Shown: in pieces, positions 1 to 64,000 of the stretch
Layout of the letters: each line of letters opens with the position of its first letter
Position numbering within the stretch: the first letter of the stretch is position 1
Virus record (IMG/VR): IMGVR_UViG_3300013901_000015
Location: 11,879-75,878 of that record
Origin: a virus
Lineage: Duplodnaviria > Caudoviricetes
Reading direction: 5' to 3' (one strand)
Length of the DNA stretch: 64,000 nucleotides
Program-made: the position numbers and the translations under genes
Notes under the pieces: generated by a model
Database searches by the model: none
What the model was told of the DNA's origin: nothing
The model's input: only the letters and a program-made list of their open reading frames with translations

Positions 1-99
1 GAGTAGTCCAACACTTAATACTATTTCCCCATCTTTCAGGTTTTTCTAGCATTATGCGTTCTGTACTATCTTTATCTACGCATACCCAACAAGTCATAC

Positions 100-489
100 T
101 CAACCATCGCTTTCTTCTTTAATACCGAAGACCGAACCATCATAGAAGGTGAATTCATCTAAGGCTTTATTATAAGCATGTATTTTTATGGTTGTACCAA
201 CATAAATATTTTCTATATCACAGCTTCCAATACAATATATTGCTTTGCTTACTTTTTGTTTTACCCACCCCACTGGCTGATGCTTCAACATTTCTTGCAT
301 ACACTCCTCTGCGTTGGCAAAAGGACGGTACTTTGGTGATGGCTTGATGCGATACTCATTACAATCAGTATGTACAATATAGTTAGCTTCTTTCCATTGT
401 TTCTCACCGAAAGAGCGTCTTTCTATCTCTTTCCCTTCGCTGAAAGCCTTAATAATAGGCAACAGCTGCTTTGCTTCATCACGATTCAT
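100..489 (-). CDS. hypothetical phage early protein
   Basis: 129-aa ORF co-oriented with the early operon; native-looking composition (MNRDEAKQLLPIIKAFSEGKEIE...YRIKP). Confidence 0.65.
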   Translation of the reverse strand: MNRDEAKQLLPIIKAFSEGKEIERRSFGEKQWKEANYIVHTDCNEYRIKPSPKYRPFANAEECMQEMLKHQPVGWVKQKVSKAIYCIGSCDIENIYVGTTIKIHAYNKALDEFTFYDGSVFGIKEESDG

Positions 490-517
490 TGCTTATTTCC
501 TTTCTTATTTAATAAAT

Positions 518-775
518 TTACATATGATAATTCTCTATTGCAAACGCAAGTGTCTCATGTAAATCACTTAACTCTTTATCAATATCAAAGTCGTCTAAGT
601 CATTTGCGAGCATTGTCTCTATTCTTTCAGCACATAGCTTAACGACCTTTCTTGATACAAATCTTGCGAAATCTATGCTATCTGTATCATCTATATCCTT
701 CTGAATAGATTCACTATTGATAGGATAAGTTAGACTCCAAACGTAATTAAATTGTTTCTTTTCTGATATAAACAT
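518..775 (-). CDS. hypothetical acidic protein
   Basis: 85-aa ORF in the tightly packed leftward operon. Confidence 0.5.
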   Translation of the reverse strand: MFISEKKQFNYVWSLTYPINSESIQKDIDDTDSIDFARFVSRKVVKLCAERIETMLANDLDDFDIDKELSDLHETLAFAIENYHM

Positions 776-917
776 TTTTTTTACTCTTCCTCCAACTCTT
801 TAAGTATTTTCTCACATTGTCTTTTAATGCCATCGGCAGTATTTACCTTGCCCATGTCTTCCAGTAGTTTACTTCCGCTAATCAAACCACGGATGTATAT
901 CTTTGCTCTTGCTATGC

Positions 918-1280
918 TCATTGCTTATCCTCCTTCTTTAATTCATTAATAAGGGTATCTGCAAACTTAACAGCCCATTTACAAGCGTCCCTCATACTCG
1001 GATTTGGGTCAATGCCCTCAACAACAGGAGAAGCAAGTTCTCCAACCAAAGCAGCTTTAGCTATCTCATATCTACGCTGCTCCCAATCAATATAATTATC
1101 GCACATCTTATTCCATTGTGCGTAATAATCTTTTAGATTGTCTTCCTCGCTTTTATTAGAGTCTAACAAGAAGTTATTGAACTCAGCAACTACTCGTTCC
1201 TTGATTCTATATGATTCTGCTTTTAATTCTCGTACAGCTTCTGTTATTGATGTACTAATTTCAAAATCGATTACTATCAT
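918..1280 (-). CDS. hypothetical phage protein
   Basis: 120-aa ORF; C-terminal IDWEQRRYEIAKAAL segment is of a type common in Bacteroidales phage early genes (recalled, not searched). Confidence 0.6.
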   Translation of the reverse strand: MIVIDFEISTSITEAVRELKAESYRIKERVVAEFNNFLLDSNKSEEDNLKDYYAQWNKMCDNYIDWEQRRYEIAKAALVGELASPVVEGIDPNPSMRDACKWAVKFADTLINELKKEDKQ

Positions 1281-1330
1281 ATTCTTTTCTATTTACCCTC
1301 TCCCTGCTGTCACCAAGGAGAGGCGGTTAG

Positions 1331-1569
1331 TTAATCTGTTACTCCGTATGCTTTAGGCAGCTTCTTGACAATATCGCCGCCATAAGCATTCTTGGTTAGC
1401 TCTACAAACTCTCTCACTGTAGTCTTATCATCAAGAGACAAACCATTGTTATTTACAAAGGATTCTCCACTCGTACAGTCTCACCTTCAACATTAGTTAC
1501 TGTACCAAAATACACACCAGCATCATAGCTTCTTACGATGCACTTCTTACCTAGAATATCTTTATACAT
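1331..1569 (-). pseudogene. out-of-frame fusion of two truncated genes (deletion scar)
   Basis: ATG at 1569 reads MYKDILGKKCIVRSYDAGVYFGTVTNVEGETVRVENPL* and stops at 1453. A second frame across the junction reads RESFVNNNGLSLDDKTTVREFVELTKNAYGGDIVKKLPKAYGVTD* (stop 1331-1333) with no start of its own. Confidence 0.55.
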
Positions 1570-1784
1570 AATACTTAAATTAATTTATATTCTCACTATT
1601 TAGCCCGAAGGCTGTTAAACATTAAACAAAACACTTTTTAGCTTTGCTCTTAATTTATCTTTTAGTTCCTTAGCTTCATTCCAAGGAATACTTTTCCAAG
1701 TAAAAGCGTTGTAATTTTCTTCATCCATACAACGCAATGCTATTAAAAGTAAATCTATCTCTTTGTCCTTCAATACAATTTGTT

Positions 1785-2171
1785 TCATTGGGTTACCTCC
1801 GTGTTATATTCTTTCTGAGCCTTTTGAACCTCGTAAACGAAACGATTGATGTTGATGCCGCAATCAACTACCTCCTGATTGTGCTTGACTGCATCGGCTA
1901 TCAGATGGGTGCAATCTTCGGTGAAACCACAGATGCGGTCGCCCTCTATCGTGAACAGGTATTGATGGGTGTTGTAATAGGCGCACTCGCAGAGGTTGAA
2001 GTGATTGCCTTCGAGGATTCTGCGAACGTAGGGGTTGTTGAGGCGAAGGATTATCAGCTTGCCTTTGCTAGTATAGTACTTGTGGTACTTGATGCGGTCG
2101 TAGATGATTACCGCTATTCCTAGGAGGAACATTGCGGATGCCACGATGATTTCGATATCTTGTCTATTCAT
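1785..2171 (-). CDS. hypothetical protein with N-terminal transmembrane helix
   Basis: IIVASAMFLLGIAVIIY hydrophobic stretch; overlaps the stop of the upstream gene. Confidence 0.55.
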   Translation of the reverse strand: MNRQDIEIIVASAMFLLGIAVIIYDRIKYHKYYTSKGKLIILRLNNPYVRRILEGNHFNLCECAYYNTHQYLFTIEGDRICGFTEDCTHLIADAVKHNQEVVDCGININRFVYEVQKAQKEYNTEVTQ

Positions 2172-2845
2172 AACTTTCTTTTGATTTTGTCGATTGTTCT
2201 CTTGATGATTCCGTTCTCGTCTCGCTCGGGATATAACTCTTCGTTGACATCGTGGAGCTTGACGGATTGGATGCGATGAGTGTCAGGATCAAGACCATGG
2301 CTCTCGCAATAAAGCTTCCATGCCTCCAAGCCATGGGGCTTATTGGCATCTTCGGCGGCTTGTTTGGCTTCTTCCTGTCTTTTCTTCTCTTCCTCAGCCC
2401 TGCCCCTCGCCTCCAACAGGTCTTTCTCGTAATCGACCAAGGACATCATAAGGTCTTGGGGATTGACGGACTTTCCGTTGTTGAAGAGCTTGCGGTATTG
2501 CCCATTCTCGAAGCAAACAAAGAAATAATCTAGCTCGCCTGGAGTTAGGTAGAAATACTTGGCGCAAATGCGCTGCGCTAGCATCTGTATCTGAAAGTCG
2601 GTTACGCCTCCTTCTGTATCGTAGGCACCGAGGTAGCGAAAGAGCACTACCAATCGTCCCATGACCCAAGCGGTGAGATTTTGGAAGCCTCCATCCTTAC
2701 GAATAGTGAGCATCGTCTTGTTGCCCTTGTTGATTGCTTCGGTGAAGGACATAGGACGAATGTAGCCCGGTCTGTCACTGTTGGAAGGCGCTATTGATGA
2801 GGTTTCTCGTGCGCTCTGCAAGGCGCTGTGCTCGTTGCTGTTCAT
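2168..2845 (-). CDS. putative replication-associated protein
   Basis: 225-aa ORF directly downstream of the initiator-like gene; function inferred from position only. Confidence 0.5.
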   Translation of the reverse strand: MNSNEHSALQSARETSSIAPSNSDRPGYIRPMSFTEAINKGNKTMLTIRKDGGFQNLTAWVMGRLVVLFRYLGAYDTEGGVTDFQIQMLAQRICAKYFYLTPGELDYFFVCFENGQYRKLFNNGKSVNPQDLMMSLVDYEKDLLEARGRAEEEKKRQEEAKQAAEDANKPHGLEAWKLYCESHGLDPDTHRIQSVKLHDVNEELYPERDENGIIKRTIDKIKRKL

Positions 2846-3251
2846 TGCTTGTCTTGTTTATGATTTCGTCATTCCAACACTCGCCGTTGAGGTAAGTGAG
2901 GGGGTCTTTTCTGTACACTGGGTCTGGAGTAGAGGCTACGTAAGCTGGAGTGGCTAGCAAGCAAGCTGTTTGTTGCTCTTCGGTAAGTCTGTCCCATTTC
3001 TGCTTGGCTTTCTTCTTGCCTCGTTTTTTTTGATACATTTCCCACCAATCTTCGAAGGAGTCGTTTTCTCCAATAAATACGGCATCTTGCACCTTTACAG
3101 CTAAGGATTTCGTCTCATTAAACAGTTCGGCTTCCTTGTAATAGCGACCTGTAAGAGCGTAACGTGCTCCTTGAATGAAGGCTTCTTGCATCGTTTCGTT
3201 GTCTGGTGCAAATTTCTTTGCCTCTGCGTTGATTTCTTTTAATGTCTTCAT
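2775..3251 (-). CDS. replication initiator/replisome-organiser-like protein
   Basis: FEDWWEMYQKKRGKKKAKQKW...YRKDPLTYLNGECWNDE resembles the C-terminal domain of phage replisome organisers. Confidence 0.55.
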   Translation of the reverse strand: MKTLKEINAEAKKFAPDNETMQEAFIQGARYALTGRYYKEAELFNETKSLAVKVQDAVFIGENDSFEDWWEMYQKKRGKKKAKQKWDRLTEEQQTACLLATPAYVASTPDPVYRKDPLTYLNGECWNDEIINKTSNEQQRAQRLAERTRNLINSAFQQ

Positions 3252-3275
3252 AAGATTCTACATTTTAATTGTTAA

Positions 3276-3707
3276 CTATACCCAACCAGCACCTGAACTT
3301 TCCAACTCTCGCTTGCAGTAGTCGATGCTAATTTTGTCCTCTGGTTCCGGTATGGGAACGCCGTTCATAGAAGCGTAGTCGAGGAAATTTCGGATAACGG
3401 ATGATGCCTCGGCGGTGGTGAGGGCTGAGATTGGCTTAAACTTATCGTTGCCTCGCTCGTCTTTCTCGCCTGTGAAGAATGGCACAGGGCAGATGTGAAG
3501 CTGAATGTTGCGCAAGGTGCTATAGAAGGTGTCGCCGTTCTTCATCGCCCAATAGGAAATCATGAAGTGGATGAAACGCTGCTGATTGTCGGTCTGAACT
3601 GGGTGGAACTTCTTAATCTCTAGCTTGTACTTGCCATTCTTGGCTTTCTCTACTTCCTTGACGATTGCTAGATAATCTCTAGGATCATTGGGATTATATA
3701 CGCTCAT
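3276..3707 (-). CDS. NinB/Orf-like recombination protein
   Basis: Likely start MSVYNPND at 3707 (the longer track ORF overlaps the MBL gene); QTDNQQRFIH...ISALTTAEASSVIRNFLDYA...GVPIPEP resembles NinB family. Confidence 0.5.
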   Translation of the reverse strand: MSVYNPNDPRDYLAIVKEVEKAKNGKYKLEIKKFHPVQTDNQQRFIHFMISYWAMKNGDTFYSTLRNIQLHICPVPFFTGEKDERGNDKFKPISALTTAEASSVIRNFLDYASMNGVPIPEPEDKISIDYCKRELESSGAGWV

Positions 3708-3715
3708 TGCTGTAT

Positions 3716-4432
3716 TTACATTAAATTGATTTCTAAATGTGGTCGGGCGTAATATGTAGGTACGCCCAAGACCTGTTGAAACTTGCTCACTGCCTTCTCT
3801 GGATTGAGGTGGCGAGAGGAACCATGGATGAGAACTATCTGCTTGGCGGACTTCTCGGCTTCGCATTGCTGCAAGAACTGGATGCCATGGGCTAGGCTCA
3901 TGTGGGAGAGACGGATGCGGTCGGCTTGGCTTGCGATGGTCTTGCCTTCGTTGACAGCCTTTTCTAGGAGTCCATCCTCGTAGTTGCATTCCATGAGATA
4001 GGTACGACAACCCTTGATAATCTGATGGAGATTGTAACAATCGGTAGCAAAGAAGATTCCACCAACCTTAGGGTGATAAATGAGATAGCCAAAGTTTAAC
4101 ACATCGTGTTCAACCGCAAAAGGTGTAATCCTGAAAGAGCCGAGGCTCTTGGTTTTCTCTTTATATATAGGCTTTGCACCTTTTACCTCATAGGCAACTT
4201 CCTTATTGGAATAAACATCTATCCCTGCCTTGATGTATTCTGGGATGTGCTTGGCATGATCAGAATGAACGTGACTCACTAAGCACCCTACCACCTTGCT
4301 TGTCTTGTACCCGATGGCTCGCTTTACCTCTTTGAAAGGTACACCTGCTTCGAGCAGCAGGATTTCTCCTGAATCTGCTCGAAGGGCATACGCATTGCCA
4401 GACGATGAAGAGCCAATAATTATTAGCTTCAT
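3716..4432 (-). CDS. metallo-beta-lactamase-fold hydrolase (putative nuclease partner of RecT)
   Basis: GSSSSGNAY, SHVHSDH (HxHxDH), HDV, TDC, MECNY and LIHGS motifs; adjacent to recT. Confidence 0.85.
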   Translation of the reverse strand: MKLIIIGSSSSGNAYALRADSGEILLLEAGVPFKEVKRAIGYKTSKVVGCLVSHVHSDHAKHIPEYIKAGIDVYSNKEVAYEVKGAKPIYKEKTKSLGSFRITPFAVEHDVLNFGYLIYHPKVGGIFFATDCYNLHQIIKGCRTYLMECNYEDGLLEKAVNEGKTIASQADRIRLSHMSLAHGIQFLQQCEAEKSAKQIVLIHGSSRHLNPEKAVSKFQQVLGVPTYYARPHLEINLM

Positions 4433-4438
4433 CTTTGC

Positions 4439-5374
4439 TTACTTGAAAGGGTTATCGGTTGGCTTTGCTTCTGCTACAGGAGCTTCTTGCATATCTCCAG
4501 AAGATGGCTGTTTGATTTCGCCTGTCTCAGCATCAACCGTTATCACTTCCTTTGCCTCGGCAAACTCTGCGTCTCGCTGCTGCAAGGCGGTAGGCTTCTC
4601 ATCGGCATTGATAATCTGCTCGGCATCAACGGAGAGTTCTCCCCACTTGGTGAGAAGCTGACGGAGCACGGTCTTCTCTGCCATGTCTTGGAATCCTGCG
4701 TACCAGCCCAAGCCTCCACCTTCGCCATTGACAGACTGCTTGATGGCTACCTCCTTCAAACCTTGCCATGTAATCTTGTTGTTGAACTTGACCGTTGGCG
4801 AGAAGGTCTTGGCGAACTTGCAAACATCGTCTAGGCTCATATACATTATCTTCTCGAAGCCCGATGTTTCCTTGAAGTAGGCGAAGTAGCCAACTGGTAC
4901 ATCTGATGTCTTGGTTCCGCTCACATCGAGTGCGCCCGTAATCTTGTCGAAGCCCTTGAATTCGCCTTCGTAGATGGTACCCTTGTTGATGTTGGTGTAT
5001 TTGTTGGTGCGAAGGGCGAGGTTAACGTAACCTCTTGTACCGATTACGAGGGTTGGGGTCGGAACGAGCTGGCCTGTTACCTTGTCTTTGTTCTTGAAGA
5101 CGATGATGTAAGCCTGTCCTAGCTGCTTATTGATAGGCAAGCGCAAACCTGCTGCCTTGACAGCCTCGCTCATGAGGGCGTTGGGGTCGCATAGCATAAA
5201 CTGAGGGTCGGAGGTGAAGAGTTCCATCAAGCTTGTGGTGAATGCTCCTTTGTTCTCCTTCATCGTATTCTCCAAGAGGGTCTGGTAATAGCTATTGTTC
5301 ATCACCGCTTGGAAGTTCTTTACTGCAAGAGCCTTCTGGGAAGGCTGCTTTACTGATACTGCTGTTTCTGCCAT
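4439..5374 (-). CDS. recT: RecT-family single-strand annealing protein
   Basis: AAGLRLPINKQLGQAYII, LVIGTRGYVNLALRT, GYFAYF and MAEKTVLRQLL motifs; acidic C-terminal tail. Confidence 0.88.
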   Translation of the reverse strand: MAETAVSVKQPSQKALAVKNFQAVMNNSYYQTLLENTMKENKGAFTTSLMELFTSDPQFMLCDPNALMSEAVKAAGLRLPINKQLGQAYIIVFKNKDKVTGQLVPTPTLVIGTRGYVNLALRTNKYTNINKGTIYEGEFKGFDKITGALDVSGTKTSDVPVGYFAYFKETSGFEKIMYMSLDDVCKFAKTFSPTVKFNNKITWQGLKEVAIKQSVNGEGGGLGWYAGFQDMAEKTVLRQLLTKWGELSVDAEQIINADEKPTALQQRDAEFAEAKEVITVDAETGEIKQPSSGDMQEAPVAEAKPTDNPFK

Positions 5375-5375
5375 A

Positions 5376-5585
5376 TTACTTACTTAAAAATTTTATTAAT
5401 TCTTCTTTTGTCTTGAAACATTCGCTTTCCTTCTTTGTCGGGAAGACAGCGAACTTGTATTGTATGCTAGATGGTGACTCGCCCATCTGTTGGAAGAATA
5501 CTCCCACGATGTTGGCACGGTGGATTTTATATCCATCCAAAAGATAGACGGCATCACCTATGTTATATTTGGTCTTAACCTCCAT
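5376..5585 (-). CDS. small hypothetical protein
   Basis: MEVKTKYNIGDAVYLL...CFKTKEELIK; abuts both neighbours. Confidence 0.6.
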   Translation of the reverse strand: MEVKTKYNIGDAVYLLDGYKIHRANIVGVFFQQMGESPSSIQYKFAVFPTKKESECFKTKEELIKFLSK

Positions 5586-5588
5586 AGC

Positions 5589-7592
5589 TTACTCCATAAC
5601 TGCCTTGGCAGGATATTCAACCTTTAGCTCTGGGTCGTTGGTGACATAGAAGCGAATCTGCTGACCGTCCTTGAAAATAGGATGGAGGTTGCTCTCGCAT
5701 TCATCGAGCACCATGGGAACGGAAACATCGTAGAACTTGGAGATTGTATTTGCGATGTCGATTCCTGCATTGACCTTGGCTGCACCATTGAGACGAGAGT
5801 AAGGAACGCCATCATGGTAGCACTCACAGAATGGCTTCTTCTCGCCGTTGAGGTCAGACTTGAAGAGAGAGAACTTGACAAACGAGAAGTGCTTGTTAAC
5901 CTTATCCTCTAGGATTTGGCAAGACTTCTGGCTGTAGTCGGACGCAATATCCAACTTCTCGTCTAGTTCATCTATCTGCTGCTGATAGATTTTCTTATTC
6001 TTCTGGCATTCCTCAATGAGGGCGGTAACGTGGTCGTACTGCTCTTTCTTGGCTAGGCGAGAACGGAGGGATTCCATTTCCTCTTGTAGTGACTGAGATT
6101 GCTGCGTTAGGTCGGCGAGCATCTTCTTCTGCTCCTCATCATCGGTTACAGGCTTGTTAAGCTCTTCCTCCAGTCGCTTGACCTCTTCGGTGGCTTGCTT
6201 GTAGTTGTCGTTCTCGGAGAGGATCATGGTGTAGCTCTTTGGTACCTCCTTCTCTACCTCTGCGTAGTGGGCTTCGGCTTCTTTGAGTGCCTTGTGGGCT
6301 TCGGTGAGTTGGTTTGTGGTAGTGGTCCGGTCTTCCTGCAACTGCTCCAAGAGGGACTGATGCTTATTGATGTCGCTCTTGATATTACCAGCCAAGGTTA
6401 CCAAATTCTTCAATCGTTTACCCTTGCGCTCATTGAAGCGGTCTTCGGAATCTCGTTTCATCTTCAAGACCTTCTCGGGTGGCAGAGGCTGACCGCAATG
6501 TGGGCAGAATGAATCTTCATCGTTCCACTCAAATTGCTCGGCTGAGGCTTCATCGTATAATTTCGCACCGTCCTTCTTCTGTCTCTCTAGGTCTTCCAAC
6601 TGCTGATTGATGTGAAGTTCGGTATCTTTGAATCCGTCCATCTTGGCTTTGAGTTCATCGACCATCGCCTGTGCCTTGGATTTAGCGGTTCGGGCGGTGA
6701 TGAGGTCGGAATTATGCTTTGTCTCTTGCTCGCCAGACTGAATGCGTGCGCCCTTCTCCATCTGGTCAATGCGGTTGCGCTGAAACTCCAGTTGCTTGCG
6801 GATGCCATCGTTGCGGACTTGGGCTGCGCCACCTGTCTTGATGTTGCTTATCTTGGTGTTAACCTCGTTATGCTTCATGGTCTTTTCGAGCAAGTCGGCA
6901 CCAAGCTCAGCCCAATCTTCTTTCTCGGGGAGCGTCTTGGCTAGTTCTTCCAATCTAATAGGGATGCTGTCCAGCTGTTTCTGCACCTCGGATTTGCTGT
7001 ACTTAAGATGATGGACGAGGGACTTGATGCTCTCCTTCTTAAGAGCCTTGACGATAAAGTCGTAACGCTCTTCGCCGTTGGTGATTTCATCAACTGTTGC
7101 GTCTCCTCCTGCAATATCCTCCAAGAGGGAACGCTGTATCTCCCACCCCTCTGAGGTGAAAGCGGTTGGTGACGAGCAATAGCGAAAGGGCTTCTCGGCA
7201 AAGATGCCATCAATCGCCTTCTTGTAATCTCCTGCGGTGGTCACTTCGCCATCAATGAAGTACTTGTAGGTATTGGTACACTTGCTTTCCTTCCATGAAT
7301 CAGTGAGCGTGCGCTTGAAGGTTACTTCCTCATCATCCACTGACAGGGTAAGGGAAACTTCATGAGGAATCTCCTTGATGATGTTGTGGTCTCGGTCGAA
7401 CGTTTTGATGTCGAACGAACTTCCGTTCTCGTCAGTGCCGAAGAGGGCGTAAGTGATTGCCCGAACGATAGTGCTCTTGCCTCGTCCGTTGCCAGCTGAG
7501 ATTGTGGTCAACCCCTCGCTAAACTCAATCTCTTTGTCACGTATTCCACAAAAATTGAGTAGCTTAATCTTCTTGAATCTGATTTTCTTCAT
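5589..7592 (-). CDS. SbcC/Rad50-like AAA ATPase with coiled coil and zinc hook
   Basis: Likely start MKKIRFKKIKLLNFCG at 7592; Walker A GNGRGKST, central CPHC, long coiled coils, C-terminal LNGAAK signature and VLDECES Walker B. Confidence 0.85.
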   Translation of the reverse strand: MKKIRFKKIKLLNFCGIRDKEIEFSEGLTTISAGNGRGKSTIVRAITYALFGTDENGSSFDIKTFDRDHNIIKEIPHEVSLTLSVDDEEVTFKRTLTDSWKESKCTNTYKYFIDGEVTTAGDYKKAIDGIFAEKPFRYCSSPTAFTSEGWEIQRSLLEDIAGGDATVDEITNGEERYDFIVKALKKESIKSLVHHLKYSKSEVQKQLDSIPIRLEELAKTLPEKEDWAELGADLLEKTMKHNEVNTKISNIKTGGAAQVRNDGIRKQLEFQRNRIDQMEKGARIQSGEQETKHNSDLITARTAKSKAQAMVDELKAKMDGFKDTELHINQQLEDLERQKKDGAKLYDEASAEQFEWNDEDSFCPHCGQPLPPEKVLKMKRDSEDRFNERKGKRLKNLVTLAGNIKSDINKHQSLLEQLQEDRTTTTNQLTEAHKALKEAEAHYAEVEKEVPKSYTMILSENDNYKQATEEVKRLEEELNKPVTDDEEQKKMLADLTQQSQSLQEEMESLRSRLAKKEQYDHVTALIEECQKNKKIYQQQIDELDEKLDIASDYSQKSCQILEDKVNKHFSFVKFSLFKSDLNGEKKPFCECYHDGVPYSRLNGAAKVNAGIDIANTISKFYDVSVPMVLDECESNLHPIFKDGQQIRFYVTNDPELKVEYPAKAVME

Positions 7593-7890
7593 TGTTATCT
7601 GTTTTTGGTTGTGATACTTTTTCTCCTTTTTCGCAATGCTCCTTATAGTACTGCATGAATGCATCGCCATCGGCTTTTATGAAATCGGGGTTATAACGAA
7701 TGGCTGATAGGATGAGATTCTTCATGTCTTCTTGTGAGGCATGAATGAAGGAATAGGCATCCTTCTCTTGCGTATCGCCCATGAGGATGATGCAGCGGAA
7801 ATGACTTGCTGCATCCTTCGACTTCTCTACCTTCTTAAGAATATTCTTGATTTGAAGGAGATAATTCTGCTTGATGTTCTTGTTACTCAT
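7564..7890 (-). CDS. hypothetical protein
   Basis: 108-aa ORF packed in the operon. Confidence 0.5.
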   Translation of the reverse strand: MSNKNIKQNYLLQIKNILKKVEKSKDAASHFRCIILMGDTQEKDAYSFIHASQEDMKNLILSAIRYNPDFIKADGDAFMQYYKEHCEKGEKVSQPKTDNNEENQIQED

Positions 7891-8083
7891 TTTGTATGTT
7901 TATTAATATGTCGTTGAGTGTCTTGCTATAGGTAATCTTTCCAGCCTTGAATAAACTGGAAAGAATTGACGAGACATCTTTCTGTATCTCTGTCTTTAAC
8001 TTGGAATAGAGCACACCATTTGGGATATGATGTTCATCGGGCATCAATGCTCTGATTTTGGCGATGATATACTGCTCGTCCAT
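7883..8083 (-). CDS. small winged-helix-like hypothetical protein
   Basis: 66 aa; LYSKLKTEIQKDVSSILSSLFKAGKITYSKTLN pattern. Confidence 0.5.
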   Translation of the reverse strand: MDEQYIIAKIRALMPDEHHIPNGVLYSKLKTEIQKDVSSILSSLFKAGKITYSKTLNDILINIQNE

Positions 8084-8316
8084 AGTTCCACAGCCTTTGG
8101 CAAATTGCCATCATTTTCTGAAAACGCATCACGAAGCATCTTAATCGAATCCTTGAAGCTAAAACCTTGTATAATACCACGTAAATCTCTCCGATTCTCG
8201 TTGTTGTAGGCGGTCTCTAACTTATCAAGGATGACAAGCAAGTTGTATTGTTCTTGCTTTGCTGCTTCAACAAGATTATTGTAATCCTCTACGGAAATTG
8301 TAATCATTGGTTCCAT
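8044..8316 (-). CDS. hypothetical protein
   Basis: 90-aa ORF starting 11 nt after the dUTPase stop. Confidence 0.5.
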   Translation of the reverse strand: MEPMITISVEDYNNLVEAAKQEQYNLLVILDKLETAYNNENRRDLRGIIQGFSFKDSIKMLRDAFSENDGNLPKAVELWTSSISSPKSEH

Positions 8317-8327
8317 AATAGTCTCCT

Positions 8328-8855
8328 TTATTTATCCGTTGAACCTAGACCGCTTCGAGTTCCGTTGACTAATCCTGTAATGAGATTCGTTTGTGGAACA
8401 TAAACTATGCGTCCCTGGCAGATGCGGCTATTGGCACCTATAACTATCTTGAAACCAAGAAGGCGAAGGATGCGATGCTTCAAGCGGAATCGTCCGAACT
8501 TGACGATTGCATTAACAGTTTCGCCGTATTGAGAATCTATCAATCCAACAATTACATCGGCATTGATGCGGATTCTTTCAGGAACCGTAGAGAACCATCT
8601 GAGCCACTTAGGATAGCAAGCGAATGCCAACATGCCCTTACCAGACTGACCGCTTCTTGGCTGAATGACCATGCAGAGATTGGTAGGGAGCGAAATCTTG
8701 AAACCCAAAGGGATATAGGCTCTTGTGTTGGGAACTGCCTCCACGTCACTGCTTGCGTAGAGGTCGTAGGCTGCATCCGTATCGTGTGCCTTGGTCGGCA
8801 TGTGGAATGGAACAGCCTCCACTGTGATGTTTGTACCGAAATTCTTCTTATTCAT
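8328..8855 (-). CDS. dut: trimeric dUTPase with two insertions
   Basis: Motifs AAYDL, PRSG, GLIDSQYG, RICQ and RSGLGST. Confidence 0.85.
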   Translation of the reverse strand: MNKKNFGTNITVEAVPFHMPTKAHDTDAAYDLYASSDVEAVPNTRAYIPLGFKISLPTNLCMVIQPRSGQSGKGMLAFACYPKWLRWFSTVPERIRINADVIVGLIDSQYGETVNAIVKFGRFRLKHRILRLLGFKIVIGANSRICQGRIVYVPQTNLITGLVNGTRSGLGSTDK

Positions 8856-8860
8856 GTCTG

Positions 8861-9397
8861 TTATAAACTTATTCTTTTTTCTTTAGCCAACCTTTCGACT
8901 TCCTTCTGATAATATGATATAAGTTGGTTGTACTCGAATATTGACCAGTTCCTATTTTCTGTTCTTGCTCGTAACTCCACAAGGTTTACTCGCTGCTCTC
9001 CTATCTGCTTGATAAGTCCTCGGCGATACATCTGTATATTTCCTTGATTGAAAATATTGCAAGCCACACATTGCGGTCGGCAATTATCCTCACAGAATCG
9101 GGTGGACATATAACGGCGAGACATGTAATGCCCATTTTGGATTTCCTTCCATGGGAGAATCTTGCCACAACTGATGCAACGACAATAGCCTTTGGCATCG
9201 GAATATTTCAAGCGAATATACTTGGAGAAAACAGCATCTAACTTGTCTCTAAGTTTTGGCTTGCTAAGTCCTGCCTTGGCTTTCTTCTTCTCCTGTGACT
9301 TTGCCTTGGCTTCCCAAGGTGCGGTCTTCTTGAAAGGAGTCCTCTTCAATGATGTTCGTCTATGTAATGTCATATTTCTCTTCTTTTTGGATTTCAC
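8861..9397 (-). CDS. ninG: NinG/Rap-family endonuclease
   Basis: FSKYIRL, CRCISCG, NGHYMSR, TRFCEDNCRPQCVACN and YRRGLI motifs. Confidence 0.85.
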   Translation of the reverse strand: MKSKKKRNMTLHRRTSLKRTPFKKTAPWEAKAKSQEKKKAKAGLSKPKLRDKLDAVFSKYIRLKYSDAKGYCRCISCGKILPWKEIQNGHYMSRRYMSTRFCEDNCRPQCVACNIFNQGNIQMYRRGLIKQIGEQRVNLVELRARTENRNWSIFEYNQLISYYQKEVERLAKEKRISL

Positions 9398-9569
9398 TAC
9401 TTCGGATTGCCTTCCTTATGCTGTTAATCTTAGAGTTGAGGATGGAAATCCGCCTATAACATAGCTCGAAGTGCTCTAGGGTACACCAAGGGTTTCTTTC
9501 GAGCTGCTTGTATATGTCGTACACCCTTTGCCTATATGTGGCGAGGGTGGTCTTTGTCAAGTCTATCAT
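9360..9569 (-). CDS. hypothetical protein, first gene of the early operon
   Basis: 69-aa ORF following an AT-rich leader. Confidence 0.45.
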   Translation of the reverse strand: MIDLTKTTLATYRQRVYDIYKQLERNPWCTLEHFELCYRRISILNSKINSIRKAIRSSEIQKEEKYDIT

Positions 9570-9699
9570 ATAGTATAATTGTTTACAGATTTATTTAAAT
9601 CCTGCCTATCCTCACGGACTGGCAGGGAGTTGCTTTTTCAAATTCAAAATTATGAATTGCTGTGCCGCTGCACATAGCTTCTATGCGTGAATAAAATAG

Positions 9700-9810
9700 T
9701 CCTCGCAGTTGGACTTGAACCAACGACCAAGTTGCACGGTTTGATAAGAATGCGTTAAGGATTTACACTTCTGTTACGTGCTTGCTCTAACCAACTGAGC
9801 TATGCGAGGA
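9700..9810 (-). tRNA. tRNA-like element with a 38-nt anticodon loop
   Basis: Minus strand: acceptor TCCTCGCA/TGCGAGGA, D arm TAGCTCAGTTGGTTAGAGC, T arm GTTGG-TTCAAGT-CCAAC, anticodon stem GCACG/CGTGC enclosing 38 nt instead of 7. Confidence 0.7.
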
Positions 9811-9987
9811 ATGTTGAGGGCATCGTGCGCAACCACGAATTTAAGAGCCATGCTCACCCACATTTCAGAAAATGCAAAAGTAGTATATCAGTTTAAACTA
9901 TCAATTATGGCTGAACAATCAACATTCACTCTACTTGCACTCTGCATTTCTGAATATATTGTAAGGACTTAATAACTTCTCTTTTTT

Positions 9988-10004
9988 CCAATGTGTCAAA
10001 GAAC
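9988..10004 (-). promoter_or_regulatory. boxA-like antitermination site
   Basis: Minus strand GTTCTTTGACACATTGG resembles the boxA of Bacteroidetes rRNA operons (recalled). Confidence 0.45.
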
Positions 10005-10191
10005 ACTGCTATTGCTAGCTTAGATTGTTACTGATGCATTATATATAATAAGGTGTAAGGTAAAAGGTGTTGGTAGAATGCTCGCCCACAACATTTCCTT
10101 ATGATTTAGGGTTTCCCCATGGACTTTATCGCAGCTTTTGTCACCCCAACCGAACGAGATATTATAATAACAATTCACCAATAACGAATAG

Positions 10192-10263
10192 TGGGAAGTA
10201 GAGGAGTTGAACCTCTGTAACTTAGCGAATCGCACAGTATCCTAACCGTTGGATGAACTTCCA
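10192..10263 (-). tRNA. degenerate tRNA (pseudo-tRNA) with mispaired anticodon arm
   Basis: Minus strand GGAAGT/ACTTCC acceptor, ATCC-AACGGTTA-GGAT D arm and AGAGG-TTCAACT-CCTCT T arm; anticodon stem CTGTG/CTAAG has two mismatches. Confidence 0.55.
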
Positions 10264-10480
10264 AAAACCTCTCCTATCTGTCACAGACAAGAGAGATATT
10301 GACAAAGTAAGCACCGCTGTGCTATTCAAAATGCTATAAAAATACTCATATATTCTCAACATATGTATAGTCATCATTTTTAAACCTCTCCCATTCTCCC
10401 GAGCAGGAGAGGTATAACGCTAAAACAATCTATCATACACTACTATCATATAATAGTAGGATTATCTAAAAGCCAAACGG

Positions 10481-10711
10481 CTACTCCTCTATGAGTTCAG
10501 GATATTTGTCAACCTTGATTCCGCCATATTTACTAGTGGCTACTTTACGGATTGACTTTGACAAATCGCTGTTCGATCTGTACGCAATTGCGTTGTAAAC
10601 TGCTGCTGTAGCACAACCCAGTTCTTTTGCGATTGGAGAAATTTTTGACCTTCTAATCAAAATTTTCGGTTTATATAACACTTTATCCATATTTTTTATG
10701 TATATTTGCAC
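10481..10711 (-). CDS. Cro-like HTH regulator
   Basis: SPIAKELGCATAAVYNAIAYRS HTH; divergent from the repressor. Confidence 0.7.
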   Translation of the reverse strand: MQIYIKNMDKVLYKPKILIRRSKISPIAKELGCATAAVYNAIAYRSNSDLSKSIRKVATSKYGGIKVDKYPELIEE

Positions 10712-10754
10712 ACGTAAAACATTATATAATCAGTTTCATACTGAATTACGGATG

Positions 10755-10786
10755 CAAAGATACATAATTGTAGGCATATAACCAAG
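10755..10786 (-). promoter_or_regulatory. leftward lytic promoter (Bacteroidetes type)
   Basis: Minus strand CTTG-N20-TATCTTTG fits TTTG-N19-21-TAnnTTTG; TAGGCAT repeated at 10771 and 10791 is a possible operator. Confidence 0.65.
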
Positions 10787-10845
10787 AATATAGGCATTTA
10801 TTTAGGGTTAATTCACTTATATACACATTTATAAACACTAAAGAC

Positions 10846-11226
10846 ATGGAAGGACTAAGAGATAGAATCAATGAGATAAAAGACTATTATAGACTGTCTA
10901 ACAGAGGGTTTGCTAATGTTTTAGGCACAAAACCTGCTGCAACAAATAACTATTTGAACGGAACAAAGGAGCCGTCAATGGAGTTTATAGATGCTATTTT
11001 GTCTAAGTACGTGGACATATCGGCAGACTGGCTTCTTCGTGGCAAGGGAACGATGTTCTATAGCGACGAGCCATCCAACGAGGAAATCACTAGAGAACTG
11101 GCTGATGCGAAGGTAAAGATGCTTGTGCAGGAAGGTATCATAGATAGGCTTAGCAAGATTATCGAAAACAAGATTGAAGGCAAGCAAGAGTTTGTTAAGG
11201 AAAAGTGGGAGGGCAAGCTAGGCTGA
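10846..11226 (+). CDS. CI-like XRE repressor without S24 peptidase domain
   Basis: LSNRGFANVLGTKPAATNNYLNG...ISADWLLRGKG HTH followed only by a short helical tail. Confidence 0.75.
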   Translation: MEGLRDRINEIKDYYRLSNRGFANVLGTKPAATNNYLNGTKEPSMEFIDAILSKYVDISADWLLRGKGTMFYSDEPSNEEITRELADAKVKMLVQEGIIDRLSKIIENKIEGKQEFVKEKWEGKLG

Positions 11227-11243
11227 TTCACCTTATACCAAAC

Positions 11244-11274
11244 AAAAGAGGAGAGCACTAGACTCTCCTCTTTT
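11244..11274. terminator. bidirectional terminator
   Basis: AAAAGAGGAGAG-loop-CTCTCCTCTTTT between the convergent cI and int genes. Confidence 0.8.
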
Positions 11275-11275
11275 G

Positions 11276-12412
11276 TTATATCTTACCCTCTAAATTATCA
11301 AAAGCCGACTGCACATCTTTATTGAGAGTTCGGGCATACCTTGTGGTTTGTCTCAAAGTTGTATGACCAAGCACCCTTGCCACGATGTTGATGGGCATCC
11401 CCTTAGATAGAAACAATGTAGCAGCAGTGGCACGCCCCATGTGCGTATGAAGTCTATCGACTCCGACCATCTGCCCGATTACCTTTAGGTAGTCGTTATA
11501 CTTCTGATTTGAAATCTTCGGCATCTTAAAGTCGTATTTCTTTAGTAGTTCTACGGCAGGAGTGAGAAGCTGAAACACGAAATCAGTGTCTGTCTTCGTT
11601 CTTTTTGAATGATAGAACATCTTTCCGCCCATTTCCTCGCAGTTGGTGTAATCGAAAGATTGCAGGTCGGAGTAAGCCATACCAGTATAGCACTGGAACA
11701 AAAACAAATCCCTAGCTTGCTGCAAGTGTGGCGTAGCCAAGTCTAAAGCCTTGATCGCATCGAACTGTTCTTCGGTGACACAATCCACATACTGCTTTTC
11801 TCCCTTGCCAATATGGAAAGGAAGAAACTTGTAGGGATTCTGCTCAATCAATCCATCTATCACCGCATCATTGATAAATAGCTTGAGATACTTATGATAG
11901 TCATAGATGGTTGACTGAGCCTTTCCTTGCTTATGGAGGTATTCATCCATCGCGCGAATCTTAGCCACATTGCAATCAGAGAAGGCAATAATCTTTCCCC
12001 ATTCCTCCAAGAACTTGATGAAGACATCATAGCGTTTCTTGGTGTGCTCGCATACCTTGCGCTCCTTACGTCTCTTCTTGCAGTATTCCAGAAAGGTTCC
12101 GCTCATATCATCCTCTCCATTGAAAAGAGTAGGAATTACAGACAAGTCAGTGCATCCCATCTTGGTCATTTTGAGAACCACTGCCTCGCCTCTCTCTCTG
12201 AACGCATCCAACTGCTCGTTGAGTGCATCGGCATTCTTGCATTTGATAATCTTCTGTTGTTTGTCAGACCATTGTGTCGGGACAACCTTGATGCCGGTCG
12301 AGATGTACTTTCTTTCCGACTTGTAAGAGAACCTTAATTCGATAGAAACTGGCTTTTGTGCCGTTCCTCGCTTCAACCGATTGTGAATAATACTTAAATT
12401 TACTCTAGCCAT
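11276..12412 (-). CDS. int: tyrosine integrase (Bacteroidetes type)
   Basis: N-terminal arm-binding region (KYISTGIKV), SAM-like domain, FQCYTGMAYSD, HMGR, LGHT and catalytic RYA. Confidence 0.92.
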   Translation of the reverse strand: MARVNLSIIHNRLKRGTAQKPVSIELRFSYKSERKYISTGIKVVPTQWSDKQQKIIKCKNADALNEQLDAFRERGEAVVLKMTKMGCTDLSVIPTLFNGEDDMSGTFLEYCKKRRKERKVCEHTKKRYDVFIKFLEEWGKIIAFSDCNVAKIRAMDEYLHKQGKAQSTIYDYHKYLKLFINDAVIDGLIEQNPYKFLPFHIGKGEKQYVDCVTEEQFDAIKALDLATPHLQQARDLFLFQCYTGMAYSDLQSFDYTNCEEMGGKMFYHSKRTKTDTDFVFQLLTPAVELLKKYDFKMPKISNQKYNDYLKVIGQMVGVDRLHTHMGRATAATLFLSKGMPINIVARVLGHTTLRQTTRYARTLNKDVQSAFDNLEGKI

Positions 12413-12684
12413 TTTGATAACATAATTTTACGAGGTTGATAACATTTTGATAACACACCTCAAATTTAACATTTAGTCTCAAAATAGCCGAATGGATTCA
12501 TTTTCAAGGGTTTAGCTAATGTTGTGAAGAATACGGCACGTAAACACGTTTACAACAGGTATTTCTACGTTAACATTTGCCCTTAAAATGAAAAAAGCGG
12601 ATATAAGTACTTGATAATAAGTAGCTTAAATCCGCTTTTCTTTTAGATAATTTATTGTTCTAGCGTTATTGTTTTGCCTATTTC

Positions 12685-12700
12685 GTGATTCCGTTGGGGT
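12685..12700 (-). other. probable attP core matching a tRNA 3' end
   Basis: GTGATTCCGTTGGGGT reverse-complements to ACCCCAACGGAATCAC, a T-stem plus acceptor-stem-like tRNA tail; flanked by TTGATAACA arm-like repeats (12414, 12436, 12447) and variants at 12762 and 12773. Confidence 0.6.
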
Positions 12701-12845
12701 CACACGTAAAATTATCTAACAATCTAACATTCAGCCACTTGTTTTACTACTGCAAAGATAATGATAACTTTTTTATAACACAAATTTTTTGGTAATTTTC
12801 TTTGATATTTAGACAAAATCTAGATTGTTAACGAGTGTATAAAGA

Positions 12846-12877
12846 TTTGGATATTTGTCTAAGTTTGTGTACTTTTG
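12846..12877 (+). promoter_or_regulatory. Bacteroidetes consensus promoter
   Basis: TTTG-N20-TACTTTTG upstream of 13012. Confidence 0.75.
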
Positions 12878-13011
12878 CACTCGTCAATGACAAACTCCAC
12901 TTTGAGTTGATTGAGCATTAGATATTTATACCTGCATTCAATAGGTATCAAAATATAGGGGATTGATTAAATCGGTGGAGCGGTTTTTTCTTTCCCCGTT
13001 TTCTTTTCAAG

Positions 13012-13725
13012 ATGAACAAGAATCTAAGATTAAGACTGGCTTTAGAAATGTTCGGCAACAAGGAGTTGCTGAAAGCTTTAGCTATGTTCTTGCTTATTCG
13101 CAAGAGAATAGGTTCTAACGTTCTCAAAGATTATAGCATAAACAAGTTGGTTAATTTACTAGGCGCACACGCACGCACGATTAAGAAACGCATGCATGTG
13201 TTGTCTCAGTATGGGCTTGTCACGATAGTGGGAAAGACCCTTGTGTTGCGTTCCGTTGTGTCAAAACACGCAAAGCGCAATGTTAAGTTAGGAAAGATGG
13301 AGTATTCTACTCTAAAGAGTGTTGAGTATTCTCTGCAATCTATCTTGGTTGCAGTCATTCAAAGCAGAAAAGATTTCGCACAAAGGACTATTCGATATGC
13401 TCACGGAGCCAGCCACGACTACAAGGTTGTTAAGGCTGCACGTAATGCTGCACGGAAGTTCGGGTACGGATTTGAGTATGTTGAGAAGGGGCTGTCATAC
13501 AAGACCATTGCAAAGAAACTTGGAGTGAGTATCAAAACTGCGGTCGAAATCGTCAAATTTGCAGTAAAACACACAATTTTGAAGAAAACAAAGCATTTTA
13601 TCTCTACTTATCTTCCTAAAGTAAACTTTATGGAAGGACTAGGCTATACATTTACTACTCGTAACTATGGGTATAATATTATGGCTAACACCTACTCAAT
13701 CTCTCCATCCCTAGCCTTGGTATAA
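13012..13725 (+). CDS. basic DNA-binding protein with two HTH-like segments
   Basis: LVNLLGAHARTIKKRMHVLSQYGLV and LSYKTIAKKLGVSIKTAVEIVKF. Confidence 0.65.
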   Translation: MNKNLRLRLALEMFGNKELLKALAMFLLIRKRIGSNVLKDYSINKLVNLLGAHARTIKKRMHVLSQYGLVTIVGKTLVLRSVVSKHAKRNVKLGKMEYSTLKSVEYSLQSILVAVIQSRKDFAQRTIRYAHGASHDYKVVKAARNAARKFGYGFEYVEKGLSYKTIAKKLGVSIKTAVEIVKFAVKHTILKKTKHFISTYLPKVNFMEGLGYTFTTRNYGYNIMANTYSISPSLALV

Positions 13726-13739
13726 TTAGATTGTAAAAA

Positions 13740-14069
13740 GTGCAGACTATAAATTTTACGTATATGAAGAATGAAACGAAGCTTAAGAAAGTAGTGAAGT
13801 TCCTTGATGAAAACGGCATCAAGCATGTGAAATCGAAAAATAAAGGGAAGGCAGGTCATAGTGACTTAGTTTTGCCTAGCTTTAGAATATACATCAAGCT
13901 CCAAGGCGAGGATGATGCGTTATTCTACAAAAAGCACCATATAAGTGTGCATCCTGTATTTATCCGTGATTCAGAAACCCCGAAGTTCGTTATCGAAAAG
14001 ATTCAGAATACAATCATCAGAGTTATGCAGGACAAACAAAAGTATTTCGAAAAATCAAAAAGACATTGA
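13740..14069 (+). CDS. hypothetical protein, possibly degenerate restriction-endonuclease-like fold
   Basis: FLDENGI...SDLVLPSFRIYIKL pattern; likely start MKNETK. Confidence 0.45.
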   Translation: MQTINFTYMKNETKLKKVVKFLDENGIKHVKSKNKGKAGHSDLVLPSFRIYIKLQGEDDALFYKKHHISVHPVFIRDSETPKFVIEKIQNTIIRVMQDKQKYFEKSKRH

Positions 14070-14072
14070 GTT

Positions 14073-14762
14073 ATGGTACAAAGAACAAAGGAAGAAGAAC
14101 TTAACATCGTCTTGAAGAACTACGGCAAGCTCAAGTCGGAACGTGATTTCCTCAAAAAAGAGAACGAGGACTTGAAGAGCAAGTTGGCTCAGCAAGAAAT
14201 CTTGTATAAGAATATGCTTGCAACCTATTCCGAGAAATGTACTGACGATAAGTTTCGTAAAAGATATATAGCTTTGAACGATAAGTATAGAAAGCTACAA
14301 GAAAATTGCAAGAAAACACAGGAGTACATTGAAGAAAAGGCTGCAAAGTTGAAGTATCTTGCTGACGAAAACATCAAGCTAAAGAATATGCTCGATTCCC
14401 TGCGTGGCGCACTCTGTAGCGCATACACTAGAGTTGATGATTTTTGCGATAGTCTGAATATCTCGAAACGTGGCGAGGATTGTCTTAGCCAAGGTGGCGA
14501 GGAAAAGATTGTTATTACTCACCCCAAACAAGTCCCAGTGAGCGTTGCAGAGTATCAGCAGCAGCAATTCATCAAGTATATCCGTGATGTCGTTGACATT
14601 TACAAGAAGACCGGCACCCTCAATGGGATAGCAAAGCTTGCGCAGAAATATGCGGTGTCTGCTATCACAAAGGTCAAGTTTTTCCAGTACAGACTAGACG
14701 AAGAACCTCTATCCGATAAGGAGATTCTAGAGGTTTACGAGAGACTAAAGAAGAAACAATAA
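14073..14762 (+). CDS. coiled-coil hypothetical protein
   Basis: 229-aa ORF with a long heptad-rich N-terminal half. Confidence 0.6.
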   Translation: MVQRTKEEELNIVLKNYGKLKSERDFLKKENEDLKSKLAQQEILYKNMLATYSEKCTDDKFRKRYIALNDKYRKLQENCKKTQEYIEEKAAKLKYLADENIKLKNMLDSLRGALCSAYTRVDDFCDSLNISKRGEDCLSQGGEEKIVITHPKQVPVSVAEYQQQQFIKYIRDVVDIYKKTGTLNGIAKLAQKYAVSAITKVKFFQYRLDEEPLSDKEILEVYERLKKKQ

Positions 14763-14782
14763 ATACTTTAATACTTTGAGTT

Positions 14783-15055
14783 ATGAAAAAGATTTTGTTG
14801 GCAGCAGTAGTTGTTGCAAGTTTGTTCGCTTCTTGCTCAGACGAGAAGACTTTCACCAAGAAAGATGGTTCTTCGTTTACTGCTCAGTCCTATGGATGGG
14901 CAAGTAAGGAAAACAAGGTTGAGGGTGTTGAGTACAAGCTGAATGTTCCAGATGTGGTGCTCTCTGTTGTGCTAAGCGAAACGATCATCGCACCAGTGCT
15001 TATCACTGCATACGATGTATGGGAGCCAGTATCTTATACAGAGTCAACCAAGTAA
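14783..15055 (+). CDS. lipoprotein, possibly superinfection exclusion
   Basis: Signal peptide with lipobox FASC; hydrophobic hairpin VVLSVVLSETIIAPVLI; followed by a C-UUCG-G hairpin at 15063-15082. Confidence 0.7.
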   Translation: MKKILLAAVVVASLFASCSDEKTFTKKDGSSFTAQSYGWASKENKVEGVEYKLNVPDVVLSVVLSETIIAPVLITAYDVWEPVSYTESTK

Positions 15056-15094
15056 ACTAACTGCCCTCTCTTCGGAGGGGGCTGCTTAAAAGTT

Positions 15095-15331
15095 ATGCTT
15101 ATGAGCAGCAGAAAAAACGAAAAGCATTACAAGAAAGAATCGTGGTCGGATAATTGCTATGTGTACATTATGATGCGCCGCTGCAATTTAAGTTGCTTTG
15201 ACACTGGTAAGCCTTGCATAAAATACCAAAACGCATATTGGAAAATAAAGCGTTGCCGATACTATTTCAAGGTAAAGCCAAGATTCCCGACCACGCTAGA
15301 AGCTTGGAAGAATAGAGTAAAACCATTTTAA
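15095..15331 (+). CDS. basic Cys-containing hypothetical protein
   Basis: 78-aa ORF in operon context. Confidence 0.4.
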   Translation: MLMSSRKNEKHYKKESWSDNCYVYIMMRRCNLSCFDTGKPCIKYQNAYWKIKRCRYYFKVKPRFPTTLEAWKNRVKPF

Positions 15332-15344
15332 TGTATAAACGATT

Positions 15345-15713
15345 ATGAAAACAAACGAGTTGAAGGATATTCTGCTGAAAGCAAAGGATGCTATTCAGAG
15401 AGGGGTTAACCATCGTGCTTTTGATATGAATAGTGTACTTGGTGGTATTGATAAAGCTGTGAAGTATCTTGATGGTGCCGACTTGATAGACCTCAACAAG
15501 GTTTGGCATCAGGCGAAAGATAAGATGCCGGACATCTATGGTGGGAGATTCAATGACTACCTGTGTGTGCATAAGTTCAGACCTTCGGGGCATACTCATC
15601 TAACACATGAAGAGAACTGTCCCGAGTTGGAGGAGTATCTAAAGAGGAACCCAAATGATTGGTGGTGCAATGTATGGAATTTACTGAAAAGTGAACACAA
15701 TGAATTGAAGTAG
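15345..15713 (+). CDS. hypothetical phage protein
   Basis: 122 aa; KVWHQAKDKMP...DWWCNVWNLL pattern typical of small phage early proteins. Confidence 0.55.
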   Translation: MKTNELKDILLKAKDAIQRGVNHRAFDMNSVLGGIDKAVKYLDGADLIDLNKVWHQAKDKMPDIYGGRFNDYLCVHKFRPSGHTHLTHEENCPELEEYLKRNPNDWWCNVWNLLKSEHNELK

Positions 15714-15723
15714 GAGGTGAATA

Positions 15724-16068
15724 ATGAATCTATACAAAATGTATAAGCAGCGCATTCCTAGGAAATTGAAAAAGGCAGCAAAGTATGGTATAATACATAG
15801 CATAAATCAACGTACTATAAATGCAGATGGTATATACAAAATGACAGAAGTGCATTCTTGGTCTATCCAAGGGAGAAGCACAAAATGGAAGGTCAAAGCC
15901 ACATATAAGTGTGCCGCTGAACATAAGAGAATGCTCAACGAGAGAATGTCGTCGTGGCTGACTCGCAGAAAGGATGAGGAAGAAATGCTTGCTGAACTCA
16001 AAGAGAAGGAGCAGTATTTTCGAGGGAAAATCCCAGACATACCTTATACCGTCAAAGTTTCATTTTGA
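15724..16068 (+). CDS. hypothetical basic protein
   Basis: RIPRKLKKAAK motif; ends just before a terminator. Confidence 0.5.
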   Translation: MNLYKMYKQRIPRKLKKAAKYGIIHSINQRTINADGIYKMTEVHSWSIQGRSTKWKVKATYKCAAEHKRMLNERMSSWLTRRKDEEEMLAELKEKEQYFRGKIPDIPYTVKVSF

Positions 16069-16070
16069 AT

Positions 16071-16100
16071 AAAAAAGGAGAGCCTAGTGCCCTCCTTTTT
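16071..16100. terminator. bidirectional terminator
   Basis: AAAAAAGGAG-loop-CTCCTTTTT between convergent gene arrays. Confidence 0.75.
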
Positions 16101-16101
16101 C

Positions 16102-16503
16102 TTATTCCTTGTTTTTGTCTCGATCTCGTTTCTCCCTTATGGCTTGTCTTATCCACTCGGGTCTCTTGTTGCCCATAGCGTCTAGGAAATCATACATTTC
16201 CTCGTTAACGTGGATTACCACTCTGTTCACTAGGGCTTCCTTGCCCTTGCCTTTCCATCCGGCTCCCTCTCTGTAACCTCCCCACCCTGGGTGCAGGTTC
16301 TTCGCTTGCACCACCTTGCCTTTTCTCGTAAGGTTAAGGCGGAAGATAAGCTTCTTACCATTGTACACCTCGGCATACTGGGCATCGGGTGTTGTCTGTA
16401 GCACATTTTCGGCTACTGCCTTTATCTGCTCTTTCTTGTCGCTCAACATTTCCGTCTCGTCCAAGATGCACAAATCATCATATACTACGATTCTCGCTCT
16501 CAT
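16102..16503 (-). CDS. ribbon-helix-helix-like DNA-binding protein
   Basis: GWGGYREGAG followed by RVVIHVNEEMYDFL...EWIRQAIREK. Confidence 0.6.
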   Translation of the reverse strand: MRARIVVYDDLCILDETEMLSDKKEQIKAVAENVLQTTPDAQYAEVYNGKKLIFRLNLTRKGKVVQAKNLHPGWGGYREGAGWKGKGKEALVNRVVIHVNEEMYDFLDAMGNKRPEWIRQAIREKRDRDKNKE

Positions 16504-16614
16504 AGCTTTCAGAAAATTGTGGGGAGTCAGTTACACTCCCCATTACCTTTTAACTCAATATTCCAACAATAATGCTGATGAAGAAGATTATCAGCACAAA
16601 CCACTCCTGCTTGC

Positions 16615-16884
16615 TCATTTATCGCCTCCTTCCTCCTCAGTCAGTGAAACAATATCGTTAACGCTCTCGTCCTCAGTGAAGAAAGAAACCGACATATCCT
16701 CGTTGAGATAAGCCATCGCCACGACTTCCTTGTGGGTGTTCTTGATGATGCAAACATCACCCCTTATCTCGCTCTGTCCCTTTAGGTAGCGGATTGCGGT
16801 CTCCTTTATTGCCAAAGGATTCAACTTCTTTGTCGTTGTGTCTCCGCTCATCGGGAACACAAATGTAAACTCCTGCTTCTTCAT
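16615..16884 (-). CDS. hypothetical protein
   Basis: 89-aa ORF in the small-gene array. Confidence 0.55.
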   Translation of the reverse strand: MKKQEFTFVFPMSGDTTTKKLNPLAIKETAIRYLKGQSEIRGDVCIIKNTHKEVVAMAYLNEDMSVSFFTEDESVNDIVSLTEEEGGDK

Positions 16885-17258
16885 ACTGCACCCTCCATTG
16901 GTTTATATCTGAATATAAAATCTACTGATTGGTTGTCATAATTAACCTCGGCATAAGCATAGCGATTGAAGTCTTTCTTGTCGCACTTCTCAAAATCCAA
17001 ACTATCATCTTGGAATAGCTTCCTGAAAAGAATGTTCACCCACTCCTTTCTTCGGATGTGCTTGCCTTTCTCACGTACAAATACGGCTGCAATACATGAT
17101 GCGAAGAACTTGATTTCGCAAAGATTATCGCCTACGTATCCACAATATCGCCCATCCTCGTCACATTCACACTTGGAAAAATGCTCTCCTAACAAGCGAG
17201 AAACGATAAGAAACTTATCGTCCTCGCTAAAATCGTAATTAACTATTCTTCTACTCAT
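16881..17258 (-). CDS. hypothetical protein
   Basis: 125-aa ORF with a 4-nt overlap to the next gene. Confidence 0.55.
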   Translation of the reverse strand: MSRRIVNYDFSEDDKFLIVSRLLGEHFSKCECDEDGRYCGYVGDNLCEIKFFASCIAAVFVREKGKHIRRKEWVNILFRKLFQDDSLDFEKCDKKDFNRYAYAEVNYDNQSVDFIFRYKPMEGAV

Positions 17259-17589
17259 TATCCACCTCCTTTTCTGTAATCAACAACTCCTCGAACACAG
17301 GGAAGTCGGTTACTTGGATTCCCCAGTTCTCGATATTGTTCTCTCCGTACTCCTCAACGTCCTCGCCCTCGTACTCGTCGGCATAGAAAGCTTTGATGCT
17401 CTCTTTCTCCTCTGCCATCTTCTCCTTGGCTGCGGTCTTGGTGGAATACACTCCCACAACCTCGAACGTGTCTTGGTCTTGGTTGTCTCGACCTTGCTTT
17501 GTCAACACAAATACTTTCATTGTTCTCATTGTTGCTTGTCTCCTATGTTTGATTAATAAAATATCAACTGGCTCTGCAAGTCTTCGCAA
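17251..17589 (-). CDS. highly acidic hypothetical protein
   Basis: Likely start MKVFVLTK; EVVGVYSTKTAAKEKM motif and D/E-rich C-terminal half. Confidence 0.55.
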   Translation of the reverse strand: MRRLAEPVDILLIKHRRQATMRTMKVFVLTKQGRDNQDQDTFEVVGVYSTKTAAKEKMAEEKESIKAFYADEYEGEDVEEYGENNIENWGIQVTDFPVFEELLITEKEVDNE

Positions 17590-17683
17590 TACTGCTCTGC
17601 GTATGCTCTTGCGTCACTCTCACTTGCGCCGCTATTCATTGCAGCGTAATAGGCATCGCTGTAGATGTCGTGCATTACTTCAC

Positions 17684-17857
17684 TCATACGTCCTCCTCTG
17701 CTACATAACCTACTCCGCAAATCTCTTTCTCCTCGTCTTCGTACACACCTTTGGTAACGTTGTCGCTCACCAAATCAACTGCGGTGTCCTCGTCCTCTGC
17801 TTCAACGAAAACAGAATACTTAATCTGTTCGGTTACTTCAACTCTAAATCTTTTCAT
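17684..17857 (-). CDS. small acidic protein (DpnD/PcfM-like)
   Basis: Not in the ORF track (57 aa): MKRFRVEVTEQIKYSVFVEAEDEDTAVDLV...; family resemblance recalled, not searched. Confidence 0.55.
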   Translation of the reverse strand: MKRFRVEVTEQIKYSVFVEAEDEDTAVDLVSDNVTKGVYEDEEKEICGVGYVAEEDV

Positions 17858-18152
17858 TGTGCAAATCCTTTCTTTTAAATGTTCAATTTATTCTTATCTT
17901 GGTGGGCTGCCAGTCTCTGCCACTGGCTCGGTGGCTGTCTTGCGATTCCACTAGCCCTATATTAAGCAACAACAATTATTTCTATCTGATTGGTTGCAAA
18001 ACCTTGCTCTTCGGGACGTTCTTGCCATTCAGTAAGTAATTCACTCTGTGCGGCTCTCTCTGCTTCACAAACGTCTCCTTGACCAAATATCTGCGGTTCA
18101 AGTGGTCTGCGATGGTTGCTCCCTTGAAACATTTCTCCAGTATTATCATAAC

Positions 18153-18398
18153 TTAGCCCTCCATCTGATAAAATGGAATTTCACCGTCTGAATTCTTCTT
18201 ATTGGTGACCTCCATGGATTCTATTTTCTGTAAGTCCATAATATCTACATATCCGTAGTCATGCTTGATGTATATGGCAAAACTATCTAACTCGTACTCT
18301 TCTTTGCTATACAAAGTTCTTGAAGACGTGGCGGTATAAAACTTAATTTTATCCCAGTCCTTTCTCTTCAACACGTTCTCTATTACTTGCTGATTCAT
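18153..18398 (-). CDS. hypothetical protein
   Basis: 81 aa; flanked by a 19-bp direct repeat. Confidence 0.55.
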   Translation of the reverse strand: MNQQVIENVLKRKDWDKIKFYTATSSRTLYSKEEYELDSFAIYIKHDYGYVDIMDLQKIESMEVTNKKNSDGEIPFYQMEG

Positions 18399-18401
18399 AA
18401 C

Positions 18402-18920
18402 TTAGCCCTCCATTAATGATTTTACTAACTCCTCCTTTGTTTTGAAGATATACTTCTCGTCTGTGTATCTGCCTTGCGCTCCCATCAAGATGTATTTCTT
18501 CTCGATTCCTTTCTTGCCCTTTACAAGGTTGATGTACAAGATTTCGTCCTTGGTTATCTTGTTATTATCCATTCTGTACACCTCCTGACCAACATAGAAG
18601 TTGCTCTGTAGGGTGGTCGCTGCGGTCGGGTAAATCTGATAATCTTCCAAGTATAAGAAGAAACCGGCATATAACTTGTTGCCACCATCTATGTCGCTCT
18701 TCATCTCATCGAAGATTTCTTGCTCGCTCTTCTCGTACTCCTCTAACTGGGTGTTTCCGTCCTCGTCCTCCACCTCTTTCTCTCCATAGGTGCAATATCC
18801 GCAACCATCAGTGTTTGCGATGTCCATACCTGCTGAAAGAGCCTTGACTAGGTCTTGAACGTTCTCCAACTCTCTTCCTACAAAGTTAGTATCTTTGAAA
18901 AATACGTCTGTTGTCTTCAT
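18402..18920 (-). CDS. acidic hypothetical protein
   Basis: 172 aa; C-terminal FYVGQEVY...IFKTKEELVKSL resembles the 5376-5585 protein. Confidence 0.6.
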   Translation of the reverse strand: MKTTDVFFKDTNFVGRELENVQDLVKALSAGMDIANTDGCGYCTYGEKEVEDEDGNTQLEEYEKSEQEIFDEMKSDIDGGNKLYAGFFLYLEDYQIYPTAATTLQSNFYVGQEVYRMDNNKITKDEILYINLVKGKKGIEKKYILMGAQGRYTDEKYIFKTKEELVKSLMEG

Positions 18921-18950
18921 ATCTTATTCTCCTATAATTAAAATGGTTTG

Positions 18951-19280
18951 TTACTTGTTATTGATGATTCTTGCAGAATAAGTTCTGCCGATGATGTTAT
19001 CTATCTTTGCTTGTCTCTGATAGTCGGTGCAGTCGGCAAAATCCTCTTGCCCCTCATAGAAACGTGCTGCGCTCTTCAATTCGTGAAGGCTTGCTTTGGT
19101 GAAGTCCTTGCTTGGATTCACTTGGCGAAGATTCTCACAAGTCTTGCAATACTGGATGAAGTCAATTAACTCCTTGCGCTCCGTCTCACGTGCGTGTGCG
19201 TGCGCATAAGAAGTGATGGCTACCAAAGGTAGGGCAACTATCGTTGCCACTACCAAATATCTCTTAATGCTTCTTCTCAT
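18951..19280 (-). CDS. exported or membrane-anchored hypothetical protein
   Basis: N-terminal YLVVATIVALPLVAITSYAHA. Confidence 0.55.
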   Translation of the reverse strand: MRRSIKRYLVVATIVALPLVAITSYAHAHARETERKELIDFIQYCKTCENLRQVNPSKDFTKASLHELKSAARFYEGQEDFADCTDYQRQAKIDNIIGRTYSARIINNK

Positions 19281-19494
19281 ATCTGATGATGTTTCTAATT
19301 GTCTGTGATAATGTATTGTAGGCTTGCTCGGATTCGTCTTGTGTCTCGTAACAAGCTATCGTCTTGTAAACGTCTCCGCTTCTGGTCTTGACCCCTAGCT
19401 GATATGGCTTGCGGTCTCCGAAGTAGTCCGTTACATCAAGAGAAACAAAAGTTCCTCGCTTGATGGTCTGCTTAATATATCCTTTCTTGCCCAT
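19264..19494 (-). CDS. hypothetical protein
   Basis: 76-aa ORF in the array. Confidence 0.5.
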   Translation of the reverse strand: MGKKGYIKQTIKRGTFVSLDVTDYFGDRKPYQLGVKTRSGDVYKTIACYETQDESEQAYNTLSQTIRNIIRYEKKH

Positions 19495-19498
19495 TGTC

Positions 19499-19684
19499 TT
19501 ACGAATTAATCTTCTTGTTAAGTCTTAATAATGCTCTGTCTGTTTCCTCCGTAAATCGAACACTTGATTCTACAACTACATATTTGCCAGCTGCCTTGCG
19601 GTATCTGTGCTCCTTGTACGCTGCAAGGAGTATGGATATTGCGTTAAACTCCTTGTCTGTTAGTTCAATCTTAATTTTCTCCAT
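19499..19684 (-). CDS. hypothetical protein
   Basis: 61-aa ORF, MEKIKIELTDKEF start. Confidence 0.5.
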   Translation of the reverse strand: MEKIKIELTDKEFNAISILLAAYKEHRYRKAAGKYVVVESSVRFTEETDRALLRLNKKINS

Positions 19685-19997
19685 ATGACATTAATTTTAT
19701 GTCTATATTGTAAGGAAGTGTGTGCATTGGCTTATCCTCCTCGTTGGTGTACTTGAAGAAGTTCTTCGATTGGTCTCCTCCAAATTTATTAATGGTGGAT
19801 TCTATCGTACCTTTGCATATCTGATGCGTTAACTCAACACTCCAATAATGGTAAATCGAAGAAAGTTGAAACTCCATCTTGTCTAGTCTAGCCAGTGCAA
19901 TAAGCCCGAAATCGGGATTTACGAACAACATGTTTTGACCTACGAAAATAGCGTCTATTCTGTTGGTTGCGTCCTTTGTTACTCTAATTACTTTCAT
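19671..19997 (-). CDS. hypothetical protein
   Basis: 108-aa ORF in the array. Confidence 0.5.
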   Translation of the reverse strand: MKVIRVTKDATNRIDAIFVGQNMLFVNPDFGLIALARLDKMEFQLSSIYHYWSVELTHQICKGTIESTINKFGGDQSKNFFKYTNEEDKPMHTLPYNIDIKLMSYGEN

Positions 19998-20010
19998 TGT
20001 CCTATTATGT

Positions 20011-20286
20011 TTAAATGTTCATATACTCTTCCTTGGTGTGGTGTCCATTAAACCAAATGTCGTTTGATTCCTTTACGTTACCTCTCCATCTGTCTACGTT
20101 GTGTAACTTATAGATGTTATCAACATATCTATCGAATATGGATTTAACCTTATTAACCTTTTCGAGTACCTTGTTTCTAACCTCTTTGCTTGGTCTTCCG
20201 TCCTTCCATGAATCGCACATCAGATAATTCATGATGTATGTTAACTGCTTGTACAACTCATAAGGCGATTTTTTCTTATTCTTCAT
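20011..20286 (-). CDS. hypothetical protein
   Basis: 91-aa ORF in the array. Confidence 0.5.
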   Translation of the reverse strand: MKNKKKSPYELYKQLTYIMNYLMCDSWKDGRPSKEVRNKVLEKVNKVKSIFDRYVDNIYKLHNVDRWRGNVKESNDIWFNGHHTKEEYMNI

Positions 20287-20303
20287 TGTCTTGTATTGTT
20301 TGC

Positions 20304-20352
20304 GTGGGGAGTGCGCTTGCGCACTGGGGGCGCTGCCCCCTTATCTCCCCAC
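20304..20352. repeat. GC-rich three-way-junction element, copy 1
   Basis: GTGGGGAG-[TGCGC TT GCGCA]-[GGGGGC GCT GCCCCC]-TTAT-CTCCCCAC. Confidence 0.8.
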
Positions 20353-20453
20353 TGGTTTATTACTCATCGGGCAAATGCTTGCCTTTCTCTATTGCCATTC
20401 TAAAGATGAATCCAATAATGGCTCCAAGTACATAAGGTGTTATATCTAGCATA

Positions 20454-20657
20454 TCACTTGCCCTCCATTATCTTCTTGTTGTACTTGTCGATGTCTTTCT
20501 CCGCTCTGCCGATTGCCTTGTCTATCTGTGTCAAGGCATCCTCGTGCAAGTTATAGAAGTATTCGTTTTCTCCTCTCTTGCCCTTGTTTCTTCTGACAAT
20601 ACAATTAAGTATTACCAACTGGTCGTGAGTGAGCGAAATGTTGTATCTCTTCTCCAT
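20454..20657 (-). CDS. hypothetical protein
   Basis: 67-aa ORF, MEKRYNISLTHDQL start. Confidence 0.5.
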   Translation of the reverse strand: MEKRYNISLTHDQLVILNCIVRRNKGKRGENEYFYNLHEDALTQIDKAIGRAEKDIDKYNKKIMEGK

Positions 20658-20746
20658 AGTCTGTTCCTTTCTTTTAATTGTTATTACTTGTGCGGTCTCA
20701 CGTCTTGAACGTGAAGTGCTCCTCTATTCGCTGACCGCTCCTTGAT

Positions 20747-20992
20747 TTACATCTTGCCAAAGTTGAAGATTCTAACAAACTGGTATAAGGTTTCTCTGTC
20801 GCAAAGGTGGTACAAGTCCTCAAAGATAAACTCCTTGCACTCTCTTGTGCCCTCTCTGTAGGTCTCCTGCATCTGCTTTGCGGTTGCGTTGCCACAATCT
20901 AGCCAGTACAAGAAGATAGCCCCTAATGATTCGTAGTCGTTACTCTCATCATAGAATTTCTTCTGCTGCTCATAAGTCTTGTTCTTTCTCAT
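20747..20992 (-). CDS. hypothetical protein
   Basis: 81-aa ORF in the array. Confidence 0.55.
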   Translation of the reverse strand: MRKNKTYEQQKKFYDESNDYESLGAIFLYWLDCGNATAKQMQETYREGTRECKEFIFEDLYHLCDRETLYQFVRIFNFGKM

Positions 20993-21478
20993 TGTCGTAT
21001 ATCTTTAAAAGTTCTCTACTAAGTTGTCTAGGGTGGATTCCTCTCCACTGCCTAGCCAGTTCTGAAAATGCTTGAGGGCTCTTCTTATTGTGGCAACCTC
21101 TTCTTGTGATAAGTTCTTTATCATTATCTTACCTCCTATATTAATAGTTTAACTTGTTCTTTAATGCTATTATCTCCTCGATGAGGGATTCAGCGAAATG
21201 CTCGGGATATGCTCCAATTTTCTCGTAACTTTGAATCGTTGGGATTCTATTGTCTAAAGCGATGATAATTGTTTGTATCTCATCACTTGTAAGTGTTATT
21301 GTTTTCTCCATTATGTGACCTCCTATAATTAGTTATAAACTCCTTGATTGCACTTGCTAGGGCATCTACCCAACTTGCAAGTATAATAGTCGTAGTCTTG
21401 CGATATTGGCGAGTAGTGATAAACTCTGTACTCGCAATCGCTGCAATATTCGTTTATCATTGTCTTGTGTCCGTTAGG

Positions 21479-21526
21479 CTCGGGGGAGGGCGAAGCCCTG
21501 GGGGCTTGCCCCCTTATCTCCCGAGG
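21479..21526. repeat. GC-rich three-way-junction element, copy 2
   Basis: CTCGGGGGA-[GGGC GAA GCCC]-T-[GGGGGC TT GCCCCC]-TTAT-CTCCCGAG. Confidence 0.8.
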
Positions 21527-21529
21527 GTG

Positions 21530-21694
21530 TTACTCACTCATTTCATATACCCAAAATGTAGCTATTCTTTTCTCACCTTGTGCGGTGAAAGATAGCTTTG
21601 CAAAATTGTCTGCATCCTCCTTGTTATCGAATTGTCCCGACACATCAGTACTCTTTGTTACATTGTACTGCTTGATAACTAAATACTTCTTCAT
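21530..21694 (-). CDS. small hypothetical protein, first gene of the leftward array
   Basis: Not in the track (54 aa): MKKYLVIKQYNVTKSTDVSGQFDNKEDADNFAKLS... Confidence 0.55.
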   Translation of the reverse strand: MKKYLVIKQYNVTKSTDVSGQFDNKEDADNFAKLSFTAQGEKRIATFWVYEMSE

Positions 21695-22065
21695 TCTGTT
21701 GTTGCTTTAATAATTAAACTTCCGTTACCTAATAAAAGTGGAGGTGTACGTTTCCGCCCAACGTCTGCAAGCTATATGCAGCCTAGCTCCCTCTCTTAAC
21801 GTTCGTGGGTCAACGTGTTTCGATATTTAACCAGTCTAACACGACTGGGTGTTTGCTTCCGTCCTAGAAGAGTGTTTGAGACTTCTTTGTCTTTGCGCCT
21901 TTTGCAGTTCTGCGCTAACTGGGTTGCATTTTCCTTTGATGTTTGAAGAGTTCTATCTCTCTGCCTTTTCCCGACTAATCTGTTACTTTATAGAGGTAGT
22001 TAAACGTGAAGTGCTAACGTGCCATCGTTCCTCTTTGAAATCTCGTTGTAACTTGATTTCGAGTG

Positions 22066-22097
22066 CAAAAGTATGATTATAATCTCACATTACCAAA
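22066..22097 (-). promoter_or_regulatory. leftward Bacteroidetes consensus promoter
   Basis: Minus strand TTTG-N20-TACTTTTG, driving the small-gene array through a ~360-nt leader. Confidence 0.8.
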
Positions 22098-22214
22098 TAT
22101 TTTGAGGGAAAAGTGTATTACTTTAATGTTCCTTAACCATAAATGTTAGTTTATTAACAGAATATTACACATTTTACTATATTGTGGTATTATAATATGA
22201 TTTTAAGGCTAAAG

Positions 22215-22246
22215 TTTGGTTATTACAGAAAAAAGATGTATCTTTG
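22215..22246 (+). promoter_or_regulatory. rightward Bacteroidetes consensus promoter
   Basis: TTTG-N20-TATCTTTG upstream of the HTH gene. Confidence 0.8.
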
Positions 22247-22271
22247 CAGTCAAATTATAATAATACAGAAT

Positions 22272-22568
22272 ATGGATATAAAAGGCAAGATAAAGGAAAA
22301 AGGGTTTAGCATGGTATCTGTTGCGAAAGAAATGGGTATCACAAGAGAAACGTTGTATGCTAACATATCGGGGAATACAACATATAAAACTATGCGCAAA
22401 GTGGCTGACGTTATTGGCTGCAAGGTCTCGGAGTTCTTCGAGGATGAGGAAGATAAAAAAGGAGACTTCGCCAGTTACATTCGGTATCGTGGCATACATT
22501 ACACTGCCGACACTCTGGACGAGTTCTTTAAACAAGTGGATGAGTTGAGGACTATCACCAAGGAGTAA
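22272..22568 (+). CDS. XRE-family HTH regulator
   Basis: Start MDIKGKIKEKG follows the promoter; SMVSVAKEMGITRETLYANISGN...ADVIGCKVSEFF. Confidence 0.8.
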   Translation: MDIKGKIKEKGFSMVSVAKEMGITRETLYANISGNTTYKTMRKVADVIGCKVSEFFEDEEDKKGDFASYIRYRGIHYTADTLDEFFKQVDELRTITKE

Positions 22569-22589
22569 GGGCGCAAGCCCCCTCGGGCG

Positions 22590-22636
22590 TGGGGAGCGGC
22601 GCCAGCCGCTGGGGGCGCTGCCCCCTTATCTCCCCA
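22590..22636. repeat. GC-rich three-way-junction element, copy 3
   Basis: TGGGG-[AGCGGC GCCA GCCGCT]-[GGGGGC GCT GCCCCC]-TTAT-CTCCCCA. Confidence 0.8.
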
Positions 22637-22691
22637 AGGTTCTCTTCCCTCTCTCCCCTGAATATACCTACATACACTCCAAGATACATTT

Positions 22692-22735
22692 CATCGTACT
22701 TCCATCGGAGTTACATCGGACTTGTATCGGACTTA
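22692..22735. repeat. four tandem 11-bp iteron-like repeats
   Basis: CATCGTACTTC CATCGGAGTTA CATCGGACTTG TATCGGACTTA. Confidence 0.7.
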
Positions 22736-23298
22736 TCCAAGAAGAGCGCATTATACTTTGAGATACCCTCGAAATATCCTCTCTAGACCATTGTTTCTAG
22801 ATTGGCGAAGAATCCAGCACAAAACAGAGAAAAGCCCCGAAAACGGCTGAAATTGGCTCTAGATGGGCTTAAAAATGGGCTTAAACTGGCTCAAAACTCT
22901 CGAATTTGGGAGAAATCTCGGGGAATCGGGCGAAAATCGCAAAAATCGCTGAAAATGACTTGACTTCGAGTGTAACAAGCCCAAGAATGGGAGGAACACA
23001 AGGTTAAATCTTCTTAACGACTGCCTTGTGCGTGCGTGCGTACCTATTAATGCAACTAGCCGAAATCGAGGTAAATGAGCACAAAAGGGCAAATTATCAT
23101 TTATCTTTACACTTTTGTTTTATACTGTCTCGGAAACGATTGAGACTAAACATCTAATAACCAACTACTTGTATTTTCTTTACAATAATCGCTTTATTTG
23201 ACAAAATGGCTCAGTTTAGGGCTGAATAGGTGAATGGGGTGAGGGTAAAATGCGCCCCGACTAACACATTTATGAGGTTTTGAGGACAAATTACCCTC

Positions 23299-23341
23299 AT
23301 CGTGGTATCGGCAAAAGCGACCTTCAAATATTATATATTTG
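23299..23341 (+). promoter_or_regulatory. putative late promoter, copy 1
   Basis: ATCGTGGTATCG-N23-TATATTTG upstream of the ejection-protein operon. Confidence 0.7.
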
Positions 23342-23369
23342 CCCTCGAAATCATCAAATAATAGCTATT

Positions 23370-24155
23370 ATGACAGAAATATTACTTAGAATCCCAAAGG
23401 ACTTGACTGCATCCCCAGTGATGGCAGACAAGAAGGAGTGGGTATTGGGTGCTGCCAGTCTTGCAGCAGGTGTCGCTTCCTCCATCTTTGGCGCAAACAA
23501 GGCGAAGAAGGCAGCGAGAAAGGCGCAAGCCGAGAACACTTACAGGACGAACGCTGAAAAGGCATGGTACGATAAGAACTACAACACGGACTACCTAGAC
23601 ACCAAGGCAGGGCAGAATCTTATGAGACGTGCCAAGGAGGTGCAAGATGAGTATGTTCGCAAGGCAGATGGCGCTGCGGCTGTTGGTGGTGGCACTGCCG
23701 CTTCCGTGGCGATGGCTAAGGAGCAAGCAAACAAGGCGATGGGAGACACGATTGCCAACGTTGCAGCCCAAGACACTGCAAGAAAGCAACAAGTGGAGGA
23801 TGCTCATCAACAGAACGTAATGCAGTTGAGCAGAGAGAGACAACAGATTGAGCAAGACAAGGCAAATGCTACTTCTCAAGCGGCTCAAAATATGTCGAAT
23901 GCCCTCTTCTCGGCAGGTGTGAACCAATTGGGGTCAGAACTAGAAGGAGGTAAAGGACTGAATAAGAGCGGTTTAACCAATCCAACACCTACACTTGATA
24001 ACAAAAATGTAACACAAGTGGCTGAGGGACTATCACAGAGAACCAACCCGAACGGATTATTGAATCCTTCCACCACTAGCGGACACACCTTGCTAGATGA
24101 TGCGGTGGGAGTGCTCAACAAGAAGAAGCCAGTCGTGCCCCATGTTGGAGTGTAG
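23370..24155 (+). CDS. putative internal virion/ejection protein
   Basis: Start MTEILLR follows the promoter; LGAASLAAGVASSIFG hydrophobic Gly/Ala segment followed by an Ala/Gln-rich coiled coil, typical of podophage ejected proteins. Confidence 0.6.
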   Translation: MTEILLRIPKDLTASPVMADKKEWVLGAASLAAGVASSIFGANKAKKAARKAQAENTYRTNAEKAWYDKNYNTDYLDTKAGQNLMRRAKEVQDEYVRKADGAAAVGGGTAASVAMAKEQANKAMGDTIANVAAQDTARKQQVEDAHQQNVMQLSRERQQIEQDKANATSQAAQNMSNALFSAGVNQLGSELEGGKGLNKSGLTNPTPTLDNKNVTQVAEGLSQRTNPNGLLNPSTTSGHTLLDDAVGVLNKKKPVVPHVGV

Positions 24156-24398
24156 GAGATAGGTAGAAGGTGGACGGACGAGCGACCGAGGCAAGGAGGA
24201 CAGGAAGACAGGTGTAAACATCGACCCCAAGACCCCCACCCCCTTTGACCACCGTTGCAAATTATAGTAGATAAATACATAAATAAAAATGTCCTCCACC
24301 CCCACCCCCCTCTTTTCCAGAATGGGTTTTCCGATTTTCCCCACCCCCTTAAAAATCGAGAAGTGTTAATAAGTTTAAACGTTTAAATAGAATAGATT

Positions 24399-25592
24399 AT
24401 GACATTAGAAGAAGCAAAGAAGCTATTGAAGAAGGAAGGTTTTGGATTTCGTAAAACATCACGCCCTCTTACTGTCTTTTCTAAGACTTTTGATAGATAT
24501 GAAAGTCCTGAAATTGTAGAGGCTATGCACGTTCTTGTTAAAAACAAATATAATGTGATAATGGAGTCTCGCCTTTTTCACAAGCGCAAGGAACGCTTGA
24601 AGAGGGAGTTTGAGAAGAATACTACAGCTCCTAGAGGAGACTCGTCAGGCATAAAAGGCGAAGGTGGCATTCCGTTGAGTGCAACAGAAGGAGTGCATTT
24701 AAAGTGGGCAGACAATAATAACACAGACGAGAATCCTGCCCTTGAAGAGTCTGCCAAGCTGTTCAACGATGCTTTGTTGGACGAGCAGGCTAAGAAGATT
24801 GAGCACTTGGACGAGCTTTCCGCTTCTCGCAACAAGATCATCGTGAAGCAGAGCAAGAAGATTAGCAAGCTAAGAAAGATTATTCGTGACAAGGATGCTG
24901 TTTTGTCTGACGTATCAGAGGAGCTTCGCCTTTCAAAGGTTCGTGAGGAGAATCTTACTTCCACCTGCCAGAAGTACTTGAAGGAGATTGAGGACTTGGG
25001 CAAGGAGCTGGCTGAGACTAAGAAGATGATTGGTTGGGTACGCAACGCTTCTAAGGAGTACTGCGACTATGGCGTGGATGCTAATAATTTAATCAAGGAG
25101 TTGGCTCGTTTGTATGTTATAGCCTGTAATGACGGTAGTTTCGACAAAGCAATGATTGAACGCTGCAAGAACTATCAGAAGTATGGATTCCATACAACTT
25201 GCAATAGAGAGACTATAAAGGAGATTGACGAAATCGCTAGCCGTCAAGAGTATATGAGAACTGCACCAGAGGAACCTTGTGGTGAGCCTAAGAAGTCAAT
25301 CAACACAGGCGATTATATCTCTAAGGAGGAGTTGATGAAGATTCAAGAGGAGGTTGTCCGCAAAATAACAACGCCACCATTTTCTCCTATTTCTGAGATG
25401 CGTAAAGGTAATGGAATCCTAGACCAGATGGTGGTTGGTGTTGACCTTGGGAAGGGAAAAGACTATACTTCTCATATCATTGTCATTCCAAATGATAATC
25501 CTGTCAGCAAGAAGCCTAATCGAGGACGAGATTATGGAAGGCTGCAAGGAAATGATGCGAATGAACATCAAGTTGATGCGAGATTTGTTTGA
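24399..25592 (+). CDS. coiled-coil hypothetical protein
   Basis: 397-aa ORF with a central heptad region. Confidence 0.65.
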   Translation: MTLEEAKKLLKKEGFGFRKTSRPLTVFSKTFDRYESPEIVEAMHVLVKNKYNVIMESRLFHKRKERLKREFEKNTTAPRGDSSGIKGEGGIPLSATEGVHLKWADNNNTDENPALEESAKLFNDALLDEQAKKIEHLDELSASRNKIIVKQSKKISKLRKIIRDKDAVLSDVSEELRLSKVREENLTSTCQKYLKEIEDLGKELAETKKMIGWVRNASKEYCDYGVDANNLIKELARLYVIACNDGSFDKAMIERCKNYQKYGFHTTCNRETIKEIDEIASRQEYMRTAPEEPCGEPKKSINTGDYISKEELMKIQEEVVRKITTPPFSPISEMRKGNGILDQMVVGVDLGKGKDYTSHIIVIPNDNPVSKKPNRGRDYGRLQGNDANEHQVDARFV

Positions 25593-25609
25593 CGAATAAT
25601 CGTTAATCT

Positions 25610-26983
25610 ATGAGTAAGTTTAGACCAAACAATAATAATAACAATAATGGTTCTCAGCCTCAGCAGCAGAGAGTGCCTATTGCCACTACTGGACCTAGCT
25701 ACATGGTTCAGCAGATGGCGGCACAGAACTTTGCGATGAGGAACGGAGGGCAGTTGCCTACTACTATGGCTGGTGCGCCGAATGGGAATGCTCCTGCGGT
25801 GGCTGCGGCTCCTATGAGCATGAACTTCTTTCAGCAGAATGGCGGTGCGACTGGCAAGTATGAGGCTCCTGTCTTGCAGCAAGAGCCTGACCTTACGCCT
25901 TCCACTCCTGCCCCTGCCCCAGAGTATGGGACAGAGGGAGTACAGTTCGCCAATCCTTCACAGCCTCAGCAGAATGATATGGATTCCTTGTCGGCTGCTC
26001 TGAATGTCTCTGGCGTTTCTCATCCTCAGCAACAGGTTCCCGAGTTTCACGCCGACCCTTCACAGAGGGACGGAGGTTTCTTTGGGTGGCTCAGTGGCTT
26101 GATTCCAAAGAATAGACCGGGTATGCGTGAGGGCGAGACTCCAGACGAGTATGATCGCCGAATCACCACCAACAGGGAGCGTATCGCTGCGTTCGCCGAT
26201 GCCATCCGACACATGGCTAACATAGTGAACACAGCAAAGGGTGCGCCTCTACAGCAGTTCAACGATCCTACTGCCATGCTCGAACAGGGCTATCAGAACA
26301 GGAAGGCTCAGAGAGCACAGAAAGCGGCGGCGGATGCCAATGCAGCTTACAAGATGGCTAACATGACCTTGAAGGAAAGGGCGGCTGAGGCTGCCGATGC
26401 TTACAAGCGAATATCTCTCGGGTACAAGGAATCGGCTGACAGAAGAGAACGAGACAAGTTCAACTACCAGATGGCTAAGGATGCTGCGGCGGCTCAAAGA
26501 CAAGCGGAGCAGGATAAGCAGAAGCAGAGCAACTGGGAGAATCAGTTTAGATTCAGACAGCAACAGGCGGCTATCTCCAATGGTCTCAGACAACAGTCCA
26601 TTGATAAGCGTGGAAGTGGTAAGTCTGGAGGAGGCGGTCGTGGTGGCTCTGGTTCTGGAAACAGCTATCCTTTGTACAACCCAGTTACAGGTCAGACCGA
26701 ACACTTCAAGAACGAGAAGAGCTGGATTGCCAGAGCTAATGAACTTGGATATAAAACAGATACCCCTTCGTCTAGCACTACGAGCCAAGAGGTATATAGC
26801 AAAGATGGAGTTAAAAAGGTATCAAATACTACCAGAGGCAATTCGGTTGCGGCTCAAATCGGTAAGCAGATGGCTCAAAAGAAAGCGGCTGCTAGAAATA
26901 AGCCAAAATCTACTCAAAAGTCAGGAGGAAGCGGAAAGGGTCACAATGCCCTGAACGCTTGGTTTAAGAAGAATAACAAATAA
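25610..26983 (+). CDS. putative ejection protein with Q/N/P-rich disordered N terminus
   Basis: PNNNNNNNGSQPQQQ start, coiled-coil middle and G/S/K-rich tail; directly precedes the giant gene. Confidence 0.6.
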   Translation: MSKFRPNNNNNNNGSQPQQQRVPIATTGPSYMVQQMAAQNFAMRNGGQLPTTMAGAPNGNAPAVAAAPMSMNFFQQNGGATGKYEAPVLQQEPDLTPSTPAPAPEYGTEGVQFANPSQPQQNDMDSLSAALNVSGVSHPQQQVPEFHADPSQRDGGFFGWLSGLIPKNRPGMREGETPDEYDRRITTNRERIAAFADAIRHMANIVNTAKGAPLQQFNDPTAMLEQGYQNRKAQRAQKAAADANAAYKMANMTLKERAAEAADAYKRISLGYKESADRRERDKFNYQMAKDAAAAQRQAEQDKQKQSNWENQFRFRQQQAAISNGLRQQSIDKRGSGKSGGGGRGGSGSGNSYPLYNPVTGQTEHFKNEKSWIARANELGYKTDTPSSSTTSQEVYSKDGVKKVSNTTRGNSVAAQIGKQMAQKKAAARNKPKSTQKSGGSGKGHNALNAWFKKNNK

Positions 26984-26997
26984 AACATATTACATAT

Positions 26998-29900
26998 ATG
27001 GGATATGACAGAATAGATTCGATGTACGATGCACTATCCAAGGATGGCGCACAGATTGGTACTAGACAACAATTCAAGAAACTCATGCTAGCGCCTGGTA
27101 AGCAGGGCTATAAGAACCGACTGGGCTTCTATAATGCGATGAAACAGGACGGTGCCCAGATTGGTAACTCATACGAGGACTTTGCTCGGGCGATGGGGCT
27201 TCATGCGGTGAAGCCTCAGCAAGCTAGAGCACAGAAACCTGTGTCTCAGCCTAGCAAGCCTATGACTACTGCAGAGAGGGCAAGGCAGATTGGTCAGGAG
27301 TATATGCAGGGAAAGGCAGGAAAGAGCAAACAGGCTAGTGCTGGCAACACTTCTAGCACCGACTATATGAAAAACTGGCAGTTGATGCACAAGCGCAATG
27401 ACCAGATGACTCCAGTCGAGCAGATGCAAGCCAACACCATGCGTTCTCGCATGCAGCAAGCACAGAAACAGGCTAGTCAACAGGAGCAGCGCAGGGCGAA
27501 CCCTATCAGTCAGAGCAGAATCACGCCGACTGCACAGAATTTCAACGAGACGATGCAACAGCTTTCGTCTTCACAAGCAAAGAGGGCTAGAGCGGTGCAG
27601 CAGCGAGAGGATGATGCCAGAAACTTGGCTCAATATGAGGTGGAGGGCAATCAATTTGCTCATAACGATGGCAAGTTTGGAACCATTGCGCCAGAGATTG
27701 ATTCTCTAGTTGCTCCTTCAATGAAGGAAGCGGACGATCTGTCTTGGACTCAGTATCAGCAGGACTTGAAGAATGCTGGCAATGATGCTTATCTGAGAAA
27801 CAAGGCTTGGAAGGACTTGCAGGACAACAGAATTAAAAACCGCCAGAACGTACTTGCAAACAACCTTAGTGCAAAGTTGCAGGAAATCTACTCTCAGAAA
27901 GGGCTGCAGGAGCACATTGTACAGAGTGCAGATAAGCTGAATATGGGCGTTGAGGAGTATGTGGATAAATATGTTACCCCTCAGATGATGCAGCGTGCTC
28001 AGAATATTCTCGGCGTGAAGAATATCGAGGAGATTTTGCCTCAGAGTGCCACGGAATACGTGGTGAGAAGACTCAGCGACTCTATCTTGGGTACTTTGTC
28101 GGCAGGACAGGATAAATCGAGAGAACAGATTGCCAGAGAGCAGGAGGCGATGGCTATTTCTGACGGATTGGAAGAAATGCCTACAGTAAAAGGTTACAAG
28201 GCAAACGAAGGCTACAAGTCTGGTGCCGGCGCACGATTTGCTTCTACGGCTGCTAACATGGCGATGGACTCCCCTATCCTCGGAATGACAGGCGGCGCAG
28301 CTAATATGTCGGTCGATTTGGGTAAGCAGGTACTGATGGGAGGTCTCGCCAAGGCAGGATTGGTGAAGATGGGTGCCAAGCTGACCGCACAGCAGTTGGC
28401 TTTCAAGGCTGCCAATATGACTATGGCGCAGAAGATTGCTTCTGGCTTGGTGGAAGGCTCGGCAAAAGGTGCGCTCAACTTGGGTGGTTACTCTAGTATT
28501 ACGTCTGCACTCGGACAGGCTTCCACTGGTAATGATACTTCTTTGTCGGCATTGGGAAAAGCAGCATTGGAAGGCTTCGAGCACGGTGCCACTACTGGTG
28601 CGATGTTCGGCGTGTCGGGTGCTATCATGGCTCCTTGGGTGTCCAAGTTCGGCATCAACGGATTGGAGACTAGCACAGGAGAGAAATGGTTGCACGGCGC
28701 ACAGAAGCTTGGTGCCACTGGTGTAGGTCTCGGCGTGGAGGCAGGAACAATGATGGTCGCAGACAATATCACTGGTGACAAGGATATTTCCGTAGGCACA
28801 TGGTTGGAAGACTTGGTGATGGTGGGCGCATTCAAGGCAGGAGAACCTAAGAATTACGCCCATATCGGTAGTGCTCTATATGGTCTTGTGCATAACACCA
28901 ACAACACCTTCCGTGTGGGAAAAGACCAAAACGGCAAATGGCGTACGGTGGACATACACATGACGAAGGACGAGCAGAACGAGTTGATGAACTCTGTTTC
29001 TGGCAAGAACCTCGTGGAAACATTCCAGAAGGTGGATAAGTCTAGCCTCAACTCAAAGACTCCATTGGATAAGAGTATCACCAAGCAAGCTTATCAAGAC
29101 TTCATGAACGACCCTAACGTATCGCAGAGCACCAAGGAGAAGGTGAATGCGGCGATGGGATTGTTCAATACAACGAGTGCCAAGAGCTACCGTAGTGTGA
29201 ACGATGTGCAGAACAAACAGATTCTGGAGTATTCGAAGAACGGTACCTTGCTCACTCGTACCTCTTATAAGAATGCAGATGAACGCCGTGCCATCCTATA
29301 CAAGCAGAAGTTATATAGAGACAACGAGGAAATGAGGTCTTTAGCAGGTTACTCTAAATTGAAAGACTTACAACCGACTGACGAGAACGGAGAGGTTACA
29401 CGGCTCGCCTTTGCGTTTCTTACAGACAAGGGGTATAATCCAAACGAGACTGTTACGGAGGCTAACAATGCTCGATTAATTGCAGGGTTGCGAGACAAGA
29501 ACAGCGACCTGTACAAGGAATGGGAGAAGTACGTGGATAGATTCGGTTCCCTCGGTATGCTGATTTCCGATACAAGAACGTGGAAGAATGGCTTGTTGGA
29601 GGTATTCATCGGAGACAGAGAAATAAGCCTTGACACCATCATGCGCAAAGACCCAATGAAGCGTACGGATGAAGAGAATAAGATTTTCTATCAAGTAAAG
29701 GATGCTTTAGAGAGCGAACTATTCCCTAACGGTAAACCTCATGCCGATCAGAGCGAAACACAGGGACAGAGTGTTGCCGAGGACAACAACCTTGGAACCG
29801 ACCAGCCTAACGGAGAGGCGGTGAAGCAGGAGTTGAACGGACTGAGACAGGCTGAGACTGAAATGGACGTGCTGATGCGAGACAATGATGTGTTCAGCCA

Positions 29901-32900
29901 GAACTTCAAGAAGCTACAGAGCCAGGGTCTTACCAATCCTCAGATTTATGATTGGATGGTTCAGAACGGACTGACACAGGAACAGTTGGAACCATTTGCC
30001 CATTATATCAATGCGAACGCTAGAGTGCAGGGTATGCAGGAGGCTACCAAGCAGAAGATTGAGGAAGTGGTGAGCGGTGTCGTGCAGGATTGGTCTTACC
30101 ATGGAGAGCTGAACGGTCAGAAGATGAACGGCGAACAGGTGGTTTATGTGCAGGACAGCGAAGGCAGAACCTTGATTGTTGGCTCTGGAGACGTGGCATT
30201 TGACTCTACCACTGGGCGTGCGAAGGAAGACGTGGGCGATCTGCTTATCTGCTTCGACCCTAACACCAAGGAAATGGTGTACTTGAAGAAGGATGATGTT
30301 ACCTTTATGCAGACTCAGAATCCCGATGATTTCGGCAATGAGTATCGCCAGAGATTGCAGATGATTAACTCTCAGCCTTACAATGAGGCTGCTCAGGAAC
30401 AGGCGATGCAGGATGCAGGAAAGTCTGAAAATCAGAATCAATCGGAATCAATCGGAATCAATCAGAATCAAAATTCGGAATCAAACGGAAGCGAGAAAGC
30501 ACCACAAGTTGATACCACTTCGCCAGAAGCTAGTACCATAACGGCGAAAAATAATACCACAAAAGAGGGCTTAGCACCACAAGAGCAGCCTCAGCAGACC
30601 AGAAAGTTTGCAGATGGCACCGATGTGCCTATGACCAAGGACAGCAAGGGAAGACCTACGCCCGACTATGGAGCGATGAAGCCAGAACAGGCGGCTGAGA
30701 TTCTTTCGCAGGACTTCGGAGAGAACGCCGAGAAGGTGGTTGATGGGCAGATTAAGAAAGCCGAGAAGGCTTTGAAGGATGCCGAGAAGATGAAAGTGGA
30801 CTACACCGCCGAGCCTAACGACATCTTGGAACAGGAGCAAGTGAAGGCTCAGACCGTGGAAGCTGCAAAGAAACAGCTTGAACAGGCGCAGAACATCAAG
30901 AAGGCGATGACTGCCAAGGCTGTGGCGGAGACCGTTGGCAAACCTACCGATGAAAAGGTGGAGGGTGCTAACGAGGCTAGCAGCGAGGTAGCCAAGAAGT
31001 TCCAGAATGCGCCGAGATTGCAAGGCAACCACGTAAGCAAGCGTCTGCCAAACGGCGATAAGATTAGCGGACACTATGAGATTGTTCCTGCCGAAAGCTT
31101 GACTCCTTCGCACGATGTAATGAATGACTATAAGAAGTCAGAGGGCTTCCCTGTGGATGCAGAGGGAAGAACTATAAATGATAGAGACTATGAGCACGAC
31201 AAGGCGGCGCAACAGACCACCGACCAGATGGCTCAGAAGTACAGCGGACAGGCGATTTCTCAGGTGCCTACGGTATCTGACGAGGGTATCGTTTACGATG
31301 GCAACGGAAGAACCATGGCAGGACAGAAGGCTGCGAAGAACGGTACAGATGCTGAATACATCGAGGACTTGATGGACAATGCCCAGAACTATGGCTTCAC
31401 CAAGGAGCAGATTGAGCAGAGTGGAATCGAGCATCCACGTCTTGTGATGGTAACTGATGAAAGATTGCCTTATGATACGGCTACCTTCTCCATGTTCAAC
31501 AGAAACGAGAAGAAGACGCAGAGCAACACCGAGCAAGCTGTGGCTAAGGCTAAGACCTTGACTAGCGACGAGGTGGGTGCCATCGTTGCCGACATTGAGG
31601 GAAATGGTAGCTTGGATGCTTTCTTTAACAATTCCAAGGCAATAAATGACTTGGTGAAGACGTTAGTAAGTAAAGGTGTCATCGGACAGAACGAGGTGGC
31701 TGGCTTCATGGATGGTCCAGACAGACTGTCGGCGCAGGGCAAGGAGTATGTGAAGAACCTCTTGCTTGGCTCTGTGTTCAAGCCAGAGACTATCCGTATG
31801 CTTGGAGTGGATAGCAAGATCAAGAACGCTGCCATCAATGGCATTCGTGCCATCATGGATAACTTGAAGCTGGGCGACTACTCTCTGCGTGACGAGATAG
31901 ACCAAGCCATACAGTTGCTCTACGAGGCTGGAAGAAACAAGATGAGCGTGGATGACTTGCTGAAACAGAGCAGTGCCTTCGAGGAGAACGCTAGGGATAG
32001 ATTCCCGATGATTGCACAGGCTATGGCTCAGGCTCTGGAGGATAAGCCTACGACTTTCAGAGAGTTGATGAGCGAGTACAACAACATCGCCAAGAACTAC
32101 AACACGAACGAGGGCACCTTGGGATTCTATGATAAGTTAACGCCTGAGCAGGTTGTGGAGGAGTTCCTCAACGCTAGCAAGGCTATCAAGAACAATAACA
32201 TCAAGCTATATGGAAAAGAATCAGAAACTGAAAGAAGCAATGATGCTGCTGGCAATGAAGAACCTTCAAATGAAGCAGGAGGTGCAGCTGGCACAGAAGG
32301 AAATGGGAATGCTGAAACAGAACCAGAAATAAAGGTTAAGAAAGCATTGAAGCGCATCGCTACCGAGATTACCAAGCAGACAGGTATCGAGGTGGTGACG
32401 GATGAGCAAAAAGCCAAGAAAGCACTTGATGAAACAGAAAACATCAAGGTACAGCGTGCATCCGCAGGTAGCACAGTTAGTGGTATGGAAAAAATGCCAA
32501 AGGGTTTGCAAATGAATCCTAGCGTATTGACCGACCAGATACTTAACTATCATGGCGATCATATCGCAAAGCTACTTGGTGAAGTACCAGAGGATAGTAC
32601 TGTTAAGTATTTCTCTGCACACAATGGAGTTTGGTATTTCTACCGAGTAGATCATGACCGCAATATCATCCTTGATGGTGCCATTTCTGCCAACAAAGAC
32701 AATTATCGTGAATACGAACAAAAGATAAAAGAGTATTATGGAATTGACGGCGGCGCAGAAGCTATTTATAATTATGTGCAAGAAGCAGGGTTTGACACAG
32801 GAGCAAACCGCAATTTGCATGACTATTTTCTCGAAGGAGGAAATACGAGACATTCTGCAATGGGTGAGCGACCTAATGAATCGCAAGGGGAAGCCAGAGT

Positions 32901-35900
32901 TGAAGACAACAGAACTTCTGGACGAACTTTACGACAGGGCTCTAGCGAAGAACAAAGCGGAGCGATTAAGGAGTTCCGTTCTGCCAACGGTGAGGTCTAT
33001 GGATTCACGGTAGATGGCAAGATTTATCTTGACACCAAGAAGATGAAGCCTGAGACCCCTCTGCATGAGTACACCCATTTGTGGACTGAGGCTTTGAGGA
33101 ACGGCAACCCTACAGAGTGGGAGAACGTGAAGAGTCTCTTCGATGAGGTTGAAGGACTGAAAGAGGAGGTTCAGAAGCTGTACCCTGAGCTAAAGGGCGA
33201 TAACCTTTACGAGGAGATGATTACCACATTCTCTGGTCGTGAGGGTGCCAAGAAGCTTGAAAAGGTTGTGCGTGGTCTCGCTAAAGAGGATGGAAAGACC
33301 GTAGAGGAGAGAGCCAAGGCTACAGGCTTTATCACCAAGGTGAAGGAAGCTTTGCAGAAGTACTGGAAGGGTGTGGCTGACATGCTTCATATCCACTTCA
33401 CTTCTGCCGAGGAGGTTGCCGACAAGGTTCTTGCTGATTGGGCTAGCGGCTTCAACCCAAATAAAGCTTTCGATGTAAATGACAGAGATGGCGATTATAC
33501 GAAGAATAACGTTGAATACATTGTTAAAAATACAAAACTCCCATTTGGCAAAAAATACGGAGAAGAACTATCTCAAGAAGAAGTCAAGTCGTTATTCTAT
33601 GGGGATAATGATTACTCAAAGAAATACGGCAAACTATTCGATAGAGTTTACGATGTTGCTCGAAAACTAGGTATAAAAATTAGCTTCAAAATACCACCAG
33701 AAACTTATAGTGCTTATGGTCTAGCTGATTTGGATAACGTATATCTAAATCCTATACTTCTTGCAAGAGGAGAGCATAAGGTTTTCCCAAACAAGAAGTA
33801 TAGCCTTTACGTTAAAGAAGATACGCTTCCACATGCAATGTTGCATGAGTTAATACATTCTGTTACAGCCTACGCTTTGGAAAGATATGAAAGAGACAAG
33901 GATAGTATGCCTAAAGAACTAAGGGCAGCTGCGGAGTCTTTGATAGATTTGTATGAAGCTACGAGAAAGGCAACTCTGGATTACGTTAATGAATATGGAA
34001 GAGAGAATGAACAAGAATTTATCGCTGAATTATCTAATCCTAATTTTTGTAAGCTTCTAAAGAAGACAAATGTTTGGACTAGAGTGAAAGATGCGATAAA
34101 GCAATTCTTCTTCCCTCTGATTTCTTCCGAAAAGAATGTGTTGGATAAGTCGTGGAAGGAGACAAACTCTTATAAAGAGCTTTCTTCTTTACTTGATGAC
34201 TTTTTAGAGCATAGTGACAAAGGTCTATTTGAAGAAGAGATTGGTGTGCAGAACGGTGAAATCAAGGGCAAGGAAGAAGCTAAGGAAGAACCTGTTCCTA
34301 TCATGCCGAAGCCTGTAGATCCTAGCAACCCTATAGAAAAGGCGGCTGAGGACTACAAGAAGGAGCATCCTTTGAGCGAGGATGAAATATTGAACACTAC
34401 GGCGTTCGATGGTTTGCCTGAAGACCAGAAGCAGTATTGCATTGATGCGGCTTTGGACTATCTGAATGGCGAGGACACTTCGGCTATTTCCGAGGCTTAC
34501 TATAGAAACGCCTACGAGAAACGTTCTAGCCGTCCTGCCGAGACAGCGAAGGTTGCCAAGGCAGACAGCGAGACTGTCAAGGCTGGACAGGCTGAGGTTT
34601 CTGCCGACCCAATGGAAGGAATCAAGAATGCCGCAGAGGGATTCGAGCAGGAGAAGGCTGAGAGGGAAAGAAAGCAGAAGGAGGCTACCCAGAAGGTTCT
34701 GAACGTTATCAAGGCTTCGAACGAAAAGGCGAAGACCAGAAAGCAGTTGGAGGCAGAGAAGAATGCAGCGGACAATGAGTTTGAGGCATTCATGAAGGAA
34801 CTACGCAAGAAACAGAGCGGTCAGCTTAACTCTGGCTTCATCGACCAGAACTTGATTGAGGCGGCACCAAAGATGTTCTCTCTTGCAGCAAAGTGTGCCT
34901 ACACTCGTATCAAACTGGGCATGTATGATGCCAAGGAGGTGGTGAAGGATTTGCGCAACCGCTTCAAGGATGCTTTCGATGGATTCGACAAGCGAGACGT
35001 GGAAACCTTCTACTCTGAAATCATGAACCAGAAATGGCGTGATGGTGATAAGAGAATGAGCCTCAACGAGTGGGCAGAGCATTACAGAAAGCTTTCTCCT
35101 GAATATAAGGAGAAACTGGAAGGCGACTCGAAGGATGCCGAGGAAAGGAAGATGAGCGAAAAGAAGTTCATTGACCGTGTGAACATTCGACTTGGATTCG
35201 GACAGAAGATAAACGGCATCGTTGAATTGAGAAAGATGGCTGAGGAATGCGGCTTGAAGGATGTGAAGGACACAGACCTTCAGGAATTGGCAGAGACTGC
35301 CATTGTGCAGAGAGCTAGAGGTATCGCTTCGTCTGCATCCACAAATGATGCCAAGAAGTTTGAACTCATCAAGAAGCTTTACGAGAATCAGCCTAGCCTC
35401 AACCAACGTGATTCTGAGCGAGTGATGAAGCAGCAGTATTCTACCCCTGCCCCATACGCTTTCTTGGCAGACATGTATGTGAAGGGAGGCGGCAAGGAGG
35501 TGAAGAGCGCATTGGAGCCTAGCGCAGGAAACGGTATGCTTACCATCGGCTTGCCTATGGACGTGGTGCATGTGAACGACATTGACGCTCAACGTTTGGC
35601 GAACCTGAGAAGACAGGGCTTCAAGAACGTGACGAGTCAAGACGGTACTCAGCCTTTCGCCGACAAGGACGTGGACGTGGTGGTAACTAACCCACCATTC
35701 GGTAGTGCAACGCCAAAGGAGTATGACGGCTACAAGATTTCCTCTCTGGAGGGTCAGATGGCTATCAATGCCTTGGAGAGCATGAAGGACGATGGTCGTG
35801 CTGCCATCATCATCGGCGGCAAGACGGAATACGCCAAGAACGGAAGTCTGAACCCAAAGGATAAGGCTTTCCTTGGTTATCTCTATAGCCACTATAATGT

Positions 35901-38900
35901 GGAGGACGTGATAAATGTGGATGGCAGTCTCTACGCAAAGCAGGGAACGACCTACCCTACACGTATTATTTTAATAAACGGAAGACGCAAGTTCGACCCA
36001 GAAAACAAGGTGTACCCACCAGTGGAGAAGAACGCTAGAGCAGAATCCGTGAAAGATTATGACGAACTTTATAAAAGAATAAACGATGACATACTACGTA
36101 GCAAAGACAAATCCGTGGATATTCACGGAGAAGAAAAGCGAAAAGGTGACAATGCAGGTGGTAGAACAAACGTTTCTGATTCTACTAAAGAGAATGGTGG
36201 ACGAGTCGGACGAATGGGAGACGAAGGAGTTTCTGACAGAACTCCTGCAAATCCTAAACAGACTGAACTGGACACAAGCACCCGACCTGTGGAGCAACGA
36301 GAAGATGCCAACGGAGGAACAACTGAGAGTGCTAGCGATGGAAATAGTAACCCAGACACAAGAGGGGGACAAACTTCTGTACCACAATCTGAACGAACCG
36401 ATGGAAGTAGCGGACGAGGAGACAACTCTATCTCTGGAGGAAGCAACACTAGCGCAACTGATAACGGAACAGATGGACGAGAGCGTGGAGTACGACTACA
36501 GTCCTCAGATGTTCAATCAGTAAGCAACACTCCTACCCAACCAAAGGAAGAGAAGAAACAAACTTTGACTACAGAGAAGGTTGCATATACCCCTAGCAGT
36601 CATTCCATGTCGCTCGGTGCCGTGGTACCAGCTAGACAAAAAGAGGCACTTGAAACGGTATTGAATAAGCTTGGCGATGCCGACCAATACTTGGTAGATA
36701 ACCTTGGCTATAATGACAAGGAAGATTTGTACGCACATCTCGCCGCCGAGCAAGTGGATGCTGTTGCCTTGGGATTAAAACAGATGGAGAAAGGCAATGG
36801 CTTCATTATTGGAGACCAGACTGGTATAGGTAAGGGAAGACAAGCTGCTGCCATCATTCGTTATGCGGTTAAGCAAGGTAGGATTCCAGTATCGTTCACC
36901 ATCAAGCCTAACCTTTTCTCTGACACCTATCGTGACTTGACAGACATTGGTAGTCCTGAATTGCGTCCATTTATCCTAGCCTCCAGCAAGGATGGCAACA
37001 TTAAGGAGAACTACGATGAAGAGGTGAAAGGACTTGACGGAAGGGTTACCAAGGTAAGAAAACAGCGCATTATATATAATGTGCCAAGCACTACAGAAAC
37101 ACAACGAGTATTAAAATATATCGCAGAAAACGGAAAATTGCCAGAGGGATATGATTATATCCTCACCACTTATTCGCAAATCAGAACGGGTTTGCAGGAA
37201 TATAAGGGTGGCAAGTGGAAAGATAAGAAAAAGATTAATGCAGCTGACCGCAACGGACAGTTGAAGCGTGATGCTATTGAAAAACTCGCAGAGAACAGTA
37301 TCTTTATACTTGACGAAAGTCATGATGCCGCAGGTGAAGGAAGCGGAAGTGCATTCATTCAGAAGGTTTTGCCAAAGGCTAAGGGCGTAACATTCCTTAG
37401 TGCTACCTATGCAAAAACTCCTGATGCGATGAAACTGTATGCCTTGAAGACAGACTTGGGCAGTAAGAGCAAGGACGAAAAGGACGAAAAGGATGATGCT
37501 TCTTGGAAAATTCTGAATGCCATCAAGAAAGGTGGTACCGTGTTCCAAGAGATTATGAGCCAAGCCTTGACACGAAGCGGTCAGATGATTCGCCGTGAGC
37601 GAGATATGACTGGCGTAACCATCGACTGGAATCCACTTACCGAGGACGAAACAGAGATTCAAGCACAACGAGACAAGTTTGACAATATCTTTGGTATATT
37701 CAACGACATATTGAACTTCCAACGTACTTACGTGGATGCCAAGTTGGGGGAAATGAGCGATGATGCCGCATTAATCCAAGGTAGCGTGGACCACACACCT
37801 GGAACAAAGGATATGGGTATCGGCAACGTTACATTTGCAAGCAAAGCTTACAATGTAGTACAGCAAGCACTCTTCTCCATCAAAGCTGAGAAGGTGGCAG
37901 ACTATGCCATCGAAGCCATCAAGAACGGAGAGAAACCTGTTATCGCAGTAAACAACACCATGGAGGGTATGACAGACGAGTACCCGATGGGAGAAGTGAT
38001 GGATATGCCAGACCTTAATACTACCCTTATGAAAGGTTTGGAAGGTATATTGAGATACACCGAGAAGAATGAATATGGAGACCGAGACAATAAGGTATTG
38101 AGACTTGAGGAACTTGGCGAAGAAGCAGTGGCACGATATAACGAAATCAAGGAAAAGATAGCATCTGCCACAAGCGGACTGAGCATCAGCCCTATTGATG
38201 TAATCAAACACAGGTTGGAGCAAGCTGGCTATCGTGTGGGAGAGCTGACTGGTAGAAACACCGAGTTCGTATATAATGAGGATGGAAAAGTGGTAAGACA
38301 AAAGCGCACCGATACCAACAAGAATGCCTTGGCAGACCGATTCAACAATGGTGATCTTGACGTGCTTATCTTGAACCGTTCTGCCTCAACTGGTATTTCT
38401 CTTCATGCCTCTACTAAGTTTAAAGACCAAAGACAGCGCACCATGATATTCGCTCAGATGCAAGGGAATATCAACGAGGAGGTGCAAATGCGTGGTCGTA
38501 TCGACCGCACAGGACAGGTAAGACGAGGAAAGTACGTTTACTTAGTTTCATCCATCCCAGCCGAACAACGACTGATGATGATGTTTAAAAATAAGCTGAA
38601 ATCATTGGATGCCAACACTACTTCTTCGCAGAAGAGTAAATTTAACGAGGTAGATGTGCAAGACTTCACCAACAAGTATGGTGACGAGATTGTTTTGCAG
38701 TATATGGCACAACACCCTGAGTATTACAATAAATTAGCAGACCCTCTTGGTTGGGGGTTCATGGAGTATGCCCAAGATGGTTTGTCGCTCACAGAGTTGA
38801 AAGAGAAAACAAAATCAACCATTACTTCACCTGCATACGAAGTAATGAAAAGACTTACCTTGCTACCAGTAAAGGAGCAGGAAGTGGTATTGAAGGATAT

Positions 38901-41900
38901 ATCTGACACCTATGCTCAAAAGATTAAGCAGTTGGATGACATGGGCATGAACGACCTTGAAATAACTGACATGCCTTTGGAGACTAAGACCTTAAAGCGT
39001 GAAGTATGGAAGGAAGGTTCTGACCCTGGCGGCGATAATGCCTTTGCTGATAACACTTATATCGAAACCGTTGAAATGAATGTATTGAAGAAGCCTATGA
39101 AGGCTGACGAGGTACAGTCAGCGCAGAAGAAGATGCTTGACGGAAAGGATTGGGAAACATGGAGAAGCGATAAGATTGCCGAAATCAAGAAGGCGCAACA
39201 AGCCAAGATTGAGGAAACAAAGGCAAAGATGGCTGAGCAGATGGAAAAGAAAGCTGCCAAGACAGAAGAGAACACTCGCAAGGCTCTGGAGAAGCAAAAC
39301 GAAAAACTCCAAAAGAGAATAGATAAGGGTGAAGAACTTAAACCGGGAGAGCATGTCTTAACGGAGGATGAAATCGACAATAGAATTAGTGCTGTTGTGG
39401 ATGATGTTAAGCGTAAAATGTTGGATAAGCAGTCGGAAGCTATTGCTGGAGTAAACACTAAATACGAAATGTTTATCGGTCCACTATATGTTTTTGACCC
39501 TGACAAGACAGTTAGCGTTCCTACCGATTGGTATCTGGAAGACGCTAGTCCTTCTACTTATCCTGAGTTTGGTAGAGTCATCGGATTCAAGTATGACAAG
39601 AACTATAATCTTGGCTCATCTTCCATAGTGATTGCTACAACTGATTCTAGAAAACGTGTAGAAATTCCTCTGACAAGACCAAAGGCACTTAGTAGAATAG
39701 AAACGGACACCGAAAGATTCGCCAAGGAGTGTAATGTTATCACAATGAACTCTTGGGATAGACTGATTCCAAAGAAAGACCGCACTACTGGGCGCATTAT
39801 CACAGGAAATATGTTGGAAGCTTTGGCTGACAACAAGAATATCGGTCACTTGGTTTCTTACACTACCGATGATGGGAAAGTGAAGCAAGGCATCTTGGTA
39901 CCTGATAGCGTGAGCACTGAGGAGATTACAGGTAACATGCCTATTGCCAAGGCTTACAACTGGTTTACCAAGAAAGAAGGTGGAACTGAATTAAAGTCCA
40001 CTGACGGAAATTTAAGATTAGCCAAAAACTTTGGCTCCATGTACACCCTCTATGTGCCAGCTAGCAGAAAAGAAGGTGGTAAGTATTATCTGAACAAAGA
40101 GTTACTCGACTTAGTACACGGTCATAACTTCCAGTCGAAAGGAAAGAACTTCTGGGCTACATTCGATGCAGAAAAATTGCACGATGTGCTTCATATCTTG
40201 AATGGTATGGAAGTTCAGGTGAAGACCCCTAAGGACTTCGAGGAAAGCAGAACCCACTTCCGTGAGGATCGAGGCATTCAGTATTCTAAAACAGATGCAA
40301 AAGATGTTAAGAATAGTAGAATCATTCCCGAAGATGTGGATAAAAGTGTATCTTCGCAGATTGAAAAAACTTATGACTCTGCCATCGAAGAGGCTTATAA
40401 ATATGTCAGTGAGAAAGACAAGACTAGACTTCATTCTGATGTTGAGCGAGACTTGCGTGAGTTCTCAAAGATGCGCAGAGAAGATATTGTTAATGATATA
40501 AAACAAAGAGAATATGATTTTAGGGAGTGGGAACGTAGCGGAGCAACGCCTGATAAGGGAGGCTTTGTCGGATATAGATATGCTCGGTTTAAAGCTGCCG
40601 AAGCAGCAGCCAAACGAGAGCTGGACTATAGAGACGCTAGAGCAAAGCATCTCTCAGATACTTACGGATTGCAAGAAGGAAGAGAAAACAATCTTGATGA
40701 GGTGGCTCGAATTTATCGAGAACTTCAAGAAGAGAAAGATAAGGGACGAGATGCGTTGTTCTCAAAAGCACTGGATATTGTAAAGCGACTAGGCACTGAG
40801 TTTGGTGGCATAAATGATGCCCCTGCAGAAAACTATGCTGGTGTATCTACCACTCAACGAGAGGTGGCTTTGTTTATTGATACGCTTGCAAGAACTAGTA
40901 CGAGAAGAGAAGCCACTGCTAAGACTTTGCTTCACGAAATGATACACCAAGCTACGGTTGGCGCCATAAACCTTGTGCGTAGAGGAAATGCAGAAGGCTT
41001 ACTTACACCTAAGCAGATTGATGCCGTAAATACCATTTTGGATATTTATGACAAGGCTGTGGCTGATGGTAGAATTCATTATCAAGAAGGTGTCAAAAGC
41101 GACTATGGAGGCAAGAATCCTTATGAGTTTGCTGCTCAAATGGCAGATACTGTTCAGCGCAAAAAGCTTGACTTTACATTTGGACAGAAAGTAATGAATG
41201 CCTTTAAGGAACTGTGGAATAAAGGCGATAGGTCTTGGAAGGATGCCTTCAAAGATGCTTGGGGAAAACTCTTAGAGACATCTGATAAGAAAAAGATGGA
41301 TAAGGCAATCAGCGACATCATGGAGGATTTCAATGAGACTATTGATGATATTTCTATGAGAGATATTGAGTCTAGAGGAGGAACCTTCGCTGACAAACTT
41401 TCTAACGATTCTCCTGTTTCTTCCCACATTGCCCAACTGTCAGAAAAGGTAGGTGACAAGGTGAACATGGTTCATTCTGCCGATGAGGTAACCAACAAGC
41501 AAGCAAAGGAAGCCATCGAGGAAGGCAAGCATATCACTGGCTGGTATGACGAGAAGACTGGCGAGGTACATCTTTACATGCCTAATATCCACGACCGGTA
41601 CACTGCCGAGAAGACTATCTGGCATGAGGTTGTGGGACACAAGGGAATGAGAGAGTTGTTTGGTGAAGACAGATTCAACAGGTTCCTGCGTGATGTGTGG
41701 TATGACTTGGATAAGCCTGAGAACGCCGACTTGAAGAAGTTGGTGATGGAGGAAATGAAGTACAATCCGTTCAATGTGTATAATGCCATTGAGGAGGGTA
41801 TCGCCCGACTTGCCGAGGAAGGAAGAGGCGAGGCTGGTTTCTGGAGAAACTTAAAAAATAAGGTTTCTGACTTCTTGCACGAAATCGGTTATCGCATGGC

Positions 41901-44900
41901 TCCTAACACCAAGGATGTGAAGTATCTGCTCTGGTTGAGCAAGAACTTGCAGAAGAATCCTAACGATCCTTACTGGAAGATGAGAGCCGAGGCGGTGAAA
42001 TACCGTCTCGACCATGAGGATGTGCCTGACGTTATCGCCAAGGATGGTATGTTTCAGAGTAATGATGGCAAGGCTCGGGACTTGGGCGACTTGCCTAAGG
42101 CTGAGTACCAAGAGGCAACTGACGGAAAGATTCATTTCCGCACTACCCCATCGGCTGGCACGGCTCTTGATAGATACCATCGTTCGCTTGATGAGCACGG
42201 CTATATGTTCACTGAGAGTTATATGGACAATATGCTTTCGCTTAAGAACTTGATGACGGCGATTGCGCCTGGCAAGAAGATTGAGGATATTGCCTCTTCG
42301 GAGAATCCTTATATCTTGCAGAACACGATGCAGGGAGCGATGAGCGATGCGGCAAGAATGTTTGAGCGCAACGTGATGAAGCCTCTCGACAAGGCGATGG
42401 CAGGGGTGCTTGATGCCTTCGAGGGCAAGAATGACGATGAGAAGATTCGTAACTTCAACCTCTACATGATTACCAAGCATGGTTTGGAGCGCAACCGTAT
42501 CTTGTATGTGCGTGATGCCTTGAAGGACATGCGCATGGACGAGAAAAAGAAGAAGCTTGCCGATACCATTGAGAATGATTGGGGCAACGAGAAGGCGACA
42601 CTTGACGAGAAGTTGGAGCGTGGCGACATCGACTTGAAGGAGTATTACAAGCAGATGGATGACTTCATCCGTACTTACGTGGATGAAACGAATAAGTTTG
42701 ATGCCGGCGAACACGACTATTCGGGCATTCACGCCATTCAGAAGGTGGAGAAAAGTTCCGACCCTTACGATGATGCGGAGGCTATACAGAGCGTGATGGA
42801 CTCTGAGGGCAGAATGGAGGACATCAAGAAGGGCGCAGTGAAGGACTATTGGGATAAGGTGAAGACTGCAACCCAGTATTCCATCGACTGTGACTATAGG
42901 AACGGACTGATAAGCAGGGAGCTGTATGGTCATGTTTCGGAGATGTTCAACTGGTATGTGCCTCTGAGAAAGTATGACGAGGCTACGGCGGAAGATACAT
43001 ACGGATATATCACCGAGAAGGGCGACCCTAAATCTTACATCGGCAAGACGATCATGAGGGCAAGGGGTCACAAGTATCTGAGTGAAACGAACATCTTGGC
43101 TCAGATTGGAGCGATGGGCAACCGTGCCATCAAGAACGGCGGACAGAATGCCATCAAACAGGCGTTCGCTAGATTCATCAGAAACAACTCGAACAATAAT
43201 CTTGTGACGGAAACTAGCGTTTGGTATGTAAGCGACCCTATCACTCAGACCACCGTGGAGCGTTACCCAGATATTCCTGACGATGCGACTGCTGACGAAA
43301 TCAGCCAGATTGTTAGCGACTTCAATATGGAAATGAAGGACTTGGCATCGAAGGGATTGGCTACGAAGGTGTATCGCAGAGGAAGAATCGGGTATAAGTT
43401 CCAGAGAGCGGAGAACAAATCTCAGCATATCGTTGATGTGATGATTGCAGGAAAGAAGCACTCCTTCATCGTGAACGGAAACCCTAGGGCTGCACAGGCT
43501 CTGAATGGATTGCTGGAGCATAAGAATGAGACTGGCATCGGTAAGATTGCTGGCAAGATTTCTAGATTTATGGCTCAGACCTGTACGTCTTACAACCCAG
43601 AGTTTGTGATGAGAAACATGATTCGTGACTTCGAGTTTGCTTCTTCTAACCTCTTGGCTAAGGAAGGTGCAAGATATACTGGTATCTTTGAGAAGTACTA
43701 TGCGAAGGTTGGTATCATAGAGGGTATCAGAAATTCTAAGCTGAGCGACTTCAAAGACACAGGCGGTTTCGGCTTGTTTGTCAAGTATCGTAACGGAACG
43801 CTTGACACTTCCGACAAGATTCAGAGATATTTCAAGGAGTTCATGGAGAACGGCGGCGAAACAGGTTGGGTACAGATTAAGAGCATGAAGGAATGGACGG
43901 AAGAGTATAAGCGTGACATCAAGGCAGAGCGCAACAAAGCTGTCAAGGTAGGAAAAGGATTCTACAATGCCATCTTTAAGAACTTGGAAAATGTGAACGA
44001 GATTGCCGAGAACATGGCTCGTTTCGCTACCTATTGTGCCAGCAGAGACAGCAATCGTTCGGTAGTACGTAGTGCTTACGATGCGAAAGAGGTGTCAACC
44101 AACTTCAACCGACATGGTTCTGGTAGTGAAATCAAGAGCTTCAAGAATGGTGAGATGGGATGGTTCGAAGAAAAACGCAAGCAAACCTATCGCTACACCT
44201 CTGCTTGGTTCAGAAATACCTCTATGTTCTTCAACGCAGGTATTCAGAGTACCAACTTGCTTGTAAAGAACTTGAAGAACAATACAGCTGGCACCTTGGG
44301 ATATATTGCAAGCGGTCCTATGATTAGCGGTATGGCTATCGCTCTGCTCAACAACTTCCTTATCGCCAACGAGGACGAGAAAGACCGCAAGGGAGTGAAA
44401 GACCCATACGGCGAGTTGCCAGATTACATCAGAAGAAACAACTTATGTGTATATGTGGGCGGCGGCGAGTTTGTTACCATTCCGCTTGCCATCGAGGAAA
44501 GAGCCTTCTATGGACTTGGCGACTTGGTGGCAGGACTTACATTCTCGCCTAACATTAGCGGACAGAAGAACCCTTTCTTGGATGCAGTGGGCTGCATGTC
44601 GCAATTAGTTCCTGTGGCTGATTACCTTGGCAATGCTTCATTTGGTAAGCATCCTGTTCAAGAGACGGTGAAGGCTGTGATGCCTTCGGCTACCTCGCCA
44701 TTTATCGAATGGGCTTACAACAGCGACTGGAAAGGTGCTCCTATCGAACGAGACAACAAGTTTGACGAGAATCAGCCAGCTTGGATGCTCGCTTACAAGG
44801 GTACTCCTGACGTGTTGTTGGACTTAAACAAGAAGGTTAATGCGTGGACTAACGGTGTAGCCCCAGGTAATGAGGATATGCTTGGAAACAGCTTCTTGGA

Positions 44901-45378
44901 TGCGGTTACTAATCCTTCGGGATTGCAGCACTTCTATAGTAGTTATCTCGGTGGTGCGGCTACCTTTGCGGAGCGCACGCTTGGGCTTATCAAGCATGGC
45001 AAAGATACCGAGACCAAGGATGTTCCTTTCGTCCGTTCTCTCTTCTATACGCCGAGCGAGCAGACTAGCTTGCAGAGGACGAAGAGCAAGTGGTATAACT
45101 ACAAGGACGAAATGGAGGTTACCATGGCGAACGTGGATAGACTGAAAGCGAAGAACGTTCCGATTGACAAGAGACTATCGAACATCGGGGAGTATTACCA
45201 CTTCCAGAACTCGAAGGATGCTGTGAAGGTAAGAGTGATTGAGCTTGCCGAAAAACAGATGGAGCAATGGAAGAAGCTGAGAGACAAATCCTCTGATACC
45301 GAGAGCATCAAGTTTGCTAATGAGAATATTGACAGGATCATGATGGATGCGGTGGAACAGCTGGATAAGCTGAACTAA
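26998..45378 (+). CDS. giant polyvalent virion-ejected protein (DarB/DdrB-like)
   Basis: 6126 aa: DdrB-like ParB (YDGNGRT, 31294), zincin HEYTH (33064), HELIH (33844), HEMIH (40933) and HEVVGH (41623), N6-MTase LEPSAGNG (near 35510) and NPPF (35689), SF2/Strawberry-notch GDQTGIGKGR (36811), DESH (37312) and QMRGRIDRTGQ (38485), LPD38-like C terminus. Confidence 0.88.
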   Translation: MGYDRIDSMYDALSKDGAQIGTRQQFKKLMLAPGKQGYKNRLGFYNAMKQDGAQIGNSYEDFARAMGLHAVKPQQARAQKPVSQPSKPMTTAERARQIGQEYMQGKAGKSKQASAGNTSSTDYMKNWQLMHKRNDQMTPVEQMQANTMRSRMQQAQKQASQQEQRRANPISQSRITPTAQNFNETMQQLSSSQAKRARAVQQREDDARNLAQYEVEGNQFAHNDGKFGTIAPEIDSLVAPSMKEADDLSWTQYQQDLKNAGNDAYLRNKAWKDLQDNRIKNRQNVLANNLSAKLQEIYSQKGLQEHIVQSADKLNMGVEEYVDKYVTPQMMQRAQNILGVKNIEEILPQSATEYVVRRLSDSILGTLSAGQDKSREQIAREQEAMAISDGLEEMPTVKGYKANEGYKSGAGARFASTAANMAMDSPILGMTGGAANMSVDLGKQVLMGGLAKAGLVKMGAKLTAQQLAFKAANMTMAQKIASGLVEGSAKGALNLGGYSSITSALGQASTGNDTSLSALGKAALEGFEHGATTGAMFGVSGAIMAPWVSKFGINGLETSTGEKWLHGAQKLGATGVGLGVEAGTMMVADNITGDKDISVGTWLEDLVMVGAFKAGEPKNYAHIGSALYGLVHNTNNTFRVGKDQNGKWRTVDIHMTKDEQNELMNSVSGKNLVETFQKVDKSSLNSKTPLDKSITKQAYQDFMNDPNVSQSTKEKVNAAMGLFNTTSAKSYRSVNDVQNKQILEYSKNGTLLTRTSYKNADERRAILYKQKLYRDNEEMRSLAGYSKLKDLQPTDENGEVTRLAFAFLTDKGYNPNETVTEANNARLIAGLRDKNSDLYKEWEKYVDRFGSLGMLISDTRTWKNGLLEVFIGDREISLDTIMRKDPMKRTDEENKIFYQVKDALESELFPNGKPHADQSETQGQSVAEDNNLGTDQPNGEAVKQELNGLRQAETEMDVLMRDNDVFSQNFKKLQSQGLTNPQIYDWMVQNGLTQEQLEPFAHYINANARVQGMQEATKQKIEEVVSGVVQDWSYHGELNGQKMNGEQVVYVQDSEGRTLIVGSGDVAFDSTTGRAKEDVGDLLICFDPNTKEMVYLKKDDVTFMQTQNPDDFGNEYRQRLQMINSQPYNEAAQEQAMQDAGKSENQNQSESIGINQNQNSESNGSEKAPQVDTTSPEASTITAKNNTTKEGLAPQEQPQQTRKFADGTDVPMTKDSKGRPTPDYGAMKPEQAAEILSQDFGENAEKVVDGQIKKAEKALKDAEKMKVDYTAEPNDILEQEQVKAQTVEAAKKQLEQAQNIKKAMTAKAVAETVGKPTDEKVEGANEASSEVAKKFQNAPRLQGNHVSKRLPNGDKISGHYEIVPAESLTPSHDVMNDYKKSEGFPVDAEGRTINDRDYEHDKAAQQTTDQMAQKYSGQAISQVPTVSDEGIVYDGNGRTMAGQKAAKNGTDAEYIEDLMDNAQNYGFTKEQIEQSGIEHPRLVMVTDERLPYDTATFSMFNRNEKKTQSNTEQAVAKAKTLTSDEVGAIVADIEGNGSLDAFFNNSKAINDLVKTLVSKGVIGQNEVAGFMDGPDRLSAQGKEYVKNLLLGSVFKPETIRMLGVDSKIKNAAINGIRAIMDNLKLGDYSLRDEIDQAIQLLYEAGRNKMSVDDLLKQSSAFEENARDRFPMIAQAMAQALEDKPTTFRELMSEYNNIAKNYNTNEGTLGFYDKLTPEQVVEEFLNASKAIKNNNIKLYGKESETERSNDAAGNEEPSNEAGGAAGTEGNGNAETEPEIKVKKALKRIATEITKQTGIEVVTDEQKAKKALDETENIKVQRASAGSTVSGMEKMPKGLQMNPSVLTDQILNYHGDHIAKLLGEVPEDSTVKYFSAHNGVWYFYRVDHDRNIILDGAISANKDNYREYEQKIKEYYGIDGGAEAIYNYVQEAGFDTGANRNLHDYFLEGGNTRHSAMGERPNESQGEARVEDNRTSGRTLRQGSSEEQSGAIKEFRSANGEVYGFTVDGKIYLDTKKMKPETPLHEYTHLWTEALRNGNPTEWENVKSLFDEVEGLKEEVQKLYPELKGDNLYEEMITTFSGREGAKKLEKVVRGLAKEDGKTVEERAKATGFITKVKEALQKYWKGVADMLHIHFTSAEEVADKVLADWASGFNPNKAFDVNDRDGDYTKNNVEYIVKNTKLPFGKKYGEELSQEEVKSLFYGDNDYSKKYGKLFDRVYDVARKLGIKISFKIPPETYSAYGLADLDNVYLNPILLARGEHKVFPNKKYSLYVKEDTLPHAMLHELIHSVTAYALERYERDKDSMPKELRAAAESLIDLYEATRKATLDYVNEYGRENEQEFIAELSNPNFCKLLKKTNVWTRVKDAIKQFFFPLISSEKNVLDKSWKETNSYKELSSLLDDFLEHSDKGLFEEEIGVQNGEIKGKEEAKEEPVPIMPKPVDPSNPIEKAAEDYKKEHPLSEDEILNTTAFDGLPEDQKQYCIDAALDYLNGEDTSAISEAYYRNAYEKRSSRPAETAKVAKADSETVKAGQAEVSADPMEGIKNAAEGFEQEKAERERKQKEATQKVLNVIKASNEKAKTRKQLEAEKNAADNEFEAFMKELRKKQSGQLNSGFIDQNLIEAAPKMFSLAAKCAYTRIKLGMYDAKEVVKDLRNRFKDAFDGFDKRDVETFYSEIMNQKWRDGDKRMSLNEWAEHYRKLSPEYKEKLEGDSKDAEERKMSEKKFIDRVNIRLGFGQKINGIVELRKMAEECGLKDVKDTDLQELAETAIVQRARGIASSASTNDAKKFELIKKLYENQPSLNQRDSERVMKQQYSTPAPYAFLADMYVKGGGKEVKSALEPSAGNGMLTIGLPMDVVHVNDIDAQRLANLRRQGFKNVTSQDGTQPFADKDVDVVVTNPPFGSATPKEYDGYKISSLEGQMAINALESMKDDGRAAIIIGGKTEYAKNGSLNPKDKAFLGYLYSHYNVEDVINVDGSLYAKQGTTYPTRIILINGRRKFDPENKVYPPVEKNARAESVKDYDELYKRINDDILRSKDKSVDIHGEEKRKGDNAGGRTNVSDSTKENGGRVGRMGDEGVSDRTPANPKQTELDTSTRPVEQREDANGGTTESASDGNSNPDTRGGQTSVPQSERTDGSSGRGDNSISGGSNTSATDNGTDGRERGVRLQSSDVQSVSNTPTQPKEEKKQTLTTEKVAYTPSSHSMSLGAVVPARQKEALETVLNKLGDADQYLVDNLGYNDKEDLYAHLAAEQVDAVALGLKQMEKGNGFIIGDQTGIGKGRQAAAIIRYAVKQGRIPVSFTIKPNLFSDTYRDLTDIGSPELRPFILASSKDGNIKENYDEEVKGLDGRVTKVRKQRIIYNVPSTTETQRVLKYIAENGKLPEGYDYILTTYSQIRTGLQEYKGGKWKDKKKINAADRNGQLKRDAIEKLAENSIFILDESHDAAGEGSGSAFIQKVLPKAKGVTFLSATYAKTPDAMKLYALKTDLGSKSKDEKDEKDDASWKILNAIKKGGTVFQEIMSQALTRSGQMIRRERDMTGVTIDWNPLTEDETEIQAQRDKFDNIFGIFNDILNFQRTYVDAKLGEMSDDAALIQGSVDHTPGTKDMGIGNVTFASKAYNVVQQALFSIKAEKVADYAIEAIKNGEKPVIAVNNTMEGMTDEYPMGEVMDMPDLNTTLMKGLEGILRYTEKNEYGDRDNKVLRLEELGEEAVARYNEIKEKIASATSGLSISPIDVIKHRLEQAGYRVGELTGRNTEFVYNEDGKVVRQKRTDTNKNALADRFNNGDLDVLILNRSASTGISLHASTKFKDQRQRTMIFAQMQGNINEEVQMRGRIDRTGQVRRGKYVYLVSSIPAEQRLMMMFKNKLKSLDANTTSSQKSKFNEVDVQDFTNKYGDEIVLQYMAQHPEYYNKLADPLGWGFMEYAQDGLSLTELKEKTKSTITSPAYEVMKRLTLLPVKEQEVVLKDISDTYAQKIKQLDDMGMNDLEITDMPLETKTLKREVWKEGSDPGGDNAFADNTYIETVEMNVLKKPMKADEVQSAQKKMLDGKDWETWRSDKIAEIKKAQQAKIEETKAKMAEQMEKKAAKTEENTRKALEKQNEKLQKRIDKGEELKPGEHVLTEDEIDNRISAVVDDVKRKMLDKQSEAIAGVNTKYEMFIGPLYVFDPDKTVSVPTDWYLEDASPSTYPEFGRVIGFKYDKNYNLGSSSIVIATTDSRKRVEIPLTRPKALSRIETDTERFAKECNVITMNSWDRLIPKKDRTTGRIITGNMLEALADNKNIGHLVSYTTDDGKVKQGILVPDSVSTEEITGNMPIAKAYNWFTKKEGGTELKSTDGNLRLAKNFGSMYTLYVPASRKEGGKYYLNKELLDLVHGHNFQSKGKNFWATFDAEKLHDVLHILNGMEVQVKTPKDFEESRTHFREDRGIQYSKTDAKDVKNSRIIPEDVDKSVSSQIEKTYDSAIEEAYKYVSEKDKTRLHSDVERDLREFSKMRREDIVNDIKQREYDFREWERSGATPDKGGFVGYRYARFKAAEAAAKRELDYRDARAKHLSDTYGLQEGRENNLDEVARIYRELQEEKDKGRDALFSKALDIVKRLGTEFGGINDAPAENYAGVSTTQREVALFIDTLARTSTRREATAKTLLHEMIHQATVGAINLVRRGNAEGLLTPKQIDAVNTILDIYDKAVADGRIHYQEGVKSDYGGKNPYEFAAQMADTVQRKKLDFTFGQKVMNAFKELWNKGDRSWKDAFKDAWGKLLETSDKKKMDKAISDIMEDFNETIDDISMRDIESRGGTFADKLSNDSPVSSHIAQLSEKVGDKVNMVHSADEVTNKQAKEAIEEGKHITGWYDEKTGEVHLYMPNIHDRYTAEKTIWHEVVGHKGMRELFGEDRFNRFLRDVWYDLDKPENADLKKLVMEEMKYNPFNVYNAIEEGIARLAEEGRGEAGFWRNLKNKVSDFLHEIGYRMAPNTKDVKYLLWLSKNLQKNPNDPYWKMRAEAVKYRLDHEDVPDVIAKDGMFQSNDGKARDLGDLPKAEYQEATDGKIHFRTTPSAGTALDRYHRSLDEHGYMFTESYMDNMLSLKNLMTAIAPGKKIEDIASSENPYILQNTMQGAMSDAARMFERNVMKPLDKAMAGVLDAFEGKNDDEKIRNFNLYMITKHGLERNRILYVRDALKDMRMDEKKKKLADTIENDWGNEKATLDEKLERGDIDLKEYYKQMDDFIRTYVDETNKFDAGEHDYSGIHAIQKVEKSSDPYDDAEAIQSVMDSEGRMEDIKKGAVKDYWDKVKTATQYSIDCDYRNGLISRELYGHVSEMFNWYVPLRKYDEATAEDTYGYITEKGDPKSYIGKTIMRARGHKYLSETNILAQIGAMGNRAIKNGGQNAIKQAFARFIRNNSNNNLVTETSVWYVSDPITQTTVERYPDIPDDATADEISQIVSDFNMEMKDLASKGLATKVYRRGRIGYKFQRAENKSQHIVDVMIAGKKHSFIVNGNPRAAQALNGLLEHKNETGIGKIAGKISRFMAQTCTSYNPEFVMRNMIRDFEFASSNLLAKEGARYTGIFEKYYAKVGIIEGIRNSKLSDFKDTGGFGLFVKYRNGTLDTSDKIQRYFKEFMENGGETGWVQIKSMKEWTEEYKRDIKAERNKAVKVGKGFYNAIFKNLENVNEIAENMARFATYCASRDSNRSVVRSAYDAKEVSTNFNRHGSGSEIKSFKNGEMGWFEEKRKQTYRYTSAWFRNTSMFFNAGIQSTNLLVKNLKNNTAGTLGYIASGPMISGMAIALLNNFLIANEDEKDRKGVKDPYGELPDYIRRNNLCVYVGGGEFVTIPLAIEERAFYGLGDLVAGLTFSPNISGQKNPFLDAVGCMSQLVPVADYLGNASFGKHPVQETVKAVMPSATSPFIEWAYNSDWKGAPIERDNKFDENQPAWMLAYKGTPDVLLDLNKKVNAWTNGVAPGNEDMLGNSFLDAVTNPSGLQHFYSSYLGGAATFAERTLGLIKHGKDTETKDVPFVRSLFYTPSEQTSLQRTKSKWYNYKDEMEVTMANVDRLKAKNVPIDKRLSNIGEYYHFQNSKDAVKVRVIELAEKQMEQWKKLRDKSSDTESIKFANENIDRIMMDAVEQLDKLN
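32210..32332 (+). CDS. candidate nested +1-frame small protein (40 aa)
   Basis: MEKNQKLKEAMMLLAMKNLQMKQEVQLAQKEMGMLKQNQK*; the host frame here is a disordered E/G/N/A linker. Confidence 0.45.
   Translation: MEKNQKLKEAMMLLAMKNLQMKQEVQLAQKEMGMLKQNQK
32738..33013 (+). CDS. candidate nested +1-frame protein (91 aa)
   Basis: Amphipathic helical sequence MELTAAQKLFIIMCKKQGLTQEQ...; A-rich initiation region; host frame is linker-like. Confidence 0.5.
   Translation: MELTAAQKLFIIMCKKQGLTQEQTAICMTIFSKEEIRDILQWVSDLMNRKGKPELKTTELLDELYDRALAKNKAERLRSSVLPTVRSMDSR
36086..36523 (+). CDS. candidate nested +1-frame acidic protein (145 aa)
   Basis: Native-like acidic helical sequence; A-rich initiation region (ATAAAAGAATAAACGATG); host frame is a G/S/R/D/T low-complexity linker between MTase and helicase. 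Confidence 0.55.
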   Translation: MTYYVAKTNPWIFTEKKSEKVTMQVVEQTFLILLKRMVDESDEWETKEFLTELLQILNRLNWTQAPDLWSNEKMPTEEQLRVLAMEIVTQTQEGDKLLYHNLNEPMEVADEETTLSLEEATLAQLITEQMDESVEYDYSPQMFNQ

Positions 45379-45381
45379 AAT

Positions 45382-45410
45382 AAAAGGAGTGGGCGCAAGG
45401 CTCACTCCTT
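45382..45410. terminator. bidirectional terminator
   Basis: AAAAGGAGTG-GGCGCAAGGCT-CACTCCTT between the giant gene and the convergent moron genes. Confidence 0.75.
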
Positions 45411-45414
45411 ATTT

Positions 45415-46068
45415 TTATCTATAATATATATAATCTTGGTTCTTCTTTTTATAGCAAAAATAGATATAATAAATAATTGTATATAATACTGCTTCTATCA
45501 TCGTCAAGAGAATAAACATCCAAGCCTCGTTATGATTGGAAGGGAAAAATATGTAGTTAAATTTTAATTGGACACTAATCCATAACACTAAAAACGTAAC
45601 TACGTAGAATCCAACAACAATAGATACGACAAAAGTCAAAAAATGCTCATCATATTTTCGGTAAATATAATCAAGCAAATTCAATTCTTTGGTATAATAC
45701 GTTCGTGCAACTATAAAAGGAGAGCAAACGACTGGGTAGAACAAAGAGATGGTTATCATCTCGCTTAAATAGTCCTCTCCAAAAAAATAATAATCCAAAA
45801 GAGCCATCATTGAGCAGCAAACAATATTCGATAATGCCCAATACAAATATCTATATTTTATTCGATGGTAACCATGTTTTTCGCTTCCTAGACCTTTAGA
45901 AAGCATAAAAGGAATTAGTATAGCTATGATAGGGAAAGCTTGTTGATAAATTAAATCTCTCCCATTTTTGAAAAACATATACAATTCTGGCACTAGCATT
46001 AAAGCCCATACCATATATCTTATATACCTATTTAATAAAAATCTCTTGATACCAGATTTCTGTTCCAT
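45415..46068 (-). CDS. polytopic membrane protein (moron)
   Basis: About six hydrophobic helices; AT-rich DNA. Confidence 0.7.
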   Translation of the reverse strand: MEQKSGIKRFLLNRYIRYMVWALMLVPELYMFFKNGRDLIYQQAFPIIAILIPFMLSKGLGSEKHGYHRIKYRYLYWALSNIVCCSMMALLDYYFFGEDYLSEMITISLFYPVVCSPFIVARTYYTKELNLLDYIYRKYDEHFLTFVVSIVVGFYVVTFLVLWISVQLKFNYIFFPSNHNEAWMFILLTMIEAVLYTIIYYIYFCYKKKNQDYIYYR

Positions 46069-46071
46069 ACA

Positions 46072-46317
46072 TTATTTATTATTATGCTGCATCCTATACT
46101 TTTTACTATAGCAAATGTGGCAAGGAGTTCGAAAGGAGCTGTCGGCTTCCTTTTTACTAATCTCTACAATAGCCCCTCCGCAATTTCTTAAACCTTTACA
46201 ATACTCTGTTTTATGGTATCTTCTTGAATAAGAACCAGTACATATATAAACAGTATCTGTACAAGATGCCAACAAACAGAGCATTATTGCAATCAATATT
46301 TTCTTCATACTAAGCAA
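46072..46317 (-). CDS. small lipoprotein with His/Cys metal-binding motif
   Basis: Lipobox LASC; VYICTG...YHKTEYCKGLRNC...PCHIC. Confidence 0.7.
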   Translation of the reverse strand: MLSMKKILIAIMLCLLASCTDTVYICTGSYSRRYHKTEYCKGLRNCGGAIVEISKKEADSSFRTPCHICYSKKYRMQHNNK

Positions 46318-46618
46318 AAATATGTTTGATTATATGAAATAAAATATCATATATCGCACAAGAACCTAATAGCGAAATTAATGTTTTATACTCGTTCTTC
46401 TCACTTATGCAGCGATTAATAAGTAAGGCTACTGGTATGATGATTATCATATCAAGCAAAACTATTCCTGCTTCTGAGATTAATTTTACAATAGGCGTTG
46501 GGTGGTACAAATCATCAGCCACACCTTCATCCCAACCAAATACAGCTTTATAATCGCTGACTAATCTTAAGATAAAGCATCCTAGAAAGACATAAATTGA
46601 TAATAGTAATTTCTTCAT
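46310..46618 (-). CDS. small membrane protein (moron)
   Basis: Three hydrophobic segments. Confidence 0.6.
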   Translation of the reverse strand: MKKLLLSIYVFLGCFILRLVSDYKAVFGWDEGVADDLYHPTPIVKLISEAGIVLLDMIIIIPVALLINRCISEKNEYKTLISLLGSCAIYDILFHIIKHIFA

Positions 46619-46629
46619 ATTTATAATTT

Positions 46630-47076
46630 TTATTTTAAATCACGACATGTTATTGTAATATTTCCAAAAGGCATGCTATTACAATCTACATAAGTATAAT
46701 TAAATTTAATTCCAAGTTTTGCTAAGTATGAGACATATTGAGAATATGTTACAGAATTGTCCCAAGTTCTTATTTCCCTCTTCCAACCAGTAATGACATT
46801 TTTCTTAATTTCAGACAATATATAATTTCTCTGAGAATCAGTAAAATCATTATATCTGTCCGCCATTTTGTAATGATAAGAGAGCGTCCACCCTGTAAAT
46901 GTTACATACATAAGAGTTGTAGTATCATCCACACGAATCGGTGTTTGTTGATTCATTTCCCTACACATACTCATAAAGTAATTTTTTAAAGTATTCTTTT
47001 CTTTTGGTGAAATATACTGCGCATAGTTATTTATTGCCACTATACAGAAAAGTAAAAGTGTTATAATTTTCTTCAT
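46630..47076 (-). CDS. exported protein (moron)
   Basis: Signal peptide MKKIITLLLFCIVAINNYA; a -7 box (TACTTTTG, minus strand) at 47108-47115 supports this start. Confidence 0.65.
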   Translation of the reverse strand: MKKIITLLLFCIVAINNYAQYISPKEKNTLKNYFMSMCREMNQQTPIRVDDTTTLMYVTFTGWTLSYHYKMADRYNDFTDSQRNYILSEIKKNVITGWKREIRTWDNSVTYSQYVSYLAKLGIKFNYTYVDCNSMPFGNITITCRDLK

Positions 47077-47334
47077 ATTGATAAATGTTATAAGCGTTAT
47101 TTTCTGGCAAAAGTAGTAAAAATATCGGTAAGTTGTATCGGTCATGCCGGGGTTTCTTTAAAATTTAGAATAATACTAAATAAGTGAGCAGTTTCTTGCT
47201 CATCGTAAATCATTGATTTTCAATAGATATTTGCTTACAAATTTATTTTTGAGCATAGTTAGGTCACGCCGAGGATTTGGAGTACCTTTGCAACAAGTTC
47301 AATAGTGGACGAAACGATTAATCTATCATTTTTT

Positions 47335-48327
47335 ATGGAAAGCAAAACTTATGTTTTCGGAAATGAAGGTACTAGCGGCAACAATGGTATGCTAGGACTT
47401 CTTGCGCCACTGCTCCAGAAGCAGGGCGTTGACCCAAACGTGCTTCTCGCCATGAACAGCAAAGGCAATGGTGGCTGGGGAGATTGCGGTGGTATGTTTA
47501 TCTGGGTTATCTTCCTGTTCTTCTTGATGGGATGGGGTAACAACGGTTGGGGTGGCAATGGCTTCGGCGGTGGTCGTGGTGCAGGTCTCGCCAACGAAAT
47601 CAACAATGACTATGGTCGCTCTCTCTTGATGGATGCCATTGGTGGAAATCGCAATGCCATCAGCAACTTGGCTACTCAGCTGAATTGCACCGAAGGACAG
47701 ATTCAGAACGCCATTAGCAACCTTACCTCTCAGGTTCAGAACGTGGGCAATCAGGTGGGTATGAGCGGTATGCAGACTATCAACGCTTTGCAGCAAGGCA
47801 ATATGCAGATTGCTTCTCAGCTCGCAGACTGCTGCTGCAAGGTGAACAACAACATCACGGCAATGGATGGTAACATCAAGTTGGCGATGTGTCAGCAGAC
47901 TGGCACCTTGAACAACGCCATCAACAACGTGGCTGTAGGTCAGGAGCGTGGTTTCTCTAGCGTGGCTTACGAGACTCAGAGACAGACTTGCGACATTCAG
48001 AACGCCATCAAGGACAGCACTCAGACCATCGTGGACGGTCAGAGACAGGCAGAACTCAGAGAGATGCAAGACAAGCTCGACCACTTGCGTGAGGAGAACA
48101 GCACATTCAAGTCTAGTGCGATGACCTCTCAGATTGTGGGTCAGGCTCTTGCTCCTGTTAACCAAGTGCTAGCAGGTTTGCAGAGCGAGGTGGCAGGTAT
48201 CAAGTGCAAGTTGCCAGAGACCGTAACAACTCCTTACAGCCCTTTCACGGCGGTGCCTAATTGTATCGCTGCACAGTATGGGCTTTACGGTTTGAACGGT
48301 TTGAACAACGCTGGTTTCTGGGGTTAA
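47335..48327 (+). CDS. membrane-anchored Gly/Asn/Gln-rich coiled-coil protein with CCC motif
   Basis: Start MESKTY after a TACCTTTG -7 box (47283-47290); TM helix GMFIWVIFLFFLMGW, GWG/GNG repeats, QLADCCC. Confidence 0.75.
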   Translation: MESKTYVFGNEGTSGNNGMLGLLAPLLQKQGVDPNVLLAMNSKGNGGWGDCGGMFIWVIFLFFLMGWGNNGWGGNGFGGGRGAGLANEINNDYGRSLLMDAIGGNRNAISNLATQLNCTEGQIQNAISNLTSQVQNVGNQVGMSGMQTINALQQGNMQIASQLADCCCKVNNNITAMDGNIKLAMCQQTGTLNNAINNVAVGQERGFSSVAYETQRQTCDIQNAIKDSTQTIVDGQRQAELREMQDKLDHLREENSTFKSSAMTSQIVGQALAPVNQVLAGLQSEVAGIKCKLPETVTTPYSPFTAVPNCIAAQYGLYGLNGLNNAGFWG

Positions 48328-48346
48328 ACTAAGAAAGGAGGCTACT

Positions 48347-48691
48347 ATGGTATGGATGAATCCATTTGCATGGGTGAACCGTAGAGGCTCGGCGGCTATC
48401 GCTTCACAGGGCGTGACGGTGAACACGGACAACGTTGTCTTCTCGTTCCGCAACCACGCCTTCGTGAATGCGAACTACAGGGGAACGATTTTCGTGAACT
48501 TGATGCAGTCGATTCCGACTGGCACGACTACAACGCTGCCAATCCTTTTCGAGACCAACGGCGTAACTCAGGCTGTGACTAAGTACAATGGCGAGGCTCT
48601 TACGGTGGCTGATATTCCTGGTACTGGCGTGTTACAGTTCTGGTTTGAGAGAGACACTAACACCCTTCAACTGATGACGGGTATTGTTTAA
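48347..48691 (+). CDS. beta-rich hypothetical protein, operon gene 2
   Basis: 114 aa; AAGAAAGGAGG initiation region; alternating hydrophobic strands. Confidence 0.7.
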   Translation: MVWMNPFAWVNRRGSAAIASQGVTVNTDNVVFSFRNHAFVNANYRGTIFVNLMQSIPTGTTTTLPILFETNGVTQAVTKYNGEALTVADIPGTGVLQFWFERDTNTLQLMTGIV

Positions 48692-48719
48692 CAAGATTGA
48701 ATAGATAGGAGATTACATT

Positions 48720-49220
48720 ATGTTTTCTGGACTAAGACAAAATTCATTGTTCTATGTCTTGGATAAAGGCGAGAACCCGACTTTGAGAATCGGACAGGTT
48801 GTTTCGGTAAGCAATCCGCAGACCAAGTACCCATCGTTTAACAATGGCTTCACGCCTCAGCCTATGGAATCTGTGGTAGATGTGAAAGTGAAAATTGGCG
48901 ATGAGGAGGTGGACTTCAAGCAGTTGCCAGCCAACGGACAGATAGCCAACGACAAGAACCTTGTGGTGAGTGAAAGCAAGGATGCGATGAGTGCGGAGGT
49001 GGATGCGATGCTGAGGACTTCTAGGGCGATACTGGAGAGCGTAGATTACCATGAGAAGGTTGTAAAATCTTGCGAGGGAATGCTACTGCAGCTCAACCCC
49101 CAGATAGCCAAGGAGAAGGAACAGGCGGAGAAGATTTCGAAGCTGGAGGGCAAGGTTTCTGGCATGGAAGGAAAGCTTGACCGCATGATGGGCTTGCTCG
49201 AAAAGGCAGTCAACAAGTAA
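48720..49220 (+). CDS. hypothetical protein with C-terminal coiled coil, operon gene 3
   Basis: 166 aa; beta-type N terminus and heptad C terminus. Confidence 0.7.
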   Translation: MFSGLRQNSLFYVLDKGENPTLRIGQVVSVSNPQTKYPSFNNGFTPQPMESVVDVKVKIGDEEVDFKQLPANGQIANDKNLVVSESKDAMSAEVDAMLRTSRAILESVDYHEKVVKSCEGMLLQLNPQIAKEKEQAEKISKLEGKVSGMEGKLDRMMGLLEKAVNK

Positions 49221-49258
49221 TCTCCTACTCTATCCATTCACTAAAGAATCTTTGAATT

Positions 49259-49540
49259 ATGGTTATGATTGAGATTACGGAAGACAAGTTTGATGACTTG
49301 TACGAGAACATCGAGAGTATGCTTCGCTTCGGTGGCAAGGCTATGACTTGCCTTGACAAGATGAAACATGAGAAGGAAGACCGATATGGCGAGCGGAATC
49401 CGATGCCAGACTACCGTGGACGATGGAGACACGGCTATCGTGAGGATGAGAACTACGAGGAAAAGGAGAGGCGTGAGCGCATGGAACGTGATGCGCCCGA
49501 CTATCGTGGTGGTGGCTACCGTGGAGGTGGCGGATATTAA
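49259..49540 (+). CDS. hypothetical protein with R/E/Y-rich and RGG tail, operon gene 4
   Basis: 93 aa ending PDYRGGGYRGGGGY. Confidence 0.7.
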   Translation: MVMIEITEDKFDDLYENIESMLRFGGKAMTCLDKMKHEKEDRYGERNPMPDYRGRWRHGYREDENYEEKERRERMERDAPDYRGGGYRGGGGY

Positions 49541-49605
49541 CTAAGTAAAGGTTTGGTTCCGACATTAATGCCGGTGCCAAACTTTTCTTTTAAAGGATTA
49601 CTATT

Positions 49606-50016
49606 ATGAGAAAATACAGACAATCGCTGAATGCCTACGATTATCAGCCAGAGGAAATGAAGTCTTATCTCAGACACAATGGTTGGCACTTCAATAAGAA
49701 GATGTGCGAATGGGCAGTGAAGCAAATGCGGAAGAATGGGAAACCTATCAAGCCGATGAACAACGAGGAGATGGAAGAACTTCTGCACAAGTATGAGATA
49801 GAGCTAGAGAATAACGTGGGGCACGATGCTTGCTACATCGCAAACATGTGCCGAGCCGATTTCTATGCTTCTTCGATTACAGATGAAAAGGGGTTGGCTC
49901 AGTTTGTCAAGGACTATGTGGATGACGAGGATCAACAGGACGGATTCATCTTCAATCGGTTCTATGCGGACTGCTCGCTGAATGGCGTTGGCATTCCTTG
50001 GGATGAAATATTGTAA
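49606..50016 (+). CDS. acidic helical hypothetical protein, operon gene 5
   Basis: 136 aa; YLRHNGWHFNKKMCEWAV...FVKDYVDDED...GIPWDEIL. Confidence 0.7.
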   Translation: MRKYRQSLNAYDYQPEEMKSYLRHNGWHFNKKMCEWAVKQMRKNGKPIKPMNNEEMEELLHKYEIELENNVGHDACYIANMCRADFYASSITDEKGLAQFVKDYVDDEDQQDGFIFNRFYADCSLNGVGIPWDEIL

Positions 50017-50021
50017 GAGAT

Positions 50022-50411
50022 ATGACTGAGCAGGAGATATATCTGGAGAGGTATGACTGGACAGTGCATGTACTATATGATGTGCGGTCTAGAGATGCTA
50101 TGTATGTTAGAAGGTGTCTTCGAGATTTGGGATGCAGGGGCGTTCCTCTCGAAGATGCCTCTAATCTCGTGCTCAGAGGTGAGGCTAACAAGGGGCTCAC
50201 CTACTCGAATGTTTCTTTGAGGAAAACGGTGGTGGCTATCGGATGGACTACTTCATCTGGGGAGTATGCCAACAGCCTCAGTCATGAAATGCTGCATGTG
50301 GTTCAGCACATATCGGAACTATACATTATTAATATGTATGGGGAAGAAGCTTGTTATTTGTTGGGGGGATTGATTCAGACAAGCAGTAAGCACTATTTAG
50401 ATTCTATATAA
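50022..50411 (+). CDS. small zincin-like metallopeptidase, operon gene 6
   Basis: HEMLH at 50283-50297 with downstream GEEACY (possible third ligand). Confidence 0.65.
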   Translation: MTEQEIYLERYDWTVHVLYDVRSRDAMYVRRCLRDLGCRGVPLEDASNLVLRGEANKGLTYSNVSLRKTVVAIGWTTSSGEYANSLSHEMLHVVQHISELYIINMYGEEACYLLGGLIQTSSKHYLDSI

Positions 50412-50492
50412 ACTAAGCGAAAATTAGTATTCAGAGGGTACAAGTTACAGATATTTTTGTTACTTTTGTGGGAAAATAACGCTTTAACAAAT

Positions 50493-52010
50493 ATGACAGA
50501 ACAAGGAACGAACATCATTACATGGATTAGCTGCATCATCATTTGTGGTGCATTTTTGGTATTCTTCTATATCACGAAGACTGCCAAAGAAGAGTTTTTA
50601 CAAAAACACAAACGAACTATAGATGCTTTCCCTTCTATAGTCTCCACTCTTGGTGTGTTTGGAACATTCCTAGGCATTACCATAGGATTGGCAGGATTCG
50701 ATGTGAGTGATTTAACAAGAAACATACCTATATTGTTGGGTGGATTGAAGACGGCTTTCTTCACTTCACTTTGTGGTATGGGTGGTTCCTTGATTCTTCG
50801 CCATTGCTGCACAGACATTAAGTTTGACAAAGAAGATGGAGGTATCTCTTCTACTGATGCTGCAATCAAGGAACTTGGCAAGGGGGTTAGAGAAATGAGT
50901 ACTACATTGGTTTCAACTTTGGTTCAAAACAGAAATGAAATGAGCCAGATGGGTATGGCACAAGCTTCATTCTTTAACCAAATTCTTGAAATCAACAAAT
51001 CTATTGCTGGCTGTGTAACCAACATTGACACAAAATTAGCTCGTATCTCTTTGCTAGAAGGAGAACAATCCACATCGCTAAATACTATATCTTTACTTGC
51101 CTCTAACTATGAAGCGAGTAATAAACGTATAGAGGAATCACTCGGAGAAATCGTTGACGCACAGTCTTCCAATGTTTCAACTTTTGATGAAATGAATGAG
51201 GAGCTAAAGAAATTCAGCCAGATTTTGCGTTCGGAAGTAGATGACATCGAAGACAAGATGGAAGCAACCAACAAGCTACTTACCGATAAGTTTGATGAGT
51301 TTAGCGAATTGCTTAAGAAGAGTAATACCGAAGCCTTGGTTGAAGTTATGAAAAAGGTTACTGAGGAGTTCCAAAAACAGATGAACGCCCTTATCAGTAG
51401 ATTGGTACAGGAGAACTTCGCTAAGTTGAACGAGAGCGTTGAGAAACTAAACACATGGCAGGAAGAAAATAAGGCTATGATTGAAAGCCTTACCAAGCAA
51501 TATCATCAGATGGAAGAGGATTTCGAGGATTCTTCCAACACGATGCAAGAGGTTTCAGAAAATGCTCAGAAGCTAGTAGGTAACGGTGGAAGACTTGCGC
51601 AACTCGTTACAGCATTAGAAGAAGCCATGGTTAATGACAAGAAGTTTATTGAAATATCAAAGAACCTATCTGAATCAGCTTCACTTGCCAAGGACGGAAT
51701 TGAGAAACAAGATGCCATCACTAACAAGTTGAACGATTGGGTGCATGGTGTACAGGTGTTCAAAGATGATGTTCAACGACTTATCAACAAACTGGAGGAA
51801 TTGAATAGCATCAGAAACTATAATGAGCAATTTTGGCAGTCAACAAAGAAGAGCATGGAAGATGGCGTAGGTATCATTCAAAGTGGTAGCGAAGAATTGA
51901 ACAAACAGATTCTAAACATCGACAAGAGTTTCTACAATAGACTAAGTGCAACTTTGGCTAGTCTTGATAACCTCATTGCTTCAATGGCTGGTAAATATAT
52001 CAACAGATAA
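50493..52010 (+). CDS. zorA: ZorA (MotA-like channel with long helical tail)
   Basis: TM helices with STLGVFGTFLGITIGL and LKTAFFTS, then ~380-aa helical tail; start MTEQGT follows a TACTTTTG -7 box. Confidence 0.75.
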   Translation: MTEQGTNIITWISCIIICGAFLVFFYITKTAKEEFLQKHKRTIDAFPSIVSTLGVFGTFLGITIGLAGFDVSDLTRNIPILLGGLKTAFFTSLCGMGGSLILRHCCTDIKFDKEDGGISSTDAAIKELGKGVREMSTTLVSTLVQNRNEMSQMGMAQASFFNQILEINKSIAGCVTNIDTKLARISLLEGEQSTSLNTISLLASNYEASNKRIEESLGEIVDAQSSNVSTFDEMNEELKKFSQILRSEVDDIEDKMEATNKLLTDKFDEFSELLKKSNTEALVEVMKKVTEEFQKQMNALISRLVQENFAKLNESVEKLNTWQEENKAMIESLTKQYHQMEEDFEDSSNTMQEVSENAQKLVGNGGRLAQLVTALEEAMVNDKKFIEISKNLSESASLAKDGIEKQDAITNKLNDWVHGVQVFKDDVQRLINKLEELNSIRNYNEQFWQSTKKSMEDGVGIIQSGSEELNKQILNIDKSFYNRLSATLASLDNLIASMAGKYINR

Positions 52011-52012
52011 AT

Positions 52013-52714
52013 ATGGCAAAAAATAATATTTGGATGTCTGTATCAGATCTTATGACAGGATTAATGGTAATATTTCTTTTCGTTGCCATTGCTTATATAA
52101 GTAAGGTACAGGAACATTCGGTTACACTGAAAGATTATGTGGAGGTCAAGGAAAACCTCCATGACAAATTGGTTAGCAAGTTTAAGGGCGACACTGCGAA
52201 ATGGCAAATGTCAATCGGCAGTGATTTGTCTATGAAATTCAAGAATGCCTCAGTGTTGTTTCAGCAAGGTTCAGACCAGCTTTCACCTGAATTTCAAAAG
52301 GTGTTGGCAGACTTCTTGCCTAGATACTTTGATATTTTACTGAATGATAGCTTGCGAAATCATATAACAGAGATTCGTATCGAGGGGCATACGGACGATT
52401 GGGGCTATCCTCAACTAGACAAGGATCCTTACATCGCCAATGTGATTCTGTCTCAGAAGAGAGCATTGAATGTACTAAGATTCTTTCGCTCTTTGCCAGA
52501 GTTCAAAAAGTACACACCAAAGGAAAAAGCTTTGCTTGAATATTGGTTTACTGCCAACGGCTTATCGTATGGAAAAGCCTTGGACTCACAAGGTGAATAT
52601 GTTCATGATAGTCATAAGCGGATTGATTTGGCTAAGTCTAGACGAGTAGAATTTAGAATTATTACTGATAGCGAAAAGCTGTTGGAAAACTTTGTTGGCA
52701 AAAATAAACAATAG
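52013..52714 (+). CDS. zorB: ZorB (MotB-like, OmpA domain)
   Basis: WMSVSDLMTGLMVIFL TM with conserved Asp; IEGHTD, LSQKRA and RRVEFRI OmpA-family motifs. Confidence 0.8.
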   Translation: MAKNNIWMSVSDLMTGLMVIFLFVAIAYISKVQEHSVTLKDYVEVKENLHDKLVSKFKGDTAKWQMSIGSDLSMKFKNASVLFQQGSDQLSPEFQKVLADFLPRYFDILLNDSLRNHITEIRIEGHTDDWGYPQLDKDPYIANVILSQKRALNVLRFFRSLPEFKKYTPKEKALLEYWFTANGLSYGKALDSQGEYVHDSHKRIDLAKSRRVEFRIITDSEKLLENFVGKNKQ

Positions 52715-52725
52715 GAGAAATTATC

Positions 52726-53571
52726 ATGGAAGAAGATAAAGGTTTAACTAGCTTTGATGCCTTACGTGCCAAGCTTATCTCGTTAGGAATAAATATCAAT
52801 GCTCCAGTTTCAAACACAGGCTATCGAGTGGTCTCATCGAAAGATGTAACCCTTGGCGACTTAAAACATGGTCGATTAAAGATAGACGATACCGGTATAT
52901 TTAATATTGATCCTGACACTGGGGCAGAGCAGCGTGTGTTTCTGTATAAAAGAAAGTACAACATTGCTAGATACAAAATTCCACGCTATCATATCTGTAA
53001 ATGCCAAGTAATAACGGATTTCATGAACAGTGCTGGTGAGATACCCGAATACAGACAAGCCAATGATATGCCTGTTTGGGTGATAGACATTAGCGATAAT
53101 AATACAGACAAGAAGATTGACAAGTTACCTTTATGTAAATATTGTGCAGCTTTACTTGGAAATATAGACAAGAATACTACTTCTGATGAGTTCGTGGAAA
53201 TTCTTAAAAAAGCGCATCCTGCACCAACCAAGCCTCAACAAGAAGTAGAAGTTGACGTGAATGGCTATACTCGTGACTGGAGAGAGATTAGTCTAAAGTT
53301 TCGAGAGAAGCATAATTACACTTGTGAAAGATGTGGCGTTAAGGTAATGAATCCTTTCGAAAGCGAGTTTATACAGGTACATCATCGTAATGGAGACAAG
53401 ACTGACAATCATGAAAGTAATCTTGAATGTCTGTGTATTAAGTGCCATTCAGAAGTTGATGACACGCATCGTAGGAATTTCAGCACGAAAGCACAACAAG
53501 GTTTGATACAGGAGTTTCTGCTTAATTATGGGTGCGAGAGATTTAAAGGTAGAAATGGGGAGCTGTTTTAG
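52726..53571 (+). CDS. zorE: ZorE-like HNH endonuclease
   Basis: CERCG...QVHHRNGDKTDNHESNLECLCIKCHSEV; directly after zorAB. Confidence 0.7.
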   Translation: MEEDKGLTSFDALRAKLISLGININAPVSNTGYRVVSSKDVTLGDLKHGRLKIDDTGIFNIDPDTGAEQRVFLYKRKYNIARYKIPRYHICKCQVITDFMNSAGEIPEYRQANDMPVWVIDISDNNTDKKIDKLPLCKYCAALLGNIDKNTTSDEFVEILKKAHPAPTKPQQEVEVDVNGYTRDWREISLKFREKHNYTCERCGVKVMNPFESEFIQVHHRNGDKTDNHESNLECLCIKCHSEVDDTHRRNFSTKAQQGLIQEFLLNYGCERFKGRNGELF

Positions 53572-53580
53572 CTCTCCATT
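53554..53580. terminator. bidirectional terminator
   Basis: AATGGGGAGCT-GTTTT-AGCTCTCCATT at the zorE/fibre convergence. Confidence 0.65.
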
Positions 53581-53637
53581 TCTATGTGTAAAGTCAGCTA
53601 CTTAGAGGACAATCTATGCACATCGCATTTCTCTTTC

Positions 53638-55560
53638 TCATAAAATAGTCTTGTTCTTGTAATCTATGCAGAGCATATCTAATTTATGACCGAAATTGTC
53701 AAAATCACATCCTACACGAACTAATCTTATGTATTTATAGTATGTATCAAAAGCAATTATATCAAATGCATCTTGAGTCTTTGTACAAGTTTGACGTGCC
53801 GGCTCTCCCGATTCTGCACTATCTAATCTAGTGCTAGCTGTGATGATTGATATTTGGATTTGATTATTATGCCCATCAATGATACCTAAATAGTCTTGAT
53901 GTACGTGTCCACAAAGCCAGCAAATAAAATCACCACCATTATTTATAAATGTATCTATTTTATCCAACCAATCTTCTGGAGTACAACAGTCGGCATTTGG
54001 ATTGAGTTTGTTTGTTCTATTAATAAAACCAGTTTCGTTATTAAATTCTGTTGTTTTTGCATTGAAATGGTGAGCGCATATAACGGCATAGCCTTTTTCT
54101 TTAGCATCATTTAGAACATTGGATAGCCAGTCACTCTGTTCTTTCTGATATGTTTCAGTTGAGACAGTGCTTGCGCCACTTCCTGAACTGATTATTGCCG
54201 ATTTGTTTATTACAGAATCCAATATTATCAATCTTATTGCAGAATCAGATTTTCCTAAGCCAACATAGTCTTTATAATAATAGCTTTTGCCAGTTTCAAC
54301 ATTATCTGGCTTCACTATAGTAGAATCTTCTATCTTACTTATATATTTGTCATATATGGTTTTTACTGTTTCGGAAGGAACTCCACTCCATCCTTTATAT
54401 GCACTGAAATCAGATGCACACACATCGTGATTTCCTATTGCTTTTAAAACTTTTGTTCCTCCATTGGATAAATAATTGATATAGTCAGTATTATAACTAC
54501 TTATGTTATCTGTTATTGTATCTCCTGTATTTAGTATATCGTCAATATAACTTGAATACTTATCTTTCCACTCTATAATTCTTTTTAAATTATTAATATT
54601 ACCATGCAAATCGCTAAACCATAAAAGTACCAATGGACTGTTTTTAGGAGAATATCCGTATGGCGTTTTCTTTTTTAATGTAGCAATTTTTGGTTCATAA
54701 ATATAATTTGGATTAAACATAAATATAGAATCGAATTTACCGATTGCTTCTTCTAAGCCATCCACTTTATTAGAAAGGATATTATTATCAAACCCTTCGT
54801 AATTTACCCAATCAAGCGGAAGATTTGCACCAAACAAAGAATGCAAGGAAAACAAATAATACTCGTTATTATCGAGCATATTGTTATACTCCTTCATCAC
54901 AAGCTGCTTAGTTTCAACATTGATGGCTACAAAAAGTTCTTTTTTTTGTAATGGGTTGGCATAATCTAACTCCTTGGTCGAAGTGTCAACGGCAAAACGT
55001 TTATTATCATATCTTATATCAACATTTTCATCTGTAACAATGCTGACTTTGATATGCTCAACCTTGTCTATCAATTCTTTTTTAATCGTTATAGGCTTGA
55101 TGTTACCACCTGCTATAATGTACGCTTTACGATATAAGTCGCTGAGTTTGTTACTCACCACTTTCTGACTCATTACCTTGTCCTCGGCATCACCTGTCTC
55201 CTGTACAATGGAGTTCTTGTCGAACTTTTTTGTCTGCAATTCATCCACTGCACCTTGAACGTTGGCCGCATCAAGATTAGATGTTTTATTGTCATAGGTA
55301 ACAGCAGTGGCAACGCTAGCGCCACCTGTTACAGCGATATTTTTCAAAGACTCGGTAATCTGGTCATCACGAGTGTTTAACTTGGATATACCTTCATCCA
55401 AGAAAGTGTTCTTGGCATCCTGAGCAGACTTGTTGGCAGTGATTTTCTCCTTGTTACTGTCTATGCTCTTCTGTAAATTATCCGAGGTGTCCTTGACATG
55501 GGACTTCATTTTGTCCCATAACTTCACGACCCCAGAGTCATTTAAATATTTCTTTTCCAT
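53638..55560 (-). CDS. fibre-type virion protein with C-terminal calcineurin-like metallophosphoesterase
   Basis: N-terminal YLNDSGVVKLWDKMK anchor motif and coiled coil; SDLHG, TGD, GNHD, HH and GHVH motifs. Confidence 0.75.
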   Translation of the reverse strand: MEKKYLNDSGVVKLWDKMKSHVKDTSDNLQKSIDSNKEKITANKSAQDAKNTFLDEGISKLNTRDDQITESLKNIAVTGGASVATAVTYDNKTSNLDAANVQGAVDELQTKKFDKNSIVQETGDAEDKVMSQKVVSNKLSDLYRKAYIIAGGNIKPITIKKELIDKVEHIKVSIVTDENVDIRYDNKRFAVDTSTKELDYANPLQKKELFVAINVETKQLVMKEYNNMLDNNEYYLFSLHSLFGANLPLDWVNYEGFDNNILSNKVDGLEEAIGKFDSIFMFNPNYIYEPKIATLKKKTPYGYSPKNSPLVLLWFSDLHGNINNLKRIIEWKDKYSSYIDDILNTGDTITDNISSYNTDYINYLSNGGTKVLKAIGNHDVCASDFSAYKGWSGVPSETVKTIYDKYISKIEDSTIVKPDNVETGKSYYYKDYVGLGKSDSAIRLIILDSVINKSAIISSGSGASTVSTETYQKEQSDWLSNVLNDAKEKGYAVICAHHFNAKTTEFNNETGFINRTNKLNPNADCCTPEDWLDKIDTFINNGGDFICWLCGHVHQDYLGIIDGHNNQIQISIITASTRLDSAESGEPARQTCTKTQDAFDIIAFDTYYKYIRLVRVGCDFDNFGHKLDMLCIDYKNKTIL

Positions 55561-55572
55561 ATTATAAATTCA

Positions 55573-56100
55573 TTAAGTTAGCGAATTGATATACTCATCA
55601 GAGATAGCTATAAAATCTGGGATTCCAGCTAGCTTATTCTTATCTGCTGTTGTATAGTCATTTGTAGATAATCCTTTCCCTGACACCTTATCAACTTTTT
55701 TTTCTAAGGCAGCATTGACAGTTGCGGTCTTCGCATAAGGTGTTAGGTCAACATCAGCTTTATACTCACCCAGTTTCTCCCATTTACTTTCATCATAAGT
55801 AGAGAACACATCACCTGTATAGATATACTCAGCATAGACGTTTTTCGTACTTGAAGATGATGACTTGATGAGATAAATTCTATTCGCCAAGATGTCCTTT
55901 GTCGGTAAAGCATCTACTACCTTGAAAAGTGACATATCTAAGTTTCCGAGTTGAGCTATAGGCACACGACCTTGTGAATCCAGCGAGGCGACACCATTCG
56001 CAGAGCCTTTTTCTGAACTTTTTATAAAGTTTTGCCCATTGATATAGGATTTAATTTTATCCCAAAGGGTTGACAATCCAATTTTATCTAAGTATTCCAT
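55573..56100 (-). CDS. head/tail fibre-like protein
   Basis: YLDKIGLSTLWDKIK, GVASLDSQGRVP and KVDKVSGKGLSTNDYT motifs seen in Bacteroidetes phage fibres. Confidence 0.65.
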   Translation of the reverse strand: MEYLDKIGLSTLWDKIKSYINGQNFIKSSEKGSANGVASLDSQGRVPIAQLGNLDMSLFKVVDALPTKDILANRIYLIKSSSSSTKNVYAEYIYTGDVFSTYDESKWEKLGEYKADVDLTPYAKTATVNAALEKKVDKVSGKGLSTNDYTTADKNKLAGIPDFIAISDEYINSLT

Positions 56101-56108
56101 AAGATGTG

Positions 56109-56972
56109 TTATGTTAAGATGTTTTTAACTTCATCTGGCTTCATATTTGACTTTTTGATGGTTTCAACCTCTTGCTCCACGTTGTGGAGTCTATGTTCGA
56201 TTGTCTGAGGAGTAATTGGTTCTACTGGAACATAAGTTCCTTCCACCACCTTGTCAATTTCTAAGTCAGTAATAGGAATGAACTCATTTATTTGGGCTTG
56301 CAGGTTGTGGATGGAGTCATTTACATTTTGAATCTGCTCCACTAAATCGTCTGGAAGACCGATGGCTGCAAGGATGAGTTTCTTCAAATTGTCTGCTAAC
56401 TTGTCGAGCGTAATTGATGCCTCTGCAATTTTATCTCTTGTCACACCCTCCGTAGCCAACTTGTCTGACGTAACAGAATCATTGGCTAGAATATCGGTTG
56501 TGACACTGGCATCTTGTAGCACTCTTGTATTAACAGAAGAATCTCCTAGCTTGTGGTTAGTGATAGCCTTATCCTCAACCTTCTCTGTAGTTACGGCTCT
56601 GTCGTTCAGCTTCTCGGTGATAACTGATTTGTCCTTTAACTTGTCGTAGGTGACGGACGAAGGAGACAGCTTGGAGTTATCTACCGATTGGTCGGCAAGT
56701 TTCTCGGTGGTTACGTTCTGGTCGGCTATTTTGGAAGTAACTACCGATAACTCGGCTAGCTTTCCGGTCGTTATGTTACCGTCTGCTATCTTAGGGGTCT
56801 TGATCGCTCCATCGGGTAGCTTGTCGGAACTTACTGCACCATCCGCCAACTTCTCTGTCGTAACATTGCCGTCACGAATCTTGACGGTGGTGATAGCTTG
56901 GTCGTTGATGTCGTCTGTCTTCGTCATCGGCACCTTGCTACCTAGTTTAATATCGTCTCTAAATGTAGGCAT
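56109..56972 (-). CDS. fibre protein with ~17 decapeptide repeats
   Basis: Repeats of consensus VTTEKLAD(G/Q)A from about residue 28 to 197. Confidence 0.75.
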   Translation of the reverse strand: MPTFRDDIKLGSKVPMTKTDDINDQAITTVKIRDGNVTTEKLADGAVSSDKLPDGAIKTPKIADGNITTGKLAELSVVTSKIADQNVTTEKLADQSVDNSKLSPSSVTYDKLKDKSVITEKLNDRAVTTEKVEDKAITNHKLGDSSVNTRVLQDASVTTDILANDSVTSDKLATEGVTRDKIAEASITLDKLADNLKKLILAAIGLPDDLVEQIQNVNDSIHNLQAQINEFIPITDLEIDKVVEGTYVPVEPITPQTIEHRLHNVEQEVETIKKSNMKPDEVKNILT

Positions 56973-57237
56973 ATTTGATTTCTTTTGGTTGTGAAGAAGT
57001 GAATAACTGAATCTTTGCAGTCTCTGGCATTACACGGATGCGAAGCTTGAACTCTGTCGTGTTCTTGTGTGGACAGAGGGGAGCCTTGGGCTTTCTGCCA
57101 TCGCCGCAATCTTGGCGAATGACAAGCTTGCCTGGAGTTTGCAAGGTAACCATCAGATAGATGTCACGATGCAAGGTAATCTCTGGAGATACCCATGCAA
57201 GCTCTTCCTCGCTATAGTTGGTTGATACATACTCCAT
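56959..57237 (-). CDS. small beta-rich virion-associated protein
   Basis: 92-aa ORF in the structural operon. Confidence 0.55.
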   Translation of the reverse strand: MEYVSTNYSEEELAWVSPEITLHRDIYLMVTLQTPGKLVIRQDCGDGRKPKAPLCPHKNTTEFKLRIRVMPETAKIQLFTSSQPKEIKYAYI

Positions 57238-57246
57238 ACTACTTTA

Positions 57247-57975
57247 TCACTTTGAGGTTTGACTTACGCCCAGCTGCTGCAAGGCAATCGTGTACATCTG
57301 GCTAGCCTTGGTATCATTGTAGGCTGAGAGCAACAGGAAGGCGAGATAATGGATGAATGCACCCTTGAAGGTGTCGGAGATTTCTACCGTCTTTTCTCCA
57401 TCGGAAGATGTTGTGAGGTCGGTAGGCACTCCTACGTAGGAAATGGTAACGGAACCATCGTCTGATGGCTTTGGCTGAATGAGCACTTTGAGCGGATTGA
57501 CTCGCATGATGGCTGCTAGCGGTCTATCGAAAGTTCCCTTGGCAGTATCATCGAACATCATCAAGGCTTCATCGTCTGTATCTTCCACTGGCACTACTGC
57601 CTTGTGCCATCCCTTGCCTCGAACACGATTGATATTGAAAACAGAAACGCTCTCTGGCATTGTGATAACACCTATATCATCGCTATTCTCGTAAGCTTCC
57701 ACCTGTATGGTCGTGGTGGTAGATGCTGTAGATGGAACGCTCTCCTTCTTGGATTCCGTGGAAGAATCATCGTTCTTCTTGGTTGTCGTGGTAGAACCAG
57801 AGAGTGCGGAAGAAGATGTGGCAGTTACGGCTATCCAATGCAAGGCATCGGGGATATTCGCCTCGATGATATTGCCCATATACAAGTCGTCCTTGTCATC
57901 GGTGATTTCCGATGTGTTGTTGGTTTCCTCGTCTATGCGCCAACGCACTTCCTTTATGATGTCAGACACTTTCAT
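57247..57975 (-). CDS. putative head-tail adaptor
   Basis: MKVSDIIKEVRWRIDE N-terminal helix; C-terminal AFIHYLAFLLLSAY...ASQMYTIALQQLG; follows the capsid genes. Confidence 0.55.
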   Translation of the reverse strand: MKVSDIIKEVRWRIDEETNNTSEITDDKDDLYMGNIIEANIPDALHWIAVTATSSSALSGSTTTTKKNDDSSTESKKESVPSTASTTTTIQVEAYENSDDIGVITMPESVSVFNINRVRGKGWHKAVVPVEDTDDEALMMFDDTAKGTFDRPLAAIMRVNPLKVLIQPKPSDDGSVTISYVGVPTDLTTSSDGEKTVEISDTFKGAFIHYLAFLLLSAYNDTKASQMYTIALQQLGVSQTSK

Positions 57976-57996
57976 TTCACCTTATTATATATATTG

Positions 57997-58407
57997 TTAC
58001 TCGTTGTAGTCTGGGAAGATGATTCCCGACTTTGAAGCTAGGTTCATCGCCTTGGCAAGCGTTCTGTAATCCTTACCGAAACGCTCGTTGATGTAAGCAA
58101 TGACATCAGCGGCGGTACGGATATTCTTTACCTCCTCGGTTGTCTCCTGCTTCTTCTCGGTCGGCGTATCATCCACTACATCAGATGGCTCGGCTGTAGA
58201 ACGAACCAATGATACCTTTCCTTTCTTGAAAATTTCGTGCCCCTCCAACAAGTCTTGGGCATATCGGTTGCGAAGTGTGACTTCTGGATATTTGTTGCCA
58301 GCAATGTTGCCATGCGTGAAGTCGAAGCGCATTGTGTTGCCACCAAGTCCTGTAAGAATATGGCTCACGCTGTTGCAAAGTTCATTATATCTGTATGTCT
58401 TAATCAT
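57997..58407 (-). CDS. hypothetical virion-morphogenesis protein
   Basis: 136 aa directly after the capsid gene. Confidence 0.55.
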   Translation of the reverse strand: MIKTYRYNELCNSVSHILTGLGGNTMRFDFTHGNIAGNKYPEVTLRNRYAQDLLEGHEIFKKGKVSLVRSTAEPSDVVDDTPTEKKQETTEEVKNIRTAADVIAYINERFGKDYRTLAKAMNLASKSGIIFPDYNE

Positions 58408-58497
58408 TTTCTTCTTTGTTTTATCACAAAGGGGACAGGGCTTTCACTCCTGCCCCCTTGCTTGATTTTTTATATTGATGAAGTATGAAAAGAAGCC

Positions 58498-60186
58498 TTA
58501 CGCTGCAACATCCATACCTGAGTAGAGTTCCCACTTGGTGCCGTTGTAAACGTAAACCTTTCCCTTCTCGTACTTAACAGAATCGCTGTCTGTATAGTCG
58601 GCTGTCAAGGCGAACTTAGCACCTTTGGCTGCTACCTTAGGAAGTTCTGCCACAGATACAATGGTGTTTACAATGCCATTCACGCCAAGATTGGTGATAA
58701 AGGCAGTAGGACCCACCAAGATAGAGTTGAAGCCACGGAGAGCGATGCAATCTGCCTCAATGTGCATGTATCGCTTAGCCTCTCTTGGGTCGTGTCCATC
58801 CTTGCTCATGTCGTTGGTCTTATCCTTGCCCTTCTCCTTCACATAGTGACGAGCCCCCTTGAAGTCGGCACCAACCATGCAGTCCTCCATATTCATAAAG
58901 TCGAGCGTCTGATCCCAAACGAAATCAATAGTTCCGTAGTTGTCTTTGTAACGTGAGAATGTGATGTTGATTTCCTCATGGGTGGTAAGTACCTCTGTGC
59001 GACCCTCTGGAATCTTGATGTTCATGAGTCGCTTGATGGCGTTCTTGCCACAGAACATAAAGATGTGGTCGCTCTCGGCGAAGTCAGTGAACATCATCAT
59101 GCTGATAGCGGTCAAGTCCTCGTAGTTATAAACATTGCCAATACCGTACTGGGTAGTAACCTGATTCAATACACCTTCAGCGAAATAAGTGTACTCGGCA
59201 GCACCATCCTCAGTAAGGGAATGAATACGGCGCTGCTTACCCATCCAATATGAACGCTCTGCACGCAAGAGGAATTTGTCGAGACCATCCTCCTTCATAT
59301 CGGAAACGCTGTGTGGAATTTTTTTCTCGACCTTCTCGAACTCATCTGTGAAGACGATGGAGAATGCTTTCTTCTGGAGATAAACCTCTTTAGAACGTGG
59401 CTGATAGTTCTCGGTAGGCACCTTCATCTGGCTCTCAGACAGAGCGGTTGCTCCACAAAGGAGTCGTGTACCTACAGGAATCCTAGGACAGGTCATGTTC
59501 TCCAAGTACTCGGTATCTTCGCCCTCGGAAACAGCTGGTCCATTGACAGCCTGCAATGTAATCTCTGTTCGAGTCTCGTTGGTGCCTGTAACCAAAAGCA
59601 TCAAACGACCTTCTGTCTTTGTCTGTGAGTTCTCTGCATAACCTGCGATGTCTGGCGCAAAGACGGTAGAGCCTTTGTAGAATGGTTTCAGCGAACCAGA
59701 GAAGTTGGAACGAGTCAGCTTGATAGTAGCACCTGCTGCAATCTCTGCTGTAACCTCGCCGTCAAGGGTCTCTCCACCATAACGTGCGTGCTTCTTCTTG
59801 TAGCCCTTGCACTGAACGGTCTTGGTGAACTTGCGGACGATGGAAAGCATAGGGTTTCGATAAGGGTGATACTTAATGACCTCAGTATCCCAATCTTCCT
59901 CTTCCAAGCCACCTTTATCAATTTGGGTTGCAGACCCCTGTGTGCCGGTCAAATCAATACCTGCGTTACCTCCACCAGGGGCTAGCAAGTCTTCGGTCGT
60001 TTTATCTACATTTTCTGCTCCTGCTACCTCCTCCTTTGATGCAGGTCGGGAACCAGGCTCATTCAAATCAGGCTCGACTTTATCAGCCACAGCCATCAAG
60101 CCACCGCCAGTGACAACAGCAAGAAGCATCAGAATCATCTTACAGATGAACTGACCACTAGAAAAATAATTAATTACTTTCTTCAT
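58498..60186 (-). CDS. major capsid protein (HK97-like) with hydrophobic N-terminal leader
   Basis: Follows the scaffold gene; RNPMLSIVR, VYLQKKAFSIVFT, AERSYWMG and YFAEGVLNQ are consistent with an HK97 fold. Confidence 0.7.
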   Translation of the reverse strand: MKKVINYFSSGQFICKMILMLLAVVTGGGLMAVADKVEPDLNEPGSRPASKEEVAGAENVDKTTEDLLAPGGGNAGIDLTGTQGSATQIDKGGLEEEDWDTEVIKYHPYRNPMLSIVRKFTKTVQCKGYKKKHARYGGETLDGEVTAEIAAGATIKLTRSNFSGSLKPFYKGSTVFAPDIAGYAENSQTKTEGRLMLLVTGTNETRTEITLQAVNGPAVSEGEDTEYLENMTCPRIPVGTRLLCGATALSESQMKVPTENYQPRSKEVYLQKKAFSIVFTDEFEKVEKKIPHSVSDMKEDGLDKFLLRAERSYWMGKQRRIHSLTEDGAAEYTYFAEGVLNQVTTQYGIGNVYNYEDLTAISMMMFTDFAESDHIFMFCGKNAIKRLMNIKIPEGRTEVLTTHEEINITFSRYKDNYGTIDFVWDQTLDFMNMEDCMVGADFKGARHYVKEKGKDKTNDMSKDGHDPREAKRYMHIEADCIALRGFNSILVGPTAFITNLGVNGIVNTIVSVAELPKVAAKGAKFALTADYTDSDSVKYEKGKVYVYNGTKWELYSGMDVAA

Positions 60187-60216
60187 CTTTTACTTATATT
60201 TATGGATTAATATTGC

Positions 60217-61008
60217 TTAATAGGTAAGACCCTCGAAGAAACCGTTCTTCTTCTGAGATTTTTTCTTGGCTGGTTTGTTCCCTGCGCCAGAGCTAGATAG
60301 TGAAGGAGGAATGCCCTCGGAAGCGGACGAGCGAACCTTATTCTGAATCTTCTCGTTTCGGGCTTGCATGGCAGCCTCGTCTCGGGCGGAAGAAATGTCG
60401 GAATCGTAGTTGTTGGCATTGTGGAGCATCTTCCAAACATCATCTGGAATGTCGCCACTCTCCACTTGGTCGTGGATTTCATAAATCTGACTCCACATAT
60501 CCTGTGCCTCGTCTGGATAAAGCTTGATGAGCCGCTGCAAGGACTTCTTCATGTTCTCGCCCACTCGCTCGGAAGCCTCGTTCTGCTCAGTTACAGCCTC
60601 GTTGTGCTTGGTGAGAATGTCGGCGAGTTTCTTGCCACCCTCTGGATCATCGAGCAACGTACGAATGTCAATGCCCAAGCGAGCCATGGCATCAAAAGGA
60701 TTATCCTCAGGATTCTTTTCCATATCCATGGCGAGAGCTGCCAACCACTTGTGCTTATCGAACACCTTGGAAAGCGCCTGACCGCTCTCCTCATAGCGAG
60801 AAAGAAGGTCGGCATCATCGTTCATTGCACCATAGCGTGCTTCCTTATCCTCGAAGTCAACATCTGAGTGTCGCTTGGCGAAACGCTTGGAGAACGCCGT
60901 GCGGTTAGGTCGCTCATCTGCTGGAGGTGTAGCCTCGGAAGACTGAGCAGGTACAGCTGCCTCGGCTGTACCATCTGCATTCTGTTTTGCTTTTTCTTCT
61001 TCTGTCAT
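60217..61008 (-). CDS. capsid scaffolding protein
   Basis: Acidic, helical, low-complexity termini; immediately upstream of the capsid gene. Confidence 0.65.
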   Translation of the reverse strand: MTEEEKAKQNADGTAEAAVPAQSSEATPPADERPNRTAFSKRFAKRHSDVDFEDKEARYGAMNDDADLLSRYEESGQALSKVFDKHKWLAALAMDMEKNPEDNPFDAMARLGIDIRTLLDDPEGGKKLADILTKHNEAVTEQNEASERVGENMKKSLQRLIKLYPDEAQDMWSQIYEIHDQVESGDIPDDVWKMLHNANNYDSDISSARDEAAMQARNEKIQNKVRSSASEGIPPSLSSSGAGNKPAKKKSQKKNGFFEGLTY

Positions 61009-61061
61009 TTTTTTTGAATCAATTATCTACTATCGTAGAAATTAAACATTTAAATTTGCCG

Positions 61062-61104
61062 CAAAGATGCAAAGAAATGAAAGGCATTTTACCGATACCA
61101 CGAT
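61062..61104 (-). promoter_or_regulatory. putative late promoter, copy 2
   Basis: Minus strand ATCGTGGTATCG-N23-CATCTTTG upstream of scaffold/capsid. Confidence 0.65.
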
Positions 61105-61119
61105 TCGCAATTATGGGTA

Positions 61120-61162
61120 ATCGTGGTATCGACAAAGAAAGGTTCAAATTGGGGTATTTTTG
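61120..61162 (+). promoter_or_regulatory. putative late promoter, copy 3
   Basis: ATCGTGGTATCG-N23-TATTTTTG upstream of portal. Confidence 0.7.
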
Positions 61163-61192
61163 CGCAATATTATTAATAATGTGTAAGAATAT

Positions 61193-63211
61193 ATGGCAAA
61201 AGCAAGATTACTGACACTCAGCGAGGTGATGCCACAGCATAACAAATACGACTCGGTGAAAGCTCGCAAACGCCGACAAGAGCACGGCAAGGACTGGGAG
61301 CTTTTGACCCGATGCCGAAACTCTTGGAACAACCTCAGCGGTGTGCGTGAGACCAGAGCAAGAACCATGAGATACTGCAACGGCGACCAATGGAGCGACA
61401 CTATCAGAGTGTACCACAATGGCTACTGGGAGGAAATGAGCGAGCGCACCTATATGGAGAGGCGCAACCAGACACCGATGAGCAACAACATCATGGTTAG
61501 CATCTTGGAGTCAATAACAGGTCTCTATGCCAAGCAAGGCACGGAGCCTGTTTGCTTTGCGAGGGACAACGATTCCAGACAGCTGAGCGACATGATGAGC
61601 GCCACGATGCAATGCAACTGGCAGACCACAGGCATGCAGGACCTGCTGAACCACTTCGTGAAGGACTACCTGCAAGGCGGAATGATGGTGGCTAGGGAGA
61701 GCTGGGAAGACAGGGAACTGGAAATGCCCGACTCTTGGACGGACATGATGGAGCCAGACCATGTGTTTTTCGAGTGCGGAAGCGACCCAAGGCACAACGA
61801 CATCAGCTTGATAGGCTGCTTGCACGATGTGAGCCGAGAAGACTTATACCAGAAATTCGCCAAGCAGGAGTATGGCTTGACGGAAGACGACCTGAACGTT
61901 ATCTTCGACATTCATCAGGCAGAGGATTACGGCTACGGATATGAGTTTAACGAGGAAAAGGACTTGAACAACCTTAGCTTCGACTTCTCCAACAAGGGAA
62001 GACACTATTCGAGAGTGATTGAGGTTTGGACGGCTGAGACTAAGCCTAGGCTGCAATGCTTCGACCCTATTGCCACCAGTACAAACAATGCCTACTTCCG
62101 CATAGACCTCAGTGACACGGCGATGATAGCCAAGCTGAAAAGCGACAACGAGAAACGCAAGCAGCAGTATGACGAAATGGGCATACCCGAGAAAGAACGA
62201 GCCTACATCAAGTCGAAACCTATCGCCGACAAGTACTGGTACTATACCTTCATGGCGCCAGACGGAACCGTGCTCTGCCAAGGAGAAACACCCTATGACT
62301 ACAAGAGCCATCCTTTCACCATCAAGCTCTATCCATACATCAACGGCGAGATTCACCCATTCATGACGAACGTGATAGACCAGCAGCGATACATCAACCG
62401 ATTGATCGTGATGAACGACATGGCTATACGCAGCAGTTTCAAGGGATTCAAGATGATACCTACCACCGTGCTGAACGGCAAGAGCCCGCAAAAATTCATG
62501 GAGGAGGCAGTGGAATACGATGGATGGATATTCTACACGCCTAAGCGAACGATGCCGAACGTGAAGCCAGAGATTATCACTTCGAACGCCGTGAACATAG
62601 GCACAAACGAACTCCTACAGATAGAGTTGAACCTTATCAGGGAGGTGACGAACGTGAGCGGTGCCTTGCAGGGAAAGACCCCAAGCGCAGGAACTTCGGC
62701 GGCAAGATACGCACAAGAAAGTCAGAACGCAACCACCTCGCTCTTCACCATCCTCTCTGACATGGAGATATTCACAGAAAAACTGGCAATGAAGAAATGT
62801 TCCACCATTCAGCAATATTACGAGGACGGAAGAAAGATTTTCGACAAGGACGGTCTGAACATCTATAAGTACGACCGACTTTCTGCTAGGGATATTCACT
62901 TTAAGATTAGCATCAAGAACGCCGCTGCCACGGCTGCATACAACACGATGCAGAACGACGAGCTAAAGGAATTGCTCGGCATGGGTGCCATCAACCTTGT
63001 GCAGTACTTGCAGAACGTGAACGAGCCATACGCCGACAAGTTGCTGGCTAGCGTGCAGGAGCAGCAGGCTCAGCTGGAACAGATGTACGCACAGCAACAA
63101 CAGATGGCTATGCAGCAAGGCGGCGGACAGGTGGACGAGAACGGCATTGTGCAGGGCGCAGACCAGAACGCCGTAAACCAATTCTTCAATGGTTACAATC
63201 AAGTAGCATAA
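61193..63211 (+). CDS. portal protein (P22-like)
   Basis: RYCNGDQW, NNIMVSILESITG, HPF...IDQQRYINRLI and a Gln-rich C-terminal barrel-like tail. Confidence 0.8.
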   Translation: MAKARLLTLSEVMPQHNKYDSVKARKRRQEHGKDWELLTRCRNSWNNLSGVRETRARTMRYCNGDQWSDTIRVYHNGYWEEMSERTYMERRNQTPMSNNIMVSILESITGLYAKQGTEPVCFARDNDSRQLSDMMSATMQCNWQTTGMQDLLNHFVKDYLQGGMMVARESWEDRELEMPDSWTDMMEPDHVFFECGSDPRHNDISLIGCLHDVSREDLYQKFAKQEYGLTEDDLNVIFDIHQAEDYGYGYEFNEEKDLNNLSFDFSNKGRHYSRVIEVWTAETKPRLQCFDPIATSTNNAYFRIDLSDTAMIAKLKSDNEKRKQQYDEMGIPEKERAYIKSKPIADKYWYYTFMAPDGTVLCQGETPYDYKSHPFTIKLYPYINGEIHPFMTNVIDQQRYINRLIVMNDMAIRSSFKGFKMIPTTVLNGKSPQKFMEEAVEYDGWIFYTPKRTMPNVKPEIITSNAVNIGTNELLQIELNLIREVTNVSGALQGKTPSAGTSAARYAQESQNATTSLFTILSDMEIFTEKLAMKKCSTIQQYYEDGRKIFDKDGLNIYKYDRLSARDIHFKISIKNAAATAAYNTMQNDELKELLGMGAINLVQYLQNVNEPYADKLLASVQEQQAQLEQMYAQQQQMAMQQGGGQVDENGIVQGADQNAVNQFFNGYNQVA

Positions 63212-63214
63212 AGT

Positions 63215-63730
63215 ATGGCAGGAATCATTCAAACGATAACAGTAAATTACAGCGACCTCAAAGACGAGGTAAGAAGAAGCCTCTCTATTATCGGAAAGAG
63301 GACGGCAGACAAGCAGGGGAATATCTTGTTTGCAAGTGTAACCTTGACTACAGCCGAGGAAGACATCCTGAAGTCGTATCTAAAAGAAGCCATGGAGTCT
63401 TTCGTAAGCAACTTTTCCGACTTGGCAATTTGCTATATGGATAACGACTTCAATGTAAACATCGTGCTGACTCGCCGAAGGGCTAAGACTGGGCTTGTCG
63501 ATGCCATAGCTAGCAATTTCAAAAGCTATGCTTCTTCCTATGTTACCTATCAAGTAACCAGTGTAACTGCACCAGATATAGCCAAGAAATATGCAGAGAG
63601 TATGACCGATAAGCTGAATGAGGCTATCAAGCTGATTTATGCAGTAGAGCCACCTTCGCCTAGCGGCAAGACCTTGCTAGATATGACAGGGGAAGTGATA
63701 TTGGATAACAAACCAGTGGTATTAAAATAA
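63215..63730 (+). CDS. putative head-completion/adaptor protein
   Basis: 171-aa helical ORF directly after portal. Confidence 0.55.
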   Translation: MAGIIQTITVNYSDLKDEVRRSLSIIGKRTADKQGNILFASVTLTTAEEDILKSYLKEAMESFVSNFSDLAICYMDNDFNVNIVLTRRRAKTGLVDAIASNFKSYASSYVTYQVTSVTAPDIAKKYAESMTDKLNEAIKLIYAVEPPSPSGKTLLDMTGEVILDNKPVVLK

Positions 63731-63739
63731 GTAAAGACT

Positions 63740-64000
63740 ATGATTATAAAATTTCAAATCGTAAAGTCGGCAGTCCTCAACGAGGTCAAGAACGCCACCT
63801 TCTTGAAAGCAAAGGTGGACGGTGCGACCGATGACAAGGCTATCAAGCTAAGTTTTAACGAGGCAGCAGGTACGGAGGACGTGCATGAGCAGACCCTTAC
63901 GCATGACTTCCAGACTGCCCTAGAAATGGTGAAGACCATCCTCGCCGACTACATCGTATCGAACGAGCAGACCATGGGCGACAACATCATCTACTACGCT
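63740..64000 (+). CDS. partial CDS, possible paralogue of the preceding gene
   Basis: MIIKFQIVKSAVLNEVKNATFLKAKVD... open to the window edge. Confidence 0.55.
   Translation, partial: MIIKFQIVKSAVLNEVKNATFLKAKVDGATDDKAIKLSFNEAAGTEDVHEQTLTHDFQTALEMVKTILADYIVSNEQTMGDNIIYYA

Follow-up and report, generated by a model that had tools for sequence, protein, structure and literature searches.

A conserved tRNA-shaped RNA with a rebuilt anticodon arm and a structured leader in the early region of temperate phages

Results

The phage locus and its probable host

The window, a 64,000-nt stretch of DNA analysed here in full, comes from a temperate phage. On its minus strand, about 1.5 kb from a Bacteroidota-type tyrosine integrase gene, lies an RNA gene with the shape of a tRNA but with a greatly enlarged anticodon arm (Table 1). 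The genes for NinG, dUTPase, an SbcC-like protein and RecT follow downstream. The tRNA-shaped gene is one module of a small non-coding cassette with which, in every case examined, the early recombination operon begins, upstream of a NinG/RuvC-like resolvase, RecT and SbcC/exonuclease. Synteny around the cassette is unchanged in distant relatives, where it likewise sits between immunity/integration and recombination genes. With the integrase and the attachment site upstream and the NinG-dUTPase-SbcC-RecT series downstream, the cassette occupies the position of an early-operon leader. No RNA-related enzymes were found among the neighbouring genes. Elsewhere in this 76-kb phage a single open reading frame encodes 6126 residues (26998-45378, plus strand). 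Long standard-code frames run across the window, and stop-codon recoding with a suppressor tRNA left no sign.

The host is probably Segatella (Prevotella), a gut bacterium, because the characteristic insert of the RNA was also found in a metagenome-assembled genome (MAG) contig of Segatella copri and because relatives of the phage are integrated beside a host tRNA-Arg(UCU) gene. Related prophage contigs begin within that host gene, just upstream of the integrase, and the window carries a 16-nt copy of the tRNA-Arg(UCU) 3' end that is the probable attachment-site core. The tRNA-shaped gene was itself considered as the attachment site and rejected, the true site being the one upstream of the integrase. 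Just upstream of the integrase start codon, TGTTATCAA occurs three times (12413-12456, minus strand); these copies may be arm-type or operator sites. A string similar to TGTTATCAA is present in the conserved strand of the RNA insert, possibly by coincidence.

Table 1. Coordinates of the cassette, its neighbours and related cassettes (window numbering unless a locus is named)
Feature	Position	Strand	Basis
Hairpin with inner GUGA-capped stem, downstream of the tRNA-shaped gene	9601-9626	minus	conservation 0.93
Downstream hairpin, conserved AGCG loop, covarying stem	9661-9674	minus	alignment of 9 lineages
Trailer CUAUU, immediately 3' of the discriminator	9695-9699	minus	alignments
tRNA-shaped RNA gene: acceptor, D arm, long anticodon arm, T arm	9700-9809	minus	Rfam, ARAGORN intron mode, covarying stems
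38-nt region inside the 5-bp anticodon-arm stem	9739-9776	minus	alignments, conservation, folds of 10 variants, pair counts
Near-invariant 3' strand of the arm	9740-9751	minus	alignments
Inner helix of the arm	9765-9768 with 9752-9755	minus	pair counts, folds
Invariant 9-nt apical loop AAAUCCUUA	9756-9764	minus	alignments
Two-hairpin leader, 40 nt, 3-bp outer stem	9819-9858	minus	conservation 0.89, RNAalifold
Leader hairpin 2	9823-9838	minus	RNAalifold
Leader hairpin 1	9845-9855	minus	RNAalifold
Match to Bacteroidota -7 promoter box, TACTTTTG	9875-9882	minus	sequence
Second tRNA-like element, abnormal anticodon arm, hairpin before it	10194-10263	minus	weak Rfam match, 20 bits
Tyrosine integrase, Bacteroidota-type	11276-12412		
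Attachment-site core (probable), 16-nt copy of tRNA-Arg(UCU) 3' end	~12685-12700	minus	~275 nt upstream of integrase start
Leader before normal tRNA-Lys(UUU)	L227:8845-8970		
Leader before tRNA with 59-nt insert at 37/38	L222:3474-3658		
Leader before reduced acceptor + T-arm form	L215:8801-8944		
Leader before reduced acceptor + T-arm form	L243:10313-10441		

A tRNA body without a canonical anticodon loop

An earlier reading made from the sequence alone had described canonical acceptor, D and T arms at this position, and these can be followed in the minus-strand letters. The acceptor stem has seven perfect base pairs (9803-9809 with 9701-9707) and is followed by a discriminator A (9700). U8 and A14 are both present, the 4-bp D stem (9797-9800 with 9784-9787) closes a loop that contains GG, and the 5-bp T stem (9720-9724 with 9708-9712) carries the T loop TTCAAGT, so that the window copy has the 7-bp acceptor, GG-containing D arm and T-loop consensus of a canonical cloverleaf. 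When the whole window was searched, the Rfam tRNA model RF00005 matched the gene at 46.1 bits (E = 1.2e-6), with an alignment that spans model positions 1-71 and holds a 51-nt local insert. It is the sole Rfam tRNA match in the complete 75.9-kb virus record.

The anticodon arm departs from this pattern. A canonical 7-nt loop with U33 and a purine at position 37 is absent; instead, as the same reading had claimed, a 5-bp stem (9777-9781 with 9734-9738) surrounds exactly 38 nt. Outside this helix, and parted from it by a 3-nt bulge, lies the outer pair 27-43, which is A-U in some subtypes and G-C in others; because it covaries across the bulge the variable loop probably has the normal 5 nt. ARAGORN called no tRNA here in default mode and found no tmRNA in tmRNA mode. 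In intron mode it called a tRNA-Leu with anticodon CAA, a 31-nt intron and the loop U-U-CAA-A-C, a solution identical to the one proposed earlier from removal of 31 nt.

The rebuilt arm has a layout of its own, consisting of a 5-6-bp stem, an asymmetric internal loop, an inner helix of 4-5 bp, a 9-nt apical loop and a 3' strand. The 5' third of the insert is its more variable part. The 12-nt strand on the 3' side, which contains UCUUAUCAA, is near-invariant across relatives, conservation peaks at 0.91 in 9741-9760, and the final ~30 nt of the insert are nearly invariant while NinG identity is merely 46-82% in the same phages. The inner helix is paired in 94% of alignment cells. Its changes are mostly from G-C to G-U; the variation of its 3' strand consists almost entirely of transitions, and these preserve the pairing with the U/G-rich 5' strand. 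Of the inner hairpin suggested before, the 4-5 bp beside the loop recur in relatives, and the AGAA/TTCT extension was found in the window alone.

Diverging scaffolds around a conserved insert

Protein searches with NinG and the integrase yielded 118 related loci, nearly all of which have a homologue of the RNA about 400 nt upstream of NinG. A scan with the insert motif found one copy per contig in 73 related IMG/VR contigs, all of one phage group (roughly 65-80-kb), and the element is also present in the S. copri MAG contig. Across 185,579 species genomes the exact insert motif was confined to three MAG contigs, all carrying the same phage locus.

The tRNA scaffold is strongly divergent between these lineages and falls into at least seven types, between which the acceptor and anticodon stems are wholly different and some 30 nt of the insert stay near-invariant. 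Between the window copy and its nearest subtype, five of the seven acceptor pairs have changed and all seven are still paired. A covariance model (R1) was built from the leader, the cloverleaf and the inner helix. In its alignment of 80 copies (57 of them distinct), 93.8% of the cells in stems are paired, against 80.8% in shuffles and 28-48% with partners slid, and 27 of the 38 pairs show changes on both sides; these counts are biased towards the structure, the alignment having been fitted to the model. Stem swaps between types are also evident in plain alignments. The stems thus covary among homologues, and the picture of decaying arms around an unconserved insert was not seen.

R1 also recovers homologues in all related contigs. 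Against 151 Segatella genomes its matches were mostly ordinary host tRNAs, with the insert-bearing form in one genome only and a reduced form in one only. Scaffold types B, C, D and E escaped the Rfam search, and the majority types B and C, unlike the window copy, lack the canonical cloverleaf as judged by Rfam. The most common types are degenerate as tRNAs and have a C at position 55 of the T loop.

A two-hairpin leader and flanking hairpins

Directly upstream of the tRNA-shaped gene is a 40-nt leader, which like the attachment-site core does not figure in the sequence-only reading and which is conserved as strongly as the insert. In distant relatives its hairpins show compensatory changes and full stem swaps. 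A small reading frame over the leader (MALKF...) was considered and rejected, since the same frame gives stops or unrelated residues in distant relatives; because the hairpins persist while the frame breaks, the leader is a structured element and not a gene. Neither the leader nor the arm matches an Rfam family, and among GenBank phages there was no leader match, the only hits being generic D-arm matches to tRNA-Arg.

The leader motif occurs in several phage groups, and a few nt always separate it from the tRNA or tRNA-like gene that follows (Table 1). In L227 that gene is a normal tRNA-Lys(UUU); a decoding tRNA can thus occupy the cassette, which counts against the non-decoding reading favoured below. 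The reduced form that keeps the acceptor and T arm follows the leader in L201 as well as in the two loci tabulated, forms with loops of ~15-22 nt follow it in L066 and L073, and L045 and L047 have a form with a different 36-nt loop.

The CUAUU trailer is present in most relatives and resembles host tRNA trailers (A then CUUUU; host tRNA-Arg flank). Farther downstream, the hairpin with the GUGA-capped inner stem is found in nearly all relatives, and few non-coding blocks of the region are as well conserved. Three related hairpins with a short inner stem occur here, at 9601-9626, 10269-10295 and 10384-10413 on the minus strand. On the other side of the cassette, the -7 box noted in the sequence-only reading is indeed present as TACTTTTG, and the transcript may start from it a few nt before the leader; at this position a comparable match was seen in only one other lineage of those checked.

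Other tRNA look-alikes and insert-bearing tRNAs

The window contains a second tRNA look-alike. Its positional homologue in L077 (3088-3160) has a 6-nt loop and scores 52 bits, and those in L133 and L198 have a 7-bp stem capped by a tetraloop. Every look-alike is directly preceded by a stable hairpin.

Inserts are also found in other tRNA genes of this setting. In an S. copri MAG (L122, G001:C203:79870-79973, minus strand) a 104-nt tRNA-like gene is followed by a trailer of the same type and holds a 31-nt insert that differs from the one described here; for ARAGORN it is an intron-containing tRNA-Ile(GAU). Related phages have further tRNA genes with inserts of ~50-130 nt (L053:3788-4009, L049:3214-3352, L105:2207-2361); the insert in L053 holds a T-arm-like hairpin, as the introns of Lak megaphages do.

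Discussion

What might explain why a phage keeps the body of a tRNA while its anticodon loop is replaced by a conserved arm? The reading that we prefer, with a probability of roughly one half, is that the gene encodes a non-decoding RNA in the shape of a tRNA, which RNase P and RNase Z probably excise and which would bind a putative partner through its rebuilt anticodon arm. The gene belongs to a conserved non-coding cassette in which a two-hairpin leader is followed by a short spacer, the tRNA-like body and the CUAUU trailer, with the acceptor stem, the T arm and the elbow kept by compensatory evolution. The acceptor stem, the T arm and the host-like trailer are always kept. RNase P, RNase Z and the CCA-adding enzyme recognize just these parts, which is why excision is proposed. 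Most likely, the tRNA body would serve as the substrate by which host RNase P and RNase Z release the RNA from the early transcript; CCA would then probably be added to it, and the body would also confer stability. In distant relatives the same leader precedes the acceptor and T arm alone, that is, a minimal RNase P substrate. Excision would at the same time part the integrase section of the transcript from the recombination genes, and the new ends would be protected by hairpins.

That the apical loop and the 3' strand are so strictly conserved suggests that the excised RNA, or the arm while still nascent, binds a putative partner, and the single-stranded loop and strand would be the working surface for this RNA or protein. 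In the phage genome, the insert has no significant complementary site and no second copy, and duplex scans of the neighbourhood gave no target site conserved across lineages. Pairing of the apical loop with the region of the conserved downstream hairpin was rejected as a candidate; the match is seen in few lineages and is neither conserved nor covarying. A non-translating mimic or an RNase P signal had been the second option of the sequence-only reading, and this fits the stem covariation, the conserved insert, the other look-alikes and the relatives reduced to an acceptor/T-arm minihelix.

The first option had been a decoding tRNA interrupted by a short intron, in which removal of ~31 nt would restore a 7-nt loop with anticodon CAA (or UCA), and which would be kin to the tRNA introns of Prevotella megaphages. 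This is unlikely and has gained little support. The canonical loop given by ARAGORN and an AUCAA string that is invariant among copies speak for it, and the related cassette in L222 has a tRNA with its insert at the classical position 37/38. The Lak megaphages of Prevotella have 'enigmatic' conserved introns in their tRNA genes (Devoto et al. 2019, PMC6784885), for which there is no known mechanism, and the 5' part of the insert loosely resembles the starts of two of them. Those introns are 79-93 nt long, lie beside position 37/38 or exactly there, include a T-arm-like hairpin and interrupt good tRNAs with clear anticodons (Table S6, PMC6784885). The element described here shares with them the host group, an anticodon loop that is interrupted, in a phage tRNA gene, by an insert of conserved sequence, the lack of a known splicing route and the lack of an Rfam match. 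It differs in that its insert is only 31-38 nt, lies off 37/38, has a small helix and an invariant loop of its own, and is mostly carried by degenerate scaffolds. The Lak combination of 79-93 nt beside position 37, a T-arm-like hairpin and an anticodon in the 5' exon is not found here.

Further evidence goes against splicing. The insert is far below the size of a group I intron (~200 nt or more with its core) and no Rfam intron family matches the region, so the earlier judgement that it is too short for such an intron holds. Folds of 10 variants showed no bulge-helix-bulge, that is, no 4-bp helix flanked by two 3-nt bulges. The insert lies elsewhere than at 37/38, U33 would be missing from the 5' exon, and the bases destined for positions 37 and 38 vary between subtypes. 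In intron mode ARAGORN left 59 of the 80 copies uncalled and divided the rest between CAA (10) and UCA (11), and the inferred anticodon shifts with the placement of the boundaries. The variable loop is short, whereas bacterial tRNA-Leu has a long variable arm. Finally, the 63 tRNA matches in the S. copri MAG are 58-89 nt long, apart from one tRNA-like match of 104 nt; judged by these matches, the host would probably have little need to splice tRNAs.

Could the RNA serve as a sponge or decoy against a tRNA-attacking host defence, its body luring an anticodon nuclease or similar enzyme and its oversized loop trapping the enzyme or resisting the cut? Such a role would suit a tRNA body that is retained when the anticodon loop is abolished, the location in the early operon and the presence of several tRNA look-alikes per phage. 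A related cassette has a tRNA-Lys(UUU), a tRNA that PrrC and other anticodon nucleases are known to target. Enzymes that read the anticodon stem-loop ought not, however, to recognize a 38-nt loop, and the majority type has a degenerate T loop and acceptor base, contrary to faithful mimicry. A passive decoy would not need ~30 nt of strictly conserved sequence, and no defence gene or nuclease is linked to the element in the present analysis. We therefore consider a decoy improbable.

A barer version of the processing model is that the element is mere punctuation, at which RNase P and RNase Z part the integrase section from the recombination operon, the insert being kept for some other reason, for example as a protein site on DNA or on nascent RNA. 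The stable hairpin domain directly before each tRNA-like element, the reduced relatives that retain the acceptor/T-arm minihelix alone and the conserved position between immunity/integration and recombination genes are all consistent with punctuation. A bare signal nevertheless leaves the invariant 9-nt loop and the 12-nt strand unexplained, given a NinG identity of 46-82%, and we rate it as distinctly doubtful. A decaying tRNA pseudogene or a phage attachment site would be suggested by an integrase 1.5 kb away, of a kind that often uses tRNA genes, but it is refuted, and barely credible, since the arms covary, the insert is conserved, the relatives are integrated beside tRNA-Arg(UCU), across the integrase from this gene, and the scaffold matches host tRNAs in the generic D arm only.

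The non-decoding, partner-binding RNA that we favour can be set beside several known systems. Like ordinary phage tRNAs of family RF00005, it has acceptor, D and T arms, the bases for tertiary contacts and a host-like 3' trailer. Unlike them, it lacks a 7-nt anticodon loop, has a 3-nt bulge in the anticodon stem and in most of its members falls below tRNA detection thresholds. Laboratory 'tRNA scaffold' constructs express an RNA placed in the anticodon arm; there too a foreign segment replaces the anticodon loop, but those constructs are engineered and the phage element is natural and conserved.

The nearest functional model, by analogy, would be the C4 RNA of phages P1 and P7. C4 is reportedly encoded in the leader of an early/immunity operon and is said to combine tRNA-like features with functional exposed loops, without forming a full cloverleaf; its targets are reportedly known and lie within the same transcript. 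By analogy, the phage element resembles C4 as a small RNA in the early-operon leader of a temperate phage, with the shape of a tRNA-like RNase P substrate and with exposed loops. It differs from C4 in having a full cloverleaf and in that no significant or conserved complementary target was found for it. C4 is an antisense RNA that RNase P is described as releasing from a precursor (Hartmann et al. 1995, as cited in PMC4919922), whereas the present RNA resembles an RNase P substrate in shape only.

More broadly, and tentatively, temperate phages of Bacteroidota may possess a previously undescribed leader + tRNA cassette in which the tRNA body has repeatedly been turned into a scaffold for regulatory RNA; in the Segatella version, RNase P and RNase Z would release the RNA, and its invariant loop and strand could control the choice between lysis and lysogeny or disarm a host defence. 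We hold this wider view as possible rather than probable. The family also reveals a covarying 40-nt leader, not in Rfam, as a companion of tRNA and tRNA-like genes across several groups of phages. With 57 distinct sequences on several types of scaffold, it offers a compact and well-sampled case for the unexplained tRNA inserts of Prevotella phages. Phage tRNA genes are usually read as helpers of codon usage; in this family, selection has acted on the tRNA shape together with a sequence that is not an anticodon, which points to regulatory or counter-defence tRNA mimicry in abundant phages of the human gut.

Follow-up and report, generated by a model that had tools for sequence, protein, structure and literature searches.

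We found that a giant gene of a Bacteroides phage carries at least one, and probably three, small genes in the +1 frame of its flexible linkers; in these places one stretch of DNA specifies two proteins, and the small ones are missed by standard annotation. A preliminary description of the window (the whole 64,000-nucleotide stretch of phage DNA that was analysed) had listed three ORFs, of 40, 91 and 145 aa, on the same strand as the giant gene and all in its +1 frame, and these ORFs (here ORF1, ORF2 and ORF3) were recovered exactly as claimed (Table 1). Its proposal that they are real genes within a gene was borne out decisively for ORF3, moderately for ORF2 and tentatively for ORF1. Overall, dual coding by the interdomain linkers of the giant polyvalent protein is the best explanation, and we regard it as very likely.

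Table 1. Positions in the window of the nested ORFs and of the host-gene features around them.
Feature	Position	Strand	Remarks
Giant polyvalent-protein gene, 6126 aa, main frame	26998..45378	+	Single ORF
ddrB-like ParB domain, 5′ of ORF1	31051..31437	+	Pfam PF18763, E = 1.2e-9
ORF1, possible nested +1 gene, 40-aa basic K/E/Q/M-rich peptide	32210..32332	+	
Compact main-frame domain (...NYHGDH...WYFYRVD...), forming one insertion cassette with the ORF2 linker	32527..32737	+	
ORF2, probable nested +1 gene, 91-aa basic four-helix protein	32738..33013	+	
First zincin HExxH motif (HEYTH), directly 3′ of ORF2	33064..33078	+	Motif position
N6-adenine MTase domain, 5′ neighbour of ORF3	35200..36097	+	Pfam MTS and NPPF motif
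ORF3 initiation region, A/T-rich, unstructured, conserved	36041..36085	+	Near-invariant at main-frame synonymous sites across lineages
ORF3, near-certain nested +1 gene, 145-aa acidic alpha/beta protein	36086..36523	+	
MTase-helicase linker, main frame, G/S/R/D/N/E/T-rich, overlaps ORF3	36098..36564	+	
Strawberry-notch-type SF2 helicase, 3′ neighbour of ORF3	36565..38970	+	Pfam AAA_34 (~36787-37638), Helicase_C_4 (~38233-38970); main dN/dS 0.05

The main frame of the giant gene is open in all homologous loci. It has Pfam matches to ddrB-ParB, MTS, AAA_34, Helicase_C_4 (Strawberry-notch type) and LPD38, and contains three HExxH motifs; with its many conflict-related domains, its adenine MTase-SWI2/SNF2 helicase dyad and its LPD domain, the product is of the polyvalent kind, and is presumably a virion-packaged antirestriction protein resembling DarB/DdrB. 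The three ORFs lie at domain borders, as had been described: ORF1 is located about 770 nt past the ddrB-ParB match, ORF2 ends 50 nt before the HEYTH motif, and ORF3 occupies the gap between the MTase and the helicase. The NPPF motif of the MTase is at 35689-35700, and the conserved C-terminal helix of this domain ends in ...DDILR at about 36097, the last MTase codons overlapping the start of ORF3. Even the distant loci L256-L260, which likewise carry the nested gene, retain an MTase of 62-64% identity, and the linker behind the MTase diverges strongly among homologues, with indels that remain in frame. Main-frame synonymous diversity is low for about 300 nt on the 5′ side of ORF3 (35740-36040, position 3 at 0.13-0.25).

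How readily might such ORFs arise by chance? The sequence of the window alone makes only a weak case for more than chance. A stop in the +1 frame needs NTA|R or NTG|A, so the main frame must have hydrophobic residues there, and these are absent from the linkers. When the main frame of the window was resampled synonymously, the +1 frame stayed open with P = 0.07 for ORF3, 0.31 for ORF2 and 1.0 for ORF1. The +1 run of ORF3 (146 codons) is the longest of 294 in the giant gene, and those of ORF2 and ORF1 rank 4th and 14th. Comparative evidence lifts the ORFs above this shadow background, very strongly for ORF3, moderately for ORF2 and more weakly for ORF1. Twelve other +1 shadow ORFs of the giant gene, used as controls, gave +1 dN/dS values of 0.50-1.95 with an estimator based on OLGenie-style site classes, which has a mild downward bias (controls typically 0.5-0.85), and 11 of the 12 were broken in almost all homologues. 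A +1 run at 31178-31372 is open in 56 of 65 homologues and carries no signal of selection. The preliminary description had named a match to the shadow background as grounds for rejection; the lengths of the ORFs in the window alone are compatible with composition, but the ORFs are set apart from the 12 other shadows.

The strongest evidence comes from ORF3. Its +1 frame is free of stops across the linker in every homologous locus correctly framed in the analysis, comprising more than 80 giant genes, despite indels and a between-lineage protein identity of only ~25-33%; the +2 frame has 11-20 stops. With synonymous resampling, each of 17 representatives gave a probability of 0.003-0.17 for an open +1 frame, and four distant loci gave 0.013-0.098. 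The ORF3 ATG was conserved in 81 of 81 homologues, so that the overlapping main-frame Asp codon is always GAT. Among 52 gap-identical homologues, variable sites in the flanks are concentrated at main position 3 (0.64-0.69, far above positions 1 and 2), whereas in the overlap main position 1, which is position 3 of the +1 frame, is the most variable (0.45), followed by 0.26 and by 0.16 at main position 3 (+1 position 2). Within 32200-40900, this flip to the +1 pattern is found only at 36040-36520.

Rates of substitution agree with this pattern. By the OLGenie-style estimator, with confidence intervals that treat homologues as independent and ignore phylogenetic non-independence, dN/dS over the ORF3 overlap was 0.17 (0.11-0.25) in the +1 frame and 1.51 (0.91-3.13) in the main frame, as against 0.86-1.28 and 0.05-0.09, respectively, in the flanks; in the window's own lineage, the +1 value was 0.35 (0.26-0.50). 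The rate at main-synonymous/+1-nonsynonymous sites (dSN) was 0.02 in ORF3 versus 0.22-0.28 in the flanks, a 10-fold drop, and main-nonsynonymous/+1-synonymous sites evolved at a near-neutral rate. For the same nucleotides, the +1 protein was better conserved than the main frame in every pair (e.g., 0.69 versus 0.53 and 0.70 versus 0.47), and the conserved amino-acid positions of the ORF3 product are hydrophobic and aromatic. No main-frame stop was found in the overlap of any nested copy, where 11-13 would be expected (P < 2e-4 each), and all indels over ORF3, among them a 5 x 21-nt repeat in L053, leave both frames intact. In the main-frame segment over ORF3, selection maintains no more than an open, hydrophilic reading, a flexible tether that links the MTase to the helicase.

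An AF2 model of the ORF3 product, based on 17 sequences, had a pLDDT of 83.3 and a pTM of 0.79. The ORF3 proteins have a pI of 4.1-4.3 and a net charge of about -16 to -23; the product in the window has a pI of 4.2 and a GRAVY of -0.55. A profile search against 1.8e9 proteins gave 23 matches, nearly all of 54-153 aa, and the full-length matches inspected start at the same Met (MxYY). The nested products had no match in Pfam, PHROG, PDB, BFVD or Atlas, and neither Foldseek against PDB and BFVD nor a wide VIA-align search gave a convincing match to the ORF3 fold (best Z 3.6); the ORF3 product represents an undescribed family with a predicted fold that has no known relative. Members are nested in the distant giant genes L256, L257, L259, L260 and L278. 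Two other architectures were seen, each on a single short metagenome contig: in L251 a main-frame stop falls within the overlap, and in L253 the homologue is free-standing beside a decayed main frame with 12 stops. Considering its frame-specific purifying selection, invariant ATG, confident fold and free-standing homologue, ORF3 is almost certainly a true coding gene that the giant gene contains from end to end in its +1 frame.

ORF2 is likely to be a further nested gene. The same ATG and an open +1 ORF are found in four divergent variants (L241, L264, L242 and L254), in each of which the probability of an open +1 frame was 0.09-0.38. Between the window and L254, differences at main positions 1, 2 and 3 number 12, 2 and 6 in ORF2 versus 24, 24 and 82 downstream. 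The +1 dN/dS was 0.09 (0-0.23) in the closest pair; L264 and L266 gave no significant constraint in either frame, with a +1 value of 0.63 (0.35-1.15). The main frame has no stops versus 7.8 expected (P < 2e-4). The product, which has few homologues, was modelled by AF2 from a 5-sequence alignment with a pLDDT of 85. The compact domain upstream and the ORF2 linker co-occur in the window, in L241/L264 and in L242, and both are missing in L244-L250, where the zincin follows directly; they behave as one insertion cassette. In L254, also a single short metagenome contig, the main frame is interrupted beside the nested-type gene.

For ORF1, the prospects of a further nested gene are evenly balanced. 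A +1 ORF of 37-41 aa with the ATG of ORF1 occurs in ~74 homologues, and its +1 dN/dS was 0.14-0.16 (upper confidence bounds 0.31-0.39), from ~15 informative site-equivalents in a low-complexity ORF of only 40 aa. Its main-synonymous rate was 0.07 versus 0.25-0.49 in controls. Composition predicts its openness, with a probability of 0.6-1.0 (1.0 in the window). Low +1 dN/dS, which the preliminary description had proposed as a check, was thus obtained for ORF3, for ORF1 and, in its closest pair, for ORF2, and the +1 frames were intact in true homologues, where stops would have told against the proposal.

The start sites also attracted our attention. Among 463 internal ATGs, the three ORF starts belong to the 0.2-4% with the weakest structure, and their upstream content of A and of A+T reaches the 97-100th percentile; that of ORF3 has the weakest structure of all (MFE from -30 to +30 of -1.2 kcal/mol, upstream A+T 83%), and that of ORF1 (-2.9) is in the top 1%. 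In structure and A content they resemble true gene starts of the phage, in keeping with the A-rich initiation regions noted earlier. We found no Bacteroidota-type -7 promoter motif within 200 nt upstream of the nested ORFs, and a look through RNA runs turned up none that contains the locus. The nested genes would be translated from the same long mRNA through internal, Shine-Dalgarno-independent initiation at conserved ATGs in unusually unstructured, A-rich sites, which would correspond to the Bacteroidota mode of start selection.

We also considered that the +1 ORFs might be alternative C-termini, read after a programmed +1 shift of the ribosome, so that the giant protein would also exist as truncated isoforms in which N-terminal modules bear a small extra domain. 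Such isoforms are common in phage structural genes, and the shared strand and frame of the three ORFs, as well as the lack of a promoter motif in the stretch searched, accord with this idea. However, in most lineages the ORF3 ATG is preceded, at a distance of one codon, by a +1 stop (TAA at 36080-36082 in the window), and the ORF2 ATG has one three codons before it, which leaves almost no space for a shift site; no slippery motif is conserved 5′ of ORF3 (TAT AAA AGA, TAT AAA CGA and TAT ACA AGA are all found); and the invariant ATG, at whose Met the free-standing homologue and the inspected full-length family members also begin, is left unaccounted for. Its chance is small. Smaller still is the chance that all three ORFs are shadows, kept open by linkers that bar +1 stops through their lack of hydrophobic residues, looking helical owing to purine-rich codons and yielding no product. 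The resampling probabilities in the window and the unselected open run at 31178-31372 fit this account, but it fails to explain the 10-fold drop in dSN beside a near-neutral rate at the opposite class of sites, the invariant ATG, the confident fold, the free-standing copy, beside which the main frame has decayed, and the extreme start sites. For ORF1 alone, a shadow is plausible, at nearly an even chance.

Two further readings concern the main frame and the DNA itself. The giant ORF might represent several proteins, with main-frame translation stopping and restarting around the linkers, the +1 ORFs being ordinary small genes in between and the open main frame incidental. The linker indeed has a main dN/dS of ~1.5, without residue-level constraint, and the main frame is truly interrupted beside the nested-type gene in L251 and L254; yet nested copies have none of the expected main-frame stops and the free-standing copy has 12, indels preserve both frames, and the hydrophilic G/S/R/D/N/E composition of the linker is kept in every lineage, which makes this reading extremely improbable. 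The least probable is that the synonymous constraint reflects a non-coding element over the linker, such as an RNA structure or a packaging or regulatory site. The low diversity at 35740-36040 suggests that non-protein constraint or recent exchange may act nearby, but the constraint within the ORFs is periodic and frame-specific and coincides with the ORF3 boundaries, the start regions are the least structured in the gene, and the positions conserved are hydrophobic and aromatic amino acids.

If the linkers are indeed dual-coding, the nested genes may have arisen by overprinting in linkers whose sequence was otherwise free, or by capture there. By analogy, the nested products could work with the adjacent module, although we hold this to be somewhat doubtful. 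The ORF3 product might help to assemble or package the MTase-helicase antirestriction dyad, or regulate it, or be a separate acidic anti-defence factor, and the ORF2 product might work with the co-shuffling compact domain. The preliminary description had suggested a small chaperone, inhibitor or antitoxin in each linker that would hold the adjacent domain inactive until ejection; no family or fold match was found that speaks for or against such a role. The expectation that nested genes travel with their neighbours during module shuffling fits ORF2, which forms one cassette with the domain upstream, and ORF3, which accompanies the MTase in all lineages recovered; the one free-standing ORF3 copy departs from it. 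We speculate, as a rather unlikely extension, that giant polyvalent ejection proteins systematically use their disordered linkers as protected coding space for folded +1 partners (anti-defence factors, or chaperones or inhibitors of the MTase-helicase, zincin or compact domain), with Shine-Dalgarno-independent internal starts, stoichiometric and genetic coupling to the neighbouring domain, and shuffling as cassettes. If true, a whole layer of phage counter-defence genes would be invisible to current annotation.

How do these genes compare with known systems? Ocr and ArdA are small acidic anti-restriction DNA mimics, and the ORF3 proteins are likewise small, strongly acidic and tied to an antirestriction module. 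However, the ORF3 product is predicted to form a globule of mixed alpha/beta type instead of presenting an elongated, DNA-like surface, and no sequence or fold similarity to Ocr or ArdA was detected, acidity being the sole match; DNA mimicry is a lead only. The classic nested genes are those of phiX174. The present case shares with overprinted, de novo overlapping viral genes (Pavesi 2021, PMC8227390; Sabath et al. 2012, PMC3494269) the reading of a single DNA stretch in two frames to give two proteins, the disorder of one partner, and a nested protein of narrow taxonomic range for which neither homologues nor a known fold could be detected. Most described overprinted proteins are themselves disordered, whereas in the giant gene the disordered and unconstrained partner is the host frame and the nested protein is the one that is well folded and constrained, in a large dsDNA phage without obvious pressure on genome size.

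The host gene resembles the polyvalent proteins of phages and conjugative elements, in which the MTase-SF2 helicase dyad has P1 DarB as its archetype (Iyer et al. 2017, PMC5512222); it contains ddrB-ParB, zincins, an adenine MTase fused to a Strawberry-notch-type SWI2/SNF2 helicase, and an LPD domain. That survey covers domains of the main polypeptide, and a search of its text turned up neither overlapping nor nested genes.

A close parallel is provided by the two-component spanin genes Rz/Rz1 of lambda, which occur in embedded, overlapped and separated architectures (Kongari et al. 2018, PMC6139136). In both cases, a larger phage gene contains, on its own strand and in its +1 frame, a complete small gene that gene callers miss, and the ORF3 family is likewise embedded (in the window and many loci), overlapped (L251) or separated (L253). 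The nested products are not themselves spanin candidates: a lipobox, a signal sequence and a TMD are all lacking, ORF3 encodes a soluble acidic protein, and the host gene does not belong to a lysis cassette. Because the spanin products are physical partners, a functional analogy can be drawn, in which a nested product would work with its neighbour as embedded Rz1 works with Rz. Unlike in Rz/Rz1, the host is an 18-kb multidomain gene, the overlap falls in a disordered interdomain linker where the host frame is without residue-level constraint, and up to three nested genes may share one gene.

Are the open +1 frames in the linkers of the giant gene themselves genes? The preliminary description held that ORF1, ORF2 and ORF3 are genes within a gene, the products of which keep the neighbouring domains inactive; the three ORFs that it had located are present, all in the +1 frame. 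On the evidence of selection and conservation, support for the nested-gene part of this claim is decisive in the case of ORF3; ORF2 is a probable nested gene and ORF1 a possible one.

The IMG/VR virus record that contains the window (75,878 bp) is rated complete by CheckV. Its giant protein has Pfam matches to ddrB-like ParB, a small MTase domain, AAA_34 and Helicase_C_4 (a Strawberry-notch-type helicase) and LPD38, together with three HExxH motifs, and is a 'polyvalent protein' with a DarB-type MTase-helicase dyad, as described by Iyer et al. 2017 (PMC5512222). Modules of the giant gene are exchanged in and out among related phages, and for two segments (33640-34240 and 40360-40600) most homologues offer nothing to align. 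The phage group is common in human and animal guts (>100 IMG/VR contigs); blastn of the region against GenBank phages and plasmids gave no match, and PHROGs searches of the neighbouring genes added no context. The nearest cultured relative found was BS-TP4, a temperate phage of Bacteroides salyersiae (PMC12694917), whose MTase is 52% identical to that of the window. Because both this relationship and the enrichment of the Bacteroidota -7 promoter motif TAnnTTTG in the whole window (64 observed against 46.6 +/- 6.5 expected) fit a Bacteroidota host, we infer such a host for the phage.

Coordinates of the giant gene, its nested ORFs and related features (window positions unless a locus is named)
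Feature	Position	Strand	Length	Remarks
Giant ORF	26998-45378	+	18,381 nt, 6126 aa	single ORF
ORF1	32210-32332		40 aa	+1 frame
Compact domain	32527-32737			precedes ORF2
ORF2	32738-33013		91 aa	+1 frame, before a zincin
Second zincin motif	33844-33858			HELIH, within the 33640-34240 segment
ORF3	36086-36523		145 aa	+1 frame, between MTase and helicase
Nested ORF in gp3 of BS-TP4 (PQ571277.1)	L276:3408-3755		115 aa	+1 frame, directly after MTase; unannotated

Judged on the window sequence alone, the three ORFs are not clearly beyond chance. Among the 294 +1 runs in the giant gene, ORF3 ranks first in length, ORF2 fourth and ORF1 14th, and when synonymous main-frame codons were resampled the probability of an open +1 frame was 0.07, 0.31 and 1.0, respectively. 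A +1 stop arises from NTA followed by a purine, or from NTG followed by A, and needs hydrophobic residues in the main frame; such residues are missing from linkers. A null model that shuffled codon order (P about 0) was set aside as unfair, since it destroys dicodon context. Twelve other +1 shadow ORFs of the giant gene (63-101 codons) had a +1 dN/dS of 0.50-1.95 with normal main-frame constraint, and 11 of them are interrupted in almost all homologues. The shadow ORF at 31178-31372 has a +1 dN/dS of 1.95 and is nevertheless open in 56 of 65 homologues; this clear case of a frame kept open by composition and not by selection serves well as a negative control.

For ORF3, we compared 80 IMG/VR loci across the MTase-helicase junction (57-100% identity). 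The flanking domains align cleanly, and the main-frame linker between them is divergent, rich in G, S, R, D, N, E and T, and marked by indels. Over ORF3, the +1 frame contains no stops in every correctly framed locus, the +2 frame 11-20, and the +1 translations resemble an ordinary protein family, with a common start, M-[TI]-Y-Y, and invariant aromatic or hydrophobic positions (W11, L54, L60, W69, P75, T91, G94 and L97). The ATG is kept in 81 of 81 sequences, so that the overlapping main-frame Asp codon is always GAT. Across 52 gap-identical homologues, the flanks vary mostly at main position 3 (0.64-0.69), as against 0.45 at main position 1 (+1 position 3), then 0.26, and 0.16 at main position 3 (+1 position 2) within the overlap. 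A sliding scan over 32200-40900 found this pattern to flip only at 36040-36520, and no further flip was detected in the aligned parts of the remaining giant gene. With overlap-aware site classes, dN/dS in the overlap is 0.17 (0.11-0.25) for the +1 frame and 1.51 (0.91-3.13) for the main frame, compared with 0.86-1.28 and 0.05-0.09 in the flanks; within the window's own lineage alone, the +1 value is 0.35 (0.26-0.50). In every comparison over the same nucleotides, conservation is higher for the +1 protein than for the main-frame reading. Main-frame stops across ORF3 nevertheless number 0 against 11-13 expected given the +1 protein (P < 2e-4), and all indels in the overlap preserve both frames. 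In locus L053 (3875-4420), a tandem insert of five 21-nt units in the dual-coding region translates as GGNVQKS in the main frame and as EETYRNQ in the +1 frame, and both frames stay open. These comparative patterns argue decisively that ORF3 is a gene within a gene.

Two further observations were made at this junction. A relative, L067, carries one extra 21-nt unit. Over some 300 nt of the MTase core directly ahead of ORF3 (35740-36040), the main frame shows unusually low synonymous diversity (0.13-0.25 at position 3, about 0.3 elsewhere); possible causes are a recent sweep or recombination, or another overlapping signal, for instance an element needed for ORF3 expression.

AlphaFold2, run on a 17-sequence alignment, predicted for the ORF3 protein a beta hairpin at the N-terminus, some seven helices and an acidic tail without order (pLDDT 83.3, pTM 0.79); products of the family are strongly acidic (pI 4.1-4.3). 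The nested proteins matched no family in Pfam or PHROGs, a lone PHROG match at E = 0.006 being disregarded, and fold searches with the ORF3 model gave no convincing match in PDB or BFVD by Foldseek (E > 1), in the Atlas (TM <= 0.40) or by wide VIA-align (best Z 3.6). An ESM-Atlas feature search, with low recognition and fungal hypothetical clusters only, was uninformative. A profile search of 1.8 billion representative proteins returned 23 matches, almost all of 54-153 aa, and the full-length ones inspected share the same starting Met; they come from gene calls on short contigs with a truncated giant ORF. By tblastn, family members matched nothing among phages and plasmids. On longer contigs, far more distant giant genes (L256, L257, L259, L260 and L278) also contain a nested member of the family, again in the +1 frame; their MTases are 62-64% identical and their nested proteins only ~25-30% identical. 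In locus L251 the main frame ends inside the overlap and the +1 ORF continues. In locus L253 the gene is free-standing, with an unrelated gene ending 16 nt upstream; the former main frame there has 12 stops, the number expected without selection, and the closest relative of this copy (77% identity) is nested. The ORF3 family thus occurs embedded, overlapped and separated. In L251 (650-1066), the next ORF is not the helicase but encodes an unrelated 138-aa protein that contains IRLANHNA; either the modules are ordered differently there or the short assembly is chimeric.

The ORF2 module is absent from most homologues: the compact domain and the ORF2 linker form a cassette that some phages carry inserted ahead of the zincin and others lack. 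Four divergent variants have a +1 ORF of 69-91 aa from the same ATG and share F10, I26, S32, E35 and the pattern S-x-[QE]-E-[ILY]-x-x-[IVA]-x-x-[WF], at a per-variant probability of openness of 0.09-0.38. Within ORF2, differences from the closest relative, L254, number 12/2/6 at main positions 1/2/3, against 24/24/82 in the downstream zincin, and the +1 dN/dS is 0.09 (0-0.23). For the pair L264 and L266, evolution is fast in both frames (0.63 and 0.72, not significant) despite almost identical flanks. In L254, ORF2 lies between a stop and the start of the next gene, not within a continuous ORF; a breakpoint in this locus falls at about 32701-32712, immediately ahead of the ORF2 start region. 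AlphaFold2 on five sequences predicted four helices (pLDDT 85, pTM 0.70), with no Foldseek match in PDB at E <= 0.001. We consider ORF2 a probable nested gene.

About 74 homologues carry ORF1, as a +1 ORF of 37-41 aa with the same ATG and a conserved KEAMM..A[ML]KNL core. Its openness is uninformative (P = 0.6-1.0 from resampling). Main-synonymous sites evolve 3-6 times slower than in controls (dSN 0.07 against 0.25-0.49), and the +1 dN/dS is 0.14-0.16 (upper confidence bounds 0.31-0.39), a signal carried by few sites of a short, low-complexity ORF. The chances that ORF1 is a nested gene appear evenly balanced.

The giant gene of BS-TP4, the only deposited record examined for annotation of a nested ORF, encodes 5391 aa. 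Its nested ORF is the longest +1 run in the locus (probability of openness 0.05), and the N-terminus, KYYVAK..., resembles that of ORF3; the match to the family profile is weak (hhalign P = 8e-4, Prob 25%). On the basis of position, we tentatively regard it as homologous to ORF3.

How might the nested frames be translated? Bacteroidota select starts largely without Shine-Dalgarno pairing, through A-rich unstructured sites. The three nested starts resemble real gene starts of the phage in weak structure and in upstream A and A+T content, for which they are extreme among the 463 internal ATGs of the giant gene; their folding energies are -2.9 (ORF1), -4.6 (ORF2) and -1.2 kcal/mol (ORF3), against a mean of -11.2 (sd 3.9). 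In the 200 nt ahead of each of them, the + strand contains no TAnnTTTG motif, which favours internal initiation on the long mRNA of the giant gene as the probable route. Programmed +1 frameshifting would also yield +1 products, but is disfavoured: a +1 stop sits next to the ATG (one codon ahead of it in most lineages of the ORF3 family), a search for slippery motif conservation found none, and the free-standing copy begins at the same Met.

Members of the ORF3 family are inherited together with the MTase end of the MTase-helicase dyad, as ORF2 is with its compact domain. Going by the example of Rz/Rz1, the nested products might act with the adjacent module, although we hold this only tentatively. 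They could be assembly or packaging helpers, regulators or acidic anti-defence factors; keeping a domain inactive until ejection, as the preliminary description proposed, would be one possible role among these. Its tie to a DarB-like dyad makes the ORF3 family a candidate for a component so far missing from phage antirestriction.

In the linkers of its 18-kb antirestriction gene, this 76-kb Bacteroides-type gut phage hides one protein family that is well folded and strongly conserved, with probably two others. The usual picture of overprinting is reversed, in that order and constraint belong to the nested protein, and the host frame serves as a neutral tether. The case lends itself to a clean study of how one sequence can serve two proteins and of how Bacteroidota specify internal initiation without a Shine-Dalgarno sequence, with the embedded, overlapped and free-standing copies as natural controls. 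Nested genes are textbook matter for tiny phages and for Rz/Rz1, and overlapping genes are a known kind; new here are folded, constrained genes in the neutral linkers of a giant polyvalent protein, and a new protein family. Two-component spanins occur in embedded, overlapped and separated architectures (PMC6139136), and the ORF3 family displays the same three.

Follow-up and report, generated by a model that had tools for sequence, protein, structure and literature searches.

A mobile six-gene operon of gut Bacteroidota phages with a tentatively proposed late accessory role around lysis

The window analyzed here, a 64,000-nucleotide stretch of DNA, comes from a temperate Segatella/Prevotella phage of 75.9 kb in which six plus-strand genes (g1 to g6, positions 47335-50411) precede a Zorya cassette, and this arrangement raises the question of what the six genes do and whether their neighbor says anything about it. 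A sequence-only reading had described an operon with its own -7 box and an internal hairpin, and had proposed a membrane-tethered assembly acting in defence or counter-defence, given its position beside zorABE. All six open reading frames were found as described, with the LADCCC, HEMLH and RGG-tail motifs (Table 1). As g1 to g6 are conserved, colinear and close-packed in more than 150 independent viral contigs, they are far beyond chance open reading frames. None of them matches a characterized family or solved fold in Pfam, PHROG, PDB or structure searches; the direct sequence memberships that were obtained (phrog_16490, phrog_31654, phrog_28898, phrog_38431 and DUF7841) are all to families without an assigned function.

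Table 1. Coordinates of the six-gene module, its regulatory features and the adjacent Zorya cassette (position 1 is the first letter of the window)
Feature	Position	Strand	Description
-7 promoter box	47283..47290	+	TACCTTTG, Bacteroidota type, 52 nt upstream of the g1 ATG
g1	47335..48327	+	330 aa; phrog_16490, E = 1e-45
g2	48347..48691	+	114 aa; beta-rich, soluble, without signal peptide; phrog_31654, E = 9e-25
g3	48720..49220	+	166 aa; phrog_28898, E = 4e-38
g4	49259..49540	+	93 aa; position kept in relatives and recoded phages
Hairpin then U-run	49543..49589	+	between g4 and g5; candidate internal terminator/attenuator
g5	49606..50016	+	136 aa; all-helical; Pfam DUF7841 (PF25223), E = 1e-26
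g6	50022..50411	+	129 aa; minimal zincin-like protein, HExxH plus downstream Glu
Zorya cassette	about 50450-53607		own -7 boxes, lower GC than module

Both regulatory features of the sequence-only reading were recovered. A box of the form TAnnTTTG lies 20-120 nt upstream of g1 in all 80 loci of the same g1 cluster, compared with a background rate of 0.053 per 100 nt; a scan for sigma-70 promoters was set aside as uninformative for Bacteroidota. The hairpin, placed earlier at 49548-49585, was found with the bounds given in Table 1, has a minimum free energy of -19.1 kcal/mol (z = -3.56 versus shuffles) and is followed 3' by its U-run.

In order to examine how the genes travel, two sets of loci were used, 80 retrieved via g1 and 80 retrieved via the neighboring giant gene and thus representing backbone relatives. 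The full set of six genes keeps its order in 80/80 loci of the first set and in 72/80 of the second, so that they are indeed syntenic elsewhere, and the earlier mention of similar clusters in gut Bacteroidales phages agrees with these colinear loci in gut Bacteroidota phages. Of the 72 modules, 49 are direct and 23 inverted; the module is therefore invertible. It is deleted or reduced to a remnant in four loci on the same backbone (L212, L171, L232 and L185), natural deletions that show it to be dispensable. Beyond this lineage, Bacteroides phage C3_41T2LP carries all six genes, as do phages of 120-225 kb in which TAG is recoded to glutamine, where the gene ends overlap. Crassvirales show the order g5-g1-g2-g3, sometimes with g6, and temperate phages of ~50-65 kb keep g1-g3-g5. 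A scan of genome contigs with a single protein gave matches only in Segatella, Prevotella, Leyella and Phocaeicola genomes. The six genes are an autonomous accessory operon that is mobile between unrelated gut Bacteroidota phages.

The neighboring cassette was identified by PADLOC as type II Zorya (ZorA2 6e-168, ZorB2 4e-76, ZorE2 5e-81), directly downstream of the module as had been claimed. The functional link drawn from that position did not hold up in the neighborhood survey. Zorya is present in none of the 80 loci retrieved via g1 and in only four of the 80 backbone relatives; in three of these the module is inverted and has Zorya on its g1 side, and in the fourth (L191) Zorya is a decayed remnant arranged as in the window. 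It is thus missing from 156 of the 160 related loci fetched, the window itself not being counted, and the idea that g1 to g6 are Zorya-associated accessory genes was rejected for want of conserved co-occurrence. Likeness to type II Zorya is limited to adjacency in the window and a weak coiled-coil match of g1 to the ZorA2 tail (3.7e-4), whereas the Zorya genes form a cassette of their own, with separate -7 boxes and a lower GC content (0.37-0.40, compared with a backbone-like 0.44-0.49 for the module; upstream morons have 0.31-0.37). Homology to the closest relative ends at 50383, just short of the Zorya cassette. The link between the two is incidental, Zorya being a separate, AT-richer cassette; they adjoin in this phage because a single cargo slot, flanked by the giant polyvalent-protein gene and by convergent tail-fibre genes, accommodates both.

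The leading gene of the module encodes a helical, putatively membrane-anchored protein whose family comprises 909 clusters at 50% identity (E <= 1e-3). In the alignment, a conserved N-terminal motif is accompanied by a 13-residue Trp/Phe-rich hydrophobic segment between GWG/GNG Gly-rich runs, and the rest consists of many short N/Q-rich helices, a near-invariant CCC (LADCCC) and a Pro/aromatic/Gly C-terminal tail. The hydrophobic segment is single and short, and its flanking K/R values (0.73 versus 0.90) give no orientation; cysteine counts are a mixture of odd and even. Sequence searches of the PDB with g1 returned coiled-coil-type matches only, including coronavirus S2 HR1 (E = 0.0015) and reovirus sigma-1 (0.72), both of which reflect compositional coiled-coil similarity. 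The names "spike protein/glycoprotein" and "outer capsid protein/viral fiber" given to g1 homologues were rejected, as coiled-coil composition is all that underlies them. For g1 and g2, the ESM Atlas yielded just the unnamed viral clusters to which they themselves belong, with no model of either. As a separate observation, g1 without the rest of the module also occurs in viruses labeled as infecting Methanomassiliicoccales, which counts against the explanation preferred below.

The remaining five proteins have neither signal peptide nor lipobox on inspection of all five sequences. Homologues of g2 hold the equivalent position in recoded and crAss-like phages; no Pfam match was obtained for 14 g2-type proteins and no PDB sequence match for the g2 profile, and the BclA C-terminal domain (PF18573) had no match at E <= 10 anywhere in the phage record. 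The AF2 model of g3 (pLDDT 79.5), which belongs to the minimal g1-g3-g5 core, shows a predicted N-terminal SH3/KOW-like small beta-barrel and a C-terminal helical hairpin. Fold searches with it return nothing more specific than coiled coils and small barrels of a generic kind (EF-P domain I, Tudor, chromo), the best by VIA being EF-P domain I (Z 6.4, rmsd 2.2, 60 aligned), and PDB sequence searches with g2, g3 and g6 gave coiled-coil or chance matches only. A conserved N-terminal helix in g4 is followed by a variable R/E/D/Y/G low-complexity tail ending in RGGGYRGGGGY; in two crAss-like loci (L102 and L140) it is the g5-type protein that ends in a similar tail rich in R/G/Y/D, as a C-terminal fusion.

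Membership of g5 in DUF7841 is secure, at 93.8 bits versus a curated cut-off of 25.2, and g5 also matches phrog_38431 (E = 5e-42). His28, Asp74, Asp85, Asp107 and Asp109 are invariant in the alignment. The AF2 model (pLDDT 88.8) yielded no clear fold match against the PDB with Foldseek and VIA, and its BFVD neighbors are exclusively DUF7841 phage proteins. A resemblance to Ulp1/NEDD8 proteases (best match Z 4.0, rmsd 3.9, 94 aligned) was discarded, as no conserved cysteine is available for a triad. Longer fused proteins containing g5 were sought, and the only two recovered were in-frame g1-g5 deletion fusions (P0276 and P0277).

From its motif, g6 would be a zincin (HExxH plus a third ligand) and thus a putative metallopeptidase: HEMLH is followed ~20 residues further downstream by a conserved Glu in a domain of ~125 aa, and HE..H with a downstream (S/G)E(E/D) is kept in 10 of 12 aligned family members. 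The ImmA/IrrE (Peptidase_M78) and SprT-like zincins and MPTase-PolyVal share this arrangement and size, but HExxH is absent from two g6 family members and the family matches are below cut-off or lacking altogether. No Pfam family was matched by g6 at E <= 0.1; when 12 family members were scanned singly, two weakly matched Peptidase_M78 (0.0076) and one SprT-like (0.044), all below the Pfam cut-offs, and none matched MPTase-PolyVal.

Evidence on when the module is used comes from the recoded phages, in which every module gene type has in-frame TAG codons in at least some loci, with 7-20 per intact g1, 3-8 per g3 and 0-1 per g4. Genes of this kind are taken to be translated in the late phase only, once the code has switched (PMC9523058; PMC11210395), and the density of in-frame TAG in the module therefore implies late translation. 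An endolysin gene, with seed identities confirmed by Pfam (Amidase_2, GH108 and Peptidase_M15_3), lies within 3.5 kb in 9 of 17 g1 clusters; holin/endolysin annotations flank the module in cr1_1, cr4_1, cr52_1 and cr116_1, and a DUF7841 protein adjoins the endolysin in Parabacteroides phage PD691P6.

Our best guess, offered tentatively, is that the module encodes a membrane-tethered complex with an accessory role late in infection, around the time of lysis. We infer that g1 would be anchored in the cytoplasmic membrane by its short hydrophobic segment, presenting a long Cys-containing helical domain with which g2, g3, g4, g5 and g6, all lacking a signal peptide, may assemble. Such a complex would be produced late in infection and might act at the membrane around lysis, where it would adjust when or how efficiently the envelope is disrupted or progeny are released, and would be neither a core lysis component nor a virion part. 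Of the earlier proposal of a membrane-tethered assembly, what is retained is a real multi-gene unit with a promoter of its own and, at its head, a helical protein of the membrane-anchor type; the defence role is not supported.

Several observations speak against a role in lysis. The lysis cassette of this phage, away from the module at 4208-5672 of the 75.9-kb record, comprises a holin candidate, a GH19-type endolysin and a 149-aa lipoprotein that has a C-terminal transmembrane segment and resembles a unimolecular spanin, and it looks complete without the module. Phage C3_41T2LP shows no adjacency of module and lysis genes, and no component resembles a known lysis protein by sequence or fold. 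The closeness to lysis genes seen elsewhere may reflect a mere shared cargo slot at the end of late operons, and the host-type promoter on the operon in this lineage leaves room for expression in the lysogen or early in infection.

Spanins are of a two-component Rz/Rz1 type and a unimolecular T1 gp11 type, and g1 recalls them in its putative N-terminal membrane anchor and long helical Cys-containing domain, as does the module in its dispensability and frequent nearness to holin/endolysin genes. Sequence or fold similarity is absent, however, and the module has five soluble partners including a zincin but no lipoprotein partner. A spanin identity for g1 was set aside because no lipobox Cys after a signal peptide is present at any of the g1 to g6 N termini and the phage already has a spanin-like lipoprotein in its lysis cassette; in L131 and L124, too, the endolysin has a lipoprotein of this sort next to it. 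T4-type lysis control employs the class III holin T, with one transmembrane segment and a large C-terminal domain, and the antiholins RI and RIII. The single predicted membrane segment, large extramembrane domain, small soluble partners and proposed role in lysis timing are comparable, but the likeness is one of architecture only, there is no homology to the module, and these phages have separate holin candidates.

It was also considered that the module is expressed from the prophage for defence or superinfection exclusion, with a membrane-anchored sensor or effector, possibly controlled by g6, protecting the lysogen. A location in a cargo hotspot open also to Zorya and to morons encoding small membrane proteins, the host-type -7 box in 80/80 close relatives and the dispensable, invertible nature of the module would all suit this explanation, and weak PADLOC matches were obtained for g5 (AbiEi, 5e-4) in addition to that of g1 to the ZorA2 tail. 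These fall short of a real match to any PADLOC model, and g2, g3, g4 and g6 give nothing. Zorya accompanies the module in only 4/160 fetched loci besides the window, and on either side of it; the module's GC content is backbone-like, unlike that of Zorya; and in Crassvirales and large recoded phages, where the module also occurs, translation at the late stage implied by TAG would come at the wrong time. A defence role is not supported, and we consider this explanation unlikely.

Equally improbable, in our estimation, is that the proteins are virion-associated cargo or ejection proteins working with the giant polyvalent protein, such that g1 would insert into the membrane of the host as DNA enters, g5 and g6 would be polyvalent-protein domains in free-standing form, and g6 would process the giant protein. 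The median distance between the module and the end of the giant gene is 645 bp in this lineage, the module adjoins virion structural and tail tubular genes in Suoliviridae, and late translation would suit this explanation too. In addition, the C3_41T2LP homologue of the putative zincin g6 is annotated as a PolyVal metallopeptidase, and g5 matches LPD28 weakly (0.021, below cut-off). Deletion variants on the same backbone and orientation flips (23/72) speak against an essential virion part, however. Ejection proteins usually track tail type, and the module is common to siphovirus-type phages (C3_41T2LP, with a tape measure) and crAss-type phages. Searches of g1 to g6 against the adjacent 6126-aa giant protein with phmmer returned nothing below E = 0.01, and the single scans of g6 family members gave no MPTase-PolyVal match.

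Least probable of all is counter-defence or host takeover, with soluble g4 to g6 neutralizing a host factor and g1 to g3 localizing them at the membrane: g5 and g6 do diverge much faster (54-84% and 38-79% identity among close relatives, versus 80-84% for g1 and 80-88% for g2), mosaic turnover is typical of conflict genes and a zincin could cleave a host target, but counter-defence is usually needed early, late translation in recoded phages fits this poorly, and sequence searches with g1 to g6 and structure searches with g5 found no similarity to known anti-defence proteins.

Returning to the late, membrane-tethered complex around lysis, it is possible, if doubtful, that the module represents an undescribed phage machine: a self-standing, horizontally exchanged six-protein complex built from a membrane-anchored Cys-rich helical rod and soluble DUF7841 and zincin partners, with a late accessory function such as lysis timing or progeny release in crAss-like and other gut Bacteroidota phages, and with no counterpart among characterized holin, antiholin, spanin or defence systems. 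No functional link should be drawn from the closeness to Zorya in this phage, and the spike, glycoprotein, outer capsid and viral fiber labels in public crAss-like genomes call for correction. In total, the cassette is among the most widespread multi-gene units without an assigned function in human and animal gut phages, spanning Crassvirales, Bacteroides siphoviruses, Segatella temperate phages and 120-225-kb recoded phages, and as one carrier, Bacteroides phage C3_41T2LP, is in culture on B. uniformis, its function is directly testable.

The six plus-strand open reading frames described in the sequence-only reading (g1-g6) are present exactly as described, as are the -7 box assigned to the operon and the terminator-like hairpin with its U-run. 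The Zorya system said to lie directly downstream was typed by PADLOC as type II (ZorA2 6e-168, ZorB2 4e-76, ZorE2 5e-81). The IMG/VR record, of which the window spans 11879-75878, is 75,878 bp long and rated complete; it encodes an integrase, RecT, SbcC-type recombination genes, a portal gene and tail-fibre genes. The integrase, together with close g1 homologues in assemblies of Segatella copri, Ca. Segatella violae, Prevotella, Leyella and Phocaeicola (one homologue within a 1.6-Mb contig), marks this as a temperate Segatella/Prevotella phage. The giant gene adjacent to the operon has a 6126-aa polyvalent product in which HExxH occurs three times (residues 2023, 2283 and 4646); no significant similarity was found between it and g1-g6.

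Coordinates of the operon and associated features (window numbering unless a related viral locus, L, or the whole record, G000, is named)
Feature	Location	Strand	Remarks
6126-aa polyvalent protein gene	26998-45378		
Four small genes, membrane or secreted proteins	45415-47145	-	GC 0.31-0.37; between giant gene and module
-7 box TACCTTTG	47283-47290	+	read from sequence
Six-gene module, g1-g6	47335-50411	+	
Hairpin and U-run	between g4 and g5	+	-19.1 kcal/mol, z = -3.6
Type II Zorya cassette	about 50450-53607		discrete borders
Decayed Zorya	L191:14417-15458		
DUF7841 protein with g4-like tail	L102:7106-7732; L140:7228-7815		
Small gene upstream of g1	L090:7527-7781; L088:7521-7823; L131:7524-7844; L124:5945-6313; L001:5212-5526		
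Lysis cassette of this phage	G000 4208-5672 (locus L152)	-	outside the window

That similar clusters occur in gut Bacteroidales phages was borne out. The six genes occur in identical order in all 80 viral contigs found through g1, and among 80 loci of the same backbone, found with the C-terminal 499 aa of the giant gene product as the query, 72 carry the full module, always colinear (49 direct, 23 inverted; gene calls in the fetched loci were simple ORF calls). All six genes are also present in the cultured, siphovirus-type Bacteroides phage C3_41T2LP. Profile searches, iterated to reach more distant loci, recovered reduced forms, with g1-g3-g5 kept in temperate phages of about 50-65 kb and g5-g1-g2-g3, sometimes with g6, in Crassvirales. 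Two viruses labelled as infecting Methanomassiliicoccales, NC_092586.1 (vir215) and BK063680.1 (vir335), contain g1, and profile search detected none of g2-g6 at these loci (L085, L086); in both, a phrog_5302 tail protein adjoins the g1 homologue (phrog_16490), and vir215 also has a reverse transcriptase there.

In contigs of 120-225 kb, the ORFs were fragmented, with 7-20 in-frame TAG codons in g1 frames where relatives have glutamine, and reading TAG as glutamine restored all six genes of the module, whose ends overlap. The large gut phages that carry the full module under this code (L088-L101, L103, L106, L115, L117 and L145) have TAG-dense tail-fibre and capsid-region genes too; a pair of small genes immediately preceding the module in recoded phages contains no TAG. 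Every type of module gene has in-frame TAG in at least some recoded phages, g4 being free of it in several. Genes requiring TAG recoding to glutamine are believed to reach translation only in the late phase (PMC9523058; see also PMC11210395); in metaproteomic measurements, structural proteins yielded recoded peptides and early proteins yielded none (PMC9523058). Where the genetic code allows timing to be read, the operon is firmly shown to be late.

The defence link drawn from the zorABE neighbourhood gained no support from a neighbourhood survey. Zorya is absent from all 80 g1-based loci, including a contig 100% identical over g1-g3 whose homology to the window stops at 50383, just ahead of the Zorya cassette, and it is present in only four of the 80 backbone loci. 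Three of these (L223, L233 and L234) have the module in inverted orientation, which places Zorya against its g1 end; in the fourth (L191) Zorya has shrunk to a 5' piece of zorA and a 3' piece of zorE, beside an intact six-gene module. The cassette in the window has two TAnnTTTG boxes of its own (50452 and 50461) and a GC content of 0.37-0.40, compared to 0.44-0.49 for the module, and is 78% identical to that of L223, which sits on the other side of the inverted module. The module, Zorya and the four AT-rich membrane-protein genes share one cargo slot, flanked by the giant gene on one side and the convergent tail-fibre genes on the other; as those four genes match one relative (L004/L155) at 100% identity and are sporadic in others, they behave as morons of this same slot. 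The operon is firmly shown to be independent of Zorya, which adjoins it by accident. A role in prophage defence, to which the adjacency had pointed, is further opposed by the late translation of the module, its occurrence also in Crassvirales and the absence of a PADLOC match.

On the same backbone, one locus is without the module (L171), and others retain only the 3' part of g6 (L212), a g5 remnant with g6 (L232) or g1 alone (L185). In two database proteins (P0276 and P0277), the first 176 or about 290 g1 residues are fused in-frame to the C-terminal part of g5; these are deletion derivatives that have lost g2-g4. Identity among close relatives is mosaic, at about 80-88% for g1 and g2, 54-84% for g5 and 38-79% for g6. 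The operon is firmly shown to be autonomous, widely exchanged and non-essential. If the proteins were virion-associated cargo or ejection proteins, their late translation would be expected, but the natural deletions, the inversions of the module and its independence of tail type argue against this. A role in counter-defence or host takeover is the weakest of the alternatives on timing.

PHROG families without known function take in g1, g2, g3 and g5, the last also being Pfam DUF7841. The g1 family comprises 909 clusters at 50% identity (E <= 1e-3). A 48-member alignment shows a conserved N-terminal motif, then a short Trp/Phe-rich hydrophobic segment flanked by Gly-rich runs, numerous short N/Q-rich helices downstream, a near-invariant Cys in CCC, and a conserved K-C-K-x-P-x-T-V ahead of an aromatic/Gly tail. 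The hydrophobic segment spans ~13 residues, and its flanking charges leave the topology unfixed. PDB sequence matches of g1 are coiled coils only (coronavirus S2 HR1 and reovirus sigma-1), which accounts for the annotation of crAss-like homologues as "spike protein/glycoprotein" and "viral fiber". The predicted model of g3 is a small SH3/KOW-like barrel with a helical hairpin (pLDDT 79.5), best matched by EF-P domain I (Z 6.4), and that of g5 is all-helical (pLDDT 88.8), with invariant His28, Asp74, Asp85, Asp107 and Asp109. Structure searches found no solved neighbour of the g5 model, and BFVD returned other DUF7841 phage proteins only. A conserved helix followed by a variable R/E/D/Y/G tail makes up g4. 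In two crAss-like, TAG-recoded loci (L102 and L140), the DUF7841 protein upstream of g1 has a C-terminal R/G/Y/D-rich, g4-like tail. It resembles a fusion of g5 and g4 in exchanged order and thereby links the two genes. The HExxH of g6 is followed by a downstream Glu, with weak similarity only to M78 and SprT-like proteins. No signal peptide or lipobox was found in any of g2-g6. Sequence searches gave no support for a BclA/C1q-like fold of g2.

In at least 9 of 17 g1 clusters (60% identity), g1 has an endolysin gene no more than 3.5 kb away, a lower bound given the incomplete seed set (Amidase_2, GH108 and Peptidase_M15_3 identity-checked, others by annotation). Typical gene orders are tail fibres, holin, amidase, lipoprotein, small HTH protein, g1-g3-g5 and integrase in L131; HTH protein, g1-g6 and M15 endolysin in L090 and L088; and holin or endolysin, g5-g1-g2-g3 and virion genes in cr4_1 and cr1_1. 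Several unrelated lineages have a small gene (84-122 aa) directly upstream of g1, absent there in the window; against Pfam, the L090 copy has a weak HTH_17 match (0.0009) and the L131 copy none, and the gene may be the cassette's own regulator. The lysis cassette of the window's phage sits away from the module and appears complete, with a 160-aa two-TM holin candidate, a 181-aa GH19/chitinase-type endolysin and a 149-aa protein whose lipobox (LLYGC) and C-terminal TM make it look like a unimolecular spanin. A reading of g1 itself as a spanin was rejected, since it has no lipoprotein to pair with and spanin-like lipoproteins are encoded separately.

Our preferred, though tentative, reading of the operon is that g1 and its soluble partners would form a membrane-tethered complex, and that this complex would act around lysis or release.
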